Source of the DNA: Staphylococcus phage vB_SsapH-Golestan-100
Strand: one strand, 5' to 3'
Length of the DNA stretch: 64,000 nt
Sequence record: LC647030.1
Part shown: positions 1-64,000 of the stretch, piece by piece
How the letters are laid out: each line of letters begins with the position of its first letter
How positions within the stretch are numbered: the stretch's first letter is position 1
Made by a program: the position numbers and the translations under genes
The notes under the pieces: model-generated
What the model saw: only the letters and a program-made list of their open reading frames with translations
What the model was told of the DNA's origin: nothing
Database searches by the model: none

Positions 1-31
1 AAAAAAAAACACCTATTAATTAAAATAGGTG
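1..31 (-). terminator. Rho-independent terminator acting on the minus strand
   Basis: Perfect hairpin cacctatt/aataggtg (10-17 pairing 24-31). On the minus strand it is followed by a 9-nt U run, which is the A run at plus 1-9. Confidence 0.6.
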
Positions 32-1760
32 TCCATCAAGGCTCCCGTACTTAGATTACGGTTAATATTATTTTACGACAATTGTATGAGTATCCTTGAT
101 GTTGAAACGCTCGTCACTGCGTGTATGTACTATAACAGGGAGCTATATAAGAGTTTACCTCATATAGCTTTGTCATAGTAACTGAATATACAGTGGTTTG
201 GCTGTCTTATGGAGTTCCTCTAAGCTATACAGAGAAAATCAGCTTCCTTATGTTGTAACTCATCTAACCATAAACTTGAGTTACACGCCAAGTGTCCGAT
301 ACCTAATAATCAAGACTTGGTATCTTAAGCCATCACTCTATACTCTATGACACTTCTTCTGAGAATAAAGCTGTCCAACTTATTTCACTCTCAAGGTGCT
401 ACCTAATTTTGAGTTATCCCTATTTGGAAAGTAGGTATGGTTCACCTTAGCTAACGCTTAACCGATACTAACGCTAGTACAGGGAAACCCTAAGTTTTCA
501 GTAAAGACCAGTGCGCACCAGTCAGAACCACGGAAATTTAGATGAGCATTAAGGCTCTGTATGTCTGAGTGACTAGCTCATTTGATTTTTTAACAGCGCT
601 TATTAACTAGTCGTTAATAAAGGTTTCACGGTCTCTATTACCTACTCTTTATTATTAAAGTTAAGCTTAAGCTAGAGTGTTCTAGGAACCAAAGTCACTT
701 AACTAACTTATGGTATTATTACCATAAAACATAAACTGAAGGACTCTAACCCTCATCTTTACACATCGTGTGTAACGCTCTATATTGTGGGTAATTACTC
801 CACTCATCAACCCACCTTTAAACAGTCCCGTTTGCGCAATTAAAACTATTTAAGGTAATTAAAATTAAGCTAAGTCTATGTTTTATAATAACAAAAGTGG
901 TGAATTATTTCTACCCTGTCATCACCATCCAAGGTTTTTAACGTCTTTTCTGACGGACAGTTTACCACCAATCCACTGACAAGTTCTCCGATTATTTAGA
1001 CACGTTAGGATAGTGCGTGTAACTGCTCACGCCAGTCAGACGACACGTACTTTATTTATCCTCAATTACGGGCAGAAATGAGTTTGATAGGTGAAACCTT
1101 TTAGACTTCCTATCGACTATTATAGTCCTAGTTGGCATACGTTCCAACTAGTGTCTTTTAGTAACTTTCTGAAATGTCATAAGGGGTCAATGCTAGCAAG
1201 TAGCGACCCGACACCAGCCAACTCTCATATGGTTTAGTTACAAGGTACTTATATCTCCACCATAGGCTAGTGTAAGCGTATGGTGGTAATTCCGCTAGGC
1301 TCACTCGAAGCAACTCAAGTGGTATGAGCCTAGCAATATCTCCCGTCACTTATCGGTTATTGTTTTATACTGGAAAACGGGACGGGTACCACGAAAAACA
1401 GTCCCATCATGAAACCTGTAACCTCAGATGGTAAAATAAGTTTTTTGATAACAGGATAGTCACCGCACGTGTTCAGCAACTATATAAGATGTTCCCTATA
1501 GAACTCTCTATAGGTTTACATAAGCTAGAGTAGCTAACTTTAACTTACTACTACAGGAGTATACCCTCTAAAACCACTAAACTTTGTGGGATATACAGAT
1601 TACATAATAGCACTTATGTAACCAGTTTTTTATGCTATAAGTGGAATTGAAAGAACTCCACATATACTCAAGGTATACTAGAGTCCTCTGAGTGACCAAT
1701 AAGTAATCTCTAATTAGCGGTTAGAGAGTCGATTAGATGGAAATCACTTTTCTATAATTA
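32..1760 (-). ncRNA. Candidate large structured non-coding RNA; class unassigned, with GOLLD/ROOL-type phage RNAs as one hypothesis
   Basis: The block is 1.7 kb with no credible ORF in a gene-dense phage. Its GC is visibly higher than in flanking genes. It holds many perfect long stems: gctaggctca 1294-1303 pairs tgagcctagc 1325-1334; ccaccata 1257-1264 pairs tatggtgg 1280-1287; ctagttgg 1128-1135 pairs ccaactag 1144-1151. A minus-strand promoter lies at its 3' side and a minus-strand terminator at its 5' side. Confidence 0.3.
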
Positions 1761-1788
1761 ATATAACATAAGTTTGCTATTTTTGCAA
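1760..1788 (-). promoter_or_regulatory. Sigma-70-like promoter reading leftward into the ORF-free region
   Basis: On the minus strand: TTGCAA, a 17-nt spacer, then TATATT with an upstream TG (extended -10). It lies immediately 3' of the stop of CDS 1792..2298. Confidence 0.3.
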
Positions 1789-1791
1789 CCC

Positions 1792-2298
1792 TTATTTTAA
1801 ACTTTCTTCTACTTCTTTTCTAATACGCATTAGCTCATCATATGTTTCTTGGTCTGTGTAGTCGATGATAAGTGTAAGGTCAGGAGATTCCATAGGATTA
1901 GTAAAGTATAATTTAGTTACTACAACCCCTTCTCCTAATTCCATAACCTTACCTTGGTCTACATATTCCTCTCTAAACACTTTAGATGCTTCAATAGGGC
2001 TTAATCTATAGTCACTAAATATTTTAAATAGCTTAGCAAGAGCAATAAATCTATCCTCATTACGTCCTGTAATTTTAAAAGTTAAAGAGTGTGCACTTTC
2101 TTTATCTCCTTCTTGAGGTGTGAACTTTCTAAATTCATATGTATAGTACATCTCTCTGATAATAGGAGCTAAGATTTCAGCTACTTTATGAGAACCTTCA
2201 GTCGTTTCTTCTTTTGTAGGAGATTCTAAAGTTTTTGATAAAGGTAAATCATGTCTAATTAAATCCATTATTGTATCATTCTTGTCTATTTTTGGCAT
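1792..2298 (-). CDS. Hypothetical protein (168 aa)
   Basis: ORF with a start codon overlapping the upstream gene. No recognisable motif. Confidence 0.5.
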   Translation of the reverse strand: MPKIDKNDTIMDLIRHDLPLSKTLESPTKEETTEGSHKVAEILAPIIREMYYTYEFRKFTPQEGDKESAHSLTFKITGRNEDRFIALAKLFKIFSDYRLSPIEASKVFREEYVDQGKVMELGEGVVVTKLYFTNPMESPDLTLIIDYTDQETYDELMRIRKEVEESLK

Positions 2299-2480
2299 TT
2301 ATTATCACCATGCTTATTAAGTATTTTATCTATCCTAATTTTAGCCTCTAAAATTACTTCTTGGTAATAGAGTCTCTTCATTTCTTTTCTAATAGATAGT
2401 ATAACATACAAGCATAGTATTGTAGCATAAAGTGCAATAGCAACAATTTCCTCTGTAGTAATATTAAGAAGAACTAGCAT
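2286..2480 (-). CDS. Small membrane protein (64 aa, one TM)
   Basis: Hydrophobic N-terminal helix. The start is tightly packed against the upstream terL exon. Confidence 0.4.
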   Translation of the reverse strand: MLVLLNITTEEIVAIALYATILCLYVILSIRKEMKRLYYQEVILEAKIRIDKILNKHGDNKCQK

Positions 2481-2483
2481 AGG

Positions 2484-3248
2484 CTAATCCTTCTTATAAA
2501 TGTCTTGTAATAATGATGATACATCTTTTTCATTATCCATACCACCTTTAGGAGCCTCAGGATTCAGTGTACTAATGAATGTAGAACCAAATTCATTTCC
2601 GCCACCACTGTTAAGAAGTTGTAGACGTTTTAACCCTATATAGCCAATTACTGATGCTTGGCTATAATGGTCATCGCCTTTACGAGATATTGTTTGGTAA
2701 AAACCACCATTAGTCTCATCTTCTTCATCTCTTATAACTACATTTTTCCAATGTACTAAATATTTCTTTAAGTCCTCATCTATGATTTTATAAGTTTTTA
2801 TATAACCTGATTTTAATGCATCTATATAAATCTTATTTTGAGTTAACTTATCTACTTTCATATTATGTTGATTGGCATTTACTTGAGGTACAAATTCTCC
2901 TGTAGATTTAGGAGCTGATTTATATTCACAAGAAAAAACTCTACCTTCACCAAAGTGGTTGATTAGTTTTAGTACTTTGTCACCACTATCTCCTTTATCA
3001 GCCATAACAATGTCAGGTTTGTACTTAGAAAATTCTATAATAATTTGTTGAACATCCATACCTATCTGTTTAGGGTCTCTAACTTCAGGGATAGAGAATA
3101 GTCTTATTAAATGAACTTCTCCTGATTCTGTCATGCCATGTACAGTACAATAATGTGTTCTACCCCAATCCACAGAACATGATATATATTTATAACCTTT
3201 ACGGTCATGCTTTTGTGTTAATAAGTTTTCTGCATAGTTGTCAAACAC
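2484..3248 (-). CDS. terL: Large terminase subunit, 3' exon (RNaseH-like nuclease domain). The true 3' splice site lies somewhere in 3249-3293.
   Basis: YKYISCSVDWGRTHY aligns with T4 gp17 YIATLDCSEGRGQDY, and a C-terminal GDDHYSQASVIGYIG hDD motif is present. The reading frame stays open 15 codons upstream of the GTG with no independent start needed. Confidence 0.7.
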   Translation of the reverse strand: MFDNYAENLLTQKHDRKGYKYISCSVDWGRTHYCTVHGMTESGEVHLIRLFSIPEVRDPKQIGMDVQQIIIEFSKYKPDIVMADKGDSGDKVLKLINHFGEGRVFSCEYKSAPKSTGEFVPQVNANQHNMKVDKLTQNKIYIDALKSGYIKTYKIIDEDLKKYLVHWKNVVIRDEEDETNGGFYQTISRKGDDHYSQASVIGYIGLKRLQLLNSGGGNEFGSTFISTLNPEAPKGGMDNEKDVSSLLQDIYKKD

Positions 3249-4561
3249 GTCTTCCTCTAATACTGTTAAGCTAGCATCTTCATATGGAAACGATTATACC
3301 GCTAGTTTCCTAGTACTTTAACACTCATTTAAGAGTCGGTCTAGACTATCTCATACTCCTTAGTTTAGGTTAAGGAGTCTCTGCTTTACACTATAAATTT
3401 AGTTTCATCTTTAAATACGCACTAACTTGATTATAAGTTTTCTGAGTATAAGGTATTTCTATAAGAGTTATGTTATTATTCTTAGCATACTTTCTTTTAA
3501 TGTCATCTCTGATTACTTGTTCTTCATACTTCTCAATACCTCCAAATATTTCTACAGGAGTGAAGTGTTGTATTCCTTGATACTCTAGTAAAAATTCTTT
3601 ACCTTCGAGAGATGGTATATGAAAGTCATAGGATAATTTTCTTGAATGCAGAAGGTCTTCATACTTCTTTTGTTCAGTATAAGTTATTTTGTTATCATCT
3701 AAGAATCGTCTAACATAACTCTCACCAACAGATATATTACAGTAAGAACAGCAAGGCTTTTCTAGTAGATGATAAGGAGTGACTAATAACTCCGTCTTAC
3801 ACTTGTTATGTCTAACCTTTATCTTTGTAGTACTGCCCTTATATTCACCTAATACTGTATACTCATTTTTGTATTTATTAAAAACATCCTTCTCAAATTC
3901 TTTTTGTGTTTTGCGTTGAGAAAGACCTTGCAGTTTTCTCATACATTTAAAACATCTAGTTTTTGAAGAAAGAAAAGCGTTAGGAGTAACTTGCCACTCA
4001 GTTCCACAAGATTTATGTAAAAGAGTTACTTTATTATATACACCGTTATAGCTACCTATAAGTTGGTACTCACCTTTAGTTAGGTCATACAGCTCTTTTT
4101 CAAATTGAGCTGTTGTTTTGGCTTTAGCTCCTCTTTTTTTATTTCTACATAAAGGACATCTATTACCATCTAAAAAACCCTTAGGTGTTACCATGTACGT
4201 ATTAGAACAAGTATTATGCTTAATTTTAATTTTTGTTCTATTGTTAATGTAGGTTCCTTCAACTACGTACTCATTATTTACTAAGGTATATACTTCTTTT
4301 TCAAATTGTTCTTGTGTTTTCTTTATTGACATGTTACTCTGCTCCTTTAATTTATAGTTTTTATCTAGTTTTCACTATCTCCTTTTAGATAGCTATCTAG
4401 AAACTTAGTCGTTGGACATTTATCTTGATTTAATCATAGCATTAATAGTTAACTATGTCAAGAATTTAGTAACGGATTGTCATATACTTTTTAAAGTACT
4501 TAGAGTTCCCCGTTTTAACAGAGTTTTCTACCGCCATTACTGACGATAGGGGCTGAAATTA
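3249..4561 (-). mobile_element. Group I intron (td-like, subgroup IA) interrupting terL and carrying a homing-endonuclease ORF. Boundaries approximate: 5' splice site after plus 4562, 3' splice site within 3249-3293.
   Basis: Read on the minus strand. The exon ends GGGU and can pair with an IGS GCCC to form P1. AAAACGGGGAAC...GACAAUCCGU (plus 4505-4516 region) closely resembles the T4 td P3/P4 sequence. An R-like element GUCCAACGACUAAG lies at plus 4404-4416 and a second R-like element GCAGAGACUCC at 3374-3384. An S element GAGAUAGUCUAGACC lies at 3338-3352. Confidence 0.65.
3391..4332 (-). CDS. Intron-encoded homing-endonuclease-like protein. It has three about 55-aa zinc-ribbon repeats and a C-terminal PD-(D/E)XK-like domain.
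   Basis: The module FEKE.Y....EY...G.Y.N...K..H..C...W.V.P..FL....C..C appears three times. The C-terminus carries YDFHIP...EYQG...RDDIK. The ORF has its own RBS (aaaggagcag) and lies between the terL exons inside the ribozyme. Confidence 0.55.
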   Translation of the reverse strand: MSIKKTQEQFEKEVYTLVNNEYVVEGTYINNRTKIKIKHNTCSNTYMVTPKGFLDGNRCPLCRNKKRGAKAKTTAQFEKELYDLTKGEYQLIGSYNGVYNKVTLLHKSCGTEWQVTPNAFLSSKTRCFKCMRKLQGLSQRKTQKEFEKDVFNKYKNEYTVLGEYKGSTTKIKVRHNKCKTELLVTPYHLLEKPCCSYCNISVGESYVRRFLDDNKITYTEQKKYEDLLHSRKLSYDFHIPSLEGKEFLLEYQGIQHFTPVEIFGGIEKYEEQVIRDDIKRKYAKNNNITLIEIPYTQKTYNQVSAYLKMKLNL

Positions 4562-5608
4562 ACCCAGCATGTAGTTATAGAAGGCTTGCTTACTTGGTGT
4601 AGCTAATTCTTTACGTTTTAAGTCATCGGCTGTTATCCATACAGCATTCATTTGAGAAATTGAGTATCCTCTGATACCTCCACCATCTTTAGTGCGCTCA
4701 GGATACTTAGCAACCCACTCTCCATTATACCATCGGTCTAGTGGTTTACCACATTTCTGACAGACATATTGGAAGGTTCCATCTACTACTGTTTGACTTA
4801 ATCTGTCAACACCATCAGGGTTAACACATAAGATGTTGCCTCCTGCCTCAATGGAACTAGAATCATAATCCTCATAACTCATTTGGTTCCAGTGGTTACA
4901 TTTGTCGCACTTGTGTAAGTATTGATGTTGGTCTGATGCTTCAAACAAACGATGTATTCCTGTATTAGGAGCGGAAGGTGTTGACCACCGTCTTTTTACT
5001 CCAAATTTAGAACTTGACATTGATTCCTCTGCTGAAGCTTCTGCTAGTTTATTAATTCTGTCGTACTCATCGAGGGATAGAAAGTCAATGTCTACACCCT
5101 CTACACTTCCTGGTTTACTACTAGTACGGAAAAACAAACTTGAATTTCTAAACCTTTTCAATTGTACTGAGTTATAATCTTTATCTACGATACTTTTAAA
5201 GTAAGGTTGGTCAAGGGTAGGGTCTAACCTAGTTTGAACAAACTCCTTCATTTGTCTATTTGTTGGGAAAGTGTAAAGACATTTAGCAGATGCATAGCTA
5301 TGCATGTCTGCAAACCACATCATTTCCCATACTCCCATCTCACTGAGCCCCAATTGTCTTGCCTTTATTATAGCTTTATTTGGATGCTGGTCGTTTACGA
5401 TTTGAGTTTGCCATGGCCTATGAGAATGGGCATTCGCAGAGTCTCTATTTGGAATAGAGAAAGTCAACGGATGCCCTTTTACTTTACTATGTTTTAGAAT
5501 ATAACTCGAAGGCCTAGACGTTGTTAACACATAATCAAGTTGCTCCTTTGTAGGATTATCCGTCTTGAATGTCTCTTTGGTAATCTTTAAAAGTTCTTTA
5601 CCATCCAT
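4562..5608 (-). CDS. terL: Large terminase subunit, 5' exon (ATPase domain). The ORF stop at 4559-4561 lies inside the intron.
   Basis: KARQLGLS is a lambda-gpA-type deviant Walker A and aligns with T4 SRQLGKT. NSSLFFRTSSKPGSVEGVDIDFLSLDEYD aligns with the T4 gp17 Walker B region [42 protein letters not shown] aligns with GTSGTLISGMKLAVM. Confidence 0.65.
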
Positions 5609-5627
5609 ATGTATATACCTTCTTTAT

Positions 5628-6053
5628 CTAAAATTGTCTATAGTTGTCTTCATTCATTGCTTCTTCTTTTTGTGCTATCATCTTCATTAAATCTTCTTCT
5701 GTCATGTCTTCAATTGATGATTCCACTACATACTGCTCACCTTCATCATCAGACTCAAATTCTATGTTTTGGTCTAACGCTCTATTTTGAGAAACGGACA
5801 ATTGAGGTAGCACACCGTTACCATCTGTACCGTTTTCTAGTTCATTAATCTGAAGGAACATAGCAAATATTCTTTGGAACTCATTTACATCTGTTATCTC
5901 TACCTCACCATTTTGAACTTTTTGGAAAAAAGCTTTTGTTAAGGTTTGAGCAGTATTATTAAAGTTACTGATAGTTTCTTTTTTTGTGTCCTCTAAAGAT
6001 GCTTTCTTTTGTTGCATACGGTCTCTAATTTGGGCAGCTCTCACTTTCCTCAA
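5628..6053 (-). CDS. Hypothetical acidic coiled-coil protein (141 aa)
   Basis: ORF only. Confidence 0.45.
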   Translation of the reverse strand: MRKVRAAQIRDRMQQKKASLEDTKKETISNFNNTAQTLTKAFFQKVQNGEVEITDVNEFQRIFAMFLQINELENGTDGNGVLPQLSVSQNRALDQNIEFESDDEGEQYVVESSIEDMTEEDLMKMIAQKEEAMNEDNYRQF

Positions 6054-6345
6054 GGTCTCCTTTCCACCGTAGATAAGTCTTACAGCTTTTTATGTAGTAA
6101 CATACATGAACTTTCAGTCCATATCCTACAGTTATTTGTTTGTGTTCAACGTCTGTTATAACTTGACCAGTAGCTAGATTTACCTTAGTTAGAGGTCTTC
6201 CGCAAACACAACACACTCTTGTAGAGTCTGTAGGTCTTTTATCATACCTTCTAAAATGTACGATGTTTTTATTACTTATTTGTTTTTTTGATACTGATAA
6301 CCTTTTCTTCTTCAGTTCTTGCAGAGTCATCTGACTTATCACCAC
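6025..6345 (-). CDS. Small zinc-ribbon protein (106 aa)
   Basis: CCVCG ... CPN cysteine pairs. Confidence 0.4.
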   Translation of the reverse strand: MVISQMTLQELKKKRLSVSKKQISNKNIVHFRRYDKRPTDSTRVCCVCGRPLTKVNLATGQVITDVEHKQITVGYGLKVHVCYYIKSCKTYLRWKGDLEESESCPN

Positions 6346-6697
6346 CTGACTTTTGGTCTTGGAGGTGTTTTTCTGCTAAGACTTCAATCTCTGAACGTGT
6401 TAAATTAATTCCTTCTATGTTGTTAATAGCTTCTTTTATAATTTGTAGTTCCTTATCTTTACGCTCTAATTTATCTATTACGTATTTAGGTAAAGGGTCT
6501 TCATAATTATTAGCTATTCTATCATACCAATTGAGTACAGTATTAGTCAGCACCACACCAAATAGTATATAAATTATTATAGATGTCGGTCTAAGACCTA
6601 ACATAAATGCTAAATGATTTACTACTGCTAGTGCTAGCATGGACACAAATACCACTAAAAAAGCTTTAAGAATAACGTCTTTTAAGTTTGAAAACAA
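6272..6697 (-). CDS. Membrane protein (two TM) with a coiled-coil tail
   Basis: TTG start with an agaggtg RBS. Two hydrophobic helices. Confidence 0.45.
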   Translation of the reverse strand: MFSNLKDVILKAFLVVFVSMLALAVVNHLAFMLGLRPTSIIIYILFGVVLTNTVLNWYDRIANNYEDPLPKYVIDKLERKDKELQIIKEAINNIEGINLTRSEIEVLAEKHLQDQKSGGDKSDDSARTEEEKVISIKKTNK

Positions 6698-6812
6698 AGC
6701 TTATCACACCTCTACTTTTCTTAGGCTAAAATTACAGCCTATATACTATTAATTTAACACAACTGCCTGCCAAACCATTGTGTTATATTATTTTTTTGAG
6801 AGGTGAAGACTT

Positions 6813-7088
6813 ATGTGGTTATTTTTTGCACTTTATTTTGCGTCTAGCTTGTGGTACATCTTCCTTCTTGAGCATAGTACAAAAAGACTTTCTCATAATC
6901 TATACTATTGCAATGGTATTGATAAATGTTATAGTGCTATTTCAGTTATAGTTTTGATATGCTTGCTCATATTAAACTTGCTAGGTCTTGCTACTAGGTC
7001 ACTGCCAATAACCTTTATTACAGTAATAGCTACTACTCTATCACTGATTAACTATATTATAACATACTTTAAAGAAAAATCAACATAA
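6813..7088 (+). CDS. Small three-TM membrane protein; holin-like topology
   Basis: 91 aa with three predicted TM helices. RBS gagaggtgaag. An extended -10 TGTTATATT lies upstream. Confidence 0.4.
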   Translation: MWLFFALYFASSLWYIFLLEHSTKRLSHNLYYCNGIDKCYSAISVIVLICLLILNLLGLATRSLPITFITVIATTLSLINYIITYFKEKST

Positions 7089-7122
7089 AGTGCAGTAAAA
7101 GTTTTGATGGGAGGGTAAGGTC

Positions 7123-7461
7123 TTGGACACTAGCAATCTTTCAGATGTATTGAATAGATTAAGAAGCATAGAGCAAGATTTAATAGCAGGTAAATATGTT
7201 AAAACTGAAGATTTCAAAGCATTAATTCAGTCTCTAGAAGACTTAGAAGCTAAGCTAAACAGCCTAGATAGAAATTATGAAATAGATAAGATAAAAAACC
7301 AACAACTGTTTGATACTGTCAATGAGCTATCTCAACAACTAAAAGCTTTACAAGATAGTGACCAAGACCGTAGTGATAACAGAAAAGCTTTTGCTGAGAA
7401 GGCTATACTAGGTGCTATTGGTGTTGCTATACCTTATATACTTGGTAAATTCTTAAATTAA
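7123..7461 (+). CDS. Coiled-coil protein with a C-terminal TM anchor
   Basis: ORF with a hydrophobic C-terminus AILGAIGVAIPYILGKFL. Confidence 0.4.
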   Translation: MDTSNLSDVLNRLRSIEQDLIAGKYVKTEDFKALIQSLEDLEAKLNSLDRNYEIDKIKNQQLFDTVNELSQQLKALQDSDQDRSDNRKAFAEKAILGAIGVAIPYILGKFLN

Positions 7462-7478
7462 AAGAGAGGAAGTTGTAA

Positions 7479-7697
7479 ATGTATAACTTTAAAAAACTAG
7501 AAATAACAATGATTGATGGTAGTAAATTCTTTGCTTTCCCTGAAGGAGAGGCTGGGGTAATATCTGTAACTCATGTTTCTCAGTCTATCGGTAAAGGTGG
7601 ACATAGTTTATTCTTAGCTAATACTGAAGATAGTGTAGACTCTAAACAAATCTTTATTAATGCTAACTTAATTATATCTGTAGAAGGTAAAGTTTAA
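7479..7697 (+). CDS. Hypothetical protein (72 aa)
   Basis: ORF with RBS gagaggaag. Confidence 0.4.
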   Translation: MYNFKKLEITMIDGSKFFAFPEGEAGVISVTHVSQSIGKGGHSLFLANTEDSVDSKQIFINANLIISVEGKV

Positions 7698-7710
7698 TAA
7701 ATATATCTTG

Positions 7711-7743
7711 AAGAGAGCTATTAGTTTAGTTCTCTTTTTTTTT
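7711..7743 (+). terminator. Rho-independent terminator
   Basis: Hairpin agagagcta...ttctct followed by T9. Nearly the same sequence recurs at 10256-10286. Confidence 0.6.
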
Positions 7744-7749
7744 ATTATA

Positions 7750-8060
7750 TTGTGTAATACAGAAAGTGACACATTTAAGATTTTATTAATCTTTATATAT
7801 AACTATATACTTTATATATCTTTAATTATAATTACTAGTATTATAACTATAGTTACTAATAAAGGTTAATAAATTCCTAAATACGTCATAATAGATAGTA
7901 TACAACATAAAGTGACACATTTAGAACATTTATCAATCTTTATATATAACTATTATTATAATAACTATTAAAGAACTAATAAAGATATATAAAGTATATA
8001 TACTAATAAACATCGTTAAAATCCTAAATGTGTCATAATAAGTTTTATACAACATAAATA
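7750..8060. repeat. Tandem 146-bp repeats (two full copies and one partial), each carrying an inverted motif pair
   Basis: gtgacacattta occurs at 7766 and 7912. The inverted partners taaatacgtcat and taaatgtgtcat lie at 7879 and 8026. The unit spacing is 146-147 bp. Confidence 0.6.
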
Positions 8061-8099
8061 AAGGTAAGAACTCCCACATTCAAGATTAAATAACTATAT

Positions 8100-8137
8100 G
8101 TAAAAGATAAAAAAATATAACTACTCTGTGTTATAAT
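8100..8137 (+). promoter_or_regulatory. Extended -10 promoter (TGtTATAAT) for the lysis cassette
   Basis: tgttataat at 8129-8137 with no strong -35. It sits downstream of the repeat region and upstream of the 8267 gene. Confidence 0.4.
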
Positions 8138-8266
8138 GTATTTATAGTCAAGGTAATCTACTACTTATTTTGACTATACTCTAAGCTGTTAAATCAAAGA
8201 GGTATTAGGGTGGCTCCTTTTACCTCCTCTTCAAATACATATAAACAAAATTAAAGGCGGTATATT

Positions 8267-8473
8267 ATGAATAATACTTCTCAACCAATGAGTTCAAAAC
8301 AATTTAATTATATTCAAAGTTTAATTGGTAAATCATTTATAAATAATAAAGTTCAAACAAAAGAAGAACTGTGGGATAAAATGGATTTACTCCCTGATGT
8401 AGATTTAAAAACACTAGATGGTAAATACGCTAGTCAGATTATTAAGTCTCTTTTAACTATTCAAGAAGATTAG
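8267..8473 (+). CDS. Hypothetical protein (68 aa), first gene of the lysis cassette
   Basis: ORF with RBS aaaggcgg. No TM helix. Confidence 0.45.
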   Translation: MNNTSQPMSSKQFNYIQSLIGKSFINNKVQTKEELWDKMDLLPDVDLKTLDGKYASQIIKSLLTIQED

Positions 8474-8514
8474 TACTTGCTATATTATTCAAGCAAGGAA
8501 AATATAAAGAAAGA

Positions 8515-9438
8515 ATGGTGAAGTTAATGGCAGAGACGTGGAAAGGTGTAAAAGTCAAAACAGACTTATTACCAATCGGTACTAGACGTTCAGGTCAAAA
8601 GTTAACAACAGGGAAGCCAAAATTTATTGTGGCTCATGATACAGGAAACATTAATACTACAGCTCAAAATAATGTAGACTATTACAGAAATAGTTATAAC
8701 ATCTCTTGGGACTTAGTAGCATCAGCTCATATCTTTGTTGATGACAAAGAGGCTATTATTTGTATACCTACTACAGAAAAAGCCTGGCATGTGTTATATG
8801 ATGCACAACAAGATAATGTTTGGTATGGTGTAGATGCTAACGATGGTGCTATTGGTGTAGAAATATCTTACTTCTCAGATAAAGCACGCTCTAAGAAATC
8901 ATTAGAAAATGGAGCAAAAGTTTTAGCTTACTTAGCTGAGTATTGGGGTATTAACTATAAAACTAATATGCCTGGGCATCAGGACATCCAAGCTGGTAAA
9001 CAAGACCCTGGTAACGTATTACAAGCTTCAGGATACGGAAGAGCAACTTCTAACTTAGACAAAATTGTAGCTAAATACTATAAGAAAGATGTAGCTCCTG
9101 CTAAAGACACTACAGCAGAGAAAGCTAAACCTTCTAAACCAGCTCCTAGAACTAAATGGAATTGGAAAGGTACTTTCTATCCAAATACAACTATTAAGGT
9201 TCGTAAGTCCCCTAGTCTTAGTGGAGCTGTAGTTGACTCAGGTTCTTGGTTATATGATAAAAATGACTGGGTAAAATTTGACCAAGTTATTAAAGCTAAT
9301 GGTTATTGGTGGATTAGATTCAAATATCAAGCACCAGGTTCAAGCAAAAATTATTTCTATTGTGCAGTTACTAAAATAACTGACAAGAAAGAAAAAATTA
9401 AGAATGAACGTTACTGGGGAACTATTAAATGGGCGTAA
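8515..9438 (+). CDS. Endolysin: N-acetylmuramoyl-L-alanine amidase (Amidase_2/PGRP) with a C-terminal SH3b-type wall-binding domain
   Basis: KFIVAHDTGN and the HQD zinc-ligand region. The C-terminal about 95 aa end in YWGTIKWA, like the lysostaphin SH3b ending LWGTIK. Confidence 0.8.
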   Translation: MVKLMAETWKGVKVKTDLLPIGTRRSGQKLTTGKPKFIVAHDTGNINTTAQNNVDYYRNSYNISWDLVASAHIFVDDKEAIICIPTTEKAWHVLYDAQQDNVWYGVDANDGAIGVEISYFSDKARSKKSLENGAKVLAYLAEYWGINYKTNMPGHQDIQAGKQDPGNVLQASGYGRATSNLDKIVAKYYKKDVAPAKDTTAEKAKPSKPAPRTKWNWKGTFYPNTTIKVRKSPSLSGAVVDSGSWLYDKNDWVKFDQVIKANGYWWIRFKYQAPGSSKNYFYCAVTKITDKKEKIKNERYWGTIKWA

Positions 9439-9503
9439 GCATATAAGACAAAAGAGGCTAGATGATTCTAGCCCCTTATCTATATTAGAAAGGATGTAAT
9501 AGA

Positions 9504-10247
9504 ATGGCAACAGCAAAGTTGACACAAAAAGAGTTTATAGCATGGATGAATCAGTCCATTGGTAAACGTTATGATGCAGATGGTTGGTTTGGTTTTCAGT
9601 GCTATGACTATGCAAACGCAGGATGGCTAAAGTTATTCCCTGGTAAGATGCTTTCAGGAGCATATGCAAAAAATATCGCAGGAGATAACAAAGCTATATT
9701 CAAAAACACAGCTACTATCTATATGTGTATATTCCCTGGTACATACGGTAATGGGGCTGGTCATGTTGCATGGGTACTATCTGCAACGTTAAACAGCTTA
9801 ACTCTCCTAGAACAGAATTGGCTTGGAGGAGGCTGGACAGAAGGTGGAGAAATGGGAGGTACAGGTTGGGAAACAGTAACAAAACGTGTACACAACTATG
9901 ACCCTAACATGATTTTTGTTAGACCTAAATTCAAGAAACTACCTGTACCTAAGCCTTCTAAGAAAATTACATGGGCTTGGAAAGGACGCTTTACAGCTAA
10001 TACTACTATCAAAGTTAGACGTAGTGCTGGATTAAAAGGTTCTATTGTAGATAAAGGCTCTTGGCTATACGCTAACCAATGGGTAGACTTTGTATCTATC
10101 ACTAAAAAAGACGGTTACTGGTGGATTAAGTTTAAATACCCAACAAACCCTTCAGCAGGTTATTTCTACTTAGCAGTATGTAAAATCACCGATAAGAAAG
10201 AAAGAATCAAGAGTGAGAAATATTGGGGAAAAATTAAGTGGAAATAA
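9504..10247 (+). CDS. Endolysin: CHAP-domain peptidase with a C-terminal SH3b-type wall-binding domain
   Basis: FQCYDY...GHVAW gives the Cys/His CHAP catalytic pair. Its C-terminal domain is a paralog of the one in 8515..9438 (WAWKGRF...YWGKIKW). Confidence 0.8.
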   Translation: MATAKLTQKEFIAWMNQSIGKRYDADGWFGFQCYDYANAGWLKLFPGKMLSGAYAKNIAGDNKAIFKNTATIYMCIFPGTYGNGAGHVAWVLSATLNSLTLLEQNWLGGGWTEGGEMGGTGWETVTKRVHNYDPNMIFVRPKFKKLPVPKPSKKITWAWKGRFTANTTIKVRRSAGLKGSIVDKGSWLYANQWVDFVSITKKDGYWWIKFKYPTNPSAGYFYLAVCKITDKKERIKSEKYWGKIKWK

Positions 10248-10255
10248 GTTAAAAC

Positions 10256-10286
10256 TAGAGAGCTATTAATTTAGCTCTCTTTTTTG
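10256..10286 (+). terminator. Rho-independent terminator
   Basis: Hairpin agagagctattaatttagctctct followed by T6. Confidence 0.6.
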
Positions 10287-10343
10287 TTGACAATAAAGTA
10301 GCGTTATTATATTATTGAAAGTAAACTAAAAGGAGGTATAAAA

Positions 10344-11627
10344 GTGAAAAGTGGAAAACAAAATAAGCTTATAAGTGATGTGTTAGTAATTGCTATAGGT
10401 ATCGTAGTCATTTTAGGTCTTATTTTCTTGTATGTGAATAATAGAAAGTTATCTTCTGATGCAGAGAATCTAGAAGATAAGGTGGAGCTTTACAAAGAGC
10501 GTTCAGAAGATAGTAAGAGTAAACTAGATGAAGCTCAAAAGCAAATAATAAAAATAAAAAAAGACTCCGACTACAAAGACTATAATAAGAAGAGTAAACA
10601 AGAAAAAATAGAAGACGCAGAAAAAATGAAAGAAACAATAGATAAAGAATCCAACAAAGATAAGTCTATTAAAGAAGTTATTAGTGACGATACTAAAATG
10701 AAGGATAGCTCTAATAAAGAAGTAAGAGCTAATGAAAGTGAGGGTTACAAAGCAGGTGATAAAGAGTCTTTAGATAGAGCTCGAAGCGCACAAGCACCTG
10801 TACCAGCTCAGGATGATTCATTAGTTAATAACCCTTACAATACCTCACCAAATATAAATAGCTCCTCTCCGCCCGTTATTGGTCAAGAATATGGAAGTAT
10901 AATAGACCCTGATGTTAATGTTAATCCTAACCCTAACATTAATACCCCAGGAGGTTTAGGAGGAGGAGATGACAACAATGCAGAGGGTGTTGACAATGGA
11001 GTAACACAGCCTTCTCCACCTACTGATAACCCTGAAGACCCTGATGTTAATGTAAACCCTAACCCCGACCCTAACACTCCTGGAGGAATAGGAGGGGGAG
11101 CTAATTCAGGTACTAACAACGGGGATAGTAATAATGGTGGAGATGGAAACACTACACCTATAGAGCCTGAGCCTACAGACCCTACTGTACCAACTGACCC
11201 TGACGTTAATATTAACCCTAATCCTGACCCTAATACACCTGGAGGAATAGGAGGAGGTAATACAGATGGTGGTAACGGGGAAGTTACTAATCCTGAAGAG
11301 CCTTCTGATAATGGCAATACAGATGGTGGTAGTGGAGAAGAGGCTACTGAACCTGAAGTCCCTCCAGCAGAAGACAACAATGAAAACAGTAATGGAGAAG
11401 AGACAGTCAACCCTACACCTCCTGAAGAAGGGCAAGATAATACAGAAGAAGAAGTAACTAATCCTTCGCCTCCTGAAGAGGAAGAACCTAATATGGAAGA
11501 AGATGGAGGTAACTCTGAGAATCCTGAAGAGACTATAGAAACTGGAGAAGAGACACCTGATAATGAGACAGAAAATGCTCAAGAAGAACAAACATTAGAA
11601 CCCACAGACCCTCAATTAGGACAGTAG
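10344..11627 (+). CDS. Membrane-anchored low-complexity repeat protein (427 aa)
   Basis: GTG start with RBS aaaggagg. An N-terminal TM helix, a coiled coil, three DPDVN(V/I)NPNP(D/N)PNTPGGIGGG repeats and an acidic tail. Confidence 0.6.
   Translation: MKSGKQNKLISDVLVIAIGIVVILGLIFLYVNNRKLSSDAENLEDKVELYKERSEDSKSKLDEAQKQIIKIKKDSDYKDYNKKSKQEKIEDAEKMKETIDKESNKDKSIKEVISDDTKMKDSSNKEVRANESEGYKAGDKESLDRARSAQAPVPAQDDSLVNNPYNTSPNINSSSPPVIGQEYGSIIDPDVNVNPNPNINTPGGLGGGDDNNAEGVDNGVTQPSPPTDNPEDPDVNVNPNPDPNTPGGIGGGANSGTNNGDSNNGGDGNTTPIEPEPTDPTVPTDPDVNINPNPDPNTPGGIGGGNTDGGNGEVTNPEEPSDNGNTDGGSGEEATEPEVPPAEDNNENSNGEETVNPTPPEEGQDNTEEEVTNPSPPEEEEPNMEEDGGNSENPEETIETGEETPDNETENAQEEQTLEPTDPQLGQ
10905..11265 (+). 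repeat. Three imperfect about 63-bp direct repeats inside CDS 10344..11627
   Basis: gaccctgatgttaatgt...ggaggag at about 10905, 11037 and 11199. Confidence 0.6.
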
Positions 11628-11647
11628 ACCATCTACTGTCCTTTTTG
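11619..11647 (+). terminator. Rho-independent terminator
   Basis: ggacagtag/ctactgtcc 9-bp stem followed by tttttg. The stop codon lies within the stem. Confidence 0.6.
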
Positions 11648-11694
11648 ATGCTATATTAATAAAGTAGAAATTAAATTGAGTGAGGTGTTTTTCT

Positions 11695-12105
11695 ATGACT
11701 TTTGACAAGGTTTTAACTATATCTACACTATCCGTTATCCTACTATCTATCTCTTTATTACTATTAGTTGTCTACTTAGGAATAAACAAGAAGAAAAACA
11801 TACTACAGAACACGGTATTGTATGGTATACTAATATTAGGCACATATATTTTAGCTGTGGCTTTTTCCCGAACTTCTAGTTTAATAAAGACAGACATATT
11901 GAACAACACGGAATCTGCAAATAGATTTAATAGTTTTACTGAACCGTATGTTGTAGTTGAACTTGTATTAACTGGAGTTGTTATAGGGGTAATAGCATGG
12001 ATAATAACAAAATACGTGAAACGACATAGATTCAAGTGGATAGGTAGTGATAAACTTGGTATTTTCTCAGGATGGGAAATGGAAAGAAGCAAAAGACTTT
12101 ATTAG
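11695..12105 (+). CDS. Three-TM membrane protein; holin candidate
   Basis: ATG with a gagtgaggtg RBS; the track start at 11680 is GTG. Three hydrophobic helices and a charged C-terminus. Confidence 0.45.
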   Translation: MTFDKVLTISTLSVILLSISLLLLVVYLGINKKKNILQNTVLYGILILGTYILAVAFSRTSSLIKTDILNNTESANRFNSFTEPYVVVELVLTGVVIGVIAWIITKYVKRHRFKWIGSDKLGIFSGWEMERSKRLY

Positions 12106-12412
12106 AGAGCAAGGACAAGATGGTAATTGGATAGAAGTTGTAGACTACTACCGACAAATAGGAGGAAAGCATGTAGCTGTATTTGTAGCTATAGATAGAG
12201 TGCAGTATAGGATTTTAGAAGCTACAACTGATAACAAAGTTGTTTTAATAGATGCTAACGATACTATACACCTAATGGATTATAATCTTGTTATGGAAAG
12301 CAGAAAAACATTTTATTACATAGAACAACCAACACATCAGGAAGTAGAAATAGAGCCTGAGATAAGTAAAGTATTATATAATACAACAGATAAATTAACA
12401 TTAAGTAAATAA
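12047..12412 (+). CDS. Hypothetical protein (121 aa); start uncertain
   Basis: GTG start overlapping the upstream gene by 59 nt in the +1 frame. No good RBS. Confidence 0.35.
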   Translation: MINLVFSQDGKWKEAKDFIREQGQDGNWIEVVDYYRQIGGKHVAVFVAIDRVQYRILEATTDNKVVLIDANDTIHLMDYNLVMESRKTFYYIEQPTHQEVEIEPEISKVLYNTTDKLTLSK

Positions 12413-12426
12413 GGAGGGCTAACAAC

Positions 12427-14091
12427 GTGGGTTTTTTTGAGAAATTAGCACTTTCAGGTACACAACAAAATAATAATCAGCAACCAAATACACTAGCTAG
12501 TCAAGTTGACGCTGAACAACTTACTAGTAGTATCAAAAGCTATGAAGACTTACTTAAAAAAGGGTATGTTGAAAAAGCTATAGGCCAAGAAGATACTGCA
12601 CAACAAGAACCTTTACTAGGTATGATGAGTGTTAACCCTGACTATAGGGAAAAGAATAACTATACTAAAAGTATGCATAGAGTCCAAGAAGTTCTTAAGC
12701 GTTTTGGTAATAACATTATTGTCAATGCTATTATTAACACACGTTCTGACCAAGTATCTTTATACTGTCAACCTACTAGATACTCTAAAAAAGGTATGGG
12801 ATTTGAAGTAAGATTAAAAGATGTTACAGCAGAGGCTACAGACTCTGAGAAAAAAGAAATGAAAGAGATAGAAGATTTCTTAGTTAATACATCTAAAAAA
12901 GTAGATACAGAAAGAGATTCTTTTTATGACTTTTGTAAGAAAATAATAAGAGACACGTTATTATATGACCAAGTAAACTTTGAGAAAAATATAGATAAGA
13001 ATACAGGAGAGTTATTATCTTTCTTAGCTGTTGACCCTACGACTATATTTTACAAAACTAAAGATAGTAAAATTGTAAGGAATAAAGAAAAGTTACCAAA
13101 GTTTGTACAAGTTATAGATGATAAAGTTGTTAATGAGTACACTGCAAGAGAGATGGCTATGGGAGTAAGAAGACCTAGAACAGACATATCTTCTAGTGGT
13201 TATGGGTACTCAGAACTAGAAGTAGCATTAAAGCAGATTATAGCTCATGAAAATACAGAAGCTTTTAATGATAGATTCTTCTCTCACGGTGGTACTACTA
13301 GAGGTGTGTTATTAATTAAGCAAGAGCAACAATCTACTACATATGCTTTAGAGAACTTTAAACGTGAATGGAAATCAAGTCTTTCAGGTATTAATGGTTC
13401 ATGGCAAATACCTGTAATCAATGCTGAAGATGTTAAGTTCATTAACATGACACCTACAGCTAATGACATGCAATTTGAGAAATGGTTAAACTATCTTATC
13501 AATGTTATCTGTTCTGTATATGGTATTGACCCATCTGAAATCAACTTCCCTAACAGAGGGGGAGCAACAGGTTCAAAATCAAACTCCTTGAATGAAGGTA
13601 ATTCTTCTGAAAAACACAGAGATTCAAAAACTAAAGGTTTAGAGCCTTTACTGAAGTTTATCGAAAACATGATAAATAAATATATTATCCCTGAGTTTAA
13701 TGATAAATATACATTTGAATTTAGTGGTGGAGATAATAAAACAGAACTTGAAAAACTTGCAATTCTTGAGAAACAAATGGAACTATTTAAAACTCCTGAT
13801 GAAGCACGTGTTGAACAAGGCGCTGAAGGTACTGTACCAGGTGGAGATACAATCCTAAATGGTGTAGCAGTCCAAAGACAAATTCAATTGATGCAAGAGA
13901 AAGAGTTTGCTTACAAACAAGAAAGAGATAAGAAAGAAGATGCTAAAGAACAAGAACAACAAGATGCTAATGACAATGAACAAGAACAGCCTGAAGAGGA
14001 GCAATCTAATTCAGATGTTAAAGGTCAAATGAAAGACCATTCTAACGACAGAGACAATGCATCAGGAAACATAAAAATGCCTAAACAATAA
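12427..14091 (+). CDS. Portal protein
   Basis: GTG with an aaggaggg RBS. 554 aa, with position and size like Twort-like portal proteins. Acidic C-terminal tail. Confidence 0.65.
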   Translation: MGFFEKLALSGTQQNNNQQPNTLASQVDAEQLTSSIKSYEDLLKKGYVEKAIGQEDTAQQEPLLGMMSVNPDYREKNNYTKSMHRVQEVLKRFGNNIIVNAIINTRSDQVSLYCQPTRYSKKGMGFEVRLKDVTAEATDSEKKEMKEIEDFLVNTSKKVDTERDSFYDFCKKIIRDTLLYDQVNFEKNIDKNTGELLSFLAVDPTTIFYKTKDSKIVRNKEKLPKFVQVIDDKVVNEYTAREMAMGVRRPRTDISSSGYGYSELEVALKQIIAHENTEAFNDRFFSHGGTTRGVLLIKQEQQSTTYALENFKREWKSSLSGINGSWQIPVINAEDVKFINMTPTANDMQFEKWLNYLINVICSVYGIDPSEINFPNRGGATGSKSNSLNEGNSSEKHRDSKTKGLEPLLKFIENMINKYIIPEFNDKYTFEFSGGDNKTELEKLAILEKQMELFKTPDEARVEQGAEGTVPGGDTILNGVAVQRQIQLMQEKEFAYKQERDKKEDAKEQEQQDANDNEQEQPEEEQSNSDVKGQMKDHSNDRDNASGNIKMPKQ

Positions 14092-14097
14092 TAAGTG

Positions 14098-14124
14098 TAG
14101 GGGTACACCCCCTATGCTTTTTAT
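14098..14124 (+). terminator. Rho-independent terminator
   Basis: tagggg-tacac-ccccta hairpin followed by gcttttta. Confidence 0.5.
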
Positions 14125-14171
14125 AATAAAAAATAGCAATAATATGATACTATAACTATAGGTAGTTAAAA

Positions 14172-15023
14172 GTGCTATATTATGAAGGAAATCCAAAAAG
14201 AGGAGTGAATATCCTTGTGAATAATGTAGAAACAAAGTCAATGAGTATTTTCCTTCCCATAGACACTGTTAAGTCTGTAGATACAGAGGCAGAAAAGAAA
14301 ACAGTCTATGTACAAGGATGGGCTTCTAATGACACTTTAGACTTACAAAATGAGATAGTAAATCCAACAGGTATTGACATTTCTTATTTTAAAGAACATG
14401 GTTGGATAAACTATGAGCACCAACAAGATGCTGAGTATGTTATTGGTGTACCTACAGAGAACTGTAGCGTAGATGTGAATAAAGGATTATTTGTAGAAGC
14501 TAAACTTTTTGATGAAAATCCTTATGCACAAACCATTATAACCTTAGCTGATACCTTAACTAAAACAGGTGTTGAACGCAAATTAGGTTTCTCTATAGAA
14601 GGTGTAATTAAACAACGTAATGAGAATGACAGTCGTATTATAGAGGAAGTTATGATTACTAATGTTGCTATCACAAAATCTCCTGCTAATCCAACAGCTA
14701 CATGGGATGTATTCAGGAAGAGTTTAACATCTAAAGCTTTTGAAACAGGTCATGGTACTTCACCTGAAACTCAAGTAGATGGTGGAGCTGTGAGAAGAGA
14801 ATCCTTAGCACAAAGTATTACAAGACTATCAGATGTGTACTCCTTAGATAACGCACAAGCAATTAGAGACACATGGAAGTCTGTAGTTGATTGTTTAGAA
14901 AGTGAGAATAAACTAGATTATAATACAGCAGTTCTTACTCTTCAAGTTGTAAAAGGACTTTCAAGAGTAGAAGCAGAAAGAGCTGTATTAAACATGAGAG
15001 AGGAGCAATTGAGGAATGGGTAA
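14172..15023 (+). CDS. Prohead (maturation) protease
   Basis: VQGWASNDTLDLQNEIVNPTGI matches the HK97-family S78/U35 prohead-protease N-terminal region. It sits between the portal and the scaffold/MCP genes. Confidence 0.65.
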   Translation: MLYYEGNPKRGVNILVNNVETKSMSIFLPIDTVKSVDTEAEKKTVYVQGWASNDTLDLQNEIVNPTGIDISYFKEHGWINYEHQQDAEYVIGVPTENCSVDVNKGLFVEAKLFDENPYAQTIITLADTLTKTGVERKLGFSIEGVIKQRNENDSRIIEEVMITNVAITKSPANPTATWDVFRKSLTSKAFETGHGTSPETQVDGGAVRRESLAQSITRLSDVYSLDNAQAIRDTWKSVVDCLESENKLDYNTAVLTLQVVKGLSRVEAERAVLNMREEQLRNG

Positions 15024-15918
15024 TTTCTTAGATAAATTTGAAGAAACAGAAAAATCTGTAGAAGAAAACAAAGAGCAAGAAGTAGTAGAGCAAGAACAAG
15101 AAGCAGGTAAAGAAGAGGAAGTTGAGAAATCAGCTAAAGAATCTAATGACCCTGTAGACCATACAGATACTAACACAGAAGATAAAGACAACAAGAAACG
15201 TAAAGATAAAAAAGATGAAGATGAGGAAGATGAAGACAAGGAAGCTGAAAAGTCTACTGATGACTCAAAAGATAAAAAAGAAACAGACTCTAAAGAAGAA
15301 GAGGAAGAATCTGATAAAGATAAGAACTCTAAAGAAGTAAAAGATAAAGACAAGAAGAAAGAAGACAAGACTGAAAAATCTTTAACTACTGAAGAGACTT
15401 TAGCTAAAGCTTTAGAGACATTTACAACAACTGTTAAATCACTTGAAGACAAACTAGATGCTGTTTTAAATCAAGAAAAAGAGAACAAAGAAGAAGAAAC
15501 AGCTAAATCTATTGAAGACAAGATTGTAGAAGAACAAGAAGTAAATGAAGAACAACCTGAAGAAAAACCTGAACAACAAGAACAACCTGAAGAAAAAGAA
15601 GAGCATCCTGAAGAGCAACAAGTAGAAAAATCTGTAACTTCTAAAGAAGAAGGTAATGGAGAAGCTGTAGAAAAATCATTCTCTTCTGCTGAAGAAGAAA
15701 CTGAAGAAACAGCTAAATCTATTGAAGAACAAGAAGAGGAAGAAACTGATTTTGATTTTGTTAAGAAAAACAAAGATGCTTACATCCAAGCGTACAAAAC
15801 TAAAACTGACAACAGACAGTTTAGAGACCTTGATGTAGCTAAAAATGCTTGGTACAGAATTGGTACAGGTAGAGGTTCTGAGCAAGATAAAAACATAATC
15901 AAATCCTTCTTGAAGTAA
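15016..15918 (+). CDS. Highly acidic E/K-rich scaffold-like protein
   Basis: 300 aa with extreme E/K/D composition, lying between the protease and the MCP. Confidence 0.5.
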   Translation: MGNFLDKFEETEKSVEENKEQEVVEQEQEAGKEEEVEKSAKESNDPVDHTDTNTEDKDNKKRKDKKDEDEEDEDKEAEKSTDDSKDKKETDSKEEEEESDKDKNSKEVKDKDKKKEDKTEKSLTTEETLAKALETFTTTVKSLEDKLDAVLNQEKENKEEETAKSIEDKIVEEQEVNEEQPEEKPEQQEQPEEKEEHPEEQQVEKSVTSKEEGNGEAVEKSFSSAEEETEETAKSIEEQEEEETDFDFVKKNKDAYIQAYKTKTDNRQFRDLDVAKNAWYRIGTGRGSEQDKNIIKSFLK

Positions 15919-16018
15919 TTTATGAAATAAAGTAACTAAGGTGTGCTATATTATAAGCATACCTAGTTAGACAAATAAAATACATAAACTAAAACCCATA
16001 CGAAAGGTGATTTAATAA

Positions 16019-17407
16019 ATGGCAGACAATAATATCGAAAAACAATTATCTTCAGCTCAAGAACAAGCTTTAAAAGCTTTCCAAACAGGATACGGAGTTA
16101 GCCCTGATACACAAGTAGATGCAGGTGCGCTACGTAGAGAAGCATTAGACTCTGAAATCACGACATTAACTTATGACCGTAAAGATTTAACTTTATGGAA
16201 AGACTTAGTACAAACTACACGTCCAGCAGAATCAACTGTACAAAAGTACGTTGTATTTGATAGCTATGGTGAAGTTGGTTCAAGCCGATTCACTCCTGAG
16301 ATTGGATTAGCTCCTGAAAATGACCCAGCATTACGTCAAAAAACAGTATCTATGAAGTTCGTATCTGATACTCGTAGATTATCTATCGCTTCACAAGTAG
16401 TAACTAATATCGCTGACCCTGAGCGTGTAGAATTAAACGCAGGTATCGTAACAGTTGCAAAATCAATTGAATGGGCTTCATTCTATGGTGATGCTTCATT
16501 AGCTCCTGAAGGTGAAGAAGGTTATGAATTTGATGGATTAGCTACATTAATCCCTGAACGTAACGTAATGGACTTACGTGGACGTGACTTAGAAGAACGT
16601 GACTTAAATCAGGCGGCCACAATTATCGGTACTGGTTATGGTCAACCAACTGATGCTTACATGCCTATCGGTGTACAAGCTTCATTCAACAATAACTTAT
16701 TAGACCGTCAACGTCAATTAGTACGTGACAATAACGGTAACGTTGCTACTGGTTATGCAGTAACTCAATTCTTCTCAGCTCGTGGTTTGATTAACTTACA
16801 CGGTTCTACTGTAATGGACTTAGACAACATCTTAGATGAAAACTATGTTCCTCGTAACGGTTTAGCTCCACAACAAGCTAAAGTTACTGCTACAGTTAAA
16901 ACTGGTCAAAAAGGTGAATTTGCTGATGTAGACTTAGCTACTCATTCATATAAAGTAGTTGTTAACTCATCTAGCTCTAAATCATTACCATCTGAAGAAG
17001 TTACAGCAGTTGTAGCTAACAAAGATGACGGTGTAGAATTAAAAATTCAAATGACTTCATTATACCAAAACCGTCCAGTATCTGTATCTGTATACCGTAA
17101 AGCAAATGATGGAGTACGTCAATACTACTTATTAGAACGTATTTCAGTTTCTGAAGCAGATGAAGATGGTATCATCACATTTGTAGACAAAAACCAAACA
17201 ATCCCAGGTACAGCAGACGTGTTCGTAGGTGAGTTACACCCTGACGTAATCCACTTATTCGAGTTGTTACCAATGATGCGTTTAGACTTAGCTCAAGTAA
17301 CATCAGCTAAACAGTTCGCAGTATTATGGTATGGTGCCTTAGCTCTACGTGCTCCTAAACGTTGGGTACGCATCAAAAACGTTGGTTACTTAGCTTCTTA
17401 CCGTTAA
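16019..17407 (+). CDS. Major capsid protein
   Basis: 462 aa with highly expressed-gene codon usage. It follows the protease and scaffold and is followed by a strong terminator. The N-terminal propeptide motif is shared with the protease. Confidence 0.75.
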   Translation: MADNNIEKQLSSAQEQALKAFQTGYGVSPDTQVDAGALRREALDSEITTLTYDRKDLTLWKDLVQTTRPAESTVQKYVVFDSYGEVGSSRFTPEIGLAPENDPALRQKTVSMKFVSDTRRLSIASQVVTNIADPERVELNAGIVTVAKSIEWASFYGDASLAPEGEEGYEFDGLATLIPERNVMDLRGRDLEERDLNQAATIIGTGYGQPTDAYMPIGVQASFNNNLLDRQRQLVRDNNGNVATGYAVTQFFSARGLINLHGSTVMDLDNILDENYVPRNGLAPQQAKVTATVKTGQKGEFADVDLATHSYKVVVNSSSSKSLPSEEVTAVVANKDDGVELKIQMTSLYQNRPVSVSVYRKANDGVRQYYLLERISVSEADEDGIITFVDKNQTIPGTADVFVGELHPDVIHLFELLPMMRLDLAQVTSAKQFAVLWYGALALRAPKRWVRIKNVGYLASYR

Positions 17408-17448
17408 GATAATGCAACCTAATAACAACTAAATAGCAATAAAATTAA

Positions 17449-17481
17449 ATAGTGGGTATCTAATATCCACTATTTTTTTAT
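17449..17481 (+). terminator. Rho-independent terminator after the capsid gene
   Basis: atagtgg/ccactat stem followed by T7. Confidence 0.6.
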
Positions 17482-17510
17482 TTAATAAAACAAATAGAGG
17501 AGACTAAACT

Positions 17511-17789
17511 ATGTTATATAATTTTGACTATAAAGGTAAAACATTAGCAACACACTATGGAGATTTAGAAGTTGGAGAAGATGGAGTAATTAAAGGTCTT
17601 ACAAAAGCTCAAGAACAAGCAATGGGTAAACTACAAGGTTTCCGCTATGAAGAACCTGAAGTAGCACCTAAGAAGACAGCATCAAAATCAAATACAACTA
17701 AATCTAATACAGCGTCTAAGAGTACAACAAAAACTACACCTAAAAAGACGACAACACGTAAAACTACTACTAAGAAAACTGAAGAGTAA
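17511..17789 (+). CDS. Small protein with a K/T-rich basic tail (92 aa)
   Basis: ORF with RBS agaggag. Confidence 0.45.
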   Translation: MLYNFDYKGKTLATHYGDLEVGEDGVIKGLTKAQEQAMGKLQGFRYEEPEVAPKKTASKSNTTKSNTASKSTTKTTPKKTTTRKTTTKKTEE

Positions 17790-17801
17790 GGAGGGCTCTA
17801 T

Positions 17802-18704
17802 ATGTATGGCAACAATAGCTCCTTTACGTCACATTTAACAAACTTTAACAAAGACCCACATAGAGACCCGTCAAACCCTAAGCGTGTAGACGTAAAAGAC
17901 ATAGATGACATTACGCTAGAAGATTATGGGTGGACACCTGATGTAATAAAAAACTATTTCATGTTTGGTATTGACATCAAGGATGAGAATGGTAATATTT
18001 TAGATGAACACTTTTACAACTATCTATTTGAATCTGCAATTGCTGAAGCAGAACAAGAACTAGACATAGTTATCTTACCTAGACTAGAAACTGAGATACA
18101 TGATTATAATGAACAAGAGTTCCAAAGTTTCATGTTTACTCATGTTAGAAAGAAACCTATCATCCAGGTGGAACATTTAGGACTTCAGTTTAATGGTAAG
18201 CCTATTTATGATTATCCAAGTGACTGGTGGAAAGTATATAGTCTACCAGGTCATATAGAAATCTTCCCTACTACACTAATGCAAACAGGAGGGGATGGCT
18301 ATAATACAAATGCTTTCCTAGGATACCCTAACTTAAATGGAGCTACAGCTACAGGTTACAATAGAACATTTGCACCTCAGATGATTAAGATAGAATATGT
18401 AGCAGGTTTATTACCAAGAAAACGTGAAGGTGTAACTAGGGAGTATGAGCTTCCAGCTAACTTACATAAACTAGTAATACAATATGCTATGAAAGAACTG
18501 TTTAAAGTTGGAGGACGTTTAATTATTGGTGCAGGTATTGCTTCACGTTCATTATCTATGGATGATGTAACAGAATCTGTAGTAACTACTCAATCAGCTA
18601 TGTATGGTGGTTATTCAGCAGACATCTTACAAATTGATGCAGACATAAAAGATTTAGTTAGTAAACTGCGTTCTTACTTCGGAACAAACATGACTGCACT
18701 ATAG
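17802..18704 (+). CDS. Head/neck structural protein (300 aa)
   Basis: ORF with RBS ggaggg. Called from its position in the structural module. Confidence 0.45.
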   Translation: MYGNNSSFTSHLTNFNKDPHRDPSNPKRVDVKDIDDITLEDYGWTPDVIKNYFMFGIDIKDENGNILDEHFYNYLFESAIAEAEQELDIVILPRLETEIHDYNEQEFQSFMFTHVRKKPIIQVEHLGLQFNGKPIYDYPSDWWKVYSLPGHIEIFPTTLMQTGGDGYNTNAFLGYPNLNGATATGYNRTFAPQMIKIEYVAGLLPRKREGVTREYELPANLHKLVIQYAMKELFKVGGRLIIGAGIASRSLSMDDVTESVVTTQSAMYGGYSADILQIDADIKDLVSKLRSYFGTNMTAL

Positions 18705-18716
18705 GAGGTTTAGTAA

Positions 18717-19634
18717 TTGAAAGAACCTGTAAATTTAAGTAAGCCAAGTACATACCAATCACAAGAACCAAAGGAACAACCACTTAGTAACCAACTTAAT
18801 AATAACTATGTACCTGAGAAAACAGGTACAGGCTCTAGGACTGAGTTTACTTCTGAAAACTTTAAAAAACACGTTCAAGACCGTTCTATTAAAGTACTGT
18901 GGGAAAGAGGTTATATATGTACCTGTATAAGTAAGAGAACACAATCACCTAGAGCTACATGCCCTAGGTGTCATGGTACAGGAGTAGCTTATAAACCTGC
19001 ACAGCATACATTTGGTATGATTCAGTCGCAAATGAAGGGTGCAAATAACATAGACTTAGGTCTTGTAGACTCAGGCACAGCTATATTTACAACAAGATTT
19101 GAAACTAGAATGGGATTTAGAGACAGAATCACAATACCTGATGTCGTTATACCTCAAAGTATGATTTACCATATAACTCCTGAGAGACAACGTAAAGGTG
19201 TACGATTAAAGTATGATGTAAGAGAGGTAGAGTTTATTACTGGAGAGACAAGAGACTTGACAGAAAATGACTACTATATTGAAAATGGAAAATTGTTTGT
19301 AACAGAAGAGTTCCAAAATCAAAATATATCTATAAATATATTTATGACATTACGTTATATTGTTATGGATTTACTGAAAGAGAGTAGATACCAGTATACT
19401 GAGAATGGTCGAGTAGAACCAACATTTGAAAACTTACCACAAAAGATTCTATTAAAACGTGAAGATAATGTTGTACCTCCTGAGCCATTTATACTAGATA
19501 ACATGGATGATGATAAAGAACGTAGAGAAGCTGAAGCTAAAATAAATAACTTTATGCAACCATCTTCAACAACACCTTCTAAACCTGAGGGTAATGTGCA
19601 AAACAGAGATGGATTCTTTGGAAGTATGCTATAA
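18717..19634 (+). CDS. Structural protein with a CxxC...CxxC zinc ribbon (305 aa)
   Basis: TTG start with RBS ggagg. Contains ICTCIS...TCPRCHG. Confidence 0.45.
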   Translation: MKEPVNLSKPSTYQSQEPKEQPLSNQLNNNYVPEKTGTGSRTEFTSENFKKHVQDRSIKVLWERGYICTCISKRTQSPRATCPRCHGTGVAYKPAQHTFGMIQSQMKGANNIDLGLVDSGTAIFTTRFETRMGFRDRITIPDVVIPQSMIYHITPERQRKGVRLKYDVREVEFITGETRDLTENDYYIENGKLFVTEEFQNQNISINIFMTLRYIVMDLLKESRYQYTENGRVEPTFENLPQKILLKREDNVVPPEPFILDNMDDDKERREAEAKINNFMQPSSTTPSKPEGNVQNRDGFFGSML

Positions 19635-20242
19635 TGAGGTATAGCAGTAAAAGACCTGACGTTTTTAATCATCCGTCCAAACATATTAACAATGTCACAA
19701 ATGCAGTAGAAAATGAAGTAATAAATCAATTTAGATACGCTATAGATAACTCAGGTGAAAATGTAAATGTTAAACAAATGCCTAGGTACTTAGAAGTAAC
19801 AGAGAAGCAAAAGAATAAGAATGGTTATGTGGATTTAAAGCAATCTTTTGCAAGGTCTCCTAAGAGAAAGATGAAGAAAAATGGTGGATGGTACTTAGTG
19901 GTACCTATGAGACTAAAAACATCTAAAATGAGTAGGAGCATGTACTACCAAGTAAATAAAATACCAACAAATCGTAAGTTTAATAATGCTAACCTAGCAG
20001 ACATTTTACAAAATTCTAATGGTTATAAAAATGACATACCTATTACACAAGGCTCTAAGAATAATATCACTAGAGTTAAACCAAAAGGTAAACGTAATTC
20101 TACTTATGTCATGTTCCGTACAGTATCGGACAAATCACCAGCAGGTAGTTGGTTTAGTAACGGTAGAGATAAAAAATCTAAAACATTCTCAGAAAACCTT
20201 AGAAGGCTTGTACAATGGCAAGCTAAGAATCTAGGAAAGTAG
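19634..20242 (+). CDS. Hypothetical structural-module protein (202 aa)
   Basis: ATG overlapping the upstream stop (taATGa). Confidence 0.45.
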   Translation: MRYSSKRPDVFNHPSKHINNVTNAVENEVINQFRYAIDNSGENVNVKQMPRYLEVTEKQKNKNGYVDLKQSFARSPKRKMKKNGGWYLVVPMRLKTSKMSRSMYYQVNKIPTNRKFNNANLADILQNSNGYKNDIPITQGSKNNITRVKPKGKRNSTYVMFRTVSDKSPAGSWFSNGRDKKSKTFSENLRRLVQWQAKNLGK

Positions 20243-20257
20243 ATTGGAGGAACCAAT

Positions 20258-21118
20258 TTGGCAATAGTAAGCCCTGATACATATATTTCACAATTATTAA
20301 AAGATAAAACAAGAGCATTACTATCAAAGTGCTATATTATGAAGGAAGTTTTAAAAGACTTTGATAGTGAGGTGAGGGACAATTTCCTACAAGATTTTTG
20401 TGGTGAGAATCCTAAGTTAGACGTTAATATTTCCTATACATTTCCACAGAGCCCATTAGAAGCTACAGCAAGTTATGTTGTGCAACTGGGAAACAGCAAT
20501 GAGAATGGTTCATCACTAGGGAATATCTTAGGTTCTTATGAAGGAGAAGAGGGGGATGAGAATTCTGTACAGCTAGAAATACAAGAAGCTGAAGATTACT
20601 TATTCTTCGAGTTCCCTACTGAACTAGCTTCTATGCCAATATCTACTGACCTTCAATTCTCAGATTATGATAATGTAACTTTAGATAAAAACCTCTTAAA
20701 GATACGAAAGGATGGTAATGAACATTTAGTTGGTAATTACTATACATTCTTTTATATTGAACATAGAGGAGATAGTAAAGGTAGTGTGAAAGGGTTCGAG
20801 GCCGATGAATCGGTAGTTGTTATACCTCTAAGTAACTCAATTGATACAGCAAGATGCTTGGATGCTGTTCTTAAAATGATACTAATAATGTCAAGAGAGA
20901 ACCTAGAAGAGCAAAATGTTATGAAGTTGCAAAATCTTACTTTTGGGGACATGGCTCCTGTATATGATGATGGTGAAAGACCAATATTTGGGAGACCTGT
21001 AACAATTAGATACCAAGTAACACACTCTATTGATTACACAATAGCTAGAGAAATAACAGAACTATTATTTAAAACACGTGGAGGTTACACAGATGGCAAA
21101 GAAGAAACAAACAGTTAA
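20258..21118 (+). CDS. Hypothetical structural-module protein (286 aa)
   Basis: TTG start with RBS ggagg. Confidence 0.45.
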   Translation: MAIVSPDTYISQLLKDKTRALLSKCYIMKEVLKDFDSEVRDNFLQDFCGENPKLDVNISYTFPQSPLEATASYVVQLGNSNENGSSLGNILGSYEGEEGDENSVQLEIQEAEDYLFFEFPTELASMPISTDLQFSDYDNVTLDKNLLKIRKDGNEHLVGNYYTFFYIEHRGDSKGSVKGFEADESVVVIPLSNSIDTARCLDAVLKMILIMSRENLEEQNVMKLQNLTFGDMAPVYDDGERPIFGRPVTIRYQVTHSIDYTIAREITELLFKTRGGYTDGKEETNS

Positions 21119-21305
21119 GACAGTTAAAACGTCTAAACCCTATGCAGACATCTTTACTTTCTTAGATACTGCTGAGAACTACTTTGGTCTCACAGCAGGT
21201 CAAGTAGAAGGATTTAAAGCATTCATGCAAGGTAAATATTACCAACATGCAGAACAGGATTTTATCCCTTACTTAGAGCAGTATTTAGGTAAGAAATTAA
21301 AATAA
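21093..21305 (+). CDS. Small protein (70 aa)
   Basis: ATG with a ggagg RBS. The track start at 21078 lacks an RBS. Confidence 0.4.
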   Translation: MAKKKQTVKTVKTSKPYADIFTFLDTAENYFGLTAGQVEGFKAFMQGKYYQHAEQDFIPYLEQYLGKKLK

Positions 21306-21326
21306 ATATTGAAAGGTGACTAAAAA

Positions 21327-23156
21327 ATGGCAGAAATACAATACCCACGTTATGACATTAGTAGACCTCACACAGTCATTAAAACAGACACAAGTAATTT
21401 AAGTGGTACTGCAAGTGACAGTGAGAAAGTTCTTTGCCTTATCGGTAAGGCAGAGGGAGGAAAACCTAATACAGTCTATGAAATAAAAAATATTACATTT
21501 GCAAGAAGCATTTTCCGTTCAGGTGAACTGATGGATGCAATTGAGTTAGCTTGGACAGGCTCTCCTGATGCAACAGCAGGAACAATTCTTGCGATGCGTT
21601 TAGAGAATGCAGAAGCATCTCAGTTAACAACAACTGGAATGAAAGTCCTTTCTAAGGTTTACGGTAGTGTATCTAACAATATCTCTGTAGCATTAGAGGA
21701 TAACACAATCTCAGACTCAAAACGTTTAAAAGTTAATTTCCCTGATGATAACAGATTTGAAGTATACGACAACTTAGGTAACATCTTCCAAATCCATTAT
21801 ACGGGTGATGAGGGTTCAGCATTCTATAGTGTTGTTAAAGACCCTGAAACTCATAAATCAACTAAATTAGTTTTATCAGTAGGAAGCAAGATTGATGCTG
21901 AAGAAGCTAAGAAAGGTAATGTTGTTTTAGGAGCTACTCAAGCAGAAGACCCTGAAAATGTAAGTGTTGAAGCAGGTGAGGAAAGTGCTAATGTTACAGC
22001 CACTCAATCAACTCCTGAAGGCACTGGAAGAATTGCTAAAATTTACGACTTAGCTAAAACATATAGAGATGCTAACTCACTTATCTCTGACATTAATAAC
22101 TTACCTGACTTTGAAGTTAAAGTTTCTCCATTTGGTGATAAGAATGTTGATACTACATCTTTAGATGAAGCAACTAACGTAAGTGTTAAAGAAGACTTTG
22201 TTTACCTTAAAGCTATTTTTGGTGACATCAAACTTCAAACAGAATACAGTGACCTTGTAGAATTTGAAGAAGTTCAAGGAGAGAAAATTGAAGCTTTTGA
22301 TGAAACATCGTTAACAGGTGGTTCTAATGGAGACCCTGTTACTACTTGGTCAGATAAATTTGCTAAGTTTGCTAATGAAGGTGGTTACTACTTAGTACCA
22401 TTAACTGATAAAGAATCTGTTCATGCAGAGGCAGGACACTTTGTAAAAGAACGTTCTGACATTGGTGAACCTATGAGAGCTATTGTAGGTGGAGGATTCA
22501 AAGAATCTAAAGAAAAGCTCTTAGCTCGTGTATCAGGACTAAAATCTAACCCACGTGTAATGCTTATTGCTTCTAGTGGTGAGTTCTCAATGCAAGATGG
22601 TCGTGCTTTACATGTACCAGCTTACTTGATGGCTTCTGCTATCGGTGGATTAGCTACAGGTTTAGACATTGGTGAATCTATTACATTCAAACGTTTATTC
22701 TTGAATAATCTAGACATTGTTTTAGATGGTACAGGTTTAGACCAATTGAATGATAATGGTATTGTACCTATTGAATTTGTACGTAGTCGTACTGAGACAT
22801 TCTTCCGTATTGTCAATGACATCACTACTTACAATGATAAATCAGACCCTGTTAAACAAGAGATGTCAGTCGGAGAAGCTAATGACTTCTTAGTATCTGA
22901 ACTTAAAGTTAGACTAGACAATAGATTCATTGGTACAAGAACATTTGCAACAAGTGCTTCACTTATCAAAGACTTCTTAATTGGATACTTGAATGAGAAA
23001 GTTGCAGACCAAGAAATCCAAGGATTTGATGCTGAAGACATCCAAGTTAGTGTAATTGGAAATCAAGCTCAAATTGCTATGACAGTTTACCCAATCAGAA
23101 GCTTCAAGAAAATTACTGTTAGCTTGGTTTACAAGCAACAAACATTACAAGCCTAA
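21327..23156 (+). CDS. Tail sheath protein
   Basis: 609 aa, immediately upstream of the tube gene, with size and position typical of myovirus sheath proteins. Confidence 0.6.
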   Translation: MAEIQYPRYDISRPHTVIKTDTSNLSGTASDSEKVLCLIGKAEGGKPNTVYEIKNITFARSIFRSGELMDAIELAWTGSPDATAGTILAMRLENAEASQLTTTGMKVLSKVYGSVSNNISVALEDNTISDSKRLKVNFPDDNRFEVYDNLGNIFQIHYTGDEGSAFYSVVKDPETHKSTKLVLSVGSKIDAEEAKKGNVVLGATQAEDPENVSVEAGEESANVTATQSTPEGTGRIAKIYDLAKTYRDANSLISDINNLPDFEVKVSPFGDKNVDTTSLDEATNVSVKEDFVYLKAIFGDIKLQTEYSDLVEFEEVQGEKIEAFDETSLTGGSNGDPVTTWSDKFAKFANEGGYYLVPLTDKESVHAEAGHFVKERSDIGEPMRAIVGGGFKESKEKLLARVSGLKSNPRVMLIASSGEFSMQDGRALHVPAYLMASAIGGLATGLDIGESITFKRLFLNNLDIVLDGTGLDQLNDNGIVPIEFVRSRTETFFRIVNDITTYNDKSDPVKQEMSVGEANDFLVSELKVRLDNRFIGTRTFATSASLIKDFLIGYLNEKVADQEIQGFDAEDIQVSVIGNQAQIAMTVYPIRSFKKITVSLVYKQQTLQA

Positions 23157-23228
23157 TCTAGGTGATGGAGTACCTAGGTTAGGTACTCCTATTAATATAA
23201 TTTAAATATTCTAGGAGAGTGAATATAG

Positions 23229-23556
23229 ATGGCATCAGAAAAGAAACAGTCTGTACACAGTGGTAATACCGTCTACATTATGGTAGGTGGAAAAATCGTT
23301 GGTCGTGCACAATCAGCTTCAGGACAACGTGAATATGGTACTACAGGTGTTTATGAAATTGGTTCTATTATGCCTCAAGAACACGTATACTTACGTTATG
23401 AGGGTACAATCACAGTAGAACGTTTACGTATGAAAAAAGAGAACTTTGCTAAGTTAGGCTTTGCTTCACTAGGTGAAGAGATTCTTAAAAAAGACGTAAT
23501 TGACCTTGTAGTCGTAGATAATTTAACTAAAGATGTTATTATATCTTACCACGGTT
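23229..23556 (+). CDS. Tail tube protein, exon 1. The in-frame TAA at 23556-23558 is proposed to be intronic.
   Basis: RBS aggagag. 109 codons. Exon 1 ends GGUU and can pair with the intron IGS GACC. Confidence 0.5.
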
Positions 23557-23791
23557 AAAATAATTGACCCCTCTATTAGGAAACTAATAGTTGAATCATA
23601 CCTTACAGAAAAAATAGTTTAGATACCATAAGCTGAGAAAAAGCTCTAAATTGATTAGAGTGCTAAGTGGTTAATAATCGGAAATCAGCATCGAAGCTCC
23701 TGTAAAATGGATAACGTTCAACGACTATAATAGGTAGACCTTAAATGGTTATGGTATAGTCTAGCCCCTTTAAAATATATCGAAAGATAGG
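23557..23791 (+). mobile_element. Small ORF-less group I intron in the tail tube gene
   Basis: R element GUUCAACGACUAUA at 23716-23730. S element GGUAUAGUCUAGCC at 23753-23766. P1 is the hairpin GGUU|AAaauaaUUGACC. The 5' region ugaCCCCUCUAU resembles the terL intron cagCCCCUAUCG. A short open frame follows, ending exactly at the terminator. Confidence 0.55.
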
Positions 23792-23904
23792 GTATAAGCG
23801 GTAGCGCACAGAACTATAATGAAGAATTCCGAGTAGGGGAAATCGTAACAGAACAAATTGCTTTCCTTTACCTATATGCTAGTGATAAAGCTTCAAGCAA
23901 GTAA
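23792..23904 (+). CDS. Tail tube protein, exon 2. Predicted spliced product is about 146 aa.
   Basis: After splicing, codon t|gt is followed by ISGSAQNYNEEFRVGEIVTEQIAFLYLYASDKASSK and then a stop. The intrinsic terminator starts 5 nt after this stop. Confidence 0.45.
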
Positions 23905-23908
23905 TACT

Positions 23909-23941
23909 AAGAGACCTAAATATAAGGTCTCTTTTTTTTTG
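23909..23941 (+). terminator. Rho-independent terminator
   Basis: agagacct/aggtctct stem followed by T9. Confidence 0.65.
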
Positions 23942-24008
23942 TCTAAGGATATAGACCCTATGTTATATTAAATTGTATAAGAAAAGACTATACAAAAAAC
24001 TCCTTGTA

Positions 24009-24017
24009 TGTTATAAT
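24009..24017 (+). promoter_or_regulatory. Extended -10 promoter (TGTTATAAT) for the chaperone/TMP operon
   Basis: tgttataat, 34 nt upstream of the chaperone ATG. Confidence 0.35.
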
Positions 24018-24050
24018 AGATTATATCAAATAGGTAAAGGAGAAGGAATA

Positions 24051-24509
24051 ATGACAGAACAAGATAAAAACAAGGAAACTATTGAACAAGAAGAGAAAGT
24101 AGAAGAAAAAAATTATAGTAAGATGACTAAAGAAGAAATTGATGCTATTAAGTATAAAGAGGAAGAAGAGCAAGAAGTTGTATTAGATAAGATACTTAAA
24201 GGCGTAAATGATGTATTTAAAAAAGACTATGATTTTAAAGAGCTAGACTTAAAGTTCTCTATAGCACTACACATACCTAATGCTCTAGAAACAGGTAGAA
24301 TATTAAAGCTAACTTCTGAACTTCTAGATGGTGACGTGTTCAATGTACCTAAGATGTATTACGATGCATTCCATATGTTAGCTACAATTATGGTTGTAGG
24401 TGACGACATCCCTAAAGAGTTTGAAGACCCTGAAAAAGTGTATAACTTAGACCCATTACTTATTGTAAGAAGGGATTGGTTAGAGTTCTTAAACTCCTTT
24501 CGCTATTAG
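24051..24509 (+). CDS. Tail assembly chaperone (gpG-like), upstream frame
   Basis: ATG with a taaaggagaagg RBS; the track start at 23973 has no RBS. The product is acidic. The gene lies between the tube and TMP genes. Confidence 0.55.
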   Translation: MTEQDKNKETIEQEEKVEEKNYSKMTKEEIDAIKYKEEEEQEVVLDKILKGVNDVFKKDYDFKELDLKFSIALHIPNALETGRILKLTSELLDGDVFNVPKMYYDAFHMLATIMVVGDDIPKEFEDPEKVYNLDPLLIVRRDWLEFLNSFRY

Positions 24510-25119
24510 AGAAAGCACTGTAGACGCATATGAGATAGATGATGTTGGGGGTTATGATGTTATAGCTAAAACCCCCAAAGCTAGAAATATGTGGGCTATT
24601 ATGAAAGAGTTTAAAGTACTACCAACAGACCAAAGGTTCCAAGACTTGAGTATGCATCAAATAAACTTTATTATAGCATCAATGAACTATGATGTTAAAC
24701 TCCAAGAAAGAGCTAATAGAGGAATAGACATCAACTCTACAATTGAAGATAATGATACTTCATGGTGGGATGCTCCGCATGATGAATTTAACCCTATTGC
24801 TGAAGGTCATGATGAAGAAGACATTGCTAGACAAGTAGAAGAACGTCTTACTGAAGCAGAACGTAAGTCTATGAAAGATAGATTTGAAGATGAGATTGCT
24901 TATGAAGAGTACATCAGAAATGGTGGCGTAGACTTCGAGAAAGAATCTATTAAGCAGATAATTCATAACAACTTAGAAGAACTTAGAGAAGAAGCGCAAA
25001 GTGGTGAATTTACTGAAGGAACTACCCCAACGATACAAGAAACATCAGAAGAAGACATTCAAGAAGCAATTAACTTGTTTGATGAAGAGAATGATGATGA
25101 CCTAAGTGGTTACATGTAA
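24493..25119 (+). CDS. Tail assembly chaperone extension (gpGT-like), probably expressed by a +1 frameshift from 24051..24509
   Basis: The +1 frame opens at 24493 and overlaps the upstream stop by 17 nt. There is no RBS before the first ATG at 24589. A candidate shift site is UUU_CGC at 24498-24503. Confidence 0.4.
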   Translation, partial: TPFAIRESTVDAYEIDDVGGYDVIAKTPKARNMWAIMKEFKVLPTDQRFQDLSMHQINFIIASMNYDVKLQERANRGIDINSTIEDNDTSWWDAPHDEFNPIAEGHDEEDIARQVEERLTEAERKSMKDRFEDEIAYEEYIRNGGVDFEKESIKQIIHNNLEELREEAQSGEFTEGTTPTIQETSEEDIQEAINLFDEENDDDLSGYM

Positions 25120-25150
25120 GACAGGGGTCACACCCTGTCTATTATTTTTA
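25120..25150 (+). terminator. Hairpin plus U run; weak terminator or attenuator before the TMP gene
   Basis: gacaggg/ccctgtc stem followed by tattattttta. Confidence 0.4.
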
Positions 25151-25166
25151 TGGTAGGTGAGAACAT

Positions 25167-28100
25167 TTGGATAATTATAGAATTCGAGTCACAGGTGATG
25201 GCTCCAATGCTTTAAATGAGATACAAAAGATTAATAAAGCAATGGACAATATTGACAAACGTGACAGTGGTAAAGGATTTAAAGGAATAGAAAGTGCCTT
25301 AAAGAATGTTAGTAAGTTGACAGATGAAATCAATAAATCTGTAGACAATGCTAGTAACAAAAGCGTACTATCACAATCGCAACTAGAAAAAGACCAAAAA
25401 AATATACAACAAACTTTAGATACGTTAAGAGCTCTTAGAACGGAAGTAGACAGAGCTACTAAACAAGCATCTAAAAAAGGATTAACATTAGACCCTCAAG
25501 CTCAACGTTCTTATAAAGCACTAGGTAAAGAAATAGATAAGATAGCTCAGAAGAGAGACATGTTAGGTAGTAAAAATGTAAAACCTGATGCTTCTATGAG
25601 ACAAGCTATTAATGATGCTAAGGTGTTTGAAAGCAGAACTCAAAAAGCTACAGACGCATTACGAGAGCAACAACGTGTAGCTAAACAGTTACAAAGAGAT
25701 AATAGGGAAGCAACAAGAGCAAGTCGTATTGTAAACGATGGGTTAACTAATGGGAGAGTTACATACAATGATAGACAACGATTGAACTCTGCATTAGATA
25801 AAGGTCGTGACGTAGGTGGTACACCAAGCTATTACAAGCAACAGTCTAATAAAATACAAAGTAATATAGAATCATCAGGTTCTGCTATTAGAGAAAATAG
25901 AGAAAAGATAGAAGCATTAAACAAAAGACCTCAAAATTTGGAGAACAAAGAACGTAAAGCTCAATTGATGGATGAGAATGAAGAGCTAGAAAAATTAATT
26001 AGAAACCTTCAAAAAGCTAAAGGTCGTTATGAGGACATGGATGCTACAGCTAAGAAGAACTTTAATGCTACTAAAACAGAAACAGGTAGAGATTCATTTG
26101 GTACCCAAGCTGAAAGAGGTTCCTTTAAAGCAACTATGGCTGATAGAGCACCATCTATAGCAATGGCTGGTATTGGAGCTACAGGTTTTGCCCTAACAAG
26201 TAGCTATATGAAAGGTGATACCATAAATAAGAGCAATAGAGACGACATGTTCTTTAGAGGTAATCTTATGGGAGAAACAGACTATGGTCAAGTCCGTAGA
26301 GATATGTTCTCTCAGGGCATAGATGCTGGTTATGGTTATAATGCAGAAAACTTAAATGCAATGGCTGGACAATATCTAGAAGTTAATGGATACCAAGGTA
26401 AAAAATCTATGGAAGAGGGGCTTACTCAGTACCAAAGAGCAGGTCGTTCCCTAAATATAGACAATGAAGCTTTCCAACAGTCTTATACTAATATTGGTAG
26501 AACAGGTGGTATGCAAGGTGGTCAAGAGATTGCTGACTTTACCAATACTTTTGTAGGTGCCTTAGACAAATCTAAAATGACTCATAAAAGTGAACAACAG
26601 TTAAAAGCTTTAGATTCAATGGTATCACAAATGGGTAGTACAAGAACCCTAGGAGCTAATGATGTTAATGAGATGACTGCACTACAAGGTGTAATGGCTG
26701 AGTCAGGTCTCAAAACCTTACAAGGAGAAAAAGGTGCAGATGCTGTTAATAAAATCTCTACAGGTCTGCAATCTAATAAAACTGACCCATTTAACTTACA
26801 GGCTATGGGATACGGTTCAGAGTTAAATAGCGTTTCAGGTTTGAGAGAAGCTATGCGTAGAGAAGATGAAGGAGCAACACCTGAGAATATTAAAAGATTA
26901 ATAAGCCAATCAGGTGGCGGAGACATGTCTGCTATTGCTTTACAAACACAGTTTGGTCTATCTTCAGAACAAGCAGACGGTATGTTAAAACTATACGATG
27001 AAGGTAAGTTAGACAAAAAGAATATTGACAAGTACATGGAAGACTCTAAGAAAAAAGGCAAGAAAAAAGCTGATAAGGACTCAGACAATGTTAAGGACTC
27101 TAAAGAAAATAAAGCTAATAAAAATGAAGTTGCAAGAGAAAGCCAAAATTCTAGAACAAGAGAAAACGGTCAATGGGTTGATGATTTAGCATCAGCAGGT
27201 ACTAGCTTAAACAACGCTGGATACCTATTAACTGCGGCCGCTGGAGCACTTATGGTCTCTGCTACTGGAAGTGCGCTGATGGGTGGACTAAGTTCTATGG
27301 TTCGTAAGTTAGGTTCTAAAGGTATTAAAGGTACAGGTCAACATTACGGAGGTAAAGTCAAAGAGTTTGGTTCTAAAGCCAAAGAATGGGGCGGTAATGT
27401 TAGACGTGGCGGAAGTGATAACGCTGGTAAAACTTCTAAAGGTGGAGAATCTACTAAAGGTGGAACTAAAGGCGGTCAAACAGACTCTATGAGAGACTTT
27501 AAAACCTTTGACAAAGATTCTACATCAGGCAAGACTAAAAGAGGTAGAATGAGAGGCTTTGGTAAAACTATTACTGATGCTGGTAGAAGCTTCGGAGACT
27601 TTATAGGTCTAGGTGGAGATACCGCTAAAAACCAAAATGGTCGTGGACTAGGAAGAAGTGCTACAGGTAATACAAGACGTGCTAAGTTTGGTAAAGGTCT
27701 AAAAGACTTTATCTTTAGAGACCCTATGAGTAAAGGCGGAGCAGGTATTATATCAGGAGGTAGCAAAGCTGGTAATATAGCCAAAGGAGCTGTAGGAAAA
27801 CTAGGGCTTATTGGCGCAGGTATAAACGCTATAGACATTGGAAGCTCACTAGCAAAAGGTGATGACAAAGCAGTTTCTAGTAAGTTTGGTAATTTCATGG
27901 GAGGTATAATAGACCCTCTAGGTCTAGGTTACGGTGATGGTCTTAAGAAACATGCTACAGAAACAGCTGACAAAGCTCAGAATAATAAAGGCTTATTTGG
28001 TAAAGGTGGCTTAATAGACTTTAGTTGGAGTAATGGAGATAAAGATAGTAAAAACCAATTTAAAGACTCTATACTAGGCAAACCTATCTCCAAAGCTTGG

Positions 28101-29207
28101 GGAGGAGTTAAGTCCTTCTTTAGTGGTGGAGACGATGATAAGAAAAAAGATGGTAAGAAAAAAGATAAAACTAAAGGTAGAAAAGTAGACAAAGGAAGTC
28201 ACGTAGGTGCTTTTTCTAAGGCCTCAACAGCACCTCTTATTTCAGGCGTAGGTATGAAGGTAGGAATGTTCCCTACTAATACTGATGATGAAGAGAAAGA
28301 GAAAGGTGACAAGGCTAAAGGTAATAAGAAGAAAAAAGACCGTATGTCAGCAGAAAGACTACGTGAGAAGAACAATACTACTGAAACTAAAAACCTTTCT
28401 GTTTACAGAAACCTTTTAGAAAGAGCTGAACAAGTCCTCAATGATGCTAAATCACTTGACATGAATGGAGGAGACTCTGAAGGTGGAGACTCTGAAGGTG
28501 GTTCTGCTTCAGATGTAAAAGGTAAAGGAAAAGAAAAGATTTATAAATTCCTTAAAGGTAAAGGGTTATCTGACAACCAAGTATCTGCTGTTATGGGTAA
28601 CTTGCAACAAGAATCTCAGCTAGACCCTAAAGCTGTTAACAAGTCCAGTGGAGCTTTTGGTATTGCTCAATGGATGGGTTCTAGAAAATCAGGCCTTGAT
28701 GCACTAGCTAAGAAAAGAGGTAAAAAGAATACCGACCTGGATGTCCAACTTGATTATTTATGGTCAGAGATGGAAAAAGGGTATGACGCTGACATGCTGA
28801 AAAATGCAGGTTGGAGTGATAAAGCAAGTCTAGAAAAGAATACTGAAGCATTTGCTACTGGCTTTGAGCGTATGGGAACAGATGAAGCCATGATGAGTAC
28901 TCGTATCAGCAATGCTAAGAAATATAAGAAACAGTATGGTAAAGGCGGTAAAGGTGGAGGAGTTGTACTAGGTGGTTCAGGAGGAGGAGTTGCAATGGCT
29001 TCTCTTGACAATAACGTAACACCTATGGTAAACTCTTCACAGGGAGGAAATAACTCTTCAAATACAGATAACCGTACTTACAACGTTACAGTTAATGTCA
29101 ATGGTGCAGGAGACCCGCAACAAGTGGCAGAAAGTACAGCTAGCAAAATAGAGAGTATGTTACAGAATTCCAATGACTTCTTCTCTAGACAGCAAAACAA
29201 GAGATAG
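25167..29207 (+). CDS. Tail tape-measure protein with a C-terminal lysozyme-like (lytic transglycosylase) domain
   Basis: TTG start with RBS ggtaggtga. 1346 aa with coiled-coil and Gly-rich segments. ESQLDPKAVNKSSGAFGIAQWMG is an SLT/lysozyme-like motif at about aa 1150-1240. Confidence 0.7.
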   Translation: MDNYRIRVTGDGSNALNEIQKINKAMDNIDKRDSGKGFKGIESALKNVSKLTDEINKSVDNASNKSVLSQSQLEKDQKNIQQTLDTLRALRTEVDRATKQASKKGLTLDPQAQRSYKALGKEIDKIAQKRDMLGSKNVKPDASMRQAINDAKVFESRTQKATDALREQQRVAKQLQRDNREATRASRIVNDGLTNGRVTYNDRQRLNSALDKGRDVGGTPSYYKQQSNKIQSNIESSGSAIRENREKIEALNKRPQNLENKERKAQLMDENEELEKLIRNLQKAKGRYEDMDATAKKNFNATKTETGRDSFGTQAERGSFKATMADRAPSIAMAGIGATGFALTSSYMKGDTINKSNRDDMFFRGNLMGETDYGQVRRDMFSQGIDAGYGYNAENLNAMAGQYLEVNGYQGKKSMEEGLTQYQRAGRSLNIDNEAFQQSYTNIGRTGGMQGGQEIADFTNTFVGALDKSKMTHKSEQQLKALDSMVSQMGSTRTLGANDVNEMTALQGVMAESGLKTLQGEKGADAVNKISTGLQSNKTDPFNLQAMGYGSELNSVSGLREAMRREDEGATPENIKRLISQSGGGDMSAIALQTQFGLSSEQADGMLKLYDEGKLDKKNIDKYMEDSKKKGKKKADKDSDNVKDSKENKANKNEVARESQNSRTRENGQWVDDLASAGTSLNNAGYLLTAAAGALMVSATGSALMGGLSSMVRKLGSKGIKGTGQHYGGKVKEFGSKAKEWGGNVRRGGSDNAGKTSKGGESTKGGTKGGQTDSMRDFKTFDKDSTSGKTKRGRMRGFGKTITDAGRSFGDFIGLGGDTAKNQNGRGLGRSATGNTRRAKFGKGLKDFIFRDPMSKGGAGIISGGSKAGNIAKGAVGKLGLIGAGINAIDIGSSLAKGDDKAVSSKFGNFMGGIIDPLGLGYGDGLKKHATETADKAQNNKGLFGKGGLIDFSWSNGDKDSKNQFKDSILGKPISKAWGGVKSFFSGGDDDKKKDGKKKDKTKGRKVDKGSHVGAFSKASTAPLISGVGMKVGMFPTNTDDEEKEKGDKAKGNKKKKDRMSAERLREKNNTTETKNLSVYRNLLERAEQVLNDAKSLDMNGGDSEGGDSEGGSASDVKGKGKEKIYKFLKGKGLSDNQVSAVMGNLQQESQLDPKAVNKSSGAFGIAQWMGSRKSGLDALAKKRGKKNTDLDVQLDYLWSEMEKGYDADMLKNAGWSDKASLEKNTEAFATGFERMGTDEAMMSTRISNAKKYKKQYGKGGKGGGVVLGGSGGGVAMASLDNNVTPMVNSSQGGNNSSNTDNRTYNVTVNVNGAGDPQQVAESTASKIESMLQNSNDFFSRQQNKR

Positions 29208-29232
29208 GGTCTTCCCTATCTCTTTATTTTTA
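29202..29232 (+). terminator. Rho-independent terminator
   Basis: agataggg/ccctatct stem followed by ctttattttta. Confidence 0.5.
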
Positions 29233-29251
29233 ATAGAAAGTAGGTAAAGAT

Positions 29252-31645
29252 GTGGTCATAAATAAAAAGTTTCCAGGATTTAAAGTTTCTTTTAAAAGTG
29301 AGGAAAATGAATACTCAGTTAAATACAATACTAATGTAACCCCATCTTCTGAGCTTATAGAGGATAGGATAGTTGGGATGCAAAGTAAAAATGCCTTTGC
29401 AGATGATGCAGGAACATTCAGTGTTGTGTTAGCAGGAGACACTTATTGGGATAAACTTATAGATGTAAATGACATTATGAGAATATACATTAATCCTGAT
29501 ACAACAGATTCAAATAAGAGCTATCAAATGGTTGCTATAGGTATGGTTAGTAGAGTTGCAAAACAAGGGTCATATGACCAAAATCAAAATACCTATTTAA
29601 TAACTGGTCAATCATTTGCAAAACCTTTTATGAAGTTTGGTTTAGGAGTTATACAAGAGGTACAATCAGTACTCTCTAGTGTCGGGTGGCTACCTGATGG
29701 TGGAGATAAAGGTATACAATTTACAGGCTCTAACGCTAGAGATGTAGCAGAGCAAATACTAAATAGGTTTTCTAAGTTTATGAAATATAATTATGACAAT
29801 AAACAAACACCAATCACAGATTTTTTTGAGTGGAATCTAGATTCCTGGACAGCCTATGAAAACCTTAAAGACCCAACACCGTACATAAACTTCGATGGTT
29901 CTTTGAAGCAACTGTTAGATGATGTTACAGCAAAACCTTTCAATGAGTCATTCTTTAGGAATAGTACAATCACTGATAAAGGTGAATACGTAATGAGAAG
30001 AACTCCTTTTAATGTGACAGATTGGAAAAACCTAGATTATGTAGGTATAACTACACGAGATGTAATAGAGGAGGATGTAAGTAAAAGTGATACAGAAACT
30101 AACTCTATATTTACAGTTACAAGTCCTCAAATGATTAAAGAACTATCTCCTGACCTATTCTCTAAACCCCAATTTCACCAATCATTAGTTGATAGATACG
30201 GTTACTCTAAACTAGAAGTCGAAAACAGGTATATTGCTATTGATTCAAAAACAGGTGAGGGTGATGAAGACAAGGATAAAGATAAGGAATCTGAGACATC
30301 TAAAGGTACTGATAACCTTACCTACAATAGAATCAGTGTAATATTTAGTAACTATGACAAACAAACAGCTCAAGTAAACTCTAAAAAACTTACAGGTCAA
30401 ATTGCAGGTACTTATAAAGGCGTTTCTAAAAAGCAAGCTAAAAAAGCTGTAGATAAGTTTATAAAATCAGGTCAATTTACAAAAGCTGATTATAAAGAAG
30501 CATTTAATAAAGACCCTGATGAAGAAGTTAAAGAGGATAAACGTGAAGAACCTACCGTAGCAAATGTTAGAGGCTATTTAAAAGACAAGTACCCTGAAGC
30601 TAAAGGTCTTAAAAAGACAGCTGACAGAAATGAAGCAATAGATAAGCTAGTTAAAAAGTATAAGGGCGTAACTAACATTACAGGAGCCAACCTTATAAAT
30701 AAATATGTAAAATCAAACGGACAATTACCTGATAGTGATTATCAAGCCTTTATAAAGTCATTACAAGATGGGCAAAACACAGCTATAGAAACTGACACAG
30801 ATGAAGGTACTGAGGGTTTGAAGGTCTTCTCTAAAATGCTATTTAATTGGTATCACATGAACTCTAACTTCTATTCAGGAGAAATTACTATAGTAGGTAA
30901 TCCGTATATAGAACTTGGTAAGAGACTATTTATTATAGATAAACAAGATAATGATAACTGGGAGTTTTACATAGAATCTGTTGAGCATAAGTTCACTTTT
31001 AAAGAAGGTTTTAAAACCGTTATAGGCGTTACTAGAGGATTGAAAGAAGCTACAGTTCCTGAAGGAAGTCCATACAGATTTGGTGTGCTGTGGAACAAAT
31101 CATCAGACTTTAAAGGTGGATTACTGGGTGAGAAAGAATCAGAAGACCTTAAAAAAGAAGGTTATGAATCTAAGAAAAGTAAGGGTGACGATTCAGACAG
31201 CTCAGGAGCTAATGATGGTGGTAGTCTTGATAAACTAAAAGAGTTTGACGGTAAGTTACCTAAATATGATTTTAAAACACGTTCAGGAAACTACTTTACT
31301 GTTAATCAGTGTACATGGTACTGTTATAATAGAAGAGCCCAGCTAGGTATTAAGCTAGAAATAAGTCAAAGTAACTGGTGGCACGATGCTTGGAAATGGG
31401 TAGACAGAAGTAAGAGAGATGGATACAGTGGAGGTAAAACCCCTAAACAAGGAGCTGTTGCTGTATGGCAACGTGGAGTACCAGGAGGAAGCGCTCAGTT
31501 TGGTCACGTATCTATTGTAGAGAAGGTTCTAGATGGTGGTAAAAGAATGAAATTATCAGAGTATAACTTTAAAAATCCTGAAGCCTACGGTGAACGTACA
31601 GTAGATGTTGACAATGACGTATACTTCATATATGATAAAGGGTAG
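29252..31645 (+). CDS. Tail-associated peptidoglycan hydrolase with a C-terminal CHAP domain
   Basis: GTG start. 797 aa. NQCTWYCYNRR...GHVSIVEKV is a CHAP Cys/His motif within the last about 110 aa. Confidence 0.7.
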   Translation: MVINKKFPGFKVSFKSEENEYSVKYNTNVTPSSELIEDRIVGMQSKNAFADDAGTFSVVLAGDTYWDKLIDVNDIMRIYINPDTTDSNKSYQMVAIGMVSRVAKQGSYDQNQNTYLITGQSFAKPFMKFGLGVIQEVQSVLSSVGWLPDGGDKGIQFTGSNARDVAEQILNRFSKFMKYNYDNKQTPITDFFEWNLDSWTAYENLKDPTPYINFDGSLKQLLDDVTAKPFNESFFRNSTITDKGEYVMRRTPFNVTDWKNLDYVGITTRDVIEEDVSKSDTETNSIFTVTSPQMIKELSPDLFSKPQFHQSLVDRYGYSKLEVENRYIAIDSKTGEGDEDKDKDKESETSKGTDNLTYNRISVIFSNYDKQTAQVNSKKLTGQIAGTYKGVSKKQAKKAVDKFIKSGQFTKADYKEAFNKDPDEEVKEDKREEPTVANVRGYLKDKYPEAKGLKKTADRNEAIDKLVKKYKGVTNITGANLINKYVKSNGQLPDSDYQAFIKSLQDGQNTAIETDTDEGTEGLKVFSKMLFNWYHMNSNFYSGEITIVGNPYIELGKRLFIIDKQDNDNWEFYIESVEHKFTFKEGFKTVIGVTRGLKEATVPEGSPYRFGVLWNKSSDFKGGLLGEKESEDLKKEGYESKKSKGDDSDSSGANDGGSLDKLKEFDGKLPKYDFKTRSGNYFTVNQCTWYCYNRRAQLGIKLEISQSNWWHDAWKWVDRSKRDGYSGGKTPKQGAVAVWQRGVPGGSAQFGHVSIVEKVLDGGKRMKLSEYNFKNPEAYGERTVDVDNDVYFIYDKG

Positions 31646-31659
31646 GGGGTAATTGACAA

Positions 31660-32577
31660 ATGGAAGTAACAAAAAGACTAGCAACAGACACTATAAACAA
31701 ATTTATATATAATACAAATGAATACATCAGTAACAGTTTAGAAGAGCAAGCAGAAAAGGACAAAGAGTTGGATTCACTTGTAATACCTGACTTAATACCC
31801 GCAATATCTGAAGTTAGGCCTTACACTAACATTGTTACAGGAATGCGTATCATAGACTATAACATTAACTATAATAGGCTAGATAATTATAAAGTAGATG
31901 CTGATGTTGAATTAACTTCTAGAAGTGCTTTGACAACAAGTACAACTAGCTCTACCAATGTAATAAAAATAAAATTAGTTTTAGAGCCTATTAATGAGAG
32001 TCTATTAATTACAGAGTATAGTAAAGATGTAGTTAATATCAGTGAGGAAGATACTTATGATGAAGACATGGCAGAGGGTATACCTATGGTTATATCCTTT
32101 ACTAATTCATTACTAGAAGACAAACCTAATTTAACTAATCTATATTATGCTTATAGAGGAAGACCTTCTACAGACCCATTAGACTATATTAACGATAATC
32201 CTGTAGGCGTGGACATGTATACTATAATTTACTGGATGATGAAACACCAAGAAATACCTAATGACTTTAATTATCCTTTGACATCAGAGGACTTTATAAG
32301 TTATGATGGTATATATGAGGTATACTCTAAAGGGCATAAGTATAAGTATTATCTTGATGAGATGGAAAAAGGTGACTTTGTATTCTTTGATGATAATGAC
32401 ACTACAGTAGGTATATACATTGGAGACAACAGATGCATCACCATTACAGGTAAACAGCCATATGACAGAAGTGGAGGTTTAGACTTTATTGTATTAGAGG
32501 ATGAATGGTGGGATAGATTTAATGGTAGGATTATGAGATTTAAAGAGGAGGATGTAGTAAGATGGGAGCTAATGTAG
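31660..32577 (+). CDS. Tail/baseplate protein (305 aa)
   Basis: ORF with RBS tagggggtaa. Called from its position. Confidence 0.45.
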   Translation: MEVTKRLATDTINKFIYNTNEYISNSLEEQAEKDKELDSLVIPDLIPAISEVRPYTNIVTGMRIIDYNINYNRLDNYKVDADVELTSRSALTTSTTSSTNVIKIKLVLEPINESLLITEYSKDVVNISEEDTYDEDMAEGIPMVISFTNSLLEDKPNLTNLYYAYRGRPSTDPLDYINDNPVGVDMYTIIYWMMKHQEIPNDFNYPLTSEDFISYDGIYEVYSKGHKYKYYLDEMEKGDFVFFDDNDTTVGIYIGDNRCITITGKQPYDRSGGLDFIVLEDEWWDRFNGRIMRFKEEDVVRWELM

Positions 32578-35500
32578 TAAGAAGACAATCAGGACTTGGA
32601 ACTACCTTTTCAGAAACAACTTCTGAAGACAATAAAATGAAGAGCTTGATTTTAGCTAGAATCATAAAAGTATACTATAAGTATCAAACTGTTGAATTAG
32701 AGGCACTATCAGGTAAGTTGTCATTAGGTAAAGGTAACAACACAGAAGGTAGATTTTCAGCTCCATATCCTAAGTCTTTCACAGGATTAACTCCTGAGAA
32801 TGAAGTATATGGCTCTATACCTGTTATGTCTCCAGGCATGATAGTACTTGTTGGTTTTATTAATGATAACCCTAGTAACCCTATAATCGTTAATAGTTAT
32901 GGACTAAATGAGCATAATAAGCAATTAGTTAGAACACCATTATTAAGTGGTGACATGAGAGATGGCAAGAACTATAAATTCAACTCAGCATCTTTTACAC
33001 TATCACCTAGTTTAACTTATCAGTTTAAAGATGGTGAAGGCAATGAAGTTAATACATGGAATGGTTATACATTTCAATCTATAACTTCTGATGCTAATAA
33101 TTTACCTGTAGCTACTGACTACATGGATGGTAGTTATTACATGGATTTATATACTAGTAAGTATGGTGACGGTTCTTTAATTGAACCTAGAACTAAGCAA
33201 GCTCCTGCAATATTTTTTAAACACCAAGGAGAATATACATCAGATGGTGAGTTAGATAATCATATATACATGGACTATATAGAGCCTGATGGTACACATA
33301 GAACTACTTCTATGAATAGAGAAGAGCAATGGAGAACATCTGTTGAGCAAGGACATAAAGGTGACTGGAGAGTAAGGTACCAAGCAGATAGCATTATATT
33401 AGACGATGCACTAGACTACATAGAATTTGGTTTAGATAGTGATAACCAAAGATTTTATGTAGAAAACCCAAATCATTCTTTTGAAGTCACAGATGAGGGT
33501 ATTATGGTTGATGGAAAGCCTCTATTAGCTAACATAGATGACAGTATTGAAGAAGCCTTTAAACATCTAGATGAGATAGAAAGTCAAATGGAAGAAGTTC
33601 AGAACATACTTGAAGGCTTAGGTGAGAGAAGTTTAAGAGAACTTATAAACGCTACTAATGAAGCTATAGCTAAAACTGAACAAAATGAAACTAAGATAAG
33701 TGCGCTTAATAAGGCTATAAATGAAAATACTAATAATATTGCAGGTATGATAGAGAAGTACGATAACTTTATGGATACTGTAAGAACCTATATTCAAGAT
33801 AATGATACTAATATTAACAGTATTAGAGACCGATTGAGAGCGGTTGAAAACTCATCTGATTTAGAACCACTCAAAAAAGATTTAGAAAAATATAAATATA
33901 AAACATACAAAGATGTTAGAGTGGAAGCTGATTTACCTAGATACTTTGCTGGTTATGATGCTATACTAACAGGCTCTCAAAATACAAAGTATAACTTGCA
34001 AGCATTTGCCATGGATAGTAAATACTACTTTTTATTATTTAAACCTGAAGGTTCAGGAGACAAAAGAAATATCTTGGTAGTTTATGATAAGTTTTTAAAA
34101 GAAATCAATAAGTATTTCTTTGGCCAAGGAGTAATTCAAACGATAGCTATTGACGTGCCTGCTAATACGACTAATCGTTATCTCTATACTAAGCTCGATG
34201 ACCAAACAATAGTTTCTTATGACTTAACAGCAATAGATAGTAAGGATGTCTTGACATTTAGTGACATTACTAGTAAAGAGCCTAGAGCATCATATTCAGT
34301 ACCTGTTCAGGACACTATACTAAAGGTTAGAGATAACTGGTTAGTTAAGACAGTAATTGACAGCTTTGGTTATGCTACTTACACGCTTTATGATAAGAAT
34401 TTCTCTAACCCATCTAAGTTATACAAATTACGTAATAATAGTAATGTTGTAGGCTCTATGATGGATGGTGGAAACTTAGCCCAAGTAATTCAAACCCAAA
34501 ATACAGCAGGAGTACAAATAGTTAATTCTGACAATAGTATTCAGGATTACACGTACAGTAACACAGAGTTAAACTCCTTTATCCAAAGTAAGATAGGAGT
34601 TTCTACTTCAACAGCTAAACAGGTAGGTGCTTTTAGTAGCTCTGATGTTTACTTATCTACTATAGTTTACAATGAGGATACAAGCTATGGAAAGACTAAG
34701 GGCATTGCGATTATAGAACATAAAGCATCTAATAGGGATTACAAGTTTAGAGAGTTCTCTTTACCTGTAGACCAAAGACTTACAGTGGCCTGTATAGGTA
34801 CAAAGCTATTTAACACAAATACAAACTCTGAGATTAATAGTATAGAGGATTTACTCACTACTATGACAGACTTGAAGATGAGTTCATTCTCACTATATAC
34901 AAGTAATACTAATATAATTGATTTTAATTCATCTACAAAAGTACCTACAGATGTTATTGTAACTATATCCATGTTAACGGATAAAACATTCTATGTTACC
35001 TATACATTTACTAAAAACAACCAAGAGAACAATTACATCATAAAGAACACAAGCTCAGGTTATGCTTACACAAGTATTGATAATGAACCTGTACTTAATA
35101 ACATAGATGTATATACACTTAAAAATGTAGGTAAATCGTACGTAGTAAATGGTACTAACCTACCTGAAGGAAGTACAGAAGGCTTTGTAGAATTCAGACA
35201 AACACCTAATGCAAGTTTGTTAGTATTTATTGATGCTACATCATTAAACCAATACGGTGCTATAAAAAAAGGCACACAATGGGGAGATTGGAAACTATTA
35301 TCAAAGGAGATTTTTAAACCAAAAGGAGGCGGGTCGGATAAGTATAAATCAATGACAGAGTTGATGAGTGTGGTTCCTGCTGGTACACAATGGGAGATAG
35401 TAACTAAAAACCTATATTCAGACACACTGGTATCAGCCATACATGGAGGAGGTATAGAGATAGGTACATCAGAGTTAGCAGAAGAAGTAGCAACAGAATC

Positions 35501-35960
35501 TAACAAGGATTACTTCTCCTTCTTAGGTAAGAAATCATCAAATAACTCTGAATTACATGTTACCTCTACTAATTATGATGAGCCTACATTGTTTACTATG
35601 CTTAGACGTTCTTTATATTCTGTAGCAATACACGGAGCTAGTGGAGATGACAAAGTTATCTATGTAGGAGGAGCAGACGCTACAAACAAGGCTATCATGA
35701 AAGCAGAACTGATTAATGCTGGATTTGACGCTCAAGATGCTCCTGATAACCTAGCGGGTCTAGAGCCAAATAATATATCTAATCAGACCAAAAGAAAAGG
35801 GTGTGTTCAGTTAGAGTTAACTACAGCACTTAGAAAATCATTCTTTTTAAATGATGACTGGTCTAAAGCTAACAGAAGTAATAGGGATAATTGGACACCT
35901 ACTCTATTTAACTTAACAACAGCTATAACAACTGCAATTAGTAAATTTGAAAATGACTAA
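32562..35960 (+). CDS. Large tail fiber/baseplate protein with a C-terminal poly-gamma-glutamate hydrolase (PghP)-like domain
   Basis: 1132 aa. The C-terminal about 200 aa carry AIHGGGIEIGTSELAEE ... LHVTSTNYDEPT ... AIHGASGDD ... YVGGAD, which matches the PghP/Gamma_PGA_hydro family signature as I recall it. Confidence 0.5.
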   Translation: MGANVVRRQSGLGTTFSETTSEDNKMKSLILARIIKVYYKYQTVELEALSGKLSLGKGNNTEGRFSAPYPKSFTGLTPENEVYGSIPVMSPGMIVLVGFINDNPSNPIIVNSYGLNEHNKQLVRTPLLSGDMRDGKNYKFNSASFTLSPSLTYQFKDGEGNEVNTWNGYTFQSITSDANNLPVATDYMDGSYYMDLYTSKYGDGSLIEPRTKQAPAIFFKHQGEYTSDGELDNHIYMDYIEPDGTHRTTSMNREEQWRTSVEQGHKGDWRVRYQADSIILDDALDYIEFGLDSDNQRFYVENPNHSFEVTDEGIMVDGKPLLANIDDSIEEAFKHLDEIESQMEEVQNILEGLGERSLRELINATNEAIAKTEQNETKISALNKAINENTNNIAGMIEKYDNFMDTVRTYIQDNDTNINSIRDRLRAVENSSDLEPLKKDLEKYKYKTYKDVRVEADLPRYFAGYDAILTGSQNTKYNLQAFAMDSKYYFLLFKPEGSGDKRNILVVYDKFLKEINKYFFGQGVIQTIAIDVPANTTNRYLYTKLDDQTIVSYDLTAIDSKDVLTFSDITSKEPRASYSVPVQDTILKVRDNWLVKTVIDSFGYATYTLYDKNFSNPSKLYKLRNNSNVVGSMMDGGNLAQVIQTQNTAGVQIVNSDNSIQDYTYSNTELNSFIQSKIGVSTSTAKQVGAFSSSDVYLSTIVYNEDTSYGKTKGIAIIEHKASNRDYKFREFSLPVDQRLTVACIGTKLFNTNTNSEINSIEDLLTTMTDLKMSSFSLYTSNTNIIDFNSSTKVPTDVIVTISMLTDKTFYVTYTFTKNNQENNYIIKNTSSGYAYTSIDNEPVLNNIDVYTLKNVGKSYVVNGTNLPEGSTEGFVEFRQTPNASLLVFIDATSLNQYGAIKKGTQWGDWKLLSKEIFKPKGGGSDKYKSMTELMSVVPAGTQWEIVTKNLYSDTLVSAIHGGGIEIGTSELAEEVATESNKDYFSFLGKKSSNNSELHVTSTNYDEPTLFTMLRRSLYSVAIHGASGDDKVIYVGGADATNKAIMKAELINAGFDAQDAPDNLAGLEPNNISNQTKRKGCVQLELTTALRKSFFLNDDWSKANRSNRDNWTPTLFNLTTAITTAISKFEND

Positions 35961-35962
35961 GT

Positions 35963-35990
35963 AGAAGAGGATAACACCTCTTCTTTTTTA
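35963..35990 (+). terminator. Rho-independent terminator
   Basis: agaagagg/cctcttct stem followed by T6. Confidence 0.6.
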
Positions 35991-36093
35991 TTGTATGTTA
36001 TATTAATTTTGAAGAAGACCACAAGATAAAATACTTGCAATACCTTATAAGTATGGTATAATAATTGCATAGACTATAGAAAGGAGTTATATT

Positions 36094-36888
36094 ATGCCTC
36101 AATCAGACGGTACAAATACACTAAAAAGAATTGCATTACACTTTTCTGATGACAATGGTAGTTTTACTAACTCTACTGAAGACATTTATAGATTTGCTGT
36201 AAACCCTGAAAATTATAGACATACAATGCCACAACGTTCTAATGTTTTAAAAACTAAGTCAAGTATAATAGTAGAAGACTATGGAAAAGACATTGAAACT
36301 ATTACCTTTTCAGGTACAACAGGCTTTAGAAAGATAAAACAAAATGGCAAGGTAATGAATGGTAAACAAAGAATGGATGAGTTAATATCTCTAGTAGACT
36401 ACTACGCTCAGTCAAGTGGAGGTAGCGGTAATAGACCTTCACATTTAAGATTTTATAATCGTACAGACGATGTTAACAAACTAGTGACATTAGCACCTGA
36501 AGGATTAACAGTTACAAGAGACAAAGAAAATCCATTGATGTACCAGTATGAAATAACATTAATAGTTTTAGGGTTTGCTTGGGAAGATGGAGACAATGCA
36601 AAAACAGACCCTGAGTTTGGTAACGTTAAACCTAGTCCTAGCCAAGATGCTACCAATAAGTTTTTAGACCAAAATGACTATGACTACGGGTATAGAGACC
36701 AAAATAATAATGCTATGAACAATGGTGACAACAGGTTTACTGACCATATCAAAGATACTGATAACAACATACAAGCTAATAATACTAGTAGTACAGTAGC
36801 TAACCCAAGAGTTAACCTCAGAGGTATGTCGAGTTCTGTATCAAATATGGCTCAAATTGTAGGCTATGGGAATGGTGGTGTAGGTTAA
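36094..36888 (+). CDS. Baseplate/tail protein (264 aa)
   Basis: ORF with RBS aaaggag. Confidence 0.45.
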   Translation: MPQSDGTNTLKRIALHFSDDNGSFTNSTEDIYRFAVNPENYRHTMPQRSNVLKTKSSIIVEDYGKDIETITFSGTTGFRKIKQNGKVMNGKQRMDELISLVDYYAQSSGGSGNRPSHLRFYNRTDDVNKLVTLAPEGLTVTRDKENPLMYQYEITLIVLGFAWEDGDNAKTDPEFGNVKPSPSQDATNKFLDQNDYDYGYRDQNNNAMNNGDNRFTDHIKDTDNNIQANNTSSTVANPRVNLRGMSSSVSNMAQIVGYGNGGVG

Positions 36889-37421
36889 TGGATTATAGAA
36901 TAAGACAAACAAGTAGTTTACTAAGATTTTTAAAAACAATTGATGTCTCAGATGACACAAGAGTATTAGCTAATAGACTAGATGGTGAGCTAACTTTCAC
37001 TTCTAAGTACTATACTCCCAATTTAATACTAAGTGAGCTAGCAGTAAAAGCTTTACAAGACATAAAAAATAATGTAGTACCTTATACGGATACTGACATC
37101 AATAAGGAGAGTATAGTTAATAGCCTTAGAAAAACAGACTTAGCTATAAGAGAGCCTGGTGTTTACCAAATACTACAAACTATTGTATTAGAAGCGTTTG
37201 CATTAATAAACAGTGTTACTGAATCACCTACAGCCCTAAAGTATGTAACAAAGAAAGACATAGCTCTTACTAGAGATAACCTAAACTATGTATCTGATTA
37301 TTTAGGTGATTACCCTGATTACATTACTGTTTTAGATAAGCTAAGAGAACTAGACATCAGTTTTGGTTATATTGAGAACCAATTAGATTTAATGAAAGTA
37401 GGTGTTGTTGATGAGGTATAA
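36888..37421 (+). CDS. Baseplate protein (177 aa)
   Basis: ATG overlapping the upstream stop. Confidence 0.45.
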   Translation: MDYRIRQTSSLLRFLKTIDVSDDTRVLANRLDGELTFTSKYYTPNLILSELAVKALQDIKNNVVPYTDTDINKESIVNSLRKTDLAIREPGVYQILQTIVLEAFALINSVTESPTALKYVTKKDIALTRDNLNYVSDYLGDYPDYITVLDKLRELDISFGYIENQLDLMKVGVVDEV

Positions 37422-38118
37422 AAAGTATAGAATACAATACCAAGACACCGTACAAGGTATAGCACAAAGATTTTATGGAGATGTGAGTAGTTGGTTTGAA
37501 CTAGTAGAGTATAATAACTTAGAGTATCCTTATATAGTAGATACTAATGCAGAAAAACTTGAAAATTTAGAGCATTTAGTGACGATAGGTGATGAGCTTA
37601 TCATACCTATAGAGGATGATTTAGCTACATATGATGTAAGTAAAATAAACAAACATGACTCAAGTATTATGATGGATTGGTCTCTAGGCATGGATATAGA
37701 CATGCTTAGTGGTGAACAGACTTTTAAGAATCATGGTACAAGTGATGAGATTACAGAGTTAGACGCAGACCCTAGTACACATGACTTATCTTTAAGAAAA
37801 GGTGTATCTAATATGGTTCAGGCCTTAACTGCTAGACTCTTAACCGCTAGAGGTAGTTTATTATTACATCCTGATTATGGCTCAGAGTTACATAACCTAT
37901 TTGGTAAAGCTTTACCTGAGCAAGCATTGCTTATAGAAACAGAAATAACTAGATGTTTAATGAGTGATTCACGAGTAAAATCGGTAACACAAGATAACTA
38001 CACTATACAAGGAAATGAATACAAAGGAGCCTTTACGGTTGACTTAGAGTCTGTGGAGAAATCGTTAAGATTTGTATTAGAGGCAGACCCATCAGGAATT
38101 ATCGCTAGATTTGAATAG
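37402..38118 (+). CDS. Baseplate wedge protein: N-terminal LysM-like domain plus gp25/GpW-like domain
   Basis: YRIQYQDTVQGIAQRFYGD...GDELIIP is a LysM-like fold motif. LLLHPDYGSELHNLFGKALPE resembles gp25/GPW. Confidence 0.5.
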   Translation: MLLMRYKKYRIQYQDTVQGIAQRFYGDVSSWFELVEYNNLEYPYIVDTNAEKLENLEHLVTIGDELIIPIEDDLATYDVSKINKHDSSIMMDWSLGMDIDMLSGEQTFKNHGTSDEITELDADPSTHDLSLRKGVSNMVQALTARLLTARGSLLLHPDYGSELHNLFGKALPEQALLIETEITRCLMSDSRVKSVTQDNYTIQGNEYKGAFTVDLESVEKSLRFVLEADPSGIIARFE

Positions 38119-38136
38119 GAAGGAAGGACAAACGAC

Positions 38137-39183
38137 ATGAAAACAAAAAAGCTATCAGAGATACTCTCTAGGCTTATAGATAAGACAATGATTTCTACAG
38201 GTAAAATAAATGATTTTACTCCAGGAAGTGTCATACGTTCTCTATATGAAGCTATAGCATTAGAGATAGAACAGTTCTACATGCTCACTAGACAAAACAT
38301 ACTATGGGGTATACAAGAAGGTGTATTACAGGCTTTTGACTTTAAGAAGAGAAAAGCTAAGAGAGCTTATGGTCAAGTGACTATAGAGTTTTATAATCCT
38401 TTGAAAGAGAGACTTACAATCTCTAGAGGTACAACATTCACATCTAGTAAGCAAGAAATTACACAACAGTTTGAAACATTAACTGAATATTATGTTGAAC
38501 CAGGAACAACATCGACAAGAGTAGAAGTCTATTGTACTTCTATAGGAGAAGTAGGTAATGTACCTGAAGAATCTATAAACATAATCAATACAAGCTCAAC
38601 TCTAATAAGTAGGGTGTATAATGAAACTTCATTTAGCACAGGAACAGATGAAGAGCCTATAGAAGATGTAAAAAGAAGATTTAATTTATTTGTAGAAACT
38701 AGAGGTAGAGCAACAAATAAATCAATACGTTACGGGGCAACTCAAGTCGATGAAGTAGCAGGTGTACATGTGTATGAGGAAGTAGGTCATGTTACCGTTT
38801 TTACTCATGATAGAAATGGGGAGTTAACACCTGAGTTAAAGAGTAGAGTAACACAAGCATTAGAGGATTATAGACCTAGTGGTATTATGCTTGAAGTAAA
38901 ACCTGTTATAAAAACAACACAAGACATTAATGTTACAGTAACACTATCAGATAAAAACCAAATAACAAATGACTATAAACTTCGCATTGAAAGTACTATT
39001 AGAAGCTACTTAAATAACTTTACCGTATCTAAAGATTTAATATTATCAGACTTAACACAAGTTATAATGAATATAGATGACTATATGATTTATGATTGTA
39101 GTTATAATAACATTACAGGAAATGTTATAACAAATCCTGAAGAAATATTGCGTGCAGGTAATATTAATGTTACACTAGTATAG
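38137..39183 (+). CDS. Baseplate J-like protein
   Basis: 348 aa, with position and size as for gp6/J-family baseplate proteins of Twort-like phages. Confidence 0.5.
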   Translation: MKTKKLSEILSRLIDKTMISTGKINDFTPGSVIRSLYEAIALEIEQFYMLTRQNILWGIQEGVLQAFDFKKRKAKRAYGQVTIEFYNPLKERLTISRGTTFTSSKQEITQQFETLTEYYVEPGTTSTRVEVYCTSIGEVGNVPEESINIINTSSTLISRVYNETSFSTGTDEEPIEDVKRRFNLFVETRGRATNKSIRYGATQVDEVAGVHVYEEVGHVTVFTHDRNGELTPELKSRVTQALEDYRPSGIMLEVKPVIKTTQDINVTVTLSDKNQITNDYKLRIESTIRSYLNNFTVSKDLILSDLTQVIMNIDDYMIYDCSYNNITGNVITNPEEILRAGNINVTLV

Positions 39184-39199
39184 AAAGGAGGGAATATTT

Positions 39200-42100
39200 T
39201 TGGGTAACTTTTTAAAATACATACATCCTCTACTGAAAAGAAAGAAAAGTGATAAGAATTATGAGGATGTAAACTACGCTATAATAAATGCTCTAGACAC
39301 TGAAATAAGTGATTTAGAAAAAGAGGCTATGGCAAGTAAAATACAGTCATCTCTAAAAACCGCAAAAGGAGAGTATTTAGACCTTTGGGGTGAGTGGTTT
39401 TATGTAACAAGAAGAGACAATGAGGAAGATGACTTGTACAGAGAACGTATTATAAAGTTCTTATTATTGAAAAGAGGAACTAATAATGCTATTATCGAAG
39501 CATTAAGAGACTTTTTAAATGACTATGATTCTTACATCAATATCTATGAACCGTTTACTAATATCTTCTATACTAATAAATCTAAACTTGATGGGGAAGA
39601 CCATCTTATGGGTGACTATTACCGTTTTGCTATTATCGACATCACATTAGGTCGTAAGTTCCCTGTAGAGATTATAGACGTTATTAATGAGTTTAAACCA
39701 GCAGGAGTTAAGTTTTACTTAACCTATGACCACTCAAGAGATGTAGAAGGTGATGGTATTATAGAGATGCCACCAGCTAATGTAGACATAACTGCTAGAA
39801 CACATATCAGAACTTTAGGAGGTTACGGAGGTTATATTAGAGGTCATGTTAATTTAGGAAATTTAACTTATAAATCCATTTTTGACTATGAAGATGATAG
39901 AGAGGGTAGCAATAATATCTTTAAAACTGATAATTCCCTAATTAATAGTTTAGATGTTCTAGGAGGGGAAGCAGGAGCAGGAAGCAAGTATGCTAATACC
40001 GCTATGTTAACATCCAAAGCTTACTACCCTACACCTCAAGATACAGCACATACTTTTAGTGAAACAAGTGGCGTTACATTGCTAGACTCAGAGTTTAATA
40101 GAGGTACCAATAAAATAGATAATCTAGTAGGCTCTTTAAAAACATTAGGAGGTAACAAGGAAAGTAATATTTACATAGGTCTTGATGTCTATCGTTACTT
40201 AAATCTAAATTACCCTAGTACGGTTAAGGACTATGCAGATACTTCAGAGCTAAAAAACAAAATTACGAAGGTTACAAAAGACCCTAAGATAGTTTTTAAA
40301 GCTAATGCTTTAGTGTCACCTTCAGAACCTGTATCAGCCCATATGTATATATTTAACTTTACTAACAACCAATGGGATTTTTTAGATACAGTAAATCTTG
40401 ACTTGAATGGTGTTCATAAGACCGCAGAGCTAGGTAACTTATATGACAACATATCAGATACTGGAACTGTATTCTTGAAGGGTGTGGTAGATGCTACTGA
40501 AGAGCAGATACAGATAAATGTAGACTATCTAGACCTATCATTTAAAGATTATGTAAAAGATTACTATACTATAATGCCTTATGAAGGTTCAGTAGTAGGC
40601 TACCATAATCTTATAAACCTAGCTGTAGAAGTTAACGCTTATAAGACGTATACAGGCTCTAACCCTGAAGTTATGTTAGATTCTTATTACAGACCCACGG
40701 GATTTTATAGGATTAAAGGTTTAGGCTCTACTAGAATATCTCATGTGTTGAAAGATGAAGATTATAATATGGGTATAGAATCTGAAGAGAATAGCTATCA
40801 CTATTTACCTACAGGGCTTCTTAGTAAAGAATATCTTAAACCCTTTACTATTACAGATGACAAAACTTATTTAACTTTAGATAATAATTTCAACTTTGCT
40901 GAATACTATACACTTAGCTTTATGCTAGACAATAGTGCGGACATTAACACTAGTGAGTATAAATTGCACTTTTATCAAGAAAGAAAGTCAACAAATACTC
41001 AAGAGCTTGTAGCTACTTTTAACTTATCCGATAGCTCTAAAAGCTCAGAAGAGGTGTTTAGTCAAACTAAGCAATTCCTTAAGTTCCCGTACAAAGAAGC
41101 TATTGGTGACGATGACATTAACTTTTATGTTAAAGCTGAATCTACTGGTCAGAATGCACAAGAACCTTTACAGGTTAAAGCATTTGTGTTAAAAAATTCT
41201 AGTATAGTTAAGGATGTTCCCTCAGATGCTAGCTCTATTTCTTATGGAGGTCAGAGTAACCTAAGAGATTACACAATAGAGGATACAGAAAATGGTGTGT
41301 ACTTAAAATCACCTACTGATGGGATTTTTGACTTTGCCTTAAGTTTCCCTGATGCTCCTAAGACGGACAAGGAGAAACCCTATTATTACAATGAACTTAT
41401 TGAAAAAGGACTTACACCATCGCTTTTAATTCCTTATAAAGTTACTGATGGTACTAAAGGCAGTGGAATGGTTAGAGCGTATATCAGAGACACTAAAACA
41501 AGTGCTATTATTTCTAGCTTTTATATAAGCAACAATAAAGATTCAAATTCTCCTTATGATTATATAACTATACCATTATCTAAGCTAAATTCTTCTAGTA
41601 GTCTTTACATATCTACGAGTAGCATCACTGGCATTAAGATTATAGGAAACATGAAAATAGCATTTTACACAGAAGACAATGCACTAACTTTATCATCAGG
41701 AATGTCTTACTTGCCTATAGTATCTAAAGAGTATATTGTTAAAGGTGAGATGACAGTTAAGTTTAAAATGAATAAGAAATATAGTTTACAAGAACTTCAA
41801 TTGTATTATGGTACAAGAAACACTCAAGGTATGGAAAATGTACCTTATTCATTAGAAAATGTCCAACAAGTTACTTCTACGGTTGTAGATGATACTACAA
41901 ATGAGTATTTATTTACGGTCAAAGTACCTACAGCACGCAGGGGTTATAACATAGAAGATGTTTATTCATTGTTAACTGACATGTCTAAACTCGAAGTAGA
42001 ATCCAAAGATGATACAACAGAAGTTTTTAATGATTACGATGACACGTATACAATAATTAATTATAGTAACCCTATAGACGTAACTATACCTATATATAAT

Positions 42101-43213
42101 AGTACTGTATTTAAAGAGTATCCTGTTGTTAATAGCTCTGTTGATACCTATCAGTTATATTTAAGTCTGATGAGTCCTGTAGCCACAACAGTTAAACTAT
42201 CTACTACTGTATCAGAAGAGCAAACGTATGAGTTAGAGGCTAATAAAGTATACCGACTACATATCCAAACCCCTATCTCAAATGGTCGTAATGCACCTAT
42301 AAACTTGAATATTAAATCAAGCAGTACTGAGTTGACTTATGGTTCATTTATTTATGTGAATGATGACCAAGACTTAGCTCGATTTATTAAAGAAGAAGAA
42401 CCTATAAAGATAGCAGTACCTATGCAAGAAGACTCTTTACAAGTTAGAGACTTAGAAGTTACAGTACCGCAGTCAGAAGATAGTGAAGATGGTGTTACTG
42501 ACTCTTATCTAACGGTTACTTCAACAGACGGTAGTGAGATACCTCTATATGAGTATCGTGCAGATTCTTTAAACAAGGAGCGTAAAAACTATAGCCTTCA
42601 TGGTAACTACACTAACATTAGTAAAGTTACTTACCACTCAGACGGAATCTTGAAGAATGTTGAGATTGAGCGTTCTATTGATGGTAAAAACTGGAAGCCG
42701 ATAGAAAGTATAAAACCTGACCTAGCTGAAGGTGAGACATTAGCTATTAATAATGAGTTGATTGGTAAATATGGTATTGATGTCTTTAGTTTAGACACTA
42801 TTAATGCAATGTCTAAAGTTCTTCTTAGAAGTATATGGGAGACAAAAATAGAAGAGTTTGAAAATGGTAGTAACACAGACGTTAGTAGTATATCTGACGA
42901 TTTCTTTAATACTACCTTTACTAACCTTGTACATCTAGCTGAATTAAAAGAGAACAAAATCACAGTTATTACTGATGTACGTGGCGGTAATATGGATAAC
43001 TCATCAGGAGAGGTAATTAGTATGAGTGGCTCAGACCCTATATCAAGAGCTGTACTCCATATGAATTCAGAGACCGCAACTAGATACAAGCTACCATTAT
43101 TAGCAGGTTCTTACGTAGCATTAGAAGAACTAGGTGACAAGACTTATAACGATACTGAGTATGAAGTTAATGAGGACTATAAAGCCTATTCTTACAGAAA
43201 AGAAAATAATTAA
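39200..43213 (+). CDS. Large baseplate/tail protein (1337 aa)
   Basis: TTG start with RBS aaaggaggg. Called from size and position. Confidence 0.5.
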   Translation: MGNFLKYIHPLLKRKKSDKNYEDVNYAIINALDTEISDLEKEAMASKIQSSLKTAKGEYLDLWGEWFYVTRRDNEEDDLYRERIIKFLLLKRGTNNAIIEALRDFLNDYDSYINIYEPFTNIFYTNKSKLDGEDHLMGDYYRFAIIDITLGRKFPVEIIDVINEFKPAGVKFYLTYDHSRDVEGDGIIEMPPANVDITARTHIRTLGGYGGYIRGHVNLGNLTYKSIFDYEDDREGSNNIFKTDNSLINSLDVLGGEAGAGSKYANTAMLTSKAYYPTPQDTAHTFSETSGVTLLDSEFNRGTNKIDNLVGSLKTLGGNKESNIYIGLDVYRYLNLNYPSTVKDYADTSELKNKITKVTKDPKIVFKANALVSPSEPVSAHMYIFNFTNNQWDFLDTVNLDLNGVHKTAELGNLYDNISDTGTVFLKGVVDATEEQIQINVDYLDLSFKDYVKDYYTIMPYEGSVVGYHNLINLAVEVNAYKTYTGSNPEVMLDSYYRPTGFYRIKGLGSTRISHVLKDEDYNMGIESEENSYHYLPTGLLSKEYLKPFTITDDKTYLTLDNNFNFAEYYTLSFMLDNSADINTSEYKLHFYQERKSTNTQELVATFNLSDSSKSSEEVFSQTKQFLKFPYKEAIGDDDINFYVKAESTGQNAQEPLQVKAFVLKNSSIVKDVPSDASSISYGGQSNLRDYTIEDTENGVYLKSPTDGIFDFALSFPDAPKTDKEKPYYYNELIEKGLTPSLLIPYKVTDGTKGSGMVRAYIRDTKTSAIISSFYISNNKDSNSPYDYITIPLSKLNSSSSLYISTSSITGIKIIGNMKIAFYTEDNALTLSSGMSYLPIVSKEYIVKGEMTVKFKMNKKYSLQELQLYYGTRNTQGMENVPYSLENVQQVTSTVVDDTTNEYLFTVKVPTARRGYNIEDVYSLLTDMSKLEVESKDDTTEVFNDYDDTYTIINYSNPIDVTIPIYNSTVFKEYPVVNSSVDTYQLYLSLMSPVATTVKLSTTVSEEQTYELEANKVYRLHIQTPISNGRNAPINLNIKSSSTELTYGSFIYVNDDQDLARFIKEEEPIKIAVPMQEDSLQVRDLEVTVPQSEDSEDGVTDSYLTVTSTDGSEIPLYEYRADSLNKERKNYSLHGNYTNISKVTYHSDGILKNVEIERSIDGKNWKPIESIKPDLAEGETLAINNELIGKYGIDVFSLDTINAMSKVLLRSIWETKIEEFENGSNTDVSSISDDFFNTTFTNLVHLAELKENKITVITDVRGGNMDNSSGEVISMSGSDPISRAVLHMNSETATRYKLPLLAGSYVALEELGDKTYNDTEYEVNEDYKAYSYRKENN

Positions 43214-43222
43214 AAATAATGC

Positions 43223-43251
43223 TTGCATACTACTTGTAGTTATGTTATACT
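43223..43251 (+). promoter_or_regulatory. Sigma-70-like promoter
   Basis: TTGCAT, a 17-nt spacer, then TGtTATACT. Confidence 0.4.
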
Positions 43252-43325
43252 ATAGTAGTAGCAAGCATATACATGATTTATAGCTTTTGTATGTTATATT
43301 ACTAAAAAAGAGGAGAGATTCAAAG

Positions 43326-43847
43326 ATGGCAGTAGCTACTTATAACTCACATGTTGAGTCAGCAAAATACTTTTTAGACAAAAACGCATCAACATATTTA
43401 GCAATAGGAAAGACATCTACATGGTCTGATGAGGAAAACCCGCCTCAAGATGACCCTAATGCAACAAAATTAGAAGAAGTAATAGGTTATAAAAAAGCTG
43501 ATAAGGTTTCATTATGTAGACCTTTAGTTAGTGGAGAAGAGACTACATTTACAAAAATTGTTTATGGGAATAAAACTTGGGTCTTAGTACCTAAAGAACA
43601 AGCTACAGAAGAAGGAGCTAAGTGGCTATACGCACATGCTACTATTGAAGCTGATGACTTACCATTAGGTATGTACCGACAAGTTGGTATCCACGTAGAC
43701 TTAACACCTGGAAGTGGAATCTCTAAATTAAATCTTTTACCATCTGAAGTAAGCAATTTAGGTACTTTAATGGCTATTGATAATAGAGAGCCTCAAAACC
43801 GTATTGCTTCAAGTTCTGTAGAAGAAGCTTTTATCTTAGCATTTTAA
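43326..43847 (+). CDS. Tail structural protein (about 173 aa)
   Basis: ATG with an aagaggagag RBS; the track start at 43287 lacks an RBS. Confidence 0.45.
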   Translation: MAVATYNSHVESAKYFLDKNASTYLAIGKTSTWSDEENPPQDDPNATKLEEVIGYKKADKVSLCRPLVSGEETTFTKIVYGNKTWVLVPKEQATEEGAKWLYAHATIEADDLPLGMYRQVGIHVDLTPGSGISKLNLLPSEVSNLGTLMAIDNREPQNRIASSSVEEAFILAF

Positions 43848-43868
43848 TAAGGAAGGAGAACAACACTA

Positions 43869-46800
43869 ATGGCTTATGATTTTTCAAGCAGACCATATTA
43901 TGATAGATTTAACCAAAGCAAGAATATAACAAGAGTTCTATTTAAACCCGATGTTCCCTTACAAAACTCAGAATTGAATGAGATGGCATCAATCCAATCT
44001 AGTGCACTTCAATTATTAGGAGATTCTATCTTTAAAGATGGAGACATGCAGTCGGGACTGAACTATACGATAGATGGAAATAATGTATTAACAGTTAACC
44101 CTGGTTACTTATATATTCAAGGAAAAATGAGATACTATGATTCTAACGACAGCGTTAAGTTAACAGGAGTAGGTAAAGAACAAGTAGGTATTAAAGTCGT
44201 TGGTTCTATCGTAACTAGCGATGATGATAATAGTTTATTAGACCCTGCTACAGGAGCTCCAAGTTATTTCTCTGAAGGTGCAGACCGTTTTAAAGAGGAA
44301 TTAAAATTAACATTAAACGACCCAACATCTGCTACTATCTATACATTCCAAAATGGAGACTTATTTACCAAACCGAGTGACCCTCAATTTGATAAAGTAG
44401 TTAAAGTTATGGAACAACGTACTTTTGAGGAATCAGGTTCTTACAAAGTACAAGGCCTTACAATCTTCTCAGCGGAAGAGCAAGATGAAGAAAGTGGTTT
44501 TGTTAATATTGTAGTAGATACAGGAGTAGCTTATGTAAAAGGTAGACGTATTGAAAAACCTACTTCTACACATATTGCTCTAGACTCAGCTACTGATTTA
44601 GAGAATGCACAGAATGAGAGTACTATTTATAATAAATCTACTGATAGAATTAGATTAGCTAATACACCTGTCAAAGACATTAATCGTGTATCGGCATCTG
44701 TTGCAATCACTAAAGAACGTAAAACAAGAGATGCTATTGGAGACTCTCAAGATTATTTAGCTAATAACACAGCGTATAAAATAACTAGAGTTTGGACTGA
44801 GAACTCAAGTGGTGATGTAACTAAAGAATATAAACAAGGAGAAGACTACAACCTGATTGATGGTCAAGCAGTAGATTGGTCTCCTGGAGGTCAAGAACCT
44901 GCATCAGGAGCTTCTTACTATGTAGCATATGAGTACACTAAAAGATTAGAAAAGGGTGTAGACTTTGTTGTAGAAACTGAAGGTGAAGGACAATTTAAAC
45001 GTTGGTTCCTTAATTTCTCTAAAGCAACAGGTGTTAAGCCTATTGACCAATCATTAGTGCAAGTAGACTATACTTTCTACTTAGCTAGACAAGACTTACT
45101 TAGCTTGAATGTAAATGGTGAAGTAGTTGTACTTAAAGGTAAACCTAACTTAATGAGATTAGTTAACCCACCAATCCAGGAAGACCCTGAGACATTACAA
45201 TTAGGTTATGTTACGGTCTTACCTAACTCTACAGAAACAGACTGTGTTACTGATGCTATAACTAACTTATCTATGGAGCAATTACAAAAAGTTAAAACAC
45301 GAGTAGATAACTTAGAAATTAACCAAGCCATTAATGCATTAGATGATGGAGCTATGGAAGGTCAGAACCCGTTATACTTACGTTCAGTATTTAGTGAAGG
45401 CTTTATTAGTTTAGATAAAGCTGACATTTCACATCCTGACTTTGGTGTAGCATTTAGTTTTGATGATGCAGAGATTACACTTCAGTTTACAGAAGAAGTA
45501 CAATCACCGACTGTTTCTCAGATTACAACAAATGCTCATGTATGGGGACGTATCATATCAGCTCCATTTACAGAGGAACTTTCCATCTATCAACCATTAG
45601 CTTCGGAACCTTTAAACGTTAACCCTTATAATATCCCTAACAAACAAGGGGTTATGAAGTTAACACCATCTGAAGATAACTGGATTGATGAAGAACGTGT
45701 TACTATTACAGAACAGAAAACAAAAACAATTACTATGAACCGTTGGTGGAGACACCCTGGTCGTGATTTTGGTTCTAAACAAGATTACTACCAAAGTAAT
45801 ATTCAACTTGATAAAGGTCAAGTGTGGGAAGGTAAGTCATATGCTTATGATAAAGAGCATGGACGTACAGGTACATTACTAGAATCAGGTGGTCATAGAA
45901 CGTTAGAAGAAATGATTGAGTTTATTAGACAAAGACAGGTTAAGATTGATGTCAAAGGATTAAATCCTAATGATAATGACTTATACTTACTGTTTGATGG
46001 CATCCGTTGTGCCTTAACTCCTGAGTCAGGATTTAGAAAAGGTAGTGAGCCTGGTACAGTTATGTCTGATGAGAAGGGTAGAGTTAAAGCAACATTTGAG
46101 ATACCAGCAGGTGTACGTTGTGGTAACAGAGAGGTTACATTGAAAAATGCTAACTCTACAAGTGCAACGACTTACTCAGCTCACGGACGTAAGAAGATTA
46201 CACAAGACATTATCTTAAAAACACGTGTTACGATTAACTTAGTTGACCCATTGGCTCAGTCATTCCAATATGATGAGAACCGTATTATATCATCATTAGG
46301 TTTATACTTCGCATCGAAAGGTGACGCTAACTCTAATGTTACAGTACAGATTAGAGGAATGGGAGACCAAGGTTTCCCTAACAAAACTGTCTATGCAGAA
46401 ACTGTATTGAATGCTAGTGAGGTTAAAGTGTCTAAGAATGCTAGTGCAGAAACTAGAGTATACTTTGATGACCCTATGATGGCAGAAGCAGGAAGAGAGT
46501 ACGCTATTGTTATCATGACAGAAAATAGTGACTACACTATGTGGGTTGGTACTAGAACACAACCACGTATTGATAAACCTAGTGAGAACATCTCAGGTAA
46601 TCCATATGTACAAGGTGTATTATTCAGTTCATCAAACGCATCAACATGGACTCCACATCAAAACTCTGACCTTAAATTTGGTATCTATACACCAGTATTT
46701 GAGAAAGAGGCAGTAATAGAGTTTGACTCTATGAAGAATGTTAAAGCTGATAGACTTGTATTAATGTCTACATACTTAACACCTGAAAATACAGGCTGTG

Positions 46801-47330
46801 CTTGGGAAGCTAAGATTCTTAGAGAAGACATGGACTCTAGTGTAACGATTGACTCACTTCCATGGCAACCAATAGCTAACTACCAAGATTTAGAACTTAT
46901 TGAGATTGCTAAAGAAGTAAAATTAAGAGCAACTTTTGATTCTAATAAATACATTTCTCCACTATTATCTGTTAGTGATTTGACATTCACATCATTCTTA
47001 ACAGAATTATCAGGAAGTTATGTAGGTAGAGCTATAGACATGGCTGAAGCTCCTTACAATACGTTGAGATTTAGTTATGAAGGCTTCTTACCAAAAGGTA
47101 CAAAGATTGTCCCTAGATACTCTACTGACAATGGTGAGACGTGGAAGACGTTAAGTAGTTCTCCAAAAACACAAAAAGCCAATAATGAGTTTACACGTTA
47201 TGTATATGATGAAAAAGTTACTACTGGAGCTAAGTTTACAAAACTACAAGTTAGGCTAGACCTTTCTACTGAAAATAGTTTCTTAAGACCACGTTGTAGA
47301 AGATTGATGGTCACTACAAGAGATGAGTAA
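43869..47330 (+). CDS. Adsorption-associated tail protein (1153 aa)
   Basis: RBS aaggagaa. Size and position match the about 1150-aa adsorption protein of Twort-like phages. Confidence 0.5.
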   Translation: MAYDFSSRPYYDRFNQSKNITRVLFKPDVPLQNSELNEMASIQSSALQLLGDSIFKDGDMQSGLNYTIDGNNVLTVNPGYLYIQGKMRYYDSNDSVKLTGVGKEQVGIKVVGSIVTSDDDNSLLDPATGAPSYFSEGADRFKEELKLTLNDPTSATIYTFQNGDLFTKPSDPQFDKVVKVMEQRTFEESGSYKVQGLTIFSAEEQDEESGFVNIVVDTGVAYVKGRRIEKPTSTHIALDSATDLENAQNESTIYNKSTDRIRLANTPVKDINRVSASVAITKERKTRDAIGDSQDYLANNTAYKITRVWTENSSGDVTKEYKQGEDYNLIDGQAVDWSPGGQEPASGASYYVAYEYTKRLEKGVDFVVETEGEGQFKRWFLNFSKATGVKPIDQSLVQVDYTFYLARQDLLSLNVNGEVVVLKGKPNLMRLVNPPIQEDPETLQLGYVTVLPNSTETDCVTDAITNLSMEQLQKVKTRVDNLEINQAINALDDGAMEGQNPLYLRSVFSEGFISLDKADISHPDFGVAFSFDDAEITLQFTEEVQSPTVSQITTNAHVWGRIISAPFTEELSIYQPLASEPLNVNPYNIPNKQGVMKLTPSEDNWIDEERVTITEQKTKTITMNRWWRHPGRDFGSKQDYYQSNIQLDKGQVWEGKSYAYDKEHGRTGTLLESGGHRTLEEMIEFIRQRQVKIDVKGLNPNDNDLYLLFDGIRCALTPESGFRKGSEPGTVMSDEKGRVKATFEIPAGVRCGNREVTLKNANSTSATTYSAHGRKKITQDIILKTRVTINLVDPLAQSFQYDENRIISSLGLYFASKGDANSNVTVQIRGMGDQGFPNKTVYAETVLNASEVKVSKNASAETRVYFDDPMMAEAGREYAIVIMTENSDYTMWVGTRTQPRIDKPSENISGNPYVQGVLFSSSNASTWTPHQNSDLKFGIYTPVFEKEAVIEFDSMKNVKADRLVLMSTYLTPENTGCAWEAKILREDMDSSVTIDSLPWQPIANYQDLELIEIAKEVKLRATFDSNKYISPLLSVSDLTFTSFLTELSGSYVGRAIDMAEAPYNTLRFSYEGFLPKGTKIVPRYSTDNGETWKTLSSSPKTQKANNEFTRYVYDEKVTTGAKFTKLQVRLDLSTENSFLRPRCRRLMVTTRDE

Positions 47331-47344
47331 TAAGTAATTAGGGA

Positions 47345-47372
47345 GGCTAGGTTAATTCCTAGCCTTTTCTTA
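47345..47372 (+). terminator. Rho-independent terminator
   Basis: ggctagg/cctagcc stem followed by ttttctt. Confidence 0.55.
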
Positions 47373-47384
47373 TATATAAAACCT

Positions 47385-47413
47385 ATTGACGTACTATATT
47401 AACTATGGTATAC
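47385..47413 (+). promoter_or_regulatory. Sigma-70-like promoter
   Basis: TTGACG, a 17-nt spacer, then TATACT. Confidence 0.5.
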
Positions 47414-47441
47414 TTGTTAAGTAACAAGGAGATGATACATT

Positions 47442-47627
47442 ATGGCTAGAGACTACAGAGACCCTTATTCTAAGGCTTTAGTTTTTATACCAACAAAAGA
47501 AGATAAAGACAGATTAGAAGAACAAAAAGAAATTCAAAGAAAGAGTAAATTACTTGATGACAAACTGAGTCAAGCTGATGAACTAATAGCTAAATTAAAT
47601 GCTCAATTAGAAAGGAAGGAACAATAG
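47442..47627 (+). CDS. Small coiled-coil protein (61 aa)
   Basis: ORF with RBS aaggagatg. Confidence 0.4.
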   Translation: MARDYRDPYSKALVFIPTKEDKDRLEEQKEIQRKSKLLDDKLSQADELIAKLNAQLERKEQ

Positions 47628-49583
47628 ATGGCTTTTAAGTACACTAAAGTTCAAGATACAGACTACGTAAGAGAAATATCTCATACATTAAATAGTGTAG
47701 GGGACTACCTCCAAACTATGTCTAATGAACGTGATACATTACCAACATATTCTAGGTTAGTAGTTACAGATTCTGCTAGTCTACTACAAACAAACGTAGT
47801 ATACTACTTAACAAACATACAAGGATTCCCAACACAATTTGGTGCTAGTTATAATGGTTATGGTATGCTATTGAAACGTAACCCATCAGTAAACTATCAC
47901 ACATTTGTATTTTTACCTTACAATAGCTCAGTAGTATACTATAGAGTTTACAACGGAGCGTGGCAAGATTGGCAGAGTACTTTAACTACAGAAAATACTA
48001 CTAATTATCAGAAGTACGCTTTTACAGATGAGAAAGGTCAAGTAAGTAATAATAAATCTATAGACATTAAGAATACTACAGGCTACAGTAAGAGTAAAGG
48101 TACTCTAGTTGATGCACCAACTGAAGACTCTAAAGGATGGATAGATTATTCTGATACACAGGGTGGGGAAGCGTCACAAACACTATTTAACCCTACAGAA
48201 AGTACATCGTTATTTACAAAACAGAAGAAACAAGCAATTGTAAAACAAAATCCAAATATTATTCAAGATTCCTTATTTACAAATCATGTACCTTATACTT
48301 ATATATTCCAAAATGATACAAACTATTGGGGAACAAGTAAAGGAGTAGGTAGGGTAATAAGAACAGATAAAAAATTTAAAGGGCAGAATATAGTAGAATT
48401 AAATGACACTAAAGGTTCCTATAGTACTTTTAGAGGGAAAGCACTTACTGTAGGTGAAGGCAAAGACTTACAAGTAGGTAAAACTTATACTCTCTCAGCC
48501 TATGTTATGACACCTGATGTAAGTAAACTAAAAGAAAATTACCCTTATATAGAAGTGTCTTATCCATCGTCACTAGATGCTCAATCAAACCCAACTATAG
48601 ATAGTCAGCTAAATATAACAGGACTAGAGAATAATCAATGGAAAAGAGTATCTGTAACTTTCACTGTACCTAGTAATGTTGTTTACGCTAGACCAAATTT
48701 ACGGTTTAACATTGTTAAATCAGGAACTAATAATGGAGGTCTTGTATACTATGCATTACCAAAATTAGAGGAAGGTTCTGAAGCTACACCTTTTATTACT
48801 AATTCTAACGATTCAAAACAGTTTGATGAACTTTGGTCTAACTGGAATGAATATATTTCTAAAGAAAAATTAGCAGAAACTGCTACTACAGACATTCTAG
48901 GTAAAGTAGGATACTTTAAGTACCCTCTAACTAAAGAGTTCTTAGATAACTTAGGTATGGACTTTTACACTTATGTTGGTGACTTACCACAAGGATTCCA
49001 TACTTTCTATATGCAAAATGGTGCACCAGGTAATGTCTTTAATGATTCTGTCAGAGGTACTATCATGCTTGATTACTCTCAAGGTGACGAGATGTCTACT
49101 AATAAACGGTATGCAATAGTAGAGTGTGTAAATAATAAAGGGGTTCATTATAGTGCTTTCTTTGATTGGGGTAATGAGCCTAGACAAATAGTTAGACAAT
49201 CTGAAATGCAAACACTTCTATGGGAAGACTCTAGTTCTTTTGACTTAGCAACAGGCGGAACGATAACTTTAAATGATGATTACACTAACTATAAAGCTCT
49301 AGACTTTGTGGTATACTTCAGGTTATCTGCTACCTATAGGACTATAAGAGTATATCCAGTTGCATCTTCTATAGTAGTTAGAGACCTTAACTTAGCTAAT
49401 AATAACACCAATGCTAATTTAGATACTTATGAAGGTAATATGAGTCTTGTAGATAGTAAAACAATAAAAGCAGACTCTGCTAAACAATTGACACTGAACA
49501 TAGGTTCAGGTACTGAAAACATAGTATGGAATCAAACAAATACAATTAACATATATAAAATAATAGGTGTACACACAGTATAA
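47628..49583 (+). CDS. Tail fiber / receptor-binding protein (651 aa)
   Basis: Start overlaps the upstream stop. Called from size and position in the fiber module. Confidence 0.45.
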   Translation: MAFKYTKVQDTDYVREISHTLNSVGDYLQTMSNERDTLPTYSRLVVTDSASLLQTNVVYYLTNIQGFPTQFGASYNGYGMLLKRNPSVNYHTFVFLPYNSSVVYYRVYNGAWQDWQSTLTTENTTNYQKYAFTDEKGQVSNNKSIDIKNTTGYSKSKGTLVDAPTEDSKGWIDYSDTQGGEASQTLFNPTESTSLFTKQKKQAIVKQNPNIIQDSLFTNHVPYTYIFQNDTNYWGTSKGVGRVIRTDKKFKGQNIVELNDTKGSYSTFRGKALTVGEGKDLQVGKTYTLSAYVMTPDVSKLKENYPYIEVSYPSSLDAQSNPTIDSQLNITGLENNQWKRVSVTFTVPSNVVYARPNLRFNIVKSGTNNGGLVYYALPKLEEGSEATPFITNSNDSKQFDELWSNWNEYISKEKLAETATTDILGKVGYFKYPLTKEFLDNLGMDFYTYVGDLPQGFHTFYMQNGAPGNVFNDSVRGTIMLDYSQGDEMSTNKRYAIVECVNNKGVHYSAFFDWGNEPRQIVRQSEMQTLLWEDSSSFDLATGGTITLNDDYTNYKALDFVVYFRLSATYRTIRVYPVASSIVVRDLNLANNNTNANLDTYEGNMSLVDSKTIKADSAKQLTLNIGSGTENIVWNQTNTINIYKIIGVHTV

Positions 49584-49598
49584 TAGGAGGTAATATAA

Positions 49599-49922
49599 AT
49601 GGCATGGGTTTACAATAATGTAGAAGCATCAGGTATGTGTTTATTAACAATAGATGAGATAGACCACAAAACGCTAGTTATGGACTTTATGACAGAGGGT
49701 TGGTATGATAACACTGACCCTAACTTAGTTCTTAAACCAAAAAGAATATGCCCTTATGTTTGGTTTGAAGGATTTGAAACTGACTATTGGTTTTTTGCAC
49801 CAATGAGGTTCATGATTTTAAGTGCACGAGAAGAAATAATAGAAGATACAGATTGGAAATACTACTACACAGGTAAAGATTCTATACCAACGCCAGGAAG
49901 AGGTGAGCCATACCCATGGTAA
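49599..49922 (+). CDS. Hypothetical protein (107 aa)
   Basis: ORF with RBS aggagg. Confidence 0.4.
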   Translation: MAWVYNNVEASGMCLLTIDEIDHKTLVMDFMTEGWYDNTDPNLVLKPKRICPYVWFEGFETDYWFFAPMRFMILSAREEIIEDTDWKYYYTGKDSIPTPGRGEPYPW

Positions 49923-51292
49923 TACAATTTTCACCATTAACAAAAGACAATAATGTAAAAGACCTTTCAGAAACAGTTAATAGTATTGGAGCTGAGCTAA
50001 CTAAGAGTAATAACATATTTACTCAAGTTGATTCTATGTCCAAGACTTTGCAAAATGTTCAACAATTTACATTAACTAATAAGGATGGCTATTCTAAAGT
50101 ACCAGGTTCTTTGAAAAGTATCAGAGAATTGAGAGAGGCAGGTTATTACTATATATCTGCTTCTACTCTTGCTACTTTATCAGATGCCCCACCCGTTAAC
50201 TCTGATGTTGTAATTACTGTAATGCCTTCTTCAACAAAAGATTATTGCATACAGTACTTACATACGCTAAGAGCATCTATTAATCCTAGGGCATTGTTTA
50301 GATACGCTACTCCTTCAATGTCTACAGAGTGGTTATCCGTAGTTACAACACCGTTAACTATGAATACTACCATAAGTGATAAAGACTTAAACAAAGACGT
50401 TATAGATGTTGGAACTTATTACTTTTATAACCTTAAAGGCGTCCCAACAGGTATAACACGAGGGTTTTTAGATGTAAGGAAAGGGCAAAATGACTTAACT
50501 ATATATGAGATTACTAATGCTTCTACAGCTTTGAAATATACATCAATATTTTCACCTGACACAGGACTTTCTAGTTGGGTAGAGGAGACTACATTAGATA
50601 ATATAAATGACTATACTTTAGCAGGTAAGGAAGATAACTATACGTACCCTAGATTTGGACTATATATTTATAAATCAGATAACATATCCTTTGGGGATGC
50701 TGTACAGAAGAAGTTAAAAGAAACTAACCAAGGGTCTTTCACTTTCTATTGCCAAGGAGGAGTACCCGATGCTCCTAGCCAGTATTCAACACGAGGGTTA
50801 TTCATTTCTGATACACCTAAAGACTCAGGCTCTGCAACTAATCATGGTGTATACTACGCTATTGAGACTAGTGGTAAGTTGGTAACAGGAGCTTTGGCTA
50901 GTGATAAATGGTCTACGCCAAAGAAAGCTCCCTCTATAGATACCTTATGGACAGGTAATAAGTTATTTACAGATACAAGTAAGACTGAAAAGTTATCAGC
51001 ACCTATTACAGACTATGATTATGTAGAGATTTTTATTAAGCCTAGAGTAACAACTAACTCCTCAGGAGACGTATGGGACGTAGTAAACAATGAAGGTCGT
51101 AGGTTCTATATAGGTAATGATACCTTCTTTATCGTTTCAGGAACGATTGTAGACTCTAAAGCTAAGACTATAGGTGTTGACCATTATAGAGTGGACATCA
51201 GATTCGATGGAGATACTTTTAAAGTAGATGGTTCTGCTACTATAAACAAAAAAGCACATTATGTAACTAGAATCGTTGGTCATAGAGTTTAG
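49916..51292 (+). CDS. Receptor-binding protein (458 aa)
   Basis: Size and position match the 458-aa RBP of Twort-like staphylococcal phages. Confidence 0.45.
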   Translation: MVIQFSPLTKDNNVKDLSETVNSIGAELTKSNNIFTQVDSMSKTLQNVQQFTLTNKDGYSKVPGSLKSIRELREAGYYYISASTLATLSDAPPVNSDVVITVMPSSTKDYCIQYLHTLRASINPRALFRYATPSMSTEWLSVVTTPLTMNTTISDKDLNKDVIDVGTYYFYNLKGVPTGITRGFLDVRKGQNDLTIYEITNASTALKYTSIFSPDTGLSSWVEETTLDNINDYTLAGKEDNYTYPRFGLYIYKSDNISFGDAVQKKLKETNQGSFTFYCQGGVPDAPSQYSTRGLFISDTPKDSGSATNHGVYYAIETSGKLVTGALASDKWSTPKKAPSIDTLWTGNKLFTDTSKTEKLSAPITDYDYVEIFIKPRVTTNSSGDVWDVVNNEGRRFYIGNDTFFIVSGTIVDSKAKTIGVDHYRVDIRFDGDTFKVDGSATINKKAHYVTRIVGHRV

Positions 51293-51295
51293 ACT

Positions 51296-51997
51296 TTAAG
51301 TACAGGATATTTCCTGTGCTTTTTTTTTCTCATACCTTCCAAAGTTGAATAGTCGATTTTCATCATCCTTATCTAATTGTTTTAATCCTGCGTCTAACTT
51401 CTGGTGTGCTTGTGCAATTTCTTTTTGGGATATTTTATTGATGTTGGTAACGCCTAACCAACGCATTGTTTTTTCTAACGTGGCATCTCTACCTTTTTCT
51501 TGAGAGATAGTTACAAATTGATTAATCTTTTCTTCAAGCTCAGTTACGTCATTATCATTGGCACTTGGTAATTCTTCACCGTTATAGATGTACAACCCTA
51601 GTCCATGTAACGCTGCCGCTTTAACGAAGCATCTTTTCTGTGCTTTGTTGATGTCGAATGTAGTTGCGCTACCTTTAGCTAATGATTTATTTCTAAAATC
51701 TAGTACAGGCAACCATTCGGTTTCAGTTTGTCCTTTAACCGTTACTGATACTTGAACAAAATAACCTTCTGGTGCAGCTAAATATGGAACGAAATAATCA
51801 TCTCTTTCAACATCTGGATGTGGAAACTCATGTGTTTTAATAGTGAAATTTGGGTCAATCTTCTTTAATTCTTGGTGTGCATATGACCATGCAAGATAAG
51901 TAAGTCCATTCTTTTTCTCTACATGATCGTTTACATTTTTGGAATTAAGTTGATTAAATAGTGTTTGTTCAGTCATAATCCACCTCTTCATATTCAA
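51296..51997 (-). CDS. Putative Rad52-like single-strand annealing protein (Sak/DUF1071-type)
   Basis: The N-terminal LTYLAWSYAHQELKKIDPNF resembles the Sak-family YLSWA motif. Confidence 0.35.
   Translation of the reverse strand: MNMKRWIMTEQTLFNQLNSKNVNDHVEKKNGLTYLAWSYAHQELKKIDPNFTIKTHEFPHPDVERDDYFVPYLAAPEGYFVQVSVTVKGQTETEWLPVLDFRNKSLAKGSATTFDINKAQKRCFVKAAALHGLGLYIYNGEELPSANDNDVTELEEKINQFVTISQEKGRDATLEKTMRWLGVTNINKISQKEIAQAHQKLDAGLKQLDKDDENRLFNFGRYEKKKAQEISCT
51301..51329 (+). terminator. Rho-independent terminator at a convergent junction
   Basis: tacagga/tcctgtg stem followed by T9. Confidence 0.6.
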
Positions 51998-52256
51998 CTG
52001 TTTCAGTCAGTGTTTTTTTAATTGCTGTGTGCTTTGTCATATCTATACTAGTGTTATCTAGTCCGTTAAAATCTTTTGCATCTCTTTTGTTAGTTGAGTA
52101 TTTAACGTCAGGAAACGATTCTGAAGGTCTGTTCATAATGTAGAGATCATCGTAATCGTCTTTACGTTTAATTAGATACGTGACTGTCTGTTTCATCGCT
52201 AACCAACCTTTCACCAGCCAAAACTTCTTTAATAGCTTCGAATGACTGTTTAGCAT
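51969..52256 (-). CDS. Hypothetical protein (95 aa)
   Basis: ORF. Confidence 0.35.
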   Translation of the reverse strand: MLNSHSKLLKKFWLVKGWLAMKQTVTYLIKRKDDYDDLYIMNRPSESFPDVKYSTNKRDAKDFNGLDNTSIDMTKHTAIKKTLTETVEYEEVDYD

Positions 52257-52518
52257 CTTCTAGTTCATGCCAGTCATATATGTGTATTGAGCCATAGCCT
52301 TTTTCGTAGTAGTCGCTGAAATGTGTAAATGCGATACCTAGTGTTCCTTCATCAAATTGCTTGAATATAACATGTGCTTCTATGTCTGAATAGGCGAGCT
52401 TGATGTTTAAGTCGTAGGACATGTTGAGTAAACGGTGTTTATTCATAAGTTTCCACCTCCTTATATTTCGATTTGTGATGGGTACACATAAAGTGCGTAT
52501 CTCATGTGGTACTATCAA
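52168..52518 (-). CDS. Hypothetical protein (116 aa)
   Basis: ORF. Confidence 0.35.
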   Translation of the reverse strand: MIVPHEIRTLCVPITNRNIRRWKLMNKHRLLNMSYDLNIKLAYSDIEAHVIFKQFDEGTLGIAFTHFSDYYEKGYGSIHIYDWHELEDAKQSFEAIKEVLAGERLVSDETDSHVSN

Positions 52519-52570
52519 AGATAGTAACCTTATATTGTGAGGTGGTAGTTAGCCACCTCGTGTGGTATAA

Positions 52571-53296
52571 TTAAATAAATAACAACATTGTATCTAATTT
52601 GTTTTTGTTATGTTTTCTCTTGTTATAAATCTCTGCCAGTGCTAGTGGTAGGGATTCTTTTTTCGTTTTAAATCCCACTTGTTTTTTAGTTGCTTCTTGG
52701 ATAAAGCCTTCATAACCAATTTCTTTCAAACGATTAATCAAATGTGACACATCTATTTTATTTCCGTAAGTAGCAATGAATTGTGCAAATCCTTTTATTA
52801 TAAACGCTTGGTAAAATCTTCTTTCTAGTCCAAATGATGATTTAATTACTTGTAGAACTATTTCTAAAAATTCTTTACCATATTTTTTATGAACGCTTTG
52901 CAATGAAGCATACGCAGTAATGTAACCTTCTTTTGTTCCCTTTTTATCGTAGTCAATACTTAAACCAACATTCTGAACAGCTTCTTCAATTTCAATTGCG
53001 TTTTGATCTCCAAACTTTAGTGATGATTTACCTTTTGAATTTGGCGATTTAGCAGGTCTGTCGTTAATGCCATAGTACATTTCAGCTTCTTCTTCCACCG
53101 TTAATCCTTCATGAACAGTAGAGTCTATAGTCGGTATACCTAATTCTTTTAGAGCTTCAACTCTATGTTGTCCATCTATTACGAAAAATTGTCCATTTTC
53201 CCTTTTGTTAACTACTATTGTGTGTAACTTTTGTGGGTCGAAGTTTTTAACTATTTTTTTAACTTGCGAATCCTTTACTGGCGACTGATAACTCAT
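52571..53296 (-). CDS. DGQHR-domain (ParB/DndB-like) nuclease-family protein
   Basis: FFVIDGQHRVEAL signature. Confidence 0.55.
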   Translation of the reverse strand: MSYQSPVKDSQVKKIVKNFDPQKLHTIVVNKRENGQFFVIDGQHRVEALKELGIPTIDSTVHEGLTVEEEAEMYYGINDRPAKSPNSKGKSSLKFGDQNAIEIEEAVQNVGLSIDYDKKGTKEGYITAYASLQSVHKKYGKEFLEIVLQVIKSSFGLERRFYQAFIIKGFAQFIATYGNKIDVSHLINRLKEIGYEGFIQEATKKQVGFKTKKESLPLALAEIYNKRKHNKNKLDTMLLFI

Positions 53297-53348
53297 ATCT
53301 GTTTTTAAACTCGTTAACCTTCATTGTTCTCACTCTTGTTTTTTTTTG

Positions 53349-53377
53349 TTGCAAAATAAGTGAAAGTGTGGTATACT
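53349..53377 (+). promoter_or_regulatory. Strong sigma-70-like promoter for the replication operon
   Basis: TTGCAA, a 17-nt spacer, then TGgTATACT. Confidence 0.55.
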
Positions 53378-53408
53378 AGTAAAAGACCATAGAATAGGAG
53401 GATTTATA

Positions 53409-55967
53409 GTGAAGATTATTGTAGACATTATAGACAGCAAGATAGAGTTTGAACCTGAAGATGAGCATTTAAAACCCGCTATTATCAACAGAGCACATAC
53501 TGATTTAGGTGCTAGAGACCCGAACTTTTTGCATGACAGAAGGTATAAGTTAGGTATATGGGATGGGATGATAGACTTTTACGATGCAAAAAACCATTCA
53601 TTCCCTACAGGCCTTCTAGAAAAAGTTATGATTATGCTAGGGGACATGCAGTCGCAGTATGGATTTACATATTCTGTAGAGGACTTCAGACCTGATACGT
53701 TTTTAGATGTTGATGAGATGGATGAGGAAATAGTTTTAAAGGATGAAGATTTAGGCTCCATAACACTTAGAGACTATCAGCATGATGCAGTAAAAGGTAT
53801 TATAGAACACATGAATGGTATTGTTAACCTAAGTACTAATGCAGGTAAATGTATCAATAAGAATACAAGAATACTTACAGCGCAAGGTTATAAAACACTA
53901 GAGGACATCTTTACAGAGCAAGGTATAAGTTTAGATGGTGATGAGGAAGTTATACCATTACAGTATACGCTCATTAATCGTTATGGAAAGAGAGAACAAA
54001 CAAGTCATTTTACAAAGAATGGTATTAAGCCTACTAAAGTGATAACTACACATAGAGGAACAACATTGAATACAACTTACAACCATCCCTTATTAGTAGA
54101 TAGAGAGGGTACACCTGAGTGGGTTAAAGCAGAGGACTTAAAAGCAGGAGACAAGCTATATGCTAGAGCTGGTGATAACATATTTGGCACAGATAAAACA
54201 GTTAGGTCTGAGAGTGAAGCTTATAGAAGAGGTGCTATACAATCTGCAACAAAACCTCTACCAAAGTATATTCATCAAGCACCAAGAAAGATACAATTAG
54301 CATTTCTTACTGGGTTTTTAAATCTTAGAGAAGGTATTGACTTACTAAAAACATTACATACCTATAATGAACGTATTGTAATAGAAAGTCCATGTAAAGA
54401 GCTATTAGAGGACTTACAGCTAGTTCTATCTAACCTAGGTATTCTATCTTCCCTAAAGGATACAGAAAAATCTTCTTTTACATATTACGGTTTATTGGAT
54501 GTATATGAAGGGCAAGAAGAGTTGAATATAGAAACGCAAACCTATTTACAAGAAGTTGTTTCTATAGAAGAGGGAGAAGAGATTCCTACATTTGATGTTA
54601 GTATGCCTGAGACAAACTCATTCATAGGACAGGGGATTATAAACCATAATACAGAAGTAGCTAGTGGAATCATTCAGCAGTTACTCCCTCAGTTAGAAAG
54701 AGGAGAGCGTATTGCTTTCTTCACTAATAACTCATCTATCTTTTACCAGTCAGCTAAACGTATAGGAGATAGATTAGGTATTAAAGTAGGATTATATGGT
54801 GGAGGTAAAAAAGACATACAACAAGTTACATGCGTAATGTTACCTACGATACATGCTGGGTTGACAGACCCTGAAAAAAATGTTAAACTAACTGAGAAAG
54901 AAAGATTATTTAAACGTATAGCTAAAGAGGTACTACCTCAGTTTGAATCAGGAGTAAACCAACGTTATCTACTGAAGCTATTTATTGACCGTTTTGAACC
55001 TAAGACCAAAGTTGACTTAAAGTTTAAGCATGAGCTTGAAGAGGTCTTACATAGAAGTGGTTCTGATAGTGAAGTATTGATGAACTTAACAAAGTATGCT
55101 AAGCTATATAGAGAAACAATACAGAAGAAAAATAATAAAGTATATAAGAAGAATAAAGAAGTGGTAGACTTCTTAGAGAGTGTTTCTGTTATGATTTGTG
55201 ATGAAGCACACCATACGTCAGCAGATACTTGGTACTACTCACTCAGACGATGCATCAATGCTCAATACAGAGTAGCCCTAACAGGTTCAATAGAAGAGAG
55301 CAATGAACTACTCGTAATGAGGCTGAAATCAGTATTTGGAGAGATAGTAGCTAAAGTAAGAAACAAACAAATGATTGAAAGAGGATTTTCTGCTAAACCT
55401 ATCATAAAAGTTTTTCCTGTAACTCAACCTAAAGACATATCAGGATTAAAAGAGTTCCAAGAAATATACAGGAAAGGTATAGTTGAGAATGAGTATAGAA
55501 ACCTGTTGATGGCTAAACTAACTAAAACATTAAACACACAAGGTAAAACAACACTATTGATAGTAAACCATACAAAACATGGAGAGGCATTAGTAGAGTT
55601 ATTAGAGCAACTAGAGATAGACCATAGATTCATTCATGGTCAATTATCTACAGAGTATAGAGAAGAGTCATTACAATTAGTGAGAGATGGGAAACTAGAT
55701 GTTCTCATAGCCACATCTATTGTAGATGAAGGTGTAGACATCTCAGCTATTGACGCTTTAATACTTTGTGCAGGAGGTAAATCTTTACGACAAACCCTTC
55801 AGCGTATAGGTAGAACATTAAGAAAGAAAAAAGGTGACAATACCTGCCAAGTATTTGATTTCACCGATTACACACATGACATTTTACTTTCACACTCTAA
55901 GAAGAGAAGAAAAATATATGTAGAAGAAGAGTTTGAGATAGTTGACATACAGCCAAAAGCAAAATAA
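53409..55967 (+). CDS. SF2 (DEAH-type) helicase precursor with an intein in the Walker A motif
   Basis: STNAGK|C...HN|TEVASG. DEAHH Walker B. C-terminal helicase motifs TGS, IATSIVDEGVDI and QRIGRTLR. Confidence 0.75.
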   Translation: MKIIVDIIDSKIEFEPEDEHLKPAIINRAHTDLGARDPNFLHDRRYKLGIWDGMIDFYDAKNHSFPTGLLEKVMIMLGDMQSQYGFTYSVEDFRPDTFLDVDEMDEEIVLKDEDLGSITLRDYQHDAVKGIIEHMNGIVNLSTNAGKCINKNTRILTAQGYKTLEDIFTEQGISLDGDEEVIPLQYTLINRYGKREQTSHFTKNGIKPTKVITTHRGTTLNTTYNHPLLVDREGTPEWVKAEDLKAGDKLYARAGDNIFGTDKTVRSESEAYRRGAIQSATKPLPKYIHQAPRKIQLAFLTGFLNLREGIDLLKTLHTYNERIVIESPCKELLEDLQLVLSNLGILSSLKDTEKSSFTYYGLLDVYEGQEELNIETQTYLQEVVSIEEGEEIPTFDVSMPETNSFIGQGIINHNTEVASGIIQQLLPQLERGERIAFFTNNSSIFYQSAKRIGDRLGIKVGLYGGGKKDIQQVTCVMLPTIHAGLTDPEKNVKLTEKERLFKRIAKEVLPQFESGVNQRYLLKLFIDRFEPKTKVDLKFKHELEEVLHRSGSDSEVLMNLTKYAKLYRETIQKKNNKVYKKNKEVVDFLESVSVMICDEAHHTSADTWYYSLRRCINAQYRVALTGSIEESNELLVMRLKSVFGEIVAKVRNKQMIERGFSAKPIIKVFPVTQPKDISGLKEFQEIYRKGIVENEYRNLLMAKLTKTLNTQGKTTLLIVNHTKHGEALVELLEQLEIDHRFIHGQLSTEYREESLQLVRDGKLDVLIATSIVDEGVDISAIDALILCAGGKSLRQTLQRIGRTLRKKKGDNTCQVFDFTDYTHDILLSHSKKRRKIYVEEEFEIVDIQPKAK
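53850..54650 (+). mobile_element. Intein (267 aa) inserted in the helicase P-loop
   Basis: Block A CINKNTRILTAQGY begins immediately after GK. Block B GTPEWVKAEDLKAGDKL. Blocks F/G TFDVSMPETNSFIGQGIINHN|T. Removal restores TNAGKT. Confidence 0.7.
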
Positions 55968-55992
55968 GAGTAATAAAAGGAGAGGAGAGCAT

Positions 55993-57636
55993 ATGCAACA
56001 GCTTAGAGAAGAAGGTAATCAAGTAGCATTAACTAAGTCTACTGAACATTTTTTAGACTTTCTAAAAGACCAAGTTAATGAAGATGGAACATATGCTATA
56101 GGTACTAGGAAACAGCTAGAAGAATCCTATGGCAAGTCCCGTTCTGTTATTGACCGTAAGTTAAAAGAACTAACAGAAAAAGAAATTATTACTTGTGTTA
56201 CAAAAAGAGGTAAGAATGGTGGTACTATCATTACTTTAAACTACTACAAACCTAGTGATTTTAATGCTTGGGTTAAGAAAGATGATAGTGTTATTACTTC
56301 TAATGAAAAGTATGCAAGAGATTTACGGAAAAAGGTATTTCCTAAATATAAAAGACCTTTAGGCCAAGGAAGACCTAGACGTACTAAAGAAGAAATGAGA
56401 GCTTATAAGCTAGCTAGAACTGAATTTGAAAAGTTAATGGTAACAATGAATCAGAGTACAAGTAACTTATACCCTTCTAAAGAAGTTTTTAATATGGCTC
56501 CTGACCCTGAAGGTTATTATAAAGCATACACTATGGCTAGACTGTATGATGTTATGTGTTATGAATACATGAAGCAAGCATGGATAGACCATAAGAATAT
56601 CAAGAATCCTACAGAAAAAGAAAAAAGTGCTGTAGACTTCTACTACACTAAGATGTTATACTATAGAAACAGTAACATATTAGGTAAAGACTTCTTTGGT
56701 ACTAAACTATTTAATACCTTCTATAATGCTTATCATAAACTAAAAGAGAGTAAGTTAATGATGAGTATAGAAGAGTACATGCATTCAGTATTCAAAAACT
56801 ATGTTACTCACTTTGAGTATTATAGAGGAACAAAGTATGGCTTAAAGAGTCCCGTACCTTACCCTAACTACTTACACAGTGAGACAGCATTCAAGAATTT
56901 CTACCAGCATAGAGACTATTTAAGAAAGAACAAATGTAACTTCGATAGTTACTTACCTATAGGTAACTATGTTAGTATAATAGGTATAGCAAACCCAGTA
57001 TACAAGGCTATATCACGACTATTCAATTCCGACTTCAACAACAAAGAAGAGTATAATATCATCGAGGATAAATTTAATGTAGTTATGAAGACACGAGGTT
57101 TATATAGCCCTATTACAGATTCCTTGTATACGTCTGATGAGCTATCGGAAGAGCCTGAGTTACAAGATACACTGAGCTACTTCAAGAAATATAGAGATAC
57201 AATTGATGAGGTCAAATCAGTTATAGAGGATGAGAAGGAGTATAAACTGATAGACCTATTCTTAAAACAACTATACATGATAAAAGTAGACCCTATGAAG
57301 TTAACTATATTTGATAGAATGACTATGTACCCTGTACAGCAACGTTACTACTTTGAAATGCTAGATTTCTCAGGAAGACTTAGAAAGGATAGAGAAGAGT
57401 CTTACGCTTGTATAGGAGCTGTAGGACAGCCTATAAAACAAGAACAGTTTGAGGATTTTGCTAGAGCAGGAGAAGAGTACTCTAATATCGCTAATGGAGG
57501 AGCTATGTACCAAATTATTAATATGTATATGGGTTACAATAGCACTGCCTTAAATGTACATGAAGTACATAATGTAATAAATAAATATAAATTAAATCAC
57601 ATTATAAAGCTTGACAAAAATGGTTTATTAGTATAA
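55993..57636 (+). CDS. Rep-like / replication-associated protein (547 aa)
   Basis: ATG with an aggagaggagagc RBS; the track start at 55942 overlaps the helicase. A wHTH-like N-terminus. Confidence 0.4.
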   Translation: MQQLREEGNQVALTKSTEHFLDFLKDQVNEDGTYAIGTRKQLEESYGKSRSVIDRKLKELTEKEIITCVTKRGKNGGTIITLNYYKPSDFNAWVKKDDSVITSNEKYARDLRKKVFPKYKRPLGQGRPRRTKEEMRAYKLARTEFEKLMVTMNQSTSNLYPSKEVFNMAPDPEGYYKAYTMARLYDVMCYEYMKQAWIDHKNIKNPTEKEKSAVDFYYTKMLYYRNSNILGKDFFGTKLFNTFYNAYHKLKESKLMMSIEEYMHSVFKNYVTHFEYYRGTKYGLKSPVPYPNYLHSETAFKNFYQHRDYLRKNKCNFDSYLPIGNYVSIIGIANPVYKAISRLFNSDFNNKEEYNIIEDKFNVVMKTRGLYSPITDSLYTSDELSEEPELQDTLSYFKKYRDTIDEVKSVIEDEKEYKLIDLFLKQLYMIKVDPMKLTIFDRMTMYPVQQRYYFEMLDFSGRLRKDREESYACIGAVGQPIKQEQFEDFARAGEEYSNIANGGAMYQIINMYMGYNSTALNVHEVHNVINKYKLNHIIKLDKNGLLV

Positions 57637-57668
57637 GATGAATATATAATATTTTAGGAGGCACTTGT

Positions 57669-59108
57669 ATGAGTAGAAAAATGAAAGAGCTAGTAATTAC
57701 ACGTTCTTTAAAAGACTTAGAATTTGCAAGAGGGGCTTTATTAAAGCTCCCTGCAACAGTCTTTGAAGATGATAAGTCTTTACAAACTATTTACACAGTT
57801 TTAAAGAGACAGTTAATGAGCTCTCAAAATAGACCGAGCCAAGAAGTAATGACATTAAAAATTGAAGACCTTTTAACAAAACAAGGTAAAGATGATGAAG
57901 TTATAGATACTGCCATATCTACACTTAACTCTTTATATGAAGTAGAGAAGGATAAGAAGTTAGAAGATGAATCAATCAATACAGAAGTAGATAACTACGT
58001 TAAAGCTGAAATGACCAAGGATGCTATTATTAAAGCTGTTAGAAAAAATGAATTAGAAGATGTGGACAAAATAGGTAAACTTGGTGAAGAGATTACAAAG
58101 ATTGCAGTTCAGAATCTCTCAGGAGGTTCAGGAGACTTTTTAGACTTCTTCAATGACATAGACAAGAAAAAAGAATTGCTATCTAATATCTATTCTCATA
58201 AATACCCAACAGGATTTAAAACTTTAGATGGTATTATTGAAGGTGGATTATCTAGAGGAGAAGTTGGTGTCATCTCAGGTATTACAGGTGGTGGTAAATC
58301 ACTTACTATCACTAACCTTATTGCTAACTACGTCCGTAGTGGATTAAATGTATTACTTGTATCACTTGAGGAAAACATGGAACGTATTGTATTACGTTCT
58401 GAGCAACAGATGTTTGGTATTAAAAAGAGCAGTATCTTAAATACAGACTACACATTAAATGAAGCTTCATATGAAGCTATTCAAAAGCTATACCAACAAA
58501 AAGGTAAAACGTTTGGAAACTACTTTATTTCTAAACATAAACCTCAAGAGGTAAGTCCTTCAAAACTAGAACAAATAATCGTTAATACAACAGTGAGAGA
58601 AGATACAAATATTGATGTAGTCATTATTGACTATCCTGAGCTTATGATTAATCCATATAATAATGCTAGTGAGTCAGAAGCTGGTTCTTTAATCTATGAA
58701 CATATCCGTAAGCTATCACAAGAGTATGACTTCTTATGTTGGACTATATCTCAGGTAAACCGTAACGCATCTCAAAATAGTGAAGTTATAACTAAGTCTC
58801 ACATTGAAGGTTCTAAACGTAAACTTAACGCAGTAGAGCTTCACTTAACATTAAACCAAACATCAGAAGAGTTTGAAGCAGGTTACTTAAGATTTTATTT
58901 AGATAAAGTACGTAACAACTCAGGTAGAGTATCTAGTAAAATCATACCTATGAGAGTAGAGCCTGAGACTATGACAGTTAGAGATTGCTTGCCTGAAGAG
59001 CTACAAGAGCATTCAGAAGTGATGAACTCTAGAGATAGTCAAGTGTTTAACAAACCTAAACAAGAGTCACCTACTTCAAGAGCTAAAAGTTTTGATAATG
59101 GATTTTAG
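57669..59108 (+). CDS. DnaB-like replicative helicase
   Basis: GITGGGKS Walker A. LVSLEENMERIV resembles the DnaB H2/SLEM motif. Confidence 0.55.
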   Translation: MSRKMKELVITRSLKDLEFARGALLKLPATVFEDDKSLQTIYTVLKRQLMSSQNRPSQEVMTLKIEDLLTKQGKDDEVIDTAISTLNSLYEVEKDKKLEDESINTEVDNYVKAEMTKDAIIKAVRKNELEDVDKIGKLGEEITKIAVQNLSGGSGDFLDFFNDIDKKKELLSNIYSHKYPTGFKTLDGIIEGGLSRGEVGVISGITGGGKSLTITNLIANYVRSGLNVLLVSLEENMERIVLRSEQQMFGIKKSSILNTDYTLNEASYEAIQKLYQQKGKTFGNYFISKHKPQEVSPSKLEQIIVNTTVREDTNIDVVIIDYPELMINPYNNASESEAGSLIYEHIRKLSQEYDFLCWTISQVNRNASQNSEVITKSHIEGSKRKLNAVELHLTLNQTSEEFEAGYLRFYLDKVRNNSGRVSSKIIPMRVEPETMTVRDCLPEELQEHSEVMNSRDSQVFNKPKQESPTSRAKSFDNGF

Positions 59109-59119
59109 GAGGAACTTTA

Positions 59120-60145
59120 ATGAAATTTATATTTTTTACAGACAGTCATTTTCACTTATTCACAGACTTTAGTAAACCTGACGAGTTTTATCGCAACGAC
59201 AGGTTTAAAGAACAAATGGAAGCCTTAAACTCTGTCTTTGAGATAGCAAGGGAAAAGGAAGCTACAATTATCTTTGGAGGAGACTTATTCCATAAACGTA
59301 ACGCTGTAGACACAGTAGTCTACAATGAAGTATTTAAAGTATTTGCTAGAAATAAAGATGTAGCTGTCTTATTACTCAGAGGTAATCATGATGCTACTAC
59401 CAATTCAGTATATACTGATTCAAGTATAGATACGTTTGAATACTTACCTAATGTAAGTGTATTTCAATCTTTTGGAACTATAGAGAAGGATAATGTAAAT
59501 ATAGTCTTTACAGCTTATGGTGATGAGACTGAAGAGATTAAAGAATACATCAAGGAGAATAATAAACTAGGTAAAGTAAACATTCTTGTAGGCCACTTAG
59601 GTGTAGAAGGGTCTTTAACAGGCAAGGGTTCTCATAGATTAGAAGGGGCGTTTGGGTACCAAGACCTATTACCTGATAAGTATGATTTTATTCTTTTAGG
59701 GCATTATCATAGAAGACAGTATTTCCAAAACCCAAATCACTTTTATGGTGGCTCTTTAATGCAACAATCATTCTCAGATGAGCAAGAAGCTAATGGTGTT
59801 CACTTAATAGATACTGATACTATTACAACAGAATTTATACCTCTAGATACACGTAGGTTTATTACAGTAAGAGGGGATGATGTCCCTGAAGACCTAGACC
59901 AACTTATAGAGTATGGTCACTTCATTAGATTTGTAGGTAGTACTAACCAAGCTAAAGCGATAGAGTTAGCATCTACAGATGAGACTAATAACATACGAGT
60001 AGAGTTACAGAAAGATTATACAGTAGAAAAACGTATAGATAGTGAAGTCACTGATTCACCGTTATCTATAGCATCAAGCTACTCAGATAAGTACTATCCT
60101 GAAGCTAAGAAAGAAATATTAGAATGTCTACAGGAGGTTTTATAG
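59120..60145 (+). CDS. sbcD: SbcD/Mre11-like nuclease
   Basis: Calcineurin-like phosphoesterase motifs DSHFH, GGDLFH, GNHD and GHYH. Confidence 0.7.
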   Translation: MKFIFFTDSHFHLFTDFSKPDEFYRNDRFKEQMEALNSVFEIAREKEATIIFGGDLFHKRNAVDTVVYNEVFKVFARNKDVAVLLLRGNHDATTNSVYTDSSIDTFEYLPNVSVFQSFGTIEKDNVNIVFTAYGDETEEIKEYIKENNKLGKVNILVGHLGVEGSLTGKGSHRLEGAFGYQDLLPDKYDFILLGHYHRRQYFQNPNHFYGGSLMQQSFSDEQEANGVHLIDTDTITTEFIPLDTRRFITVRGDDVPEDLDQLIEYGHFIRFVGSTNQAKAIELASTDETNNIRVELQKDYTVEKRIDSEVTDSPLSIASSYSDKYYPEAKKEILECLQEVL

Positions 60146-60525
60146 TGAGTGATTATATCAATAAGTTTAATGAGGTTAAACAAGGGAAGAAATCAGGAAA
60201 GAGTATAGCTGAATTTGTAGATGACTTTATGAAAGGTGTAGACCCTGACATTTTTAAACCTAAAATCACTTTCCTTGACATTTCTAGTGTAATAGACGAT
60301 AATGTAGTAGACACTAAACCAATATTACAATTTAGGGATTGGGATGGTGTTGAGGAGAACATATGTAATGTTATTGACTTAGATGATGGTTTAAATAAAG
60401 TTAGACAAATTTTAAAAGATAGTAATTATGAATTTCATTATATGAGAACTTATAAACCTAATAACATTTGGGTTATAGATTATGGCTCTCATAATACATC
60501 TTTTTTAGTTAAGGAGGCAAAATAG
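60124..60525 (+). CDS. Hypothetical protein (133 aa)
   Basis: ORF overlapping the end of sbcD. Confidence 0.35.
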   Translation: MSTGGFIVSDYINKFNEVKQGKKSGKSIAEFVDDFMKGVDPDIFKPKITFLDISSVIDDNVVDTKPILQFRDWDGVEENICNVIDLDDGLNKVRQILKDSNYEFHYMRTYKPNNIWVIDYGSHNTSFLVKEAK

Positions 60526-62403
60526 ATGGTTGTTTTTAAGAAGGTCATAATAAAAAACTTTATGGCAATAGAAGAAGCTGTGTTAGAATTAGATAATAGA
60601 GGTCTAGTTCTGATAGAAGGAGAAAATAAGTCTAATGAATCATATGTAAGTAATGGTTCATCAAAAACAACTTTATTATCTTCTATTACATACGCTTTAT
60701 ATGGTAAAACTGAAAAAGGTATTAAAGCTGATGATGTAGTAAACAACAAGCATAAAAAGAATACTAGTATTGTACTAGAGTTTATGATAGCAGAAGACTT
60801 ATATAGAATTGAACGTTATCGTAAAGATAAGGTAAACAAGAATAAGGTTAAATTATTCTGTAATGATAAAGAGATAACAGGCTCTACAAATGATGTAACT
60901 GACCAGCAGATACAAGACTTATTTAAGATAGATTATAACACATACTTAAATGCAATCATGTATGGTCAGGGAGACGTTCCTATGTTCTCTCAAGCTACAG
61001 ATAAAGGTAAAAAAGAGATACTTGAGTCTGTAACTGGAGTTGCTGTGTATCAGAAAGCACAGGAGGTAGCTAAAGAAAAGGTAAAGGAAGTAGCTTCTCA
61101 ACAGCAAGAGATAGAAAGAGACATTCAAACAAAAGAAATGGAAAAACAAAACATCAGAAATATATTTGATAGTAAGCTAGTAGACTATCAAAATACAATG
61201 GATGCTGTTAATCAAAAAACTGAGCAATTGAAATATGAGCAAGAGCAATACAATACACTTAGTCAGACCATAGATAGCCAGGTACAAGAGTTAGAATCTC
61301 AGAAACAAGAAGTACCTAGCAATGAGTTTACATACTCACAGGATTACTATAGTGCAAAGTCTAAGCTTGACCAAGTAGTTAAGATAGAGCAAGACCAATC
61401 ACAAAAGTATTATCAATGTTCTTCAGAGATAAAAATGTTAGAGCAAAATAAGAATAACTTAAATATAAATAAGAACTGCCCTGTTTGTGGGTCTGAATTA
61501 GATACCTCACACAAGGAGAAAGAGCTACAGTCTATAGAAGAACAACTAAGTTCATTAGCTGTCAATATAGGTACTATTAGCTCTCAAATGGATAAGATAA
61601 AACAAGCTAAAGAAAAGTTAGAAGGTATCATCCAAGATGAGGATAATAAAGCTTATCAAAATTCAAATAATGTATTGACAATAAAAGAAGCTAATGATAA
61701 GATAGACTCAGAGATAAGAAGAGTTAGGGAGCAGTTAACGCAAAAAGAGCATCAGCTATCTTTAATGCAAAATACGATAGACTCAATGTCTACCGTTCCA
61801 AAGCCTGTTTTAGATAATGAATCTATAGAGGAATTAGAAGCAGTTATTAAGTCTATGCAAAAAGACATTCTTGACTTAGAAGATAAGAAGACGTATTACT
61901 CACAAGCAGTAGATGCTTTTTCTAATAAAGGTATACGTTCTGTTATCTTAGATTTTGTAACACCATTCTTAAATGAAAAAGCTAATAAGTATTTAACTAT
62001 ACTTTCAGGCTCTGACATTGAAGTTAAGTTTCAAACTCAAGTAGAGAATAATAAAGGTGAATTAAAAGATAAGTTTGATGTTACTGTAGTAAACAAAAAC
62101 GGAGGTCAATCTTATAAAGCTAACTCAGCAGGAGAACAAAAGCGTATTGATTTAGCTATCAGCTTTGCTATACAAGACTTAATCATGGATAAGAATGACT
62201 TAGCTACTAATATCGCTCTATATGATGAGTGCTTTGATGGTTTGGACATTATCGGATGTGAAAATGTTATTACACTATTGAAAGATAGATTAAAAACTGT
62301 TCCAACTATCTTTGTTATCACGCATAATACCCATCTTGCTCCTTTATTTGAGAATTCAATAAAGGTTGTAAAAGAAAACGGAATAGCAAGACTAAAAAAT
62401 TAG
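60526..62403 (+). CDS. sbcC: SbcC/Rad50-like ATPase
   Basis: N-terminal P-loop region. CPVCG zinc hook in the coiled coil. SAGEQ signature and LYDECFDGLD Walker B at the C-terminus. Confidence 0.7.
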   Translation: MVVFKKVIIKNFMAIEEAVLELDNRGLVLIEGENKSNESYVSNGSSKTTLLSSITYALYGKTEKGIKADDVVNNKHKKNTSIVLEFMIAEDLYRIERYRKDKVNKNKVKLFCNDKEITGSTNDVTDQQIQDLFKIDYNTYLNAIMYGQGDVPMFSQATDKGKKEILESVTGVAVYQKAQEVAKEKVKEVASQQQEIERDIQTKEMEKQNIRNIFDSKLVDYQNTMDAVNQKTEQLKYEQEQYNTLSQTIDSQVQELESQKQEVPSNEFTYSQDYYSAKSKLDQVVKIEQDQSQKYYQCSSEIKMLEQNKNNLNINKNCPVCGSELDTSHKEKELQSIEEQLSSLAVNIGTISSQMDKIKQAKEKLEGIIQDEDNKAYQNSNNVLTIKEANDKIDSEIRRVREQLTQKEHQLSLMQNTIDSMSTVPKPVLDNESIEELEAVIKSMQKDILDLEDKKTYYSQAVDAFSNKGIRSVILDFVTPFLNEKANKYLTILSGSDIEVKFQTQVENNKGELKDKFDVTVVNKNGGQSYKANSAGEQKRIDLAISFAIQDLIMDKNDLATNIALYDECFDGLDIIGCENVITLLKDRLKTVPTIFVITHNTHLAPLFENSIKVVKENGIARLKN

Positions 62404-62414
62404 GAGGATTTAAG

Positions 62415-63017
62415 TTGAAACTACAACCTATAGATAAAGATTACTCTATGCTAGTTGTAAGGCATAAGAGATGTAATAAAGAAATTAAAGTGCATAATTC
62501 AGATTTAGTAAAGTTTTTCCCTTTCAATAACTTATACCAATACTATGTAAATGAGGAAGGAGATAGACTTATTTTTAGAAGATACGCAGGGGTATCTAAT
62601 ACCTCTTATGGTGTGGATGATACGTCAGCTGATGTTATTGAGGATAATAAAACATGTCGATTAGAGAATATGACTAATCCAGTTGTAGAGCAAGAGAACT
62701 TAGCTCTCATAGCACAAGCTAAAGAATGGGGTATACCAACCTTAGTAGATGAGGACTTCACAGAGAAGGACATACAGCAGGGATTCTACAAGCTAGGAGA
62801 CATTTTAGACATGTACTCTTCTATAATTACAGAACGTTATAAGGAGACAGTTAAAAACCCATTCTTTGATGAGAAGCAACGCATTCAGCAGACACGTATT
62901 GCTTTACATAAAGATAACAATAAGAGTTTTGAAGATGAATATAAGTTCATAGGAAGCTTATATACGATGTTAAACTATATGAGAAAAATGGTACGTAAAA
63001 AACAGTACGCAAGGTAG
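62415..63017 (+). CDS. Hypothetical protein (200 aa)
   Basis: TTG start with RBS aggagg. Confidence 0.4.
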   Translation: MKLQPIDKDYSMLVVRHKRCNKEIKVHNSDLVKFFPFNNLYQYYVNEEGDRLIFRRYAGVSNTSYGVDDTSADVIEDNKTCRLENMTNPVVEQENLALIAQAKEWGIPTLVDEDFTEKDIQQGFYKLGDILDMYSSIITERYKETVKNPFFDEKQRIQQTRIALHKDNNKSFEDEYKFIGSLYTMLNYMRKMVRKKQYAR

Positions 63018-63028
63018 GTGGATAGTTT

Positions 63029-64000
63029 ATGAAGTTTGAAGATTTCTTACCCTCTATTGCAGGGGAGTATAGAGAAGATGCTGTAGGAGAGTATAGATTT
63101 TGTTGCCCTTTCTGTGGAGAGACAAAGTATAAGTTCTATTTAAAGGTTTCTTTAGATAGTGATAATGGACTTTACCAGTGTAAGAAGTGTGGAGAATCAG
63201 GAAACCCTATCACCTTCATGAAAACCTACTTTGGAGCTAAGGACTATAAAGAAGCTAAAGACTTATTAGAGTCTAATGGTGTAGAAATAGAAGATACAGA
63301 CTTCAGAGGGGATTATAAAGACAAGTCATTGAGTGACCATGAGAAATTCATGCTATTCTTAAGTGGAGTGAAAGATACTCCTGAAGTTAAAAGTGATAAG
63401 TCCCCTGTGCCATTACCTACTAATCTCAAGTACATTAGACATAATGCTAATACACAAGAGGCACAACCTTTTATAAAGTATCTTCTTGGAAGAGGTATAA
63501 CAATGCAACAAATGATGAGCTTATCTATTGGTTACGTAGTCAATGGAGGTTATTATAAATCTGATGGCTCATATGCAACTCTAAGAAATTCAGTTGTATT
63601 CTTTACTTATGATTTAGACGGTAACTATGTTTACTGGAATACTAGAAGTATTGATGCCAATGCAGGAATTAAATCTATAAATGCTCCAGGTAAAAAGACT
63701 GAGTATACACGTAAAGATGTTGTTTTTAACTTGGATAAAGCACAGCACGCACCTTATATAGTATTACATGAAGGGGTTTTTGATGCTTTAACATTCTATA
63801 ATACAGGTATAGCCACTTTTGGTAAGCAGGTTACAGATACCCAAGTAGAGTTAATATTGTCAGTACTTAAAGGAACTGAAAAACCTTTATACTTATTTCT
63901 TGATAAGGATGCATTAACAGAAACCATGAATAGCGCAGAGAAGTTTTATAGGGAACACCCGTATACTTATGTAGTACCTCATGGAGATGAAGATGCTAAC
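63029..64000 (+). CDS. DNA primase (partial; continues past the window end)
   Basis: CPFCGE...CKKCG CHC2 zinc finger. TOPRIM-like VLHEGVFDALTF. RBS aaggtagg. Confidence 0.6.
   Translation, partial: MKFEDFLPSIAGEYREDAVGEYRFCCPFCGETKYKFYLKVSLDSDNGLYQCKKCGESGNPITFMKTYFGAKDYKEAKDLLESNGVEIEDTDFRGDYKDKSLSDHEKFMLFLSGVKDTPEVKSDKSPVPLPTNLKYIRHNANTQEAQPFIKYLLGRGITMQQMMSLSIGYVVNGGYYKSDGSYATLRNSVVFFTYDLDGNYVYWNTRSIDANAGIKSINAPGKKTEYTRKDVVFNLDKAQHAPYIVLHEGVFDALTFYNTGIATFGKQVTDTQVELILSVLKGTEKPLYLFLDKDALTETMNSAEKFYREHPYTYVVPHGDEDAN

Follow-up and report, generated by a model that had tools for sequence, protein, structure and literature searches.

Positions 1-1791 of the window (the whole 64-kb stretch of DNA that was analysed) lie between the terminase operon and the RDF gene of a Twortvirinae-like myophage of Staphylococcus (Firmicutes), a source in line with the Firmicutes phage assumed by the original prediction. 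With its 1791 nt, this block is the largest ORF-free gap of the window (the runner-up measures 569 nt), and the rest of these phage genomes is tightly packed. The block is non-coding, and the earlier statement that it holds no credible ORF was borne out: its longest ORF has 63 aa, and each of the six frames contains 43-56 stop codons per ~597 codons, above the figure of about 38 predicted from composition. The annotation of phage S2G3 places nine small hypothetical ORFs under its match to window 1-2400. Six-frame translation of the block gave no significant match to PHROGs; the lone match (E = 0.012) was set aside as probably a family made of spurious ORF calls. A combined scan for Shine-Dalgarno sites and ORFs returned only a 17-aa ORF at 1410-1357 on the minus strand, with a GAGGU Shine-Dalgarno-like site, and this ORF is not conserved in OPT-SC01. 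Degraded or unrecognised protein genes, either pseudogenes or several micro-ORFs, could be argued for from the S2G3 annotation, the 17-aa ORF with its GAGGU site and the weak PHROG match, but no frame is depleted of stops and substitutions preserve base pairs, and we regard such genes as extremely improbable. The pseudogene remnant that the original prediction had named as a counter-explanation found no backing in these searches.

The GC content of the block is 0.377, compared with 0.342 +/- 0.02, and the neighbouring genes have 0.27-0.33. The predicted GC elevation is thus real relative to these genes, yet modest, because 14 of 303 same-length windows are equally high; values of ~0.43 are attained only in 448-600 and 934-1420. 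Tandem repeats, direct repeat families and iterons were searched for in the block and not found, and an AT-rich candidate origin region sits elsewhere, at 7650-7950. A large non-coding region adjoining terminase genes could be expected of a cis-acting DNA element such as a replication origin or a packaging or recombination site. Such an element would nevertheless have to do without tandem repeats or iterons and with a GC content that goes up rather than down. Moreover, the conserved parts of the block are RNA-like: they include a terminator, and their substitutions are compatible with G.U pairing on one strand. The homologous cassettes of Kayvirus are located far from the terminase gene. We attach next to no probability to this explanation.

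In the block, 10 local stems pair perfectly over 8 bp or more, compared with 1.25 +/- 1.13 in 500 dinucleotide shuffles, none of which reached 10, and with 0-7 (mostly 0-3) in same-length windows elsewhere. The stem density on which the original prediction was built is therefore confirmed, and the individual stems that it named (1128-1151, 1257-1286 and 1294-1303/1325-1334) are all present. The folding signal is stronger on the minus strand, where the mean z-score is -1.86 for the block and -0.39 for adjacent genes; it reaches -2.36 in segment 1400-1760, -2.92 in 1501-1700, -3.07 in 701-900 and -2.55 in the GC-rich segment 934-1336. Comparison with phages S2G3 and Fi4S2 revealed a G-C to A-U compensatory change in hairpin 1128-1151, despite 96% overall identity, and a C-to-U change in hairpin 1294-1334 that gives a G.U pair on the minus strand only. 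Compensatory changes in relatives, which the original prediction had suggested looking for, were also found in the cassettes M1, M2 and M4 described below. As judged from these alignments, substitutions on the minus strand preserve structure in several cassettes, the covariation being drawn from few, closely related sequences.

The leftward sigma-70-like promoter predicted at 1760-1788 was supported by a consensus scan: on the minus strand, a TTGCAA hexamer, a 17-nt spacer and TG-n-TATATT make a 9/12 consensus match plus an upstream TG, and both hexamers are identical in phage S2G3. In the same scan, promoter-like sites were not enriched across the region as a whole. The candidate promoter begins 3 nt past the stop codon of the upstream gene (1792-2298), and its predicted transcription start is near 1753. 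A neighbouring 168-aa protein found no relatives in IMG/VR. At the opposite end, the terminator previously placed at 1-31 does lie on the minus strand, but its coordinates were slightly off: an 11-bp stem occupies 34-7 and is followed by a T-run at 6-1, the tail being cut by the window edge. Transcription of the block would most likely proceed leftward from the promoter at 1788-1760 and end at the terminator at 34-7, with read-through from the terminase operon as a possible further source.

Following the minus strand from promoter to terminator, the block can be divided into a series of cassettes. The promoter-proximal leader, M10 (1708-1771), matches the 5' edge of the vB_Sau_S24 and PSU5 islands at 73-78% identity. 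M9 (1636-1706) is found in OPT-SC01 and Stab23 on the 3' side of the DUF3800-I core (see below), in reversed order compared with the present phage. A 'tRNA-Arg' annotated in vB_Sau_S24 overlaps an M9-like match; we consider it an annotation artefact because it is 343 nt long and overlaps a CDS. The next segment (1415-1635) is structured, includes the hairpin 1595-1607/1614-1626 and occurs only in S2G3 and Fi4S2. It is followed by M8 (1337-1414), whose 23-nt core at 1356-1378 (GUUUUCCAGUAUAAAACAAUAAC on the RNA) is also present, with different flanks, in the Kayvirus lncRNA2 region, Golestan101-M, OPT-SC01 and Stab23. A covarying hairpin around this core was considered and rejected, RNAalifold and single-sequence folds being in disagreement; only the conserved core is claimed for M8, because the folds give no single agreed structure.

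The GC-rich (0.43), stem-dense segment at 934-1336, which carries the hairpins 1128-1151, 1257-1286 and 1294-1334, is again restricted to S2G3 and Fi4S2. M6 (900-967), common to Golestan101-M, starts at the right-hand end of a variable segment (575-933) that contains a long hairpin (716-737/873-894). In S2G3 and Fi4S2, the 359 nt of this variable segment are replaced by an 846-nt cassette with a NUMOD4-HNH homing endonuclease gene; models of group I and group II introns gave no match around the S2G3 cassette at E <=0.1. Within the same segment, M4 (601-708) is homologous, at 82.6% identity, to the Kayvirus lncRNA1/lnc001 core (phage K, NC_005880.2, 13859-13967); relative to phage 812h1, it shows two pairs with compensatory changes and several wobble substitutions. 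A further GC-rich segment (448-574) is found only in S2G3 and Fi4S2.

M2 (186-452) is a conserved multi-hairpin RNA of ~265 nt with 81-99% identity in five relatives (P68-like, PG-2021_35, OPT-SC01, PSU5 and SAP23), in all of which it occupies the lncRNA1 position. A copy in the Baoshanvirus Golestan101-M adjoins a holin gene instead. The alignment over window 110-470 comprises 98 predicted pairs with 98.3% of cells paired, and four pairs carry compensatory changes besides many G.U/G-C switches; the M2 covariation values were reached by 8-19 of 500 shuffles. A pattern search of metagenomes with M2 matched one contig. The exact M7 and M2 patterns had no match in IMG/VR, nor did the M7 pattern match in metagenomes. 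A long linker hairpin (128-180), absent from PSU5 and SAP23, separates M2 from the terminal unit M1 (1-129), a divergent DUF3800-I RNA (Rfam RF02969) that includes the terminator and has no partner protein.

Two of these cassettes connect the block to a transcribed locus of Kayvirus. Window 3-122 aligns with phage K 13637-13756 at 86.8% identity, and this match falls, as does that of M4, within lnc001, which was mapped at 13595-14229 on the minus strand (PMC9241854, Table 1). Another study of phage K placed lncRNA1 at 13,688-14,215 and reported that the two lncRNAs together account for 27% of reads (PMC11598898); M4 and most of M1 match inside lncRNA1 as mapped there. In phage vB_SauM-515A1, lncRNA1 at 13,730-14,300 represents 2.2% of counts (PMC7698491), and the M4 match at 13957-14065 is inside it. 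Three RNA-seq studies thus place lncRNA1/lnc001 among the most abundant transcripts of phage K or 515A1 (PMC7698491, PMC9241854, PMC11598898). Both loci are ORF-free minus-strand regions closed by the same terminator hairpin, and both contain M4 and a homologous 3' DUF3800-I unit with its terminator. However, Kayvirus lncRNA1 measures about 530-635 nt, whereas the block extends over about 1.75 kb and carries at least six further cassettes. The Kayvirus RNA follows a tRNA-Met gene and is transcribed from its promoter, while the block has no tRNA and its own promoter-like site; the neighbours also differ, being gp032 and a phosphatase gene in Kayvirus instead of the terminase operon and the RDF gene. 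From this partial homology, the block appears as an enlarged, tRNA-less counterpart of the Kayvirus lncRNA1/lnc001 locus.

The original prediction favoured a single giant structured RNA of ~1.7 kb and named GOLLD and ROOL as examples of large phage RNAs. A GOLLD-, ROOL- or OLE-like RNA of this size would fold into one ornate particle. Part of this proposal stands, the block being non-coding, structured on the minus strand and partly homologous to the abundant Kayvirus lncRNA1; a promoter and a terminator enclose it, stems are dense, and folding z-scores are negative throughout. The discoverers of lncRNA1 themselves likened the Kayvirus RNA to GOLLD and ROOL in genomic position and transcript abundance. 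Like the GOLLD and ROOL RNAs of Lactobacillales prophages, the block is phage-borne and non-coding. The resemblance in high expression holds by analogy with the Kayvirus homologue only, and siting near tRNA genes is true of the homologous Kayvirus loci but not of our window, which has no tRNA. The covariance-model searches proposed at the outset were run, with OLE added, and came back negative: the GOLLD, ROOL and OLE models had no match at E <=10 on 120-1800, at <=1 on 1-4000 or at <=0.01 on the whole window, nor at E <=0.05 in either Kayvirus lncRNA locus (lncRNA1 or lncRNA2), and group I and group II intron models had no match in the block. Rfam searches of the block, the first 4 kb and the whole window retrieved DUF3800-I alone; weak matches to speF, IRES, snoRNA and IS009 were discarded as noise.

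The comparison between phages also speaks against a single particle. Cassettes are absent, present, reordered or at another locus across related phages, and this variation in presence, order and locus therefore argues against one colinear giant fold. S2G3 tolerates an HNH gene in place of 359 nt, only ~120 nt are common to all lncRNA1-type islands examined, there is no conserved overall architecture of the GOLLD/ROOL kind, and no tRNA is nearby. We thus consider one giant RNA very unlikely. Such a mosaic is better described by the fallback of the original prediction, in which the region could contain more than one RNA. The block is probably a chain of RNA cassettes, each folding on its own, that are exchanged by recombination among phages as well as between the two lncRNA loci that these genomes carry, and that are sometimes displaced by homing endonuclease genes.

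Another explanation is that most of the block is non-functional spacer, a landing zone for recombination and homing endonucleases filled with debris from mobile elements, tRNAs and foreign ncRNAs, in which selection acts on the DUF3800-I unit only, or perhaps also on M2 and M4. The mosaic organization is in agreement with this idea, as are the HNH genes located within the S2G3 and V1SC04 islands and the tRNA-Met or tRNA-Thr genes and weak tRNA-like matches of other Twortvirinae islands. About half of the block (~940 nt, roughly 448-598, 716-898, 965-1338 and 1404-1640) has no homologue beyond the nearly identical S2G3 and Fi4S2; nhmmer searches for distant homologues found nothing beyond the BLAST matches, and plasmids gave no DNA match to the block. 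In addition, GC content varies from one sub-block to another, pointing to separate origins. On the other hand, it is these lineage-specific parts that have the highest GC content and stem density in the block, and their functional support consists of folding z-scores between about -2.4 and -2.8 together with the one compensatory change in hairpin 1128-1151, seen even at 96% identity. No protein, tRNA or intron remnants were detected, and the genomes are otherwise tightly packed. A tRNA graveyard in particular was rejected, since ARAGORN predicted no tRNA in the window with default thresholds or at 85% of default, and the block has no Rfam tRNA match and no T-loop motif. On balance, we judge the spacer explanation unlikely, though deserving of consideration.

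The most widely shared part of the mosaic is M1. It is present in 13 of 13 lncRNA1-type Twortvirinae islands examined and is the only cassette of which this is true; the differently placed island of Golestan101-M has no M1 match. More than 200 Staphylococcus phage genomes matched the block, almost all of them apparently Twortvirinae, in which the orphan DUF3800-I unit is conserved. On the RF02969 model (gathering score 44.2), the window copy, its 3' end cut by the window edge, scores 41.3 bits, the 95% identical S2G3 copy 45.5, the P68-like copy 45.0 and eight further Twortvirinae copies 38-43.4. The core hairpin UUAAGCGUAnUnUAAGUACGCC is conserved inside a long covarying stem, with four compensatory pairs in the phage set, and the rho-independent terminator (11-bp stem 34-7 and T-run) stands directly 3' of the motif; in OPT-SC01 and Stab23, M8 and M9 lie 3' of the core, which is separated from the terminator by other cassettes. 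When Firmicutes genomes were scanned with a 21-nt core pattern built on the phage copies, 12 bona fide DUF3800-I RNAs scoring 56-102 bits came up, and the phage and bacterial sets share the same helices. M1 and the DUF3800-I family thus have in common the core UUAAsCGUAnUnUAAGUnCGs within a 5-bp hairpin, the covarying long stem around it and the terminator right after. M1 departs from the family in its first hairpin, cut to 4 bp, in a 15-nt insertion, in a flipped closing pair of the core hairpin (G-C to C-G) and in its place as the 3'-terminal portion of a far longer ncRNA, carried by a virulent phage.

The hallmark of the family is an adjacent DUF3800 gene, which M1 does not have. In bacteria, prophages and plasmids, DUF3800-I follows immediately after a gene whose product is a DUF3800 (RNase H-like) protein: 7 of 10 ORFs adjoining bona fide DUF3800-I RNAs matched Pfam DUF3800, and a DUF3800 ORF lies directly upstream in 27 of 38 IMG/VR contigs with the core. 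In prophage Javan110, a cI-like repressor, DUF3800 and DUF3800-I follow in this order beside the integrase. By contrast, no DUF3800 was found among the proteins neighbouring the block, or by an HMM search of all ORFs in the 64 kb of this phage's genome that were analysed, in 13 Twortvirinae loci from GenBank and in the retrieved portions of two Kayvirus-like IMG/VR contigs, and tblastn of DUF3800 against 50,697 phage records matched only three Streptococcus prophages or satellites. We conclude, from the shared motif and helices, that M1 is a divergent DUF3800-I RNA without partner, scoring at or just below the Rfam threshold.

Taken together, these data make it probable that the block is a Twortvirinae-like ncRNA island, a mosaic of RNA cassettes with a partner-less DUF3800-I end and a putative role as decoy or sponge. 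DUF3800 proteins have an RNase H-like fold and are tied to defence systems and mobile elements (PMC10910872, PMC13594972), and a likely sophisticated biochemical function was proposed for the DUF3800-I motif (Weinberg et al. 2017, PMC5737381). It is tempting to suggest that the orphan unit titrates or neutralises a DUF3800-type nuclease system of the host or a prophage, in the manner of a phage pseudo-antitoxin RNA, and that the remaining cassettes could bind other host or phage factors. As a function for the presumably abundant RNA, a decoy or sponge is nonetheless a tentative proposal, which we hold to be rather unlikely. It is weakened by searches that found no DUF3800 gene in Staphylococcus plasmids and no Staphylococcus genome matching the DUF3800-I core pattern, and by PADLOC, in which DUF3800 was tried as a catalogued defence gene and gave only weak PDC-S51 matches (E = 5e-4), so that its status as a defence gene is not established.

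Two known systems offer a parallel. Phage PhiTE encodes a pseudo-antitoxin RNA, pseudo-ToxI, against the ToxIN system. The analogy with M1 is functional only, a virulent phage carrying the orphan RNA half of a protein-plus-RNA module known otherwise from mobile elements; the searches revealed no host DUF3800 system in Staphylococcus, and DUF3800 with its RNA is a putative toxin-antitoxin or defence module. T4-like and T5-like phages have variable tRNA regions with stable RNAs and free-standing homing endonuclease genes. These regions resemble the Twortvirinae islands as variable non-coding regions of large virulent phages, but they have no sequence relationship with the block, and our window holds no tRNA or endonuclease gene. 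More broadly, the island could be an anti-defence locus of exchangeable abundant RNAs, each mimicking the partner or substrate of a protein-RNA system of the host or a prophage; the orphan DUF3800-I would then be the first identifiable example, neutralising the DUF3800 modules found in the lysogeny regions of temperate phages. We give this broader scenario only a small chance.

The Kayvirus lncRNAs are among the most abundant transcripts of phages now in therapeutic use. Our analysis indicates that the lncRNA1 locus, found across the family as a modular RNA island, may expand to about 1.8 kb, and that its sole universal component, among the lncRNA1-type islands examined, is a divergent, partner-less DUF3800-I, an RNA otherwise coupled to an RNase H-like gene in prophage lysogeny modules. 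In the literature searched, no paper links the lncRNA1 locus, the orphan DUF3800-I and the prophage DUF3800 modules. The role of lncRNA1 and that of the DUF3800-associated RNA may thereby merge into one hypothesis, testable with existing tools since CRISPR editing of phage K has already been reported. If true, the anti-defence reading would provide a function for both the DUF3800/DUF3800-I pair and the Kayvirus lncRNAs.

The window belongs to a Twortvirinae-like myophage of Staphylococcus; the nearest records, at 95.7% identity, are those of the S. capitis phages S2G3 and Fi4S2. Our analysis shows that positions 1-1791 form a non-coding, structured and modular RNA locus, homologous to lncRNA1 of Kayvirus and ending in an apparently orphan DUF3800-I motif. 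The original prediction had seen no credible ORF in this block, and this is confirmed: the longest is 63 aa, and stop codons number 43-56 per ~597 codons in all six frames, against ~38 expected from base composition. The possibility of a pseudogene remnant was also checked; six-frame translation gave no protein-family signal, no conserved ORF preceded by a ribosome-binding site was found, and the non-coding reading stands. Iterons or tandem repeats and tRNA or tRNA-like elements are likewise absent from the block, which has no similarity to plasmids. No other ORF-free gap of the 64-kb window comes near its 1791 nt. The runner-up (569 nt, 7698-8266), where GC content drops to 0.19 (7651-7950), is a candidate for an origin or a regulatory element, since the replication origin proposed for phage K is its lowest-GC, untranscribed region (PMC9241854). 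A further ORF-free gap of 414 nt (23559-23972) lies within the structural gene module.

The block is as dense in stems as had been predicted. Perfect local stems of 8 bp or longer number 10, compared with 1.25 ± 1.13 in dinucleotide shuffles (0 of 500 reach 10) and 0-7, mostly 0-3, in other windows of equal length; the three stems originally singled out (1128-1151, 1257-1287 and 1294-1334) are all present. Folding z-scores averaged over 200-nt sliding windows are -1.86 (minus strand) and -1.20 (plus strand), versus -0.39 and -0.17 in the adjacent genes, and three longer minus-strand segments reach -2.4 to -2.8. GC content is raised, as claimed, but modestly so (0.377 versus 0.342 ± 0.02, a value reached by 14 of 303 windows of equal length); sub-blocks 448-600 and 934-1420 have ~0.43. 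Both anticipated transcription signals were located on the minus strand. The sigma-70-like promoter site at 1788-1760 (TTGCAA-17-TATATT with an upstream TG) is a 9/12 match in a region without general enrichment of such sites, and both hexamers are kept in the closest relative; the intrinsic terminator at 34-7 has an 11-bp stem and a T-run. Judging from these elements, transcription would run leftward from the promoter and end at the terminator. Read-through from the terminase operon could contribute, because no terminator precedes the promoter.

This leftward operon, upstream in the direction of transcription, contains a split large-terminase gene and encodes a 168-aa DUF7198 protein. The terminase gene (2484-5608, minus strand) comprises an ATPase half (GpA_ATPase, 4559-5608) and a C-terminal half (2484-3248), between which lies a 313-aa ORF (3391-4332) with a CapR-homology domain, whose S2G3 equivalent is annotated as HNH endonuclease; the split gene matches no group I intron model. 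As the window starts inside the terminator tail, the left-hand context was taken from S2G3, where the terminator is followed by a recombination-directionality-factor-like gene and, further along, by a gene for a Ser/Thr phosphatase. Also in S2G3, outside the window, two small genes flank a long, almost perfect palindrome (2527-2615 of fetched locus L001); it matches several microRNA precursor models at ~50 bits on both strands, a hairpin artefact.

More than 200 Staphylococcus phage genomes have matches to parts of the block, and those inspected are Twortvirinae. The counterparts of window 3-122 and window 601-708 in phage K (NC_005880.2) are 13637-13756 and 13859-13967, respectively, within the intergenic region from gp032 to tRNA-Met. 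RNA-seq placed lnc001 of phage K at 13595-14229 on the minus strand (Finstrlova et al., PMC9241854, Table 1; the names lnc001 and lnc002 are interchanged between its text and table). The lncRNA1 region of phage 515A1, in which window 601-708 matches 13957-14065, was mapped at 13,730-14,300 with 2.2% of counts (Kornienko et al., PMC7698491), and a third RNA-seq study mapped lncRNA1 at 13,688-14,215 (PMC11598898). Because the matched phage K region is described by three RNA-seq studies, the block is the counterpart of a real, very abundant phage RNA; by extension from the Kayvirus data, its own RNA would be abundant too. The giant RNA classes first considered, GOLLD and ROOL, found no support: models for these and for OLE, HEARO, raiA and group I/II introns do not match the block even at permissive thresholds, and the Kayvirus lncRNA1 and lncRNA2 loci likewise lack any GOLLD/ROOL/OLE/intron-type match. 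A 2023 review stated that Kayvirus lncRNAs resemble GOLLD/ROOL in sequence (PMC10383478), but this likeness is not borne out by covariance models.

By comparing it with 15 related loci in BLAST and nhmmer searches, we divided the block into minus-strand cassettes numbered from its 3' end (M1) to its promoter-proximal end (M10). M1 (1-122) is present in 13 of 13 lncRNA1-type islands examined in Twortvirinae; neither M1 nor DUF3800-I matches the differently placed island of phage Golestan101-M. M2 (~186-452) occurs in P68-like phages, PG-2021_35 (99%), OPT-SC01, PSU5 and SAP23, in one metagenome contig, and in the Baoshanvirus Golestan101-M, there in another island, an ORF-free block of 1.9 kb adjacent to the holin gene. 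M4 (601-708) corresponds to the core of Kayvirus lncRNA1. Golestan101-M also has M6 (900-967). M8 (1337-1414) recurs in OPT-SC01, Stab23 and Golestan101-M, M9 (1636-1706) in OPT-SC01, Stab23 and vB_Sau_S24, and M10 (1708-1771) in vB_Sau_S24 and PSU5. A 23-nt core of M8 (1356-1378; GUUUUCCAGUAUAAAACAAUAAC on the RNA), for which alternative pairings are possible, also lies in the Kayvirus lncRNA2 region (fetched locus L006 of 812h1, 4580-4602); in OPT-SC01, Stab23 and Golestan101-M it is partly a slightly divergent variant, and the flanks differ. In OPT-SC01 and Stab23, M8 and M9 follow the M1 core and precede the terminator, on the 3' side of M1, whereas in the block they are far 5' of it. Of the original prediction, the non-coding structured nature is upheld, and its alternative of more than one RNA is to be preferred: cassettes that are absent, reordered or moved are at odds with a single colinear giant fold and agree with independently folding, recombining units.

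The Golestan101-M block (fetched locus L012, 1437-3343, ~1.9 kb), which carries M2, M6 and M8, indicates that kilobase-scale ncRNA islands recur in this subfamily. Other Twortvirinae islands contain a tRNA-Met or tRNA-Thr. A 60-nt element like the S. aureus sRNA TEG147 (RF03535; 41-44.5 bits, under the gathering score of 56.1) recurs on the 5' side of Twortvirinae islands and is not in the window (fetched loci L003, 4457-4516; L004, 3301-3360; L008, 3925-3984; L009, 2916-2975; L013, 2894-2953; L015, 2714-2773). Free-standing HNH homing endonuclease genes were observed within the islands of V1SC04 (fetched locus L014, 2493-3032) and S2G3 (fetched locus L001, 4576-5421). In S2G3 and Fi4S2, 846 nt with this NUMOD4-HNH gene stand in place of window 575-933, a stretch that includes the Kayvirus-like M4.

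The main rival explanation, which we consider unlikely, is that only M1, perhaps with M2 and M4, is functional, the rest having accumulated as debris where recombination and homing-endonuclease insertion occur. For about 940 nt of the block, homologues are confined to S2G3 and Fi4S2, as might be expected of such debris.

Several observations point to the cassettes being structured RNAs on the minus strand. Compensatory changes, which the original prediction proposed to look for in related phages, were seen in M1, M2 and M4, and also in hairpin 1128-1151 of the lineage-specific GC-rich part, in each case among small sets of closely related sequences. Between the window and S2G3, a G-C pair of this hairpin is replaced by A-U. 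As the substitution also makes an overlapping promoter-like -35 hexamer weaker, it is apparently the hairpin that is under selection. A C-to-U change in the 10-bp stem 1294-1334 gives G.U on the minus strand only. The long stem of M1 has full compensatory changes in four of eight pairs (CAUCAAGG/CCUUGAUG in the window versus CAACAGAG/CUCUGUUG in most other phages), and M4 has two compensatory pairs between the window and phage 812h1. For M2, RNAalifold predicted 98 pairs with 98.3% of cells paired. Four of its pairs have compensatory changes, and many U-G/C-G and U-A/U-G switches keep pairing on the minus strand only; shifting the pairing partner by 1-3 columns lowered paired cells to 36-45%. 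The covariation measures of M2 were equalled by 8-19 of 500 column shuffles and, with eight closely related sequences, are suggestive, not conclusive.

The only family detected by covariance models, and the sole Rfam match in the whole window, is DUF3800-I (RF02969; 1-129, minus strand). Its score of 41.3 bits is below the gathering score of 44.2, the 3' end being cut by the window edge; complete copies reach 45.5 bits in S2G3 and 45.0 bits in P68-like phages, and eight other Twortvirinae copies 38-43.4 bits. A 21-nt degenerate core derived from the phage copies was scanned against one genome per species and gave 28 loci, compared with ~17 expected by chance. Twelve of 20 tested core loci (19 of the 20 from Firmicutes or Mollicutes) contain bona fide DUF3800-I RNAs (56-102 bits) that share the helices of the phage copies. 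These adjoin a ~230-aa gene, which in 7 of 10 cases is Pfam DUF3800. Among IMG/VR viral contigs with the core, a DUF3800 ORF is directly upstream on the same strand in 27 of 38; the other 11 have no detectable one. In the Streptococcus prophage Javan110, a cI-like repressor, DUF3800 and a DUF3800-I RNA (68 bits), in this order, adjoin the integrase, a lysogeny-expressed accessory position. Published work ascribes to DUF3800 proteins an RNase H-like fold and links with mobile elements, defence systems and ncRNAs (PMC5737381, PMC10910872, PMC13594972). No DUF3800 ORF was found in the 64-kb window, in 13 GenBank Twortvirinae loci or in the fetched parts of two IMG/VR Kayvirus-like contigs; the window motif therefore appears to be an orphan, a divergent member failing the hallmark gene association of its family. 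By tblastn, 50,697 phage records yielded DUF3800 in three Streptococcus prophages or satellites only. In a Lentilactobacillus kisonensis prophage region, a bona fide DUF3800-I RNA (165-283 of fetched locus L042/L075, 58.6 bits) comes immediately after a gene for a GH25 endolysin, and the fetched stretch has no DUF3800 ORF; orphan copies thus exist outside Twortvirinae too.

It is tempting to suggest, as a possibility we hold to be doubtful, that the block RNA acts as a decoy or sponge. By massively expressing the RNA component of a cassette that temperate phages and plasmids carry as protein plus RNA, a virulent phage could titrate or inactivate the DUF3800 nuclease, and the remaining exchangeable cassettes could address other factors. 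Phage pseudo-antitoxin RNAs would be an analogue. Against this decoy role, Staphylococcus plasmids yielded no DUF3800 gene, the 21-nt core pattern matched no Staphylococcus genome in the scan of one genome per species, and DUF3800 is not among the established defence proteins recognised by PADLOC.

The block is not categorically new, as both its locus type (Kayvirus lncRNA1) and its 3' motif (DUF3800-I) have been described. What appears to be unreported in the literature searched is the connection of lncRNA1 with DUF3800-I, the lack of a partner gene for this motif across Twortvirinae, and a cassette-like, locus-hopping organisation, here expanded to ~1.8 kb without a tRNA.

Follow-up and report, generated by a model that had tools for sequence, protein, structure and literature searches.

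The window, i.e., the whole 64-kb stretch of DNA that was analysed, belongs to a Twort-like Staphylococcus myophage (Herelleviridae/Twortvirinae-type), and the S. capitis phages S2G3 and Fi4S2 are 96% identical to it across 24 kb. Its tail tube gene is located between the genes for the tail sheath and the tape measure and can be read as two exons with an intron in between:

21327-23156: tail sheath gene
23229-23558, plus strand: tube ORF of 109 aa, ending at a TAA whose T is position 23556
23229-23556, plus strand: tail tube exon 1, comprising codons 1-109 and the first base (T) of the Cys110 codon
23557-23800, plus strand: ORF-less group I intron of 244 nt, both junctions fixed by the intron-free S2G3 allele
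23801-23904, plus strand: tail tube exon 2, comprising the last two bases of the Cys110 codon, 33 codons and the stop codon at 23902-23904
23909-23941, plus strand: intrinsic terminator of the tube gene, a hairpin at 23909-23933 followed by a T run
25167-29207: tape-measure gene

Gene callers annotate solely the 109-aa ORF, while the true product comprises 143 aa, and the coding sequence ends 5 nt upstream of the terminator. According to the ORF list, no ORF of at least 25 aa lies wholly within 23557-23800, and the tube intron contains no homing-endonuclease ORF such as a self-mobile intron would carry. Both junctions can be read from S2G3, in which the insertion site of the window is uninterrupted and reads ...CACGGCTGTAGTGCACAA, ...TATCACGGCTGTAGTGCACAAAAT. 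Therefore, the exons are joined at U23556/G23801, and G23800 is the terminal base of the intron, as is typical for the omega-G of group I introns. Precise removal of the intron restores a conserved and uninterrupted gene, as seen from the S2G3 allele and from the alignment with 8q01_A. Judging from these boundaries and from homology, 23557-23800 can be assigned to a group I intron that interrupts the Cys110 codon behind its first base. The 23556/23801 product has 143 aa and is 100% identical to the protein of the S2G3 exons, with the exon 1 protein by itself showing 100% amino-acid identity to the S2G3 tube protein. Its residues 1-141 align gap-free with the solved tube protein of phage 812 (8q01_A, 142 aa; E = 1e-73), and PHROG 985 is matched as well. 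The ligated junction would have the sequence GGTTGTAGCGCA, and the junction peptide of the spliced tube protein would read ...ISYHGCSAQNYNEEFR.

The original prediction, made from the sequence of the window, was right in its central idea of a tail tube gene that a small group I intron without an ORF divides in two, and also in that a short downstream exon completes the protein and is followed by a terminator, which we find as the hairpin at 23909-23933 plus T run. However, it had ended the intron at 23791, which would join 23556 to 23792 (junction sequence GGTTGTATAAGCGGTAGC) and yield a tube protein of about 146 aa with a 37-codon second exon. G23791 is also a G, and the junction to 23792 is indeed in frame, but only by coincidence, and the Ile-Ser-Gly that it would add after Cys110 is absent from S2G3, L095 (a contig of the Logan assemblies, see below), phage 812, RODI, Twort and all 80 viral-contig homologues. 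Moreover, the 3′ boundary was compared with six introns at the same site (RODI I1, SA11, L031, L054, L055, and L058) and with the Logan contigs. The other introns at this site share the tail GGUAU(A/G)(A/U)A(A/G)CG↓GU (the arrow marks the splice site), and the 8-nt tail after P9, ending in ...CG↓, is kept in all related introns. An intron that ends at 23791 is therefore very improbable. Since the 3′ splice site lies 9 nt further downstream, after G23800, as indicated by the S2G3 allele and the same-site introns, the tube protein has 143 aa, and exon 2 contributes the last two bases of the Cys110 codon and 33 codons. The alignment to intron-less tube proteins, which had been proposed as a check, supports the C-terminal exon, albeit as part of a protein of 143 aa rather than 146 aa.

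It could also be argued that there is no intron at all, that the tube protein ends at 109 aa, and that the frame behind it belongs to a small gene of its own or is entered by recoding. The gene callers give only the 109-aa ORF, and several GenBank records do likewise for their own interrupted tube genes. However, only the spliced product covers the solved 142-residue tube protein from one end to the other, exon 2 has neither a start codon nor a ribosome-binding site of its own, and intron-free alleles exist. Furthermore, a comparison of the window, S2G3 and L095 in the spliced frame yields 19-23 differing positions without any amino-acid change, and the 18 differences (17%) between the window and L095 in exon 2 are likewise all synonymous. 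As the differences are solely synonymous, exon 2 is under purifying selection in the spliced frame, and we regard the probability of an uninterrupted gene of 109 codons as practically negligible.

The structure of the intron was read in the context of an alignment (A1) of 13 members, i.e., the window element and 12 relatives. Nine of these relatives are located in tube genes, namely RODI I1/I2, pSco-10 I1/I2, vB_SscM-1, SEP1, Golestan I1, and Quidividi I1/I2, whereas the others reside in endolysin genes (two IMG/VR contigs) and in one Enterococcus phage nrd gene. The elements of the window copy are the following:

23553-23569, plus strand: P1 hairpin, GGUU↓AA (23553-58) with the internal guide UUGACC (23564-69), from sequence and MFE fold
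23573-23590, plus strand: P2 hairpin CUAUUAG/CUAAUAG with a GAAA tetraloop at 23580-83; six of seven pairs with compensatory changes
23599-23603, plus strand: P3 5′ strand UACCU, pairing with AGGUA at 23732-36; within the family UACCU/AGGUA, CACUU/AAGUG, CACAU/AUGUG, and CAACU/AGUUG
23604-23606, plus strand: deletion scar, from the alignment with L095 and A1
23625-23671, plus strand: GAAA-tetraloop receptor hairpin (11-nt-type), UAAGC (23629-33) and GCUAAG (23662-67)
23651-23656, plus strand: UUGAUU in and beside the hairpin loop, candidate replacement for the P4 5′ strand; the AAA before it resembles the lost J3/4
23678-23690, plus strand: orphaned 3′ strands of P5 (UCGG) and P4 (UCAGCA), the partners of which are UCG and UGCUGG in the parent
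23692-23716, plus strand: P6 (CG/CG, from the family structure) and P6a (UCC/GGA, read from A1)
23717-23728, plus strand: J6/7 (UUCAAC) and P7 5′ strand GACUAU, the R element
23732-23750, plus strand: P3 3′ strand AGGUA (23732-36) and P8 hairpin GACC/GGUU (23737-50)
23756-23761, plus strand: P7 3′ strand AUAGUC, the S element; A-U to G-C covariation in three family members
23766-23792, plus strand: P9, CCC/GGG around UAUC-GAAA-GAUA, with the L9 GAAA loop at 23782-85
23800, plus strand: terminal G (omega-G), tail ...GGGUAUAAGCG↓GU

The common structure of A1 comprises P2, P3, P4, P5, a P5b hairpin, a second GAAA hairpin, the receptor hairpin, P6, P7 (crossing P3), P8, and P9. In this structure 98.5% of the cells are paired, and 36 of the 57 pairs display double-sided (compensatory) changes, whereas shifted structures reached only 32-42% paired cells and no shuffle attained the observed covariation. 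On these grounds the family can be regarded as genuine group I introns, which have spread through tube, endolysin and nrd genes of Herelleviridae. The window copy has the P1 that is expected for a group I intron, and the same P1 is found in RODI I1, SA11 and L095. Its P3-P7-P8-P9 domain with the P3/P7 pseudoknot is complete, and these helices covary across the 13 members. In the receptor hairpin, the outer helix is ACCAU/GUGGU and the distal stem CUCUAA/UUAGAG (23644-49/23655-60). The counterparts of P6a in A1 are CCUC/GAGG in the nrd intron of Enterococcus phage phiEF17H and CUCU/GGAG in RODI. In contrast, the P4-P5-P6 domain is incomplete: P6/P6a and the Q strand are present, whereas J3/4, the P element and the P5 5′ strand are deleted. 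The window copy is a group I member by descent, as it equals a full-length member except for the deletion and two loop substitutions, but not in the canonical structural sense.

These findings largely agree with the elements that had been predicted. R (GTTCAACGACTATA, 23716-23729) and S (GGTATAGTCTAGCC, 23753-23766) are present in the sequence, P7 is formed by GACUAU/AUAGUC (23723-28 with 23756-61), and the P1 hairpin GGUU↓AA places the splice-site U at 23556, with a U23556·G23566 wobble. The core had been called canonical, which is correct for P1, P2, P3, P6, P7, P8, and P9, but not for P4 and P5, the 5′ strands of which are missing. The suggested Infernal search with the Rfam model found RF00028 only when run by E-value, and there the window copy scored 16.3 bits (E = 0.12), i.e., below the gathering score of 50 bits. 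At gathering thresholds Rfam gave nothing across the whole 64 kb, and the phage members of this intron family generally lie under the RF00028 gathering score.

Some further structural features can be noted. The P5 extension of the family (A1 columns 153-212) contains a textbook 11-nt GAAA-tetraloop receptor, UAUGG/CCUAAG, in which two C-G pairs covary, and the receptor of the window and the endolysin introns is UAAGC/GCUAAG. In L9, all members have GAAA or GAGA; for L2, the window copy and the Logan parents have GAAA, and the remaining members of A1 GUAA or GUGA. A pairing between J2/3 and J6/7 (GUUGAAU/GUUCAAC), which appeared in the MFE fold, was rejected because it is without covariation in phiEF17H and pSco-10.

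The origin of the incomplete core can be deduced from closely related introns. An exact look-up of the 109-aa ORF gave 16 Logan contigs, assembled from independent sequencing runs (SRR31223580, SRR35580704, and others). The eight contigs that were fetched (L095-L102) carry, wherever the contig reaches (one ends within P2), a full-length intron of 316 nt at the same site, following an exon 1 that is identical to that of the window at the amino-acid level. Relative to the intron of L095, the window copy shows 23651 C>U and 23653 A>G as the sole substitutions, along with a clean deletion of 72 nt after 23604. The lost 72 nt, which correspond to A1 columns 62-133, comprise J3/4, the 5′ strands of P4 (UGCUGG) and P5, the whole P5b hairpin, and of a GAAA-capped hairpin the 5′ strand, whereas P1, P2, P3, P6, P7, P8, P9 and the receptor hairpin are kept, as are the P4 and P5 3′ strands. 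The parent, in contrast to the window copy, has J3/4, P4, P5, P5b and the second GAAA hairpin, and is followed by a gene for a 331-aa I-HmuI/NUMOD-like nuclease. It matches RF00028 with 30.3 bits (E = 6e-6), with P3, P4 and P5 aligned. The near-identity to the L095 intron, the 72-nt gap and the match of the parent to RF00028 together show that the window intron is a 72-nt deletion derivative of a canonical 316-nt group I intron. Outside the intron, the window and L095 differ by 35 substitutions in 1428 nt of the sheath gene and by one in exon 1. Neither the missing 72 nt nor a second P element was found elsewhere in the window by BLAST and motif scans. The deletion variant occurs in none of the fetched Logan contigs, and strings of 22-31 nt specific to the junction and loop of the window had no exact match in viral contigs or metagenomes. 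Looked up as exact sequences, the sheath protein of the window had no entry, and the 152-aa protein encoded downstream occurred solely in an S2G3-like contig.

A second intron of this type is present in phage vB_SsapH-Golestan-105-M. Among the 36 R-element introns of all fetched loci, the P element is absent only in the window copy and in tube intron 1 of Golestan-105-M (Golestan I1; L007 1169-1400). The latter has a deletion of 101 nt compared to the near-identical intron 1 of pSco-10, which takes away J3/4, P5b, a hairpin and the 5′ strands of P4, P5 and the receptor. It has the same left end point as the deletion in the window, right after P3 plus 2 nt, and a substitute for P4 is not visible in it. 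The deletion in Golestan I1 is independent of that in the window.

The deletion may also have killed the ribozyme. The window would then represent a defective allele, i.e., a non-viable or minority genome or an assembly error, from which only the truncated 109-aa protein is made. The absence of J3/4 and of the 5′ strands of P4 and P5, the uniqueness of the variant to the window, and the drop of the RF00028 score from 30.3 to 16.3 bits are in line with this. However, apart from the two loop substitutions the rest of the intron matches a parent of the working type, and the exons are intact with only synonymous differences. Moreover, the independent 101-nt deletion in Golestan-105-M, which is an isolated phage, suggests that such deletions are tolerated, and a clean 72-nt deletion along with two nearby substitutions is atypical for an assembly error. 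We therefore consider a defective allele unlikely.

Introns in virion structural genes had been thought uncommon and for this reason worth documenting, which is wrong for Twort-like phages, since Twort orf142 as well as phage 812 and its relatives have them (PMC11878797; PMC6445280). In Twort, the tail tube protein is encoded by orf142, which contains three introns and shows exon skipping (PMC11878797). The phages 812, A3R, 676Z, Fi200W, and P4W have two non-coding introns in the tube gene and an adjacent nuclease gene, and mutants derived from 812a have lost the introns together with this nuclease gene (PMC6445280). Twort orf142 and the tube gene of the window are the same gene of the same subfamily. 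The Twort introns are likewise group I introns, clustered in the 3′ third of the gene, and in Twort a nuclease gene follows immediately downstream. The introns I1-I3 of orf142 were reportedly described by Landthaler and Shub in 1999. The Twort introns are ORF-less and self-splicing, and I2 has P7.1/P7.2 and belongs to subgroup IA2. However, Twort is uninterrupted at the site of the window (...CACGGTTGTAGTGCT), its three introns are located further 3′ and are of a different sequence type, and none of them lacks P4/P5, unlike the window copy. The introns of phiIPLA-RODI, SA11, pSco-10, vB_SscM-1, SEP1 and Quidividi belong to the same family as that of the window, while those of the 812 group are described in PMC6445280. 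RODI I1 and SA11 I1 occupy exactly the site of the window, have P1, J2/3 and P3 in common with it, and are 82% identical in the 3′ half. In contrast to the window copy, the kayvirus-type relatives are of full length (298-350 nt) with P4 and P5 intact, and are mostly inserted at other positions. What is new is therefore this structural variant, which is unusual, whereas the kind of element is already known.

The same insertion site is occupied in RODI I1, SA11, the IMG/VR contig L031, and in L054, L055, and L058, and it seems to be a homing target that is conserved beyond Staphylococcus phages. In the latter three IMG/VR contigs, the tube protein of which is ~63% identical and the sequence context apparently Bacillus-type, the intron likewise follows the T of a Cys codon and has the tail ...GGUAUAAACG↓GU; these introns contain an extra insertion between P7 and P3′. 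In Twortvirinae, introns accumulate in the 3′ third of the tube gene (codons ~110-135), a hot spot that has at least seven insertion positions within ~25 codons, as counted from L001, L002, L003, L004, L005, L006, L007, L009, and the window. Up to three introns are present per tube gene, and even near-identical phages differ in the sites used, e.g., Cys110 in the window versus the Tyr133 codon in S2G3.

The pattern of exon differences suggests how the intron came to the window. Up to position 342 or further, the coding sequence has a single difference to the L095 type, so that exon 1, the intron and no less than the first 14 nt of exon 2 belong to this lineage; it is then of the S2G3 type at 357-386, and of its own type beyond 386. 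Such a mosaic of L095, S2G3 and own types is as expected for intron transfer with co-conversion of the flanking exon, and the intron was acquired by recombination or homing. A free-standing nuclease gene (311-437 aa, I-HmuI/NUMOD-like) directly follows the tube gene in S2G3, RODI, pSco-10, Twort and the Logan parents. In the window this gene is absent (23905-23990 compared to L001 2420-3523 and L095 2335-3330), and the terminator of its tube gene corresponds to the one that follows the nuclease gene in S2G3.

The tube gene is not the only interrupted gene in the window. A second group I intron splits the gene for the large terminase subunit at ~4561-3291 on the minus strand. Exon 1 is the ORF 5608-4559, exon 2 runs into the ORF 3248-2484, and the joined frame is open. 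This intron contains a 313-aa ORF (4332-3391), which probably encodes a homing endonuclease. The end of the 5′ exon, ...CUGGGU, pairs with GCCC, the tail is ...GGUAUAAUCG↓UUUCC, and an R-like CAACGACUA and an S-like AUAGUCU are located at 4414 and 3349, respectively. At its 3′ end, short stretches resemble relatives of the tube-gene intron. The terminase intron was missed by Rfam at gathering thresholds. A further R-like motif, TAACGACTA, is found at 616 on the minus strand.

If the tube intron splices, the reaction can be assumed to proceed as follows. The GGUU at the end of the 5′ exon would pair with the guide UUGACC to form P1, in which the U23556·G23566 wobble would mark the cleavage site, and an external guanosine held in P7 would attack after U23556. 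The terminal G23800 would then move into the guanosine site and the free 3′-OH of U23556 would attack after G23800, so that ...CAC GGU U is joined to GU AGC GCA... and the 143-aa tube protein can be made. As the 5′ strands of P4 and P5 are part of the universally conserved core and are absent here, self-splicing cannot be assumed. Nevertheless, the window copy probably still splices, by one of three routes (A to C) that can be proposed from its sequence.

In route A there would be no P4, and the catalytic P3-P9 half would work with a broken P4-P6 scaffold. Golestan I1, in which a substitute pairing is likewise not seen, would agree with this. According to PMC6257700, which cites Ikawa et al. 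(2000), the catalytic centre resides within P3-P7 and P4-P6 is a scaffold, and group I ribozymes without P4-P6 have been engineered (Ikawa, Shiraishi and Inoue, 2000, as cited there). Like the window copy, these ribozymes keep the catalytic P3-P9 half while the P4-P6 scaffold is disabled. However, they are laboratory constructs, whereas the lesion in the window is natural, partial (P6 and the 3′ strands remain) and located in an essential late gene. The constructs of Ikawa, Shiraishi and Inoue from 2000 are also said to be active only under helper conditions in vitro.

In route B, P4 would be re-created by pairing of the mutated loop UUGAUU (23651-56) with AAUCAG (23683-88), giving an H-type pseudoknot. 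Both substitutions that separate the window copy from its parent fall into the 5-nt loop of the receptor hairpin (AAACUAAUU to AAAUUGAUU), which is ACUAA in the parent and AUUGA in the window. The mutated loop copies the start of the deleted J3/4-P4 (AAAUUGCUG), and the AAAUUG... motif is complementary to the orphaned 3′ strand of P4. The window forms six contiguous pairs between UUGAUU and AAUCAG, compared to five of six with a central A·C mismatch in the parent, and the duplex energy changes from +1.7 (parent) to -2.4 kcal/mol (window). A helix of at least 6 bp with the orphan strand would arise from two random substitutions with a chance of 3.3%, or of 0.9% if the preceding AAA is included, and the receptor-hairpin loop is variable in relatives (L100). 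The re-creation of P4 by the loop substitutions is thus suggested, but not proven.

In route C, the core would be re-registered: UACC (23624-27) would pair with GGUA (23733-36) as P3, AUAA would serve as J3/4, and GCUGA (23632-36) with UCAGC (23685-89) would form P4 in the ancestral register. GAAAAAG would then be J4/5 and the CUCUAA/UUAGAG hairpin P5, which would restore the canonical strand order, while in this fold the tetraloop receptor is sacrificed. The P4 duplex energies are -2.4 for route B and -5.4 for route C compared to -6.6 kcal/mol for the original P4, and both substitutes are weak. The energies of the whole folds, -12.0 for route C versus -10.7 kcal/mol for route A, do not separate the candidates. 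As a further candidate we looked at UUCCGA in the 3′ exon (23827-32), which could form six Watson-Crick pairs with UCGGAA as the 5′ strand of P5. It was rejected because chance alone would give ~2-3 such matches and because the strand order does not fit P4-P5.

Taken together, a tube-gene group I intron that is a 72-nt deletion derivative and would splice by route A, B or C is in our view the best explanation, and a fairly probable one. We are more cautious with the wider reading, which we put at somewhat less than an even chance, that in an essential virion gene a naturally occurring group I intron splices in vivo although its P4-P6 domain is broken or rewired. Here, the rewiring could consist of a P4 5′ strand gained by two loop substitutions or of a receptor strand re-registered as P3/J3/4/P4. 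The second, independent deletion in Golestan-105-M with the same left end would make the loss of this core part a recurrent and tolerated event.

As a tube-gene intron as such, the element is one more member of a well-documented set. For annotation it matters that gene calling routinely yields a truncated ORF of 109 aa, and that the corrected product has 143 aa. As the full-length parent is present in public data, a clean pairwise comparison of both introns is possible. To our knowledge, the dispensability of the group I core in the cell has so far been approached only with engineered ribozymes. If the phage is viable, the window would offer a natural test of how much of a group I core can be missing in the cell, or be restored by two point mutations.

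Follow-up and report, generated by a model that had tools for sequence, protein, structure and literature searches.

The window analysed here is a stretch of 64,000 nucleotides from Staphylococcus phage vB_SsapH-Golestan-100 (LC647030.1). Its closest relatives are the Staphylococcus phages S2G3 and Fi4S2, with 97.8% nucleotide identity, and remoter matches are found among the Twort-like phages of Staphylococcus and Mammaliicoccus. The region is the tail module of a Herelleviridae (Twort-like) Staphylococcus myophage, in which the genes follow one another in the order sheath (21327-23156), tube (23229-23889), G, T, tape measure protein (1346 aa, from 25167) and tail lysin (797 aa). The G/T pair is therefore preceded by the tail tube (major tail) gene and followed by that of the tape measure protein. 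The original prediction had placed an ORF between these two genes, and this position holds, but the tube gene upstream of G is itself split. The features of the locus are collected in Table 1. In the P100-like Listeria phage CKA15, the homologous G and T lie on one transcript between a mapped TSS and TTS (PMC12282133).

Table 1. Features of the G/T locus, in window positions
Feature	Position	Strand	Basis
Promoter-like site, TATACA-17-TATAAT with TG extension, upstream of G	23989-24017	+	Consensus scan, 10/12 match; function inferred
Gene G, predicted tail assembly chaperone, 152 aa, product of standard decoding	24051-24509	+	phrog_1038; strong SD (-9.6 kcal/mol); position between tube and tape measure genes
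+1-frame TAA, 8 nt upstream of UUU, closing the +1 frame before the shift site	24490-24492	+	Sequence; same position in 21/37 relatives
Putative shift cassette UCC_UUU_CGC (E-, P- and A-site codons)	24495-24503	+	TTTC in 37/37, then G in 34/37; base -1 is C in 28/37
Putative slip tetranucleotide UUU_C; skipped base would be C 24501	24498-24501	+	TTTC conservation; sole in-frame TTT_CG of the window
TAG stop of G, two codons past the A-site CGC	24507-24509	+	Sequence; same offset in 35/37 relatives
T segment, 205 +1-frame codons, proposed to be made only as the C-terminal part of a G-T fusion	24502-25119	+	phrog_4988, phrog_1316, T alignment
Part of T before the first ATG: variable linker, then GG (24547-24552) and RN (24583-24588)	24502-24588	+	T alignment, wobble periodicity
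ATG 24589 and ATG 24601, internal Met codons, probably not starts	24589-24603	+	No SD; Leu at 24589 in 8/16 relatives
Terminator-like hairpin and T-run, putative end of the G-T transcription unit	25119-25140	+	Sequence scan

The G and T reading frames overlap by 17 nt. G ends in the codons TGG TTA GAG TTC TTA AAC TCC TTT CGC TAT TAG; its codons start at positions 0 mod 3 and those of T at positions 1 mod 3, which places T in the +1 (equivalently, the -2) frame. The +1 frame is open from 24493 because a +1-frame TAA occupies the three preceding bases, and it stays open for 205 further codons after the UUU_C, up to the T stop codon at 25117-25119. The third frame, by comparison, closes within a median of 4 codons past the site in the 37 non-redundant loci described below. 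A +1-frame stop lying eight bases 5' of TTT, present in 21 of these 37 loci, confines the overlap to the cassette. The first ATG, GTG or TTG in the T frame is the ATG at 24589. The sequence thus bears out the original prediction that the first ORF stops at 24509, that the next is open in the +1 frame from 24493, and that their overlap contains UUU_CGC_UAU_UAG, which is found at 24498-24509.

Profile searches were made against the PHROG families, whose names are based on annotation rather than on experiment. G matched phrog_1038, 'tail assembly chaperone', with an E-value of 2.5e-48. A second family annotated as 'tail assembly chaperone', phrog_4988 (350 positions), matched both proteins: its positions 11-139 aligned with G and its positions 141-304 with the +1-frame T, with E-values of 1e-29 and 7e-32 for the two parts. 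As phrog_4988 spans G and T contiguously, database members in which both parts are joined must already exist. T also matched phrog_1316, which is named 'RNA polymerase beta subunit'; we rejected this name as a propagated misannotation with no support from Pfam or PDB profiles. Searches of Pfam with G and T gave no match, nor did PDB profile searches with either protein, and an AlphaFold2 model of the G-T fusion, built on an alignment of only 6 sequences, had a mean pLDDT of 44. The prediction that G and T are a tail assembly chaperone pair of the gpG/gpGT type joined by frameshifting, as originally put forward, is supported by the tube-tape measure position, the overlap, the conserved TTT_C and the chaperone profiles.

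The comparative survey of the shift site started from 17 phages in GenBank, of Staphylococcus, Mammaliicoccus, Listeria, Enterococcus, Bacillus, Lactobacillus and Brochothrix. A further 68 IMG/VR contigs were added by alignment of the T domain, giving 85 loci in total, and the loci that were <85% identical over 180 nt made up a non-redundant set of 37; the survey statistics count lineages as independent. T lies in the +1 frame relative to G at all 17 GenBank loci, which cover seven host genera, and at all 68 IMG/VR loci (85/85). An in-frame TTT_C is present near the end of G at each of the 85 loci, and with few exceptions it precedes the stop by exactly two codons.

The conservation extends to synonymous positions. 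TTTC is found in 37 of the 37 non-redundant loci, the wobble base of the Phe codon included (2.0 bits), whereas TTT makes up 58% of the Phe codons in the background of the same genes (naive P 1e-9 for the wobble invariance, with lineages taken as independent). The base after TTTC is G in 34 loci, and the other three have CAA, in which the C is kept. The Arg codon at the site is CGN in 34 of 34 cases and never AGR, compared with 52% CGN among the Arg codons of the same genes, while its third base is free (A17 C10 G3 T7). On the other side of TTT, the E-site codons among the 37 loci are TCC (11), ACC (10), AAC (7), CGA (5) and others (4), the base immediately 5' of TTT being C in 28 and T in none. 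Where this codon encodes Ser it is TCC in 11 of 12 loci, and where it encodes Thr it is ACC in 10 of 13, against backgrounds of 8% of Ser codons and 10% of Thr codons, respectively. Moreover, the low-information (wobble) columns of the alignment switch at the site from the third position of frame 0 to that of frame +1. The usual extended signal, as read from these alignments, is NNC_UUU_CGN. A remoter relative (L086) keeps the +1 relation with UUU_UUU_CUG, and the invariant core is therefore UUU_C. A slip of tRNA-Phe that exchanged wobble pairing on UUU for Watson-Crick pairing on UUC would require just such a sequence. The conservation of the Phe-Arg pair could partly reflect constraints on the G protein, but these leave the invariance at synonymous sites unexplained. 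Judged by these alignments, the putative shift site is conserved across the whole Herelleviridae family.

Most GenBank records annotate T as a separate protein, which would be translated from its own start at ATG 24601 (or 24589) with no fusion being made. The Met at 24601 is invariant in the alignment of 17 T sequences, whose identity is 24-47%, and a few relatives carry a weak SD-like motif 5' of it; in the relatives, however, this Met is mostly without an SD, and in the window neither ATG has one. For pairing with the anti-SD, the prediction is -0.6 kcal/mol at 24589 and -4.1 kcal/mol at 24601, as against -8.3 to -10.7 kcal/mol for five of the six annotated gene starts tested (the sixth, a 75-aa ORF at 21078, gave -1.0 kcal/mol) and -3.3 ± 2.7 kcal/mol for 65 internal ATGs. 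The position of ATG 24589, which is residue 30 of T, is occupied by a non-start Leu codon (CTT, CTA, TTA or CTG) in 8 of 16 relatives. The earlier reading of this ATG as having no Shine-Dalgarno sequence and no sensible start of its own was therefore correct.

The segment ahead of the first ATG argues in the same direction. In the T alignment G16, G17 and R28 are invariant and N29 and W31 nearly so, and these conserved residues lie upstream of or around the first ATG of the window. At least 21 of 33 non-redundant loci have no ATG, GTG or TTG in the +1 frame before the GG motif, and the GG residues can therefore be translated only by ribosomes coming from G. Together with the +1-frame wobble periodicity, the invariant GG...RN upstream of the candidate starts speaks against a free-standing T, which would also leave unexplained the invariant TTT_C and the constant +1 relation. 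We consider independent translation as the sole source of T unlikely; some additional internal initiation at 24601 is possible.

The existence of a lineage in which G and T are fused in frame also argues against a separate T. While a word-indexed protein search returned 5 relatives only, an exhaustive search of 1.84 billion cluster representatives, with E up to 0.001, found 153. Among the best 150 of the 153, one spans G and T, and the remainder match G or T alone. The spanning protein, P0028, is 330 aa long and represents a cluster of 15 members, 14 of them also of 330 aa and all of them automatic gene calls; the contig counts listed for the cluster sum to >20, and the contigs reach 127 kb. 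In three samples the protein is encoded by one continuous ORF immediately 5' of the tape measure gene. These ORFs therefore define one metagenomic lineage with G and T fused in frame.

From the observed geometry of the frames, the conservation of the site and the coding character of the segment before the first ATG, we infer that a frameshift takes place here with limited efficiency: T is very probably made as a G-T fusion by a minority of ribosomes that shift by +1 at UUU_C. Most ribosomes would translate G and stop at the TAG at 24507. In the minority, peptidyl-tRNA-Phe (anticodon GAA) would sit on UUU 24498-24500 in the P site with CGC in the A site, and would exchange its G.U wobble pairing on UUU for full Watson-Crick pairing on UUC 24499-24501. 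The C at 24501 would be skipped, and decoding would resume at GCU 24502. The predicted product is a G-T fusion of 355 aa, encoded by 24051-24500 and 24502-25116, with the junction ...DWLEFLNSF/AIRESTVDAYEIDDVGG... (...DWLEFLNSF/AIRESTV...), and a +1 slip at UUU_C would yield the tryptic junction peptide DWLEFLNSFAIR. The re-pairing of tRNA-Phe from UUU to UUC had been part of the original prediction; it is supported by the invariant TTT_C, the +1 position of T at every locus, the conserved residues that precede any start, and the slip base annotated in the Bacillus phage Moonbeam (see below).

The same frame would be reached by a -2 shift, as in phage Mu, and the fusion would then read ...NSFFAIR... 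and give the peptide DWLEFLNSFFAIR. The GenBank protein of Staphylococcus phage Quidividi is annotated in this way (...GTFFVGN), and Mu gpGT is cited as a natural -2 case by Firth et al. (PMC3498833). However, the codons that lie two bases back are CCU (from UUU) and UUC (from CGC), neither of which can re-pair with the resident tRNA. In addition, a -2 shift accounts neither for the invariant C after UUU nor for the base before UUU that is never T, and the Moonbeam and Terranova proteins are annotated as +1 products. This route to the fusion is very unlikely.

A slip at the last sense codon of G, next to the stop, has in its favor that stop codons are classic +1 stimulators (PMC5009743) and that the G stop lies at a fixed distance, two codons past the A-site codon, in 35 of the 37 loci. 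The last sense codon itself is not conserved, however, but varies freely (TAT, AGA, TAC, TTC, AGG, AAG, CTT, GTA and others), most of these codons cannot re-pair in the +1 direction, and in the Lactobacillus phage Bacchae the stop comes as late as 6 codons after UUU_CGC. Slippage at this codon is highly improbable for these reasons. A change of frame by transcriptional slippage, a sequencing error or a decaying pseudogene can practically be discounted, because no homopolymer at the site is longer than T3 and because the identical arrangement recurs in 85 independent genomes and contigs.

With regard to what might promote the +1 slip at UUU_C, the nearby stop had been invoked in the original prediction. 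It is probably not a stimulator: because it lies outside the A site, and is six codons away in Bacchae, we regard the G stop simply as the end of G. The slow or 'hungry' CGC codon proposed for the A site is an uncertain factor, since this codon, rare as it is in the phage (12 of 755 Arg codons), is decoded by the tRNA that also serves the common CGU. No conserved stimulatory RNA structure was detected among the 37 loci, the mean folding z-scores of -0.34 downstream and -0.46 upstream being like those of a control segment; the window segment 24490-24600 gave z -1.66, and an Rfam search over 23100-25300 returned nothing relevant. A perfect 9-bp hairpin at 24545-24578 was considered as a stimulator and rejected, as it arises from the Gly-Gly codons and is not conserved. 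An upstream SD stimulator like that of prfB was likewise sought in the 37 loci, where positions -8 to -5 are purine-rich with no consistent SD, and no tRNA genes that might tune the site were found within the window. The signal thus seems to consist of nothing more than the short cassette NNC_UUU_CGN, without conserved RNA structure, although failure to predict a structure does not prove that the cassette acts autonomously.

The use of the tetranucleotide elsewhere in the phage is also informative. In the 49 ORFs of the window (18,732 codons), in-frame TTT_C was observed 18 times against 65 expected (P 3e-13), while in-frame TTC_C is enriched (46 versus 27). In-frame TTT_CG occurs once against 6.2 expected, and the sole case is the shift site. 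Of the 219 TTT codons counted in the bodies of G and T across the 37 relatives, 10 are followed by C, compared with an expectation of about 15%. These counts fit the view that UUU_C is shift-prone in these hosts and is tolerated only where the shift is used; the strong in-frame avoidance suggests that the tetranucleotide is costly where a shift is unwanted.

This kind of site has already been recognised in some relatives. The genome announcement of the Bacillus phage Moonbeam describes a tail chaperone with 'an unusual +1 frameshift' (PMC4299906), and in its record (CPT_Moonbeam71/72) the CDS is joined with the remark 'ribosomal slippage (48971)', a coordinate that maps to the final T of the homologous TTT (here within TTT_CAA). 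In the Bacillus phage Hobo (gp95/96), gp96 is a joined CDS. The 'tail tape measure chaperone' of the Staphylococcus phage Terranova reads ...FLGTF/VGNRD, a +1 junction, and the Quidividi chaperone is a joined CDS with the -2-style join discussed above. These four phages share with the window the homologous G and T, the position before the tape measure gene, the +1 relation and the UUU_C, although Moonbeam has UUU_CAA where the window has UUU_CGC. The +1 direction, which had been called the rarer one, is indeed rarer than -1, but it had thus already been reported for this phage family. The site described here is an unannotated case, and the fusion is unmarked in the closest relatives: the records of S2G3, Fi4S2 and most Staphylococcus, Listeria and Enterococcus phages show two separate genes, and a multi-omics study of a P100-like Listeria phage, published in 2025, presents T as a hypothetical gene of its own (PMC12282133). 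In the papers searched we found no demonstration of the fusion by mass spectrometry, western blot or a reporter, in this phage or its relatives.

The main value of the present work lies in a definition of the signal for the whole family, the correction of widespread misannotation, and a resemblance to a eukaryotic +1 cassette that can be put to the test. T stands free in most Herelleviridae records of Staphylococcus, Listeria and Enterococcus phages, including therapeutic Kayvirus-type phages and P100, from which the 355-aa fusion is missing, and the name given to it is often wrong, either 'RNA polymerase beta subunit' or TmpB. Hundreds of records would be corrected by one rule, namely to skip the C in the last TTT_C that is in frame in G. 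Furthermore, through its natural variation the family supplies a deep alignment of a minimal +1 signal for bacterial ribosomes, with which the roles of the E and A sites can be tested in bacteria.

Among other phage systems, one close parallel is lambda gpG/gpGT, which uses a -1 programmed frameshift at a tandem slippery heptamer (Levin 1993; Xu 2004; summarised in PMC5009743). In both cases, overlapping ORFs lie between the tube or shaft gene and the tape measure gene, the second ORF lacks a start, and a minor fusion shares its N-terminus with the major product, the last point being proposed here from the sequence. The lambda shift is, however, in the -1 direction and belongs to a siphovirus, whereas the shift proposed here is +1 and belongs to a myovirus, with no detectable sequence similarity in G or T. 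By analogy with lambda, binding of the tape measure protein would fall to the G part and recruitment of tube subunits to the T part, and neither G nor G-T would be part of the finished virion. Phage Mu gpGT is likewise a myovirus chaperone pair with the second ORF in the +1/-2 frame, but there the ribosome moves back two bases and one residue is added, while the sequence here does not allow re-pairing at -2.

With respect to the slip itself, UUU_Ynn is described as especially prone to +1 shifting in bacteria, even without a stop (PMC5009743). Re-pairing in the P site one base forward, as proposed here, is common to the bacterial UUU_Y sites, to prfB (CUU_UGA with an SD) and to the tsh gene of the Listeria phages PSA and A118 (CCC_UGA). 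In the window, by contrast, the A site is occupied by a sense codon, and the aligned loci showed no conserved SD-like element.

Further comparisons are with eukaryotic systems. UCC_UUU_CGU in influenza A PA-X is a proven +1 site that needs no RNA structure (PMC3498833). UCC_UUU_CGG in human PLEKHM2 is also a proven +1 site, generalised as YCC_UUU_CG, with no downstream structure (PMC11451614), and the plant amalgaviruses use the +1 motif UUU_CGN (PMC5052127). Firth et al. predicted a class of +1 signals consisting of UUU_C with restricted E- and A-site codons (PMC3498833), and the phage family, judged from its aligned loci, fits the description of this class. The window sequence UCC_UUU_CGC matches the YCC_UUU_CG cassette in the P-site UUU_C, the A-site CGN and the E-site NCC. 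The eukaryotic cassettes nevertheless act on 80S ribosomes and in unrelated genes, whereas the phage site would act on bacterial ribosomes; moreover, ACC or AAC occupies the E site in the phage family as often as UCC does, and CAA or CUG can stand in the A site. In the papers searched we found none that links the phage chaperone site to the eukaryotic cassette. Although we lean slightly against it, the Herelleviridae site might be the bacterial counterpart of the autonomous YCC_UUU_CG cassette, which would then promote +1 frameshifting on both 70S and 80S ribosomes, with the E-site NCC and the A-site CGN contributing. If this is true, a large phage family has preserved the cassette throughout its history, with UUU_C being purged from its other genes.

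At the proposed +1 shift site, tRNA would slip on the UUU_C of the UCC_UUU_CGC cassette joining the tail assembly chaperone gene G to the downstream ORF T. Across the 49 ORFs of the whole window there is a strong depletion of in-frame TTT_C, with 18 occurrences observed against 65 expected, while TTC_C is enriched; for ATT_C and TAT_C the depletion is only mild. This codon usage suggests a genome-wide selection against the +1-prone tetranucleotide. At the shift site itself the A-site codon varies among relatives. UUU_CAA replaces UUU_CGN in Moonbeam, Alsa_2 and one further contig, and the related locus L086 carries UUU_UUU_CUG. Because CAA and CUG variants occur, Arg/CGN is not strictly needed, while the C is.

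Directly 5' of the cassette, a stop codon in the +1 frame (positions -8 to -6 relative to TTT) is present in 21 of the 37 non-redundant loci (TAA in 8, TAG in 7 and TGA in 6). This stop appears to be a by-product, arising where a purine comes after the Leu or Met codon at -9 to -7. It leaves the cassette as the only place from which a shift can lead into +1-frame translation.

Features of the G-T region, its flanks and related loci
Feature	Position	Remark
Tube residues 1-109	23229-23555	tblastn with EFDG1 and P100 tube proteins
Tube C-terminal ~30 residues	about 23803-23889	different frame; same queries
Terminator-like hairpin	23909-23933	5' of G-T pair
Promoter-like site	23989-24017	between first terminator-like hairpin and G
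+1-frame stop codon	24490-24492	directly 5' of cassette
Hairpin in T linker	24545-24578	
Terminator-like hairpin	25119-25140	3' of G-T pair
Variant A-site loci	L049/L087 1479-1484; L004 1206-1211; L062; L086 2945-2953	
Fused G-T ORF	L088 3001-3993	likewise L089, L090

In one metagenomic lineage (L088-L090), G and T form a single in-frame ORF of 330 aa that adjoins the tape measure gene. TTT_C is absent from this fused ORF; its G-T junction carries CTG_AAA_AAC, where the -1 frame reaches a stop after five codons.

About 45 nt 3' of the shift site, the T linker holds a perfect 9-bp hairpin (arms TTGGGGGTT and AACCCCCAA, 16-nt loop) that rests on the conserved Gly-Gly codons. The fold around it is not significant (z -1.66), and no conserved RNA structure was seen in this region among relatives.

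The label 'RNA polymerase beta subunit', which is the name of phrog_1316 and of T in many GenBank records, is widespread for the T ORF (24502-25119) and its homologues in related loci (L003-L009, L016); 'TmpB' and 'tail protein' are also used. A polymerase relationship was unsupported by Pfam or PDB profile searches.

Upstream, the tail tube gene (23229-23889) lies in two pieces separated by about 245 nt. This gap, which matches group I intron RF00028 weakly and below threshold (16.3 bits against a gathering score of 50 bits, E 0.43), is probably a small group I intron without an ORF. Given the flanking terminator-like hairpins and the promoter-like site, the G-T pair appears to be a transcription unit of its own, distinct from the tube gene on one side and the tape measure gene on the other, and transcript mapping in the P100-like Listeria phage CKA15 agrees with such a separate unit (PMC12282133).

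Follow-up and report, generated by a model that had tools for sequence, protein, structure and literature searches.

We analysed a 64,000-nt stretch of DNA of Staphylococcus phage vB_SsapH-Golestan-100 (the window) and found that a gene for a 1132-aa protein lies within a cluster of baseplate genes. The gene and its neighbours are as follows.

29199..29224, + strand: terminator-like hairpin with an 11-bp stem and then a T run (consensus scan), at the end of a 1346-aa ORF that ends at 29207
29252..31645, + strand: hub protein of 797 aa whose C-terminus carries the "cleaver", a CHAP peptidoglycan hydrolase domain (aa 680-772, Pfam E 4e-17; full-length match to 9euf_E, phage 812 ORF56, E 2e-230)
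31660..32577, + strand: weld protein, 305 aa (9euf_A, phage 812 ORF57, E 1e-33; weak NlpC/P60 match)
32562..35960, + strand: central spike gene, 1132 aa and stop (ORF call; homology to the phage 812 spike; deposited as BDA81514.1)
35963..35984, + strand: terminator-like hairpin, 3 nt past the spike stop codon (consensus scan)
36035-36062, + strand: promoter-like site ahead of the tube-initiator gene (consensus scan)
36094-36888, + strand: tube-initiator gene (Pfam PF23980, E 7e-76)

On the upstream side, the hub-weld-spike transcription unit is delimited by the hairpin at 29199..29224. The spike ATG has a GAGGAGG ribosome-binding site 11 nt ahead of it, and the 128-kDa product is 100% identical to BDA81514.1 of vB_SsapH-Golestan-100 and 96% identical to the spikes of Fi4S2 and S2G3, on which no paper was found in the literature. 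The gene order hub, weld, spike and tube initiator is the same in Fi4S2 and L013. The roles of the hub "cleaver" and of the weld protein, which clips the spike to the hub, are taken from phage 812 (PMC13433997). Other RBP genes are present in the window, e.g. at 43869-47330 and 47628-49583, and bear labels such as "adsorption-associated tail protein" in Fi4S2. No tRNA genes or Rfam matches were found in the window.

The 1132-aa protein is composed of the following modules.

32562..33887, + strand: N-terminal module, aa 1-442, with baseplate-embedded OB and beta-prism domains and a coiled-coil shaft (9euf_B / 9eul_A alignment)
33912..34769, + strand: RBP-like beta-propeller head, aa ~451-736
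34782..35309, + strand: second all-beta domain of the head, aa ~741-916 (structure model)
35316..35339, + strand: linker KPKGGGSD, aa 919-926, between head and hydrolase
35334..35957, + strand: PghP/PghL-type zinc gamma-PGA hydrolase domain, aa 925-1132 (Pfam, PHROG and PDB matches)
35343-35891, + strand: Pfam core of the hydrolase domain, aa 928-1110 (PF05908)

Residues 5-442 align to residues 2-435 of 9euf_B and to 9eul_A, the central spike of phage 812, with an E value of 2e-100, and aa 325-440 gave weak Pfam matches of the coiled-coil type. The names of the OB, beta-prism and coiled-coil domains come from the phage 812 spike, which was solved within the baseplate (PMC13433997). In phage 812 and phage K (ORF58; 9euf_B, 9eul), the spike shares the homologous N-terminal 440 aa, occupies the same slot between weld and tube initiator, and carries an enzyme at its distal tip, but it ends in a knob and a glycerophosphodiesterase petal, whereas Golestan-100 has a propeller head and a PGA hydrolase. 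The knob of phage 812 is lectin-like, and its "petal" has been proposed to cut wall teichoic acid (PMC13433997). The earlier note had described a virion-borne tail protein. The homology of the N-terminal 442 aa to the baseplate-solved spike and the position of the gene between weld and tube initiator support a location in the virion, and the tail protein is more exactly the central spike of the baseplate. On sequence homology, we identify the 1132-aa protein as a central spike of the Twort-like myovirus type with exchanged distal modules, since it has no GDPD match and its distal part consists of the propeller head and the PGA hydrolase. By analogy with phage 812, the spike would be a trimer with the hydrolase at its tip; this placement of the hydrolase derives solely from the homology of the N-terminal 442 aa.

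BDA81514.1 was deposited as "glycerophosphoryl diester phosphodiesterase", as were the Fi4S2 and S2G3 orthologues, and the top PHROG matches bear the same name. If the name were correct, the protein would be a glycerophosphodiester phosphodiesterase cleaving teichoic acid. However, the GDPD-named PHROG matches are limited to the N-terminal spike module (aa 4-600), and Pfam gave no match to GDPD (PF03009) in the spike at E<1, whereas the same domain was detected in the control proteins of 184DA, EW2 and Alsa_2 at E 1e-46 to 1e-49. A tblastn search of the whole 64,000-nt window with the GDPD domain of these controls found no match. The Pfam, PHROG-coverage and tblastn searches thus refute the GDPD identity, to which we give practically no chance of being right, and the label on such spikes comes from the common N-terminal spike module alone.

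We further analysed the middle region of the spike. A word-indexed search gave no homologue of it, but an exhaustive HMMER scan did find relatives. The head contains the propeller "platform" fold of phi11-type RBPs at a sequence identity of ~9%; the phi11 RBP itself (Gp45; S. aureus siphovirus, 5efv) belongs to a siphovirus baseplate, while the present head sits on a myovirus central spike. The sequence relatives of the second all-beta domain are the C-termini of myovirus spikes (e.g. P0123) and BppU_N+collagen siphovirus fibres. When a profile of the middle region was compared to PDB sequences, only the BppU_N part of the siphovirus relatives matched (6v8i), and not the head itself. Pfam found no Beta_helix or pectate-lyase domain in the spike, in which the head is a propeller and the enzyme a PF05908 member. 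The spikes of vB_SscM-1, phiSA_BS1/2, ZCSS1, Golestan101-M and similar phages (~940-947 aa) occupy the same gene slot and have the same N-terminal module and a head that is 23-30% identical over nearly its full length, but they end after the head; P0123 was checked as an example, and no enzyme domain was found in it.

Searches of three collections (Pfam, PHROG and PDB) agreed on the identity of the last 208 aa of the spike (~24 kDa). The Pfam search matched aa 928-1110 to positions 1-184 of the 191 in PF05908 (Gamma_PGA_hydro) with an E value of 2.8e-54 and 184 bits, compared to a curated cutoff of 22 bits, and the domain falls in this family and nowhere else. The ORF product matched PHROG 4175, "poly-gamma-glutamate hydrolase", at E 2.7e-47; this PHROG is 1045 positions long. 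PDB matches of the domain were 21dc, 5onj/5onl (YndL, the same as PghL) and 3a9l (PghP), at E 1e-33 to 1e-29. These results confirm at the level of sequence that aa 925-1132 belong to the PghP family (PF05908 / MEROPS M86), with a resemblance far beyond chance. The earlier note had placed a PghP-like domain at the end of the protein, which the full-profile PF05908 match and the PghP, PghL and 21dc structures bear out. All the peptides that it quoted are present (AIHGGGIEIGTSELAEE at aa 959, LHVTSTNYDEPT at aa 998, AIHGASGDD at aa 1022 and YVGGADATNKAIMKAELINAGF at aa 1034). Its extent of 35349-35960 begins at codon 930 and ends with the TAA stop (35958-35960), but the real domain start is 15 nt upstream, at 35334 (aa 925), directly after the KPKGGGSD linker. 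A single-sequence AlphaFold2 model of aa 442-1132, including the hydrolase, had a pLDDT of 33, and the carboxypeptidase-like alpha/beta fold that the domain probably adopts is deduced from the way its sequence aligns with those of four solved structures.

The active-site and substrate-contact residues were then compared to those of the solved enzymes.

35442..35459, + strand: zinc ligands H961 (35442-35444) and E966 (35457-35459) in the HGGGIE motif, aligned to PghP H40/E45 and PghL H41/E46
35556..35633, + strand: substrate/catalytic motif H999-x-T1001-S1002 (35556-35567) and third zinc ligand H1024 (35631-35633), aligned to PghP H78/T80/S81/H103
35814..35834, + strand: catalytic E1085 (35814-35816), T1088 and R1091 (35832-35834), aligned to PghP/PghL E165 and PghL T168 and R171

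All 12 residues defined in the solved PghP, PghL/YndL and 21dc enzymes are identical in the spike hydrolase. The His/Glu/His zinc triad of PghP (H40/E45/H103) is found as H961/E966/H1024, which is invariant in the clade and present in 118-120 of 120 homologues. Neither of the two findings that the earlier note named as counter-evidence, a profile match to another family or a missing triad, was thus obtained. E1085, H999, T1001 and S1002 correspond to PghP Glu165, H78, T80 and S81, mutation of which abolished activity (PMC6506827). In the PghL complex, side chains grip successive alpha-carboxylates of a gamma-PGA hexapeptide, and mutation of R171 altered polymer degradation (PMC6506827). The eight hexapeptide contacts of PghL (N73, S74, H77, T79, S80, N151, T168 and R171) are all identical in the spike, as N995, S996, H999, T1001, S1002, N1071, T1088 and R1091. 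PghP (Bacillus phage phiNIT1) and PghL (B. subtilis prophage) thus share with the spike hydrolase the PF05908 family, the length of the catalytic unit, ~36-45% identity, the zinc triad, the catalytic Glu and the gamma-PGA contacts, but they are stand-alone soluble proteins of ~200 aa, whereas the spike hydrolase is a fused C-terminal domain. These sequence data suggest that the domain is probably an enzyme that stays attached to the virion and removes the poly-gamma-glutamate of the host in front of the baseplate.

A different substrate was also considered. The domain might be a virion-associated cell-wall hydrolase that cuts the gamma-D-iGln-L-Lys bond of the peptidoglycan stem, or peptidoglycan-anchored PGA, and that opens the wall together with the CHAP hub rather than stripping a capsule. 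Its operon encodes proteins that degrade the wall, namely the CHAP hub and the NlpC/P60-like weld. The domain fills the slot of the wall-polymer-degrading domain of phage 812 (PMC13433997), and the published plaques of the phage are without halo (PMC11951804). The domain is also carried by phages grown on hosts that are not known to produce PGA; S. carnosus, S. xylosus or S. aureus served to propagate some related phages that have it. In siphovirus prophages the domain adjoins CHAP-glucosaminidase tail lysins. The identity of all eight PghL contacts with the gamma-PGA hexapeptide, including R171, speaks against a wall substrate, and no PF05908 member was found reported in the literature to cleave peptidoglycan. 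The stem peptide contains a single gamma bond with non-Glu residues on either side, and the alpha-carboxylate of the staphylococcal D-Glu is amidated, which fits poorly with this proposal; we regard it as unlikely.

The domain is fused to the end of an RBP-like head, in the part of the virion that projects furthest, and this is also consistent with a capsule-binding receptor module, for which PGA would be the primary receptor, as the capsule is for K1- and Klebsiella-specific phages, and catalysis would only move the virion through the layer or be dispensable. The substrate-binding groove is intact, and with 12 of 35 isolates the phage has a narrow host range that depends on the strain (PMC11951804). 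However, in the clade as in 120 homologues, conservation is just as strict at the catalytic residues as at the binding ones, which points to selection on catalysis, and the separate propeller head and the other RBP genes in the window also speak against such a module. Such a mainly binding role seems quite unlikely.

The junction between head and hydrolase was analysed for the origin of the fusion. Within the codons of the KPKGGGSD linker there is an in-frame AAAGGAGG at 35322-35329 (+ strand). The + strand of the window has only three copies of this motif, and both of the others are real ribosome-binding sites. In phage 110, phiIPLA-C1C, 184DA and EW2, the motif serves as the ribosome-binding site of hydrolase genes that stand alone. 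In the Sepunavirus phages 110 and phiIPLA-C1C, in O1-102 and in 184DA, EW2 and Alsa_2, a hydrolase of the same family (44-48% identity) follows immediately 3' of the spike N-terminal module, but there the hydrolase either has an ORF to itself, of 222 aa and preceded by a AAAGGAGG ribosome-binding site, or forms the N-terminal half of a PGA hydrolase+GDPD protein of 626-630 aa, and the spikes of 645-717 aa are without the propeller head. Among the phage records and loci inspected, the covalent spike-hydrolase fusion was found only in the Golestan-100/Fi4S2/S2G3 clade. A word-indexed search with the hydrolase domain omitted the 1132-aa cluster although it was in the collection, and the rarity of fusions therefore holds for the inspected records and loci. 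PF05908 is carried by 74 staphylococcal phage records. In Bacillus Herelleviridae, neither of the two records checked had a long PF05908 fusion, and both had small free-standing genes. The junction AAAGGAGG looks like a fossil ribosome-binding site of a once-separate hydrolase gene, and the fusion most likely arose from the two-gene arrangement of the related phages, a spike gene followed by a separate hydrolase gene. In this process the stop and start codons would have been lost, and the old ribosome-binding site would remain as the Gly-Gly codons of the linker.

A strong Shine-Dalgarno sequence directly ahead of the domain raises the question of whether the hydrolase acts as a soluble factor, made by internal initiation or released by proteolysis, that helps progeny to spread through a PGA-rich matrix after lysis. 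The paradigm of the family, PghP, is reported to be absent from the virion and to be set free by lysis (PMC6966330), and Bacillus phages carry the gene as a separate ORF amid non-structural genes. However, no ATG, GTG or TTG lies 3-13 nt past the junction AAAGGAGG, and the first in-frame ATG, 25 nt downstream, is without its own ribosome-binding site. Internal translation from the junction was rejected because of this lack of a start codon. The fused reading frame of 1131/1132 aa is kept in 12 cluster members at 91-100% identity, with the linker invariant in all 12, and no halo has been reported around the plaques (PMC11951804). A soluble factor is therefore very unlikely, on the strength of the conserved fusion and the missing start codon.

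The host of the phage bears on the biological role of the domain. In published tests, vB_SsapH-Golestan-100 lysed S. saprophyticus only, and an S. epidermidis reference strain was resistant (PMC11951804). The earlier note had reasoned from the poly-gamma-DL-glutamate capsule of S. epidermidis, a rationale that is not directly applicable because the phage lysed only S. saprophyticus, although S. saprophyticus does carry expressed pgsB/pgsC. The suggestion that the protein is a host-range determinant is better transferred to the RBP-like propeller head in the same protein, which is more likely to have this role than the hydrolase.

In the preferred reading of a virion-tethered PGA hydrolase, the N-terminal OB/beta-prism part of the trimeric spike would plug the baseplate channel, by analogy with phage 812, and the coiled-coil shaft would project the distal domains toward the cell, as expected from homology. 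The propeller head would bind a cell-wall glycopolymer, and the tethered hydrolase would cut gamma-glutamyl bonds of the host poly-gamma-DL-glutamate layer directly under the baseplate, with Zn2+ held by H961/E966/H1024 and E1085 as the general base. In concept, this resembles the capsule-depolymerase tailspikes of Klebsiella, E. coli K1 and Acinetobacter phages, in which a virion-tethered enzyme clears a surface polymer at the attachment point. The enzymes of these tailspikes are polysaccharide-degrading glycanases or lyases with a beta-helix, mostly on lateral spikes of podoviruses, whereas the axial spike of the myovirus Golestan-100, with its Gram-positive host, bears a putative carboxypeptidase-like zinc peptidase whose target would be a polypeptide capsule. 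Two observations count against the preferred reading: the halo-free plaques of the phage (PMC11951804) give no visible sign that a depolymerase diffuses, and the hosts used for some related phages with the domain were S. carnosus, S. xylosus or S. aureus. No paper on a virion-associated PGA hydrolase in staphylococcal phages was found in the literature.

A more far-reaching possibility, about which we are rather doubtful, is that the spike is a combined receptor-binding and receptor-destroying device. PGA on S. saprophyticus (on S. capitis for the sister phages) would then be the obligatory primary receptor, the hydrolase would let the virion work through the layer, and strain differences in PGA would explain the host range of 12 of 35 isolates. 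If this is true, Golestan-100 would be the first demonstrated case of a phage whose central spike both uses a peptide capsule and degrades it, and S. saprophyticus would make a functionally important PGA layer.

The results correct a propagated mis-annotation, both of the gene of this clade and of the enzyme-less, head-bearing spikes of many staphylococcal myoviruses. The fused hydrolase is a natural, tethered form of a family whose other known members are soluble, and the trace of its fusion origin can still be read. The distal end of the Twort-like central spike is an exchangeable slot, occupied by a teichoic-acid esterase, by a PGA hydrolase, by both enzymes or by no more than an RBP-like head, which is useful for predicting the surface polymers that limit infection across coagulase-negative staphylococci (CoNS) and for engineering host range. 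If the hydrolase is active on staphylococcal PGA, it would be a compact candidate of ~24 kDa to strip an immune-evasion polymer off CoNS pathogens, and it offers a direct way to ask whether uropathogenic S. saprophyticus makes a PGA layer.

The 1132-codon open reading frame on the plus strand of the window (32562-35960) contained all four PghP-like peptides quoted in the earlier note, which had started the domain at position 35349, codon 930 of this frame. The C-terminal PghP-like domain claimed there was borne out. A Pfam profile search placed residues 928-1110 in PF05908 (Gamma_PGA_hydro; profile positions 1-184 of 191, E 2.8e-54, 184 bits; curated cutoff 22) and gave no significant match of this region to any other family. 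The protein also matched PHROG 4175 'poly-gamma-glutamate hydrolase' (E 2.7e-47), and at the sequence level the domain matched four solved proteins: 21dc (E 1e-33), YndL/PghL 5onj and 5onl (E 5e-31) and PghP 3a9l (E 1e-29).

From the PghL structure paper, the zinc ligands H40/E45/H103 of PghP correspond to H41/E46/H102 of PghL, mutation at H78, T80 and E165 abolishes activity, and a bound gamma-PGA hexapeptide is hydrogen-bonded by the side chains of N73, S74, H77, T79, S80, N151, T168 and R171 (PMC6506827). HMMER alignments gave H961, E966, H1024, E1085, H999, T1001, S1002, N995, S996, N1071, T1088 and R1091 as the spike positions, and all 12 zinc, catalytic and PGA-contact residues were identical to those of the reference structures, including the zinc triad to which the earlier note had tied its claim (H961/E966/H1024). 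The spike's 90% cluster has 12 further members, and none of these residues varied in them; the triad, E1085, N1071 and R1091 were conserved in 118-120 of 120 wider homologues. Because the polymer-gripping residues are completely conserved, PGA is favoured over peptidoglycan as the substrate. Action of the enzyme on a gamma-glutamyl bond of the wall itself appears unlikely. That the domain serves mainly as a capsule-binding receptor is, in our estimate, quite improbable.

The 'tail protein' of the earlier note can be identified more exactly, by homology and gene neighbourhood, as the axial spike. Residues 5-442 matched a chain of the solved phage 812 baseplate (9euf chain B, also 9eul; E 2e-100), which is named central spike protein in the phage 812 paper (PMC13433997). 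Of the two upstream ORFs, one encodes the hub protein, which carries a CHAP 'cleaver' (Pfam CHAP; 9euf_E, E 2e-230), and the other encodes the weld protein (9euf_A, E 1e-33). The downstream ORF encodes the tube initiator (PF23980). The hydrolase takes the position of the phage 812 petal, the GP-PDE distal domain of that spike. The following features were found around these genes:

29199-29224, terminator-like hairpin, upstream end of the hub-weld-spike trio
35963-35984, terminator-like hairpin, downstream end of the hub-weld-spike trio
36035-36062, promoter-like site with extended -10 (TG), ahead of the tube-initiator gene

Since the two hairpins flank the hub, weld and spike genes exactly and a promoter-like site precedes the tube initiator, this arrangement suggests that the proteins for wall penetration are encoded in a transcription unit of their own. 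Apart from two short blocks of minus-strand ORFs (2484-5608 and 51296-53296), the window is plus-strand; the cumulative GC skew changes direction near 7-8 kb.

The spike protein was identical to BDA81514.1 of vB_SsapH-Golestan-100 over 1132/1132 residues, and its gene shared 96% DNA identity with those of the S. capitis myoviruses Fi4S2 and S2G3. The genome of Golestan-100 is described as 136,433 bp long with 33.7% GC, its largest protein having 1337 aa (PMC11951804); the window agrees with this in its base composition and in its ORF of 1337 aa at 39200-43213. In GenBank, the spike gene and its Fi4S2 and S2G3 orthologues are named 'glycerophosphoryl diester phosphodiesterase'. For the window spike this name is wrong, because Pfam found no GDPD domain in it, while control proteins of related phages matched at E ~1e-49, and the GDPD domain of a related phage used as tblastn query had no match in the 64-kb window. 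These results effectively refute the deposited annotation, whose chance of being correct we regard as negligible. PHROG families carrying the GP-PDE name matched only the N-terminal module of the spike and are evidently the source of the name. It has been passed on to central spikes lacking GDPD, as shown for the window protein (32562-35960), and the same misnaming is likely in PV037055.1, PV037056.1, vB_SscM-1 NC_047767.1, phiSA_BS1/2, vB_Sau_P68 and MSShimriz1; the spread seems to originate from PHROG families built on the common N-terminal spike module.

In the Twortvirinae examined, the hydrolase always lay directly 3' of the spike N-terminal module, whereas its packaging varied. In Sepunavirus (phage 110, phiIPLA-C1C) and O1-102, the spike has 663-717 aa and the hydrolase is encoded behind it by a separate ORF of 222 aa. 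In 184DA, EW2 and Alsa_2, the spike has 645-675 aa, and the next ORF (626-630 aa) encodes an N-terminal PGA hydrolase and a C-terminal GDPD. The Golestan-100/Fi4S2/S2G3 clade has the single 1132-aa fusion. The two-domain proteins are located as follows:

Comparison locus L004, 5998-7890, PGA hydrolase + GDPD protein of 184DA
Comparison locus L005, 4998-6887, PGA hydrolase + GDPD protein of EW2
Comparison locus L006, 4998-6878, PGA hydrolase + GDPD protein of Alsa_2

Their genes adjoin the spike gene on its 3' side, about 200 aa of unassigned sequence separate the two domains, and GP-PDE is the sole annotation. This protein looks like a two-enzyme module directed at two different surface polymers. 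In phage 110 (OQ448195.2, L002 3824-5977), the deposited spike gene begins at 4238 (579 aa). An open frame that already starts at 3824 encodes 717 aa, the gene length of phiIPLA-C1C, and its alignment to the spike N-terminus sets in at residue 2; the start in the record has probably been placed too far downstream.

Outside the Twortvirinae, in siphoviruses such as StB20 and the prophage L009, the hydrolase is a free gene within the tail-fibre module. The L009 enzyme was the closest free-standing relative (67% identity), and the fibre gene of this siphovirus-type prophage runs 44 nt into the start of the hydrolase gene:

L009 (Logan contig ERR4783341_2), 6995-8044, BppU_N + collagen fibre gene, 349 aa
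L009 (Logan contig ERR4783341_2), 8001-8684, PGA hydrolase gene, 227 aa

The slot held by these two genes is occupied in prophage L015 by a 743-aa fibre with a propeller head, and the hydrolase and the propeller head look like alternative tips of one siphovirus fibre. In the two Bacillus phages checked, the hydrolase is a small gene amid non-structural genes, which fits the report that phiNIT1 PghP is a soluble enzyme freed at lysis and no virion protein (PMC6966330).

Free-standing hydrolases start at the equivalent of spike residue 924. The preceding linker KPKGGGSD (AAA CCA AAA GGA GGC GGG TCG GAT), unchanged in 12/12 clade members, contains an in-frame AAAGGAGG at 35322-35329, which encodes Lys-Gly-Gly and lies 7 nt ahead of the conserved D-K-Y. 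In phage 110, phiIPLA-C1C, 184DA and EW2, where the hydrolase gene is separate, this sequence serves as its ribosome-binding site. It occurs three times on the plus strand of the window, the other two copies being true ribosome-binding sites of the genes at 10344 and 39200, and the chance of one copy within the 30-nt junction window is about 7e-4. No start codon was found 3-13 nt after the junction copy. It is probably a fossil ribosome-binding site from a two-gene ancestor with a separate hydrolase gene, and its lack of a start codon argues against a separately translated soluble hydrolase; we consider a soluble role in spite of the fusion very improbable. We infer fusion rather than fission, because stand-alone hydrolases are far more widespread.

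For the middle 480 residues of the spike, neither Pfam nor the word-indexed protein search gave a match. Scanning 1.8 billion representatives exhaustively with HMMER brought up 15 distant relatives (26-30% identity). Several of them combine BppU_N with collagen, as staphylococcal siphovirus fibres do; one of these, in prophage L015, is flanked by the tail lysin and the holin. Another relative, P0123 (947 aa), lacks an enzyme domain and takes the place of the central spike in another myovirus (L013). With the distant relatives as alignment, AlphaFold2 gave a usable all-beta head model (pLDDT 81.3), with which Foldseek on the predicted head was in agreement; the top BFVD match was the tail fibre of Staphylococcus phage vB_SscM-1 (E 5e-35). 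By tblastn, about 31 other staphylococcal and Mammaliicoccus myoviruses carry a related head, nearly full length, at 23-30% identity. Within the 12-member clade, mean identity was 93.0% for the head (33888-35330), compared to 96.0% for the N-terminal module (32562-33887) and 96.3% for the hydrolase (35331-35957); this faster divergence than in both neighbouring modules would fit a specificity-determining role of the head.

As to the substrate, S. saprophyticus has adjacent pgsB and pgsC, expressed and salt-regulated, and three chromosomal PGA-hydrolase family genes (DV527_RS12045, RS07840 and RS11825); under salt the three are up and pgsB/pgsC down (PMC8870806). With the hydrolase domain as query, the word-indexed protein search listed such genes in many saprophyticus-group staphylococci, where they are probably of prophage origin. 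This search omitted the 1132-aa cluster although the collection contains an exact match, and therefore non-listing is not evidence of absence. S. capitis, host of the sister phages, has a cap operon (PMC4585213), and its reference strains are reported as PGA-producing (Kocianova 2005, as cited in PMC6225691). Golestan-100 lysed 12/35 uropathogenic S. saprophyticus isolates, left the reference strains of S. epidermidis and S. aureus intact, formed plaques without halo, and was described without mention of a glutamate hydrolase or depolymerase (PMC11951804). The missing halo speaks mildly against a depolymerase that diffuses strongly; with a PGA layer that is thin and cell-associated, a halo need not appear.

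The PF05908 enzyme family is well known: such genes were noted in staphylococcal phages in 2015 (PMC4497714), and several staphylococcal phage records already annotate them as such. A PHROG profile of 1045 positions has the hydrolase at its end, which warns that further long fusions exist. In a limited literature search, we found no description of a covalent PF05908 hydrolase on a myovirus central spike, of a PGA hydrolase in place of the GP-PDE petal or combined with an RBP-like head, or of a fossil ribosome-binding site at the spike-hydrolase junction. In the best-supported reading, which we consider reasonably probable, the domain is a zinc gamma-PGA endohydrolase tethered to the virion at the distal end of the spike. 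Acting together with the RBP-like head, it would remove the polyglutamate layer under the baseplate, after which the CHAP hub would attack the peptidoglycan. The spike finding clearly corrects an annotation and offers biology that can be tested.
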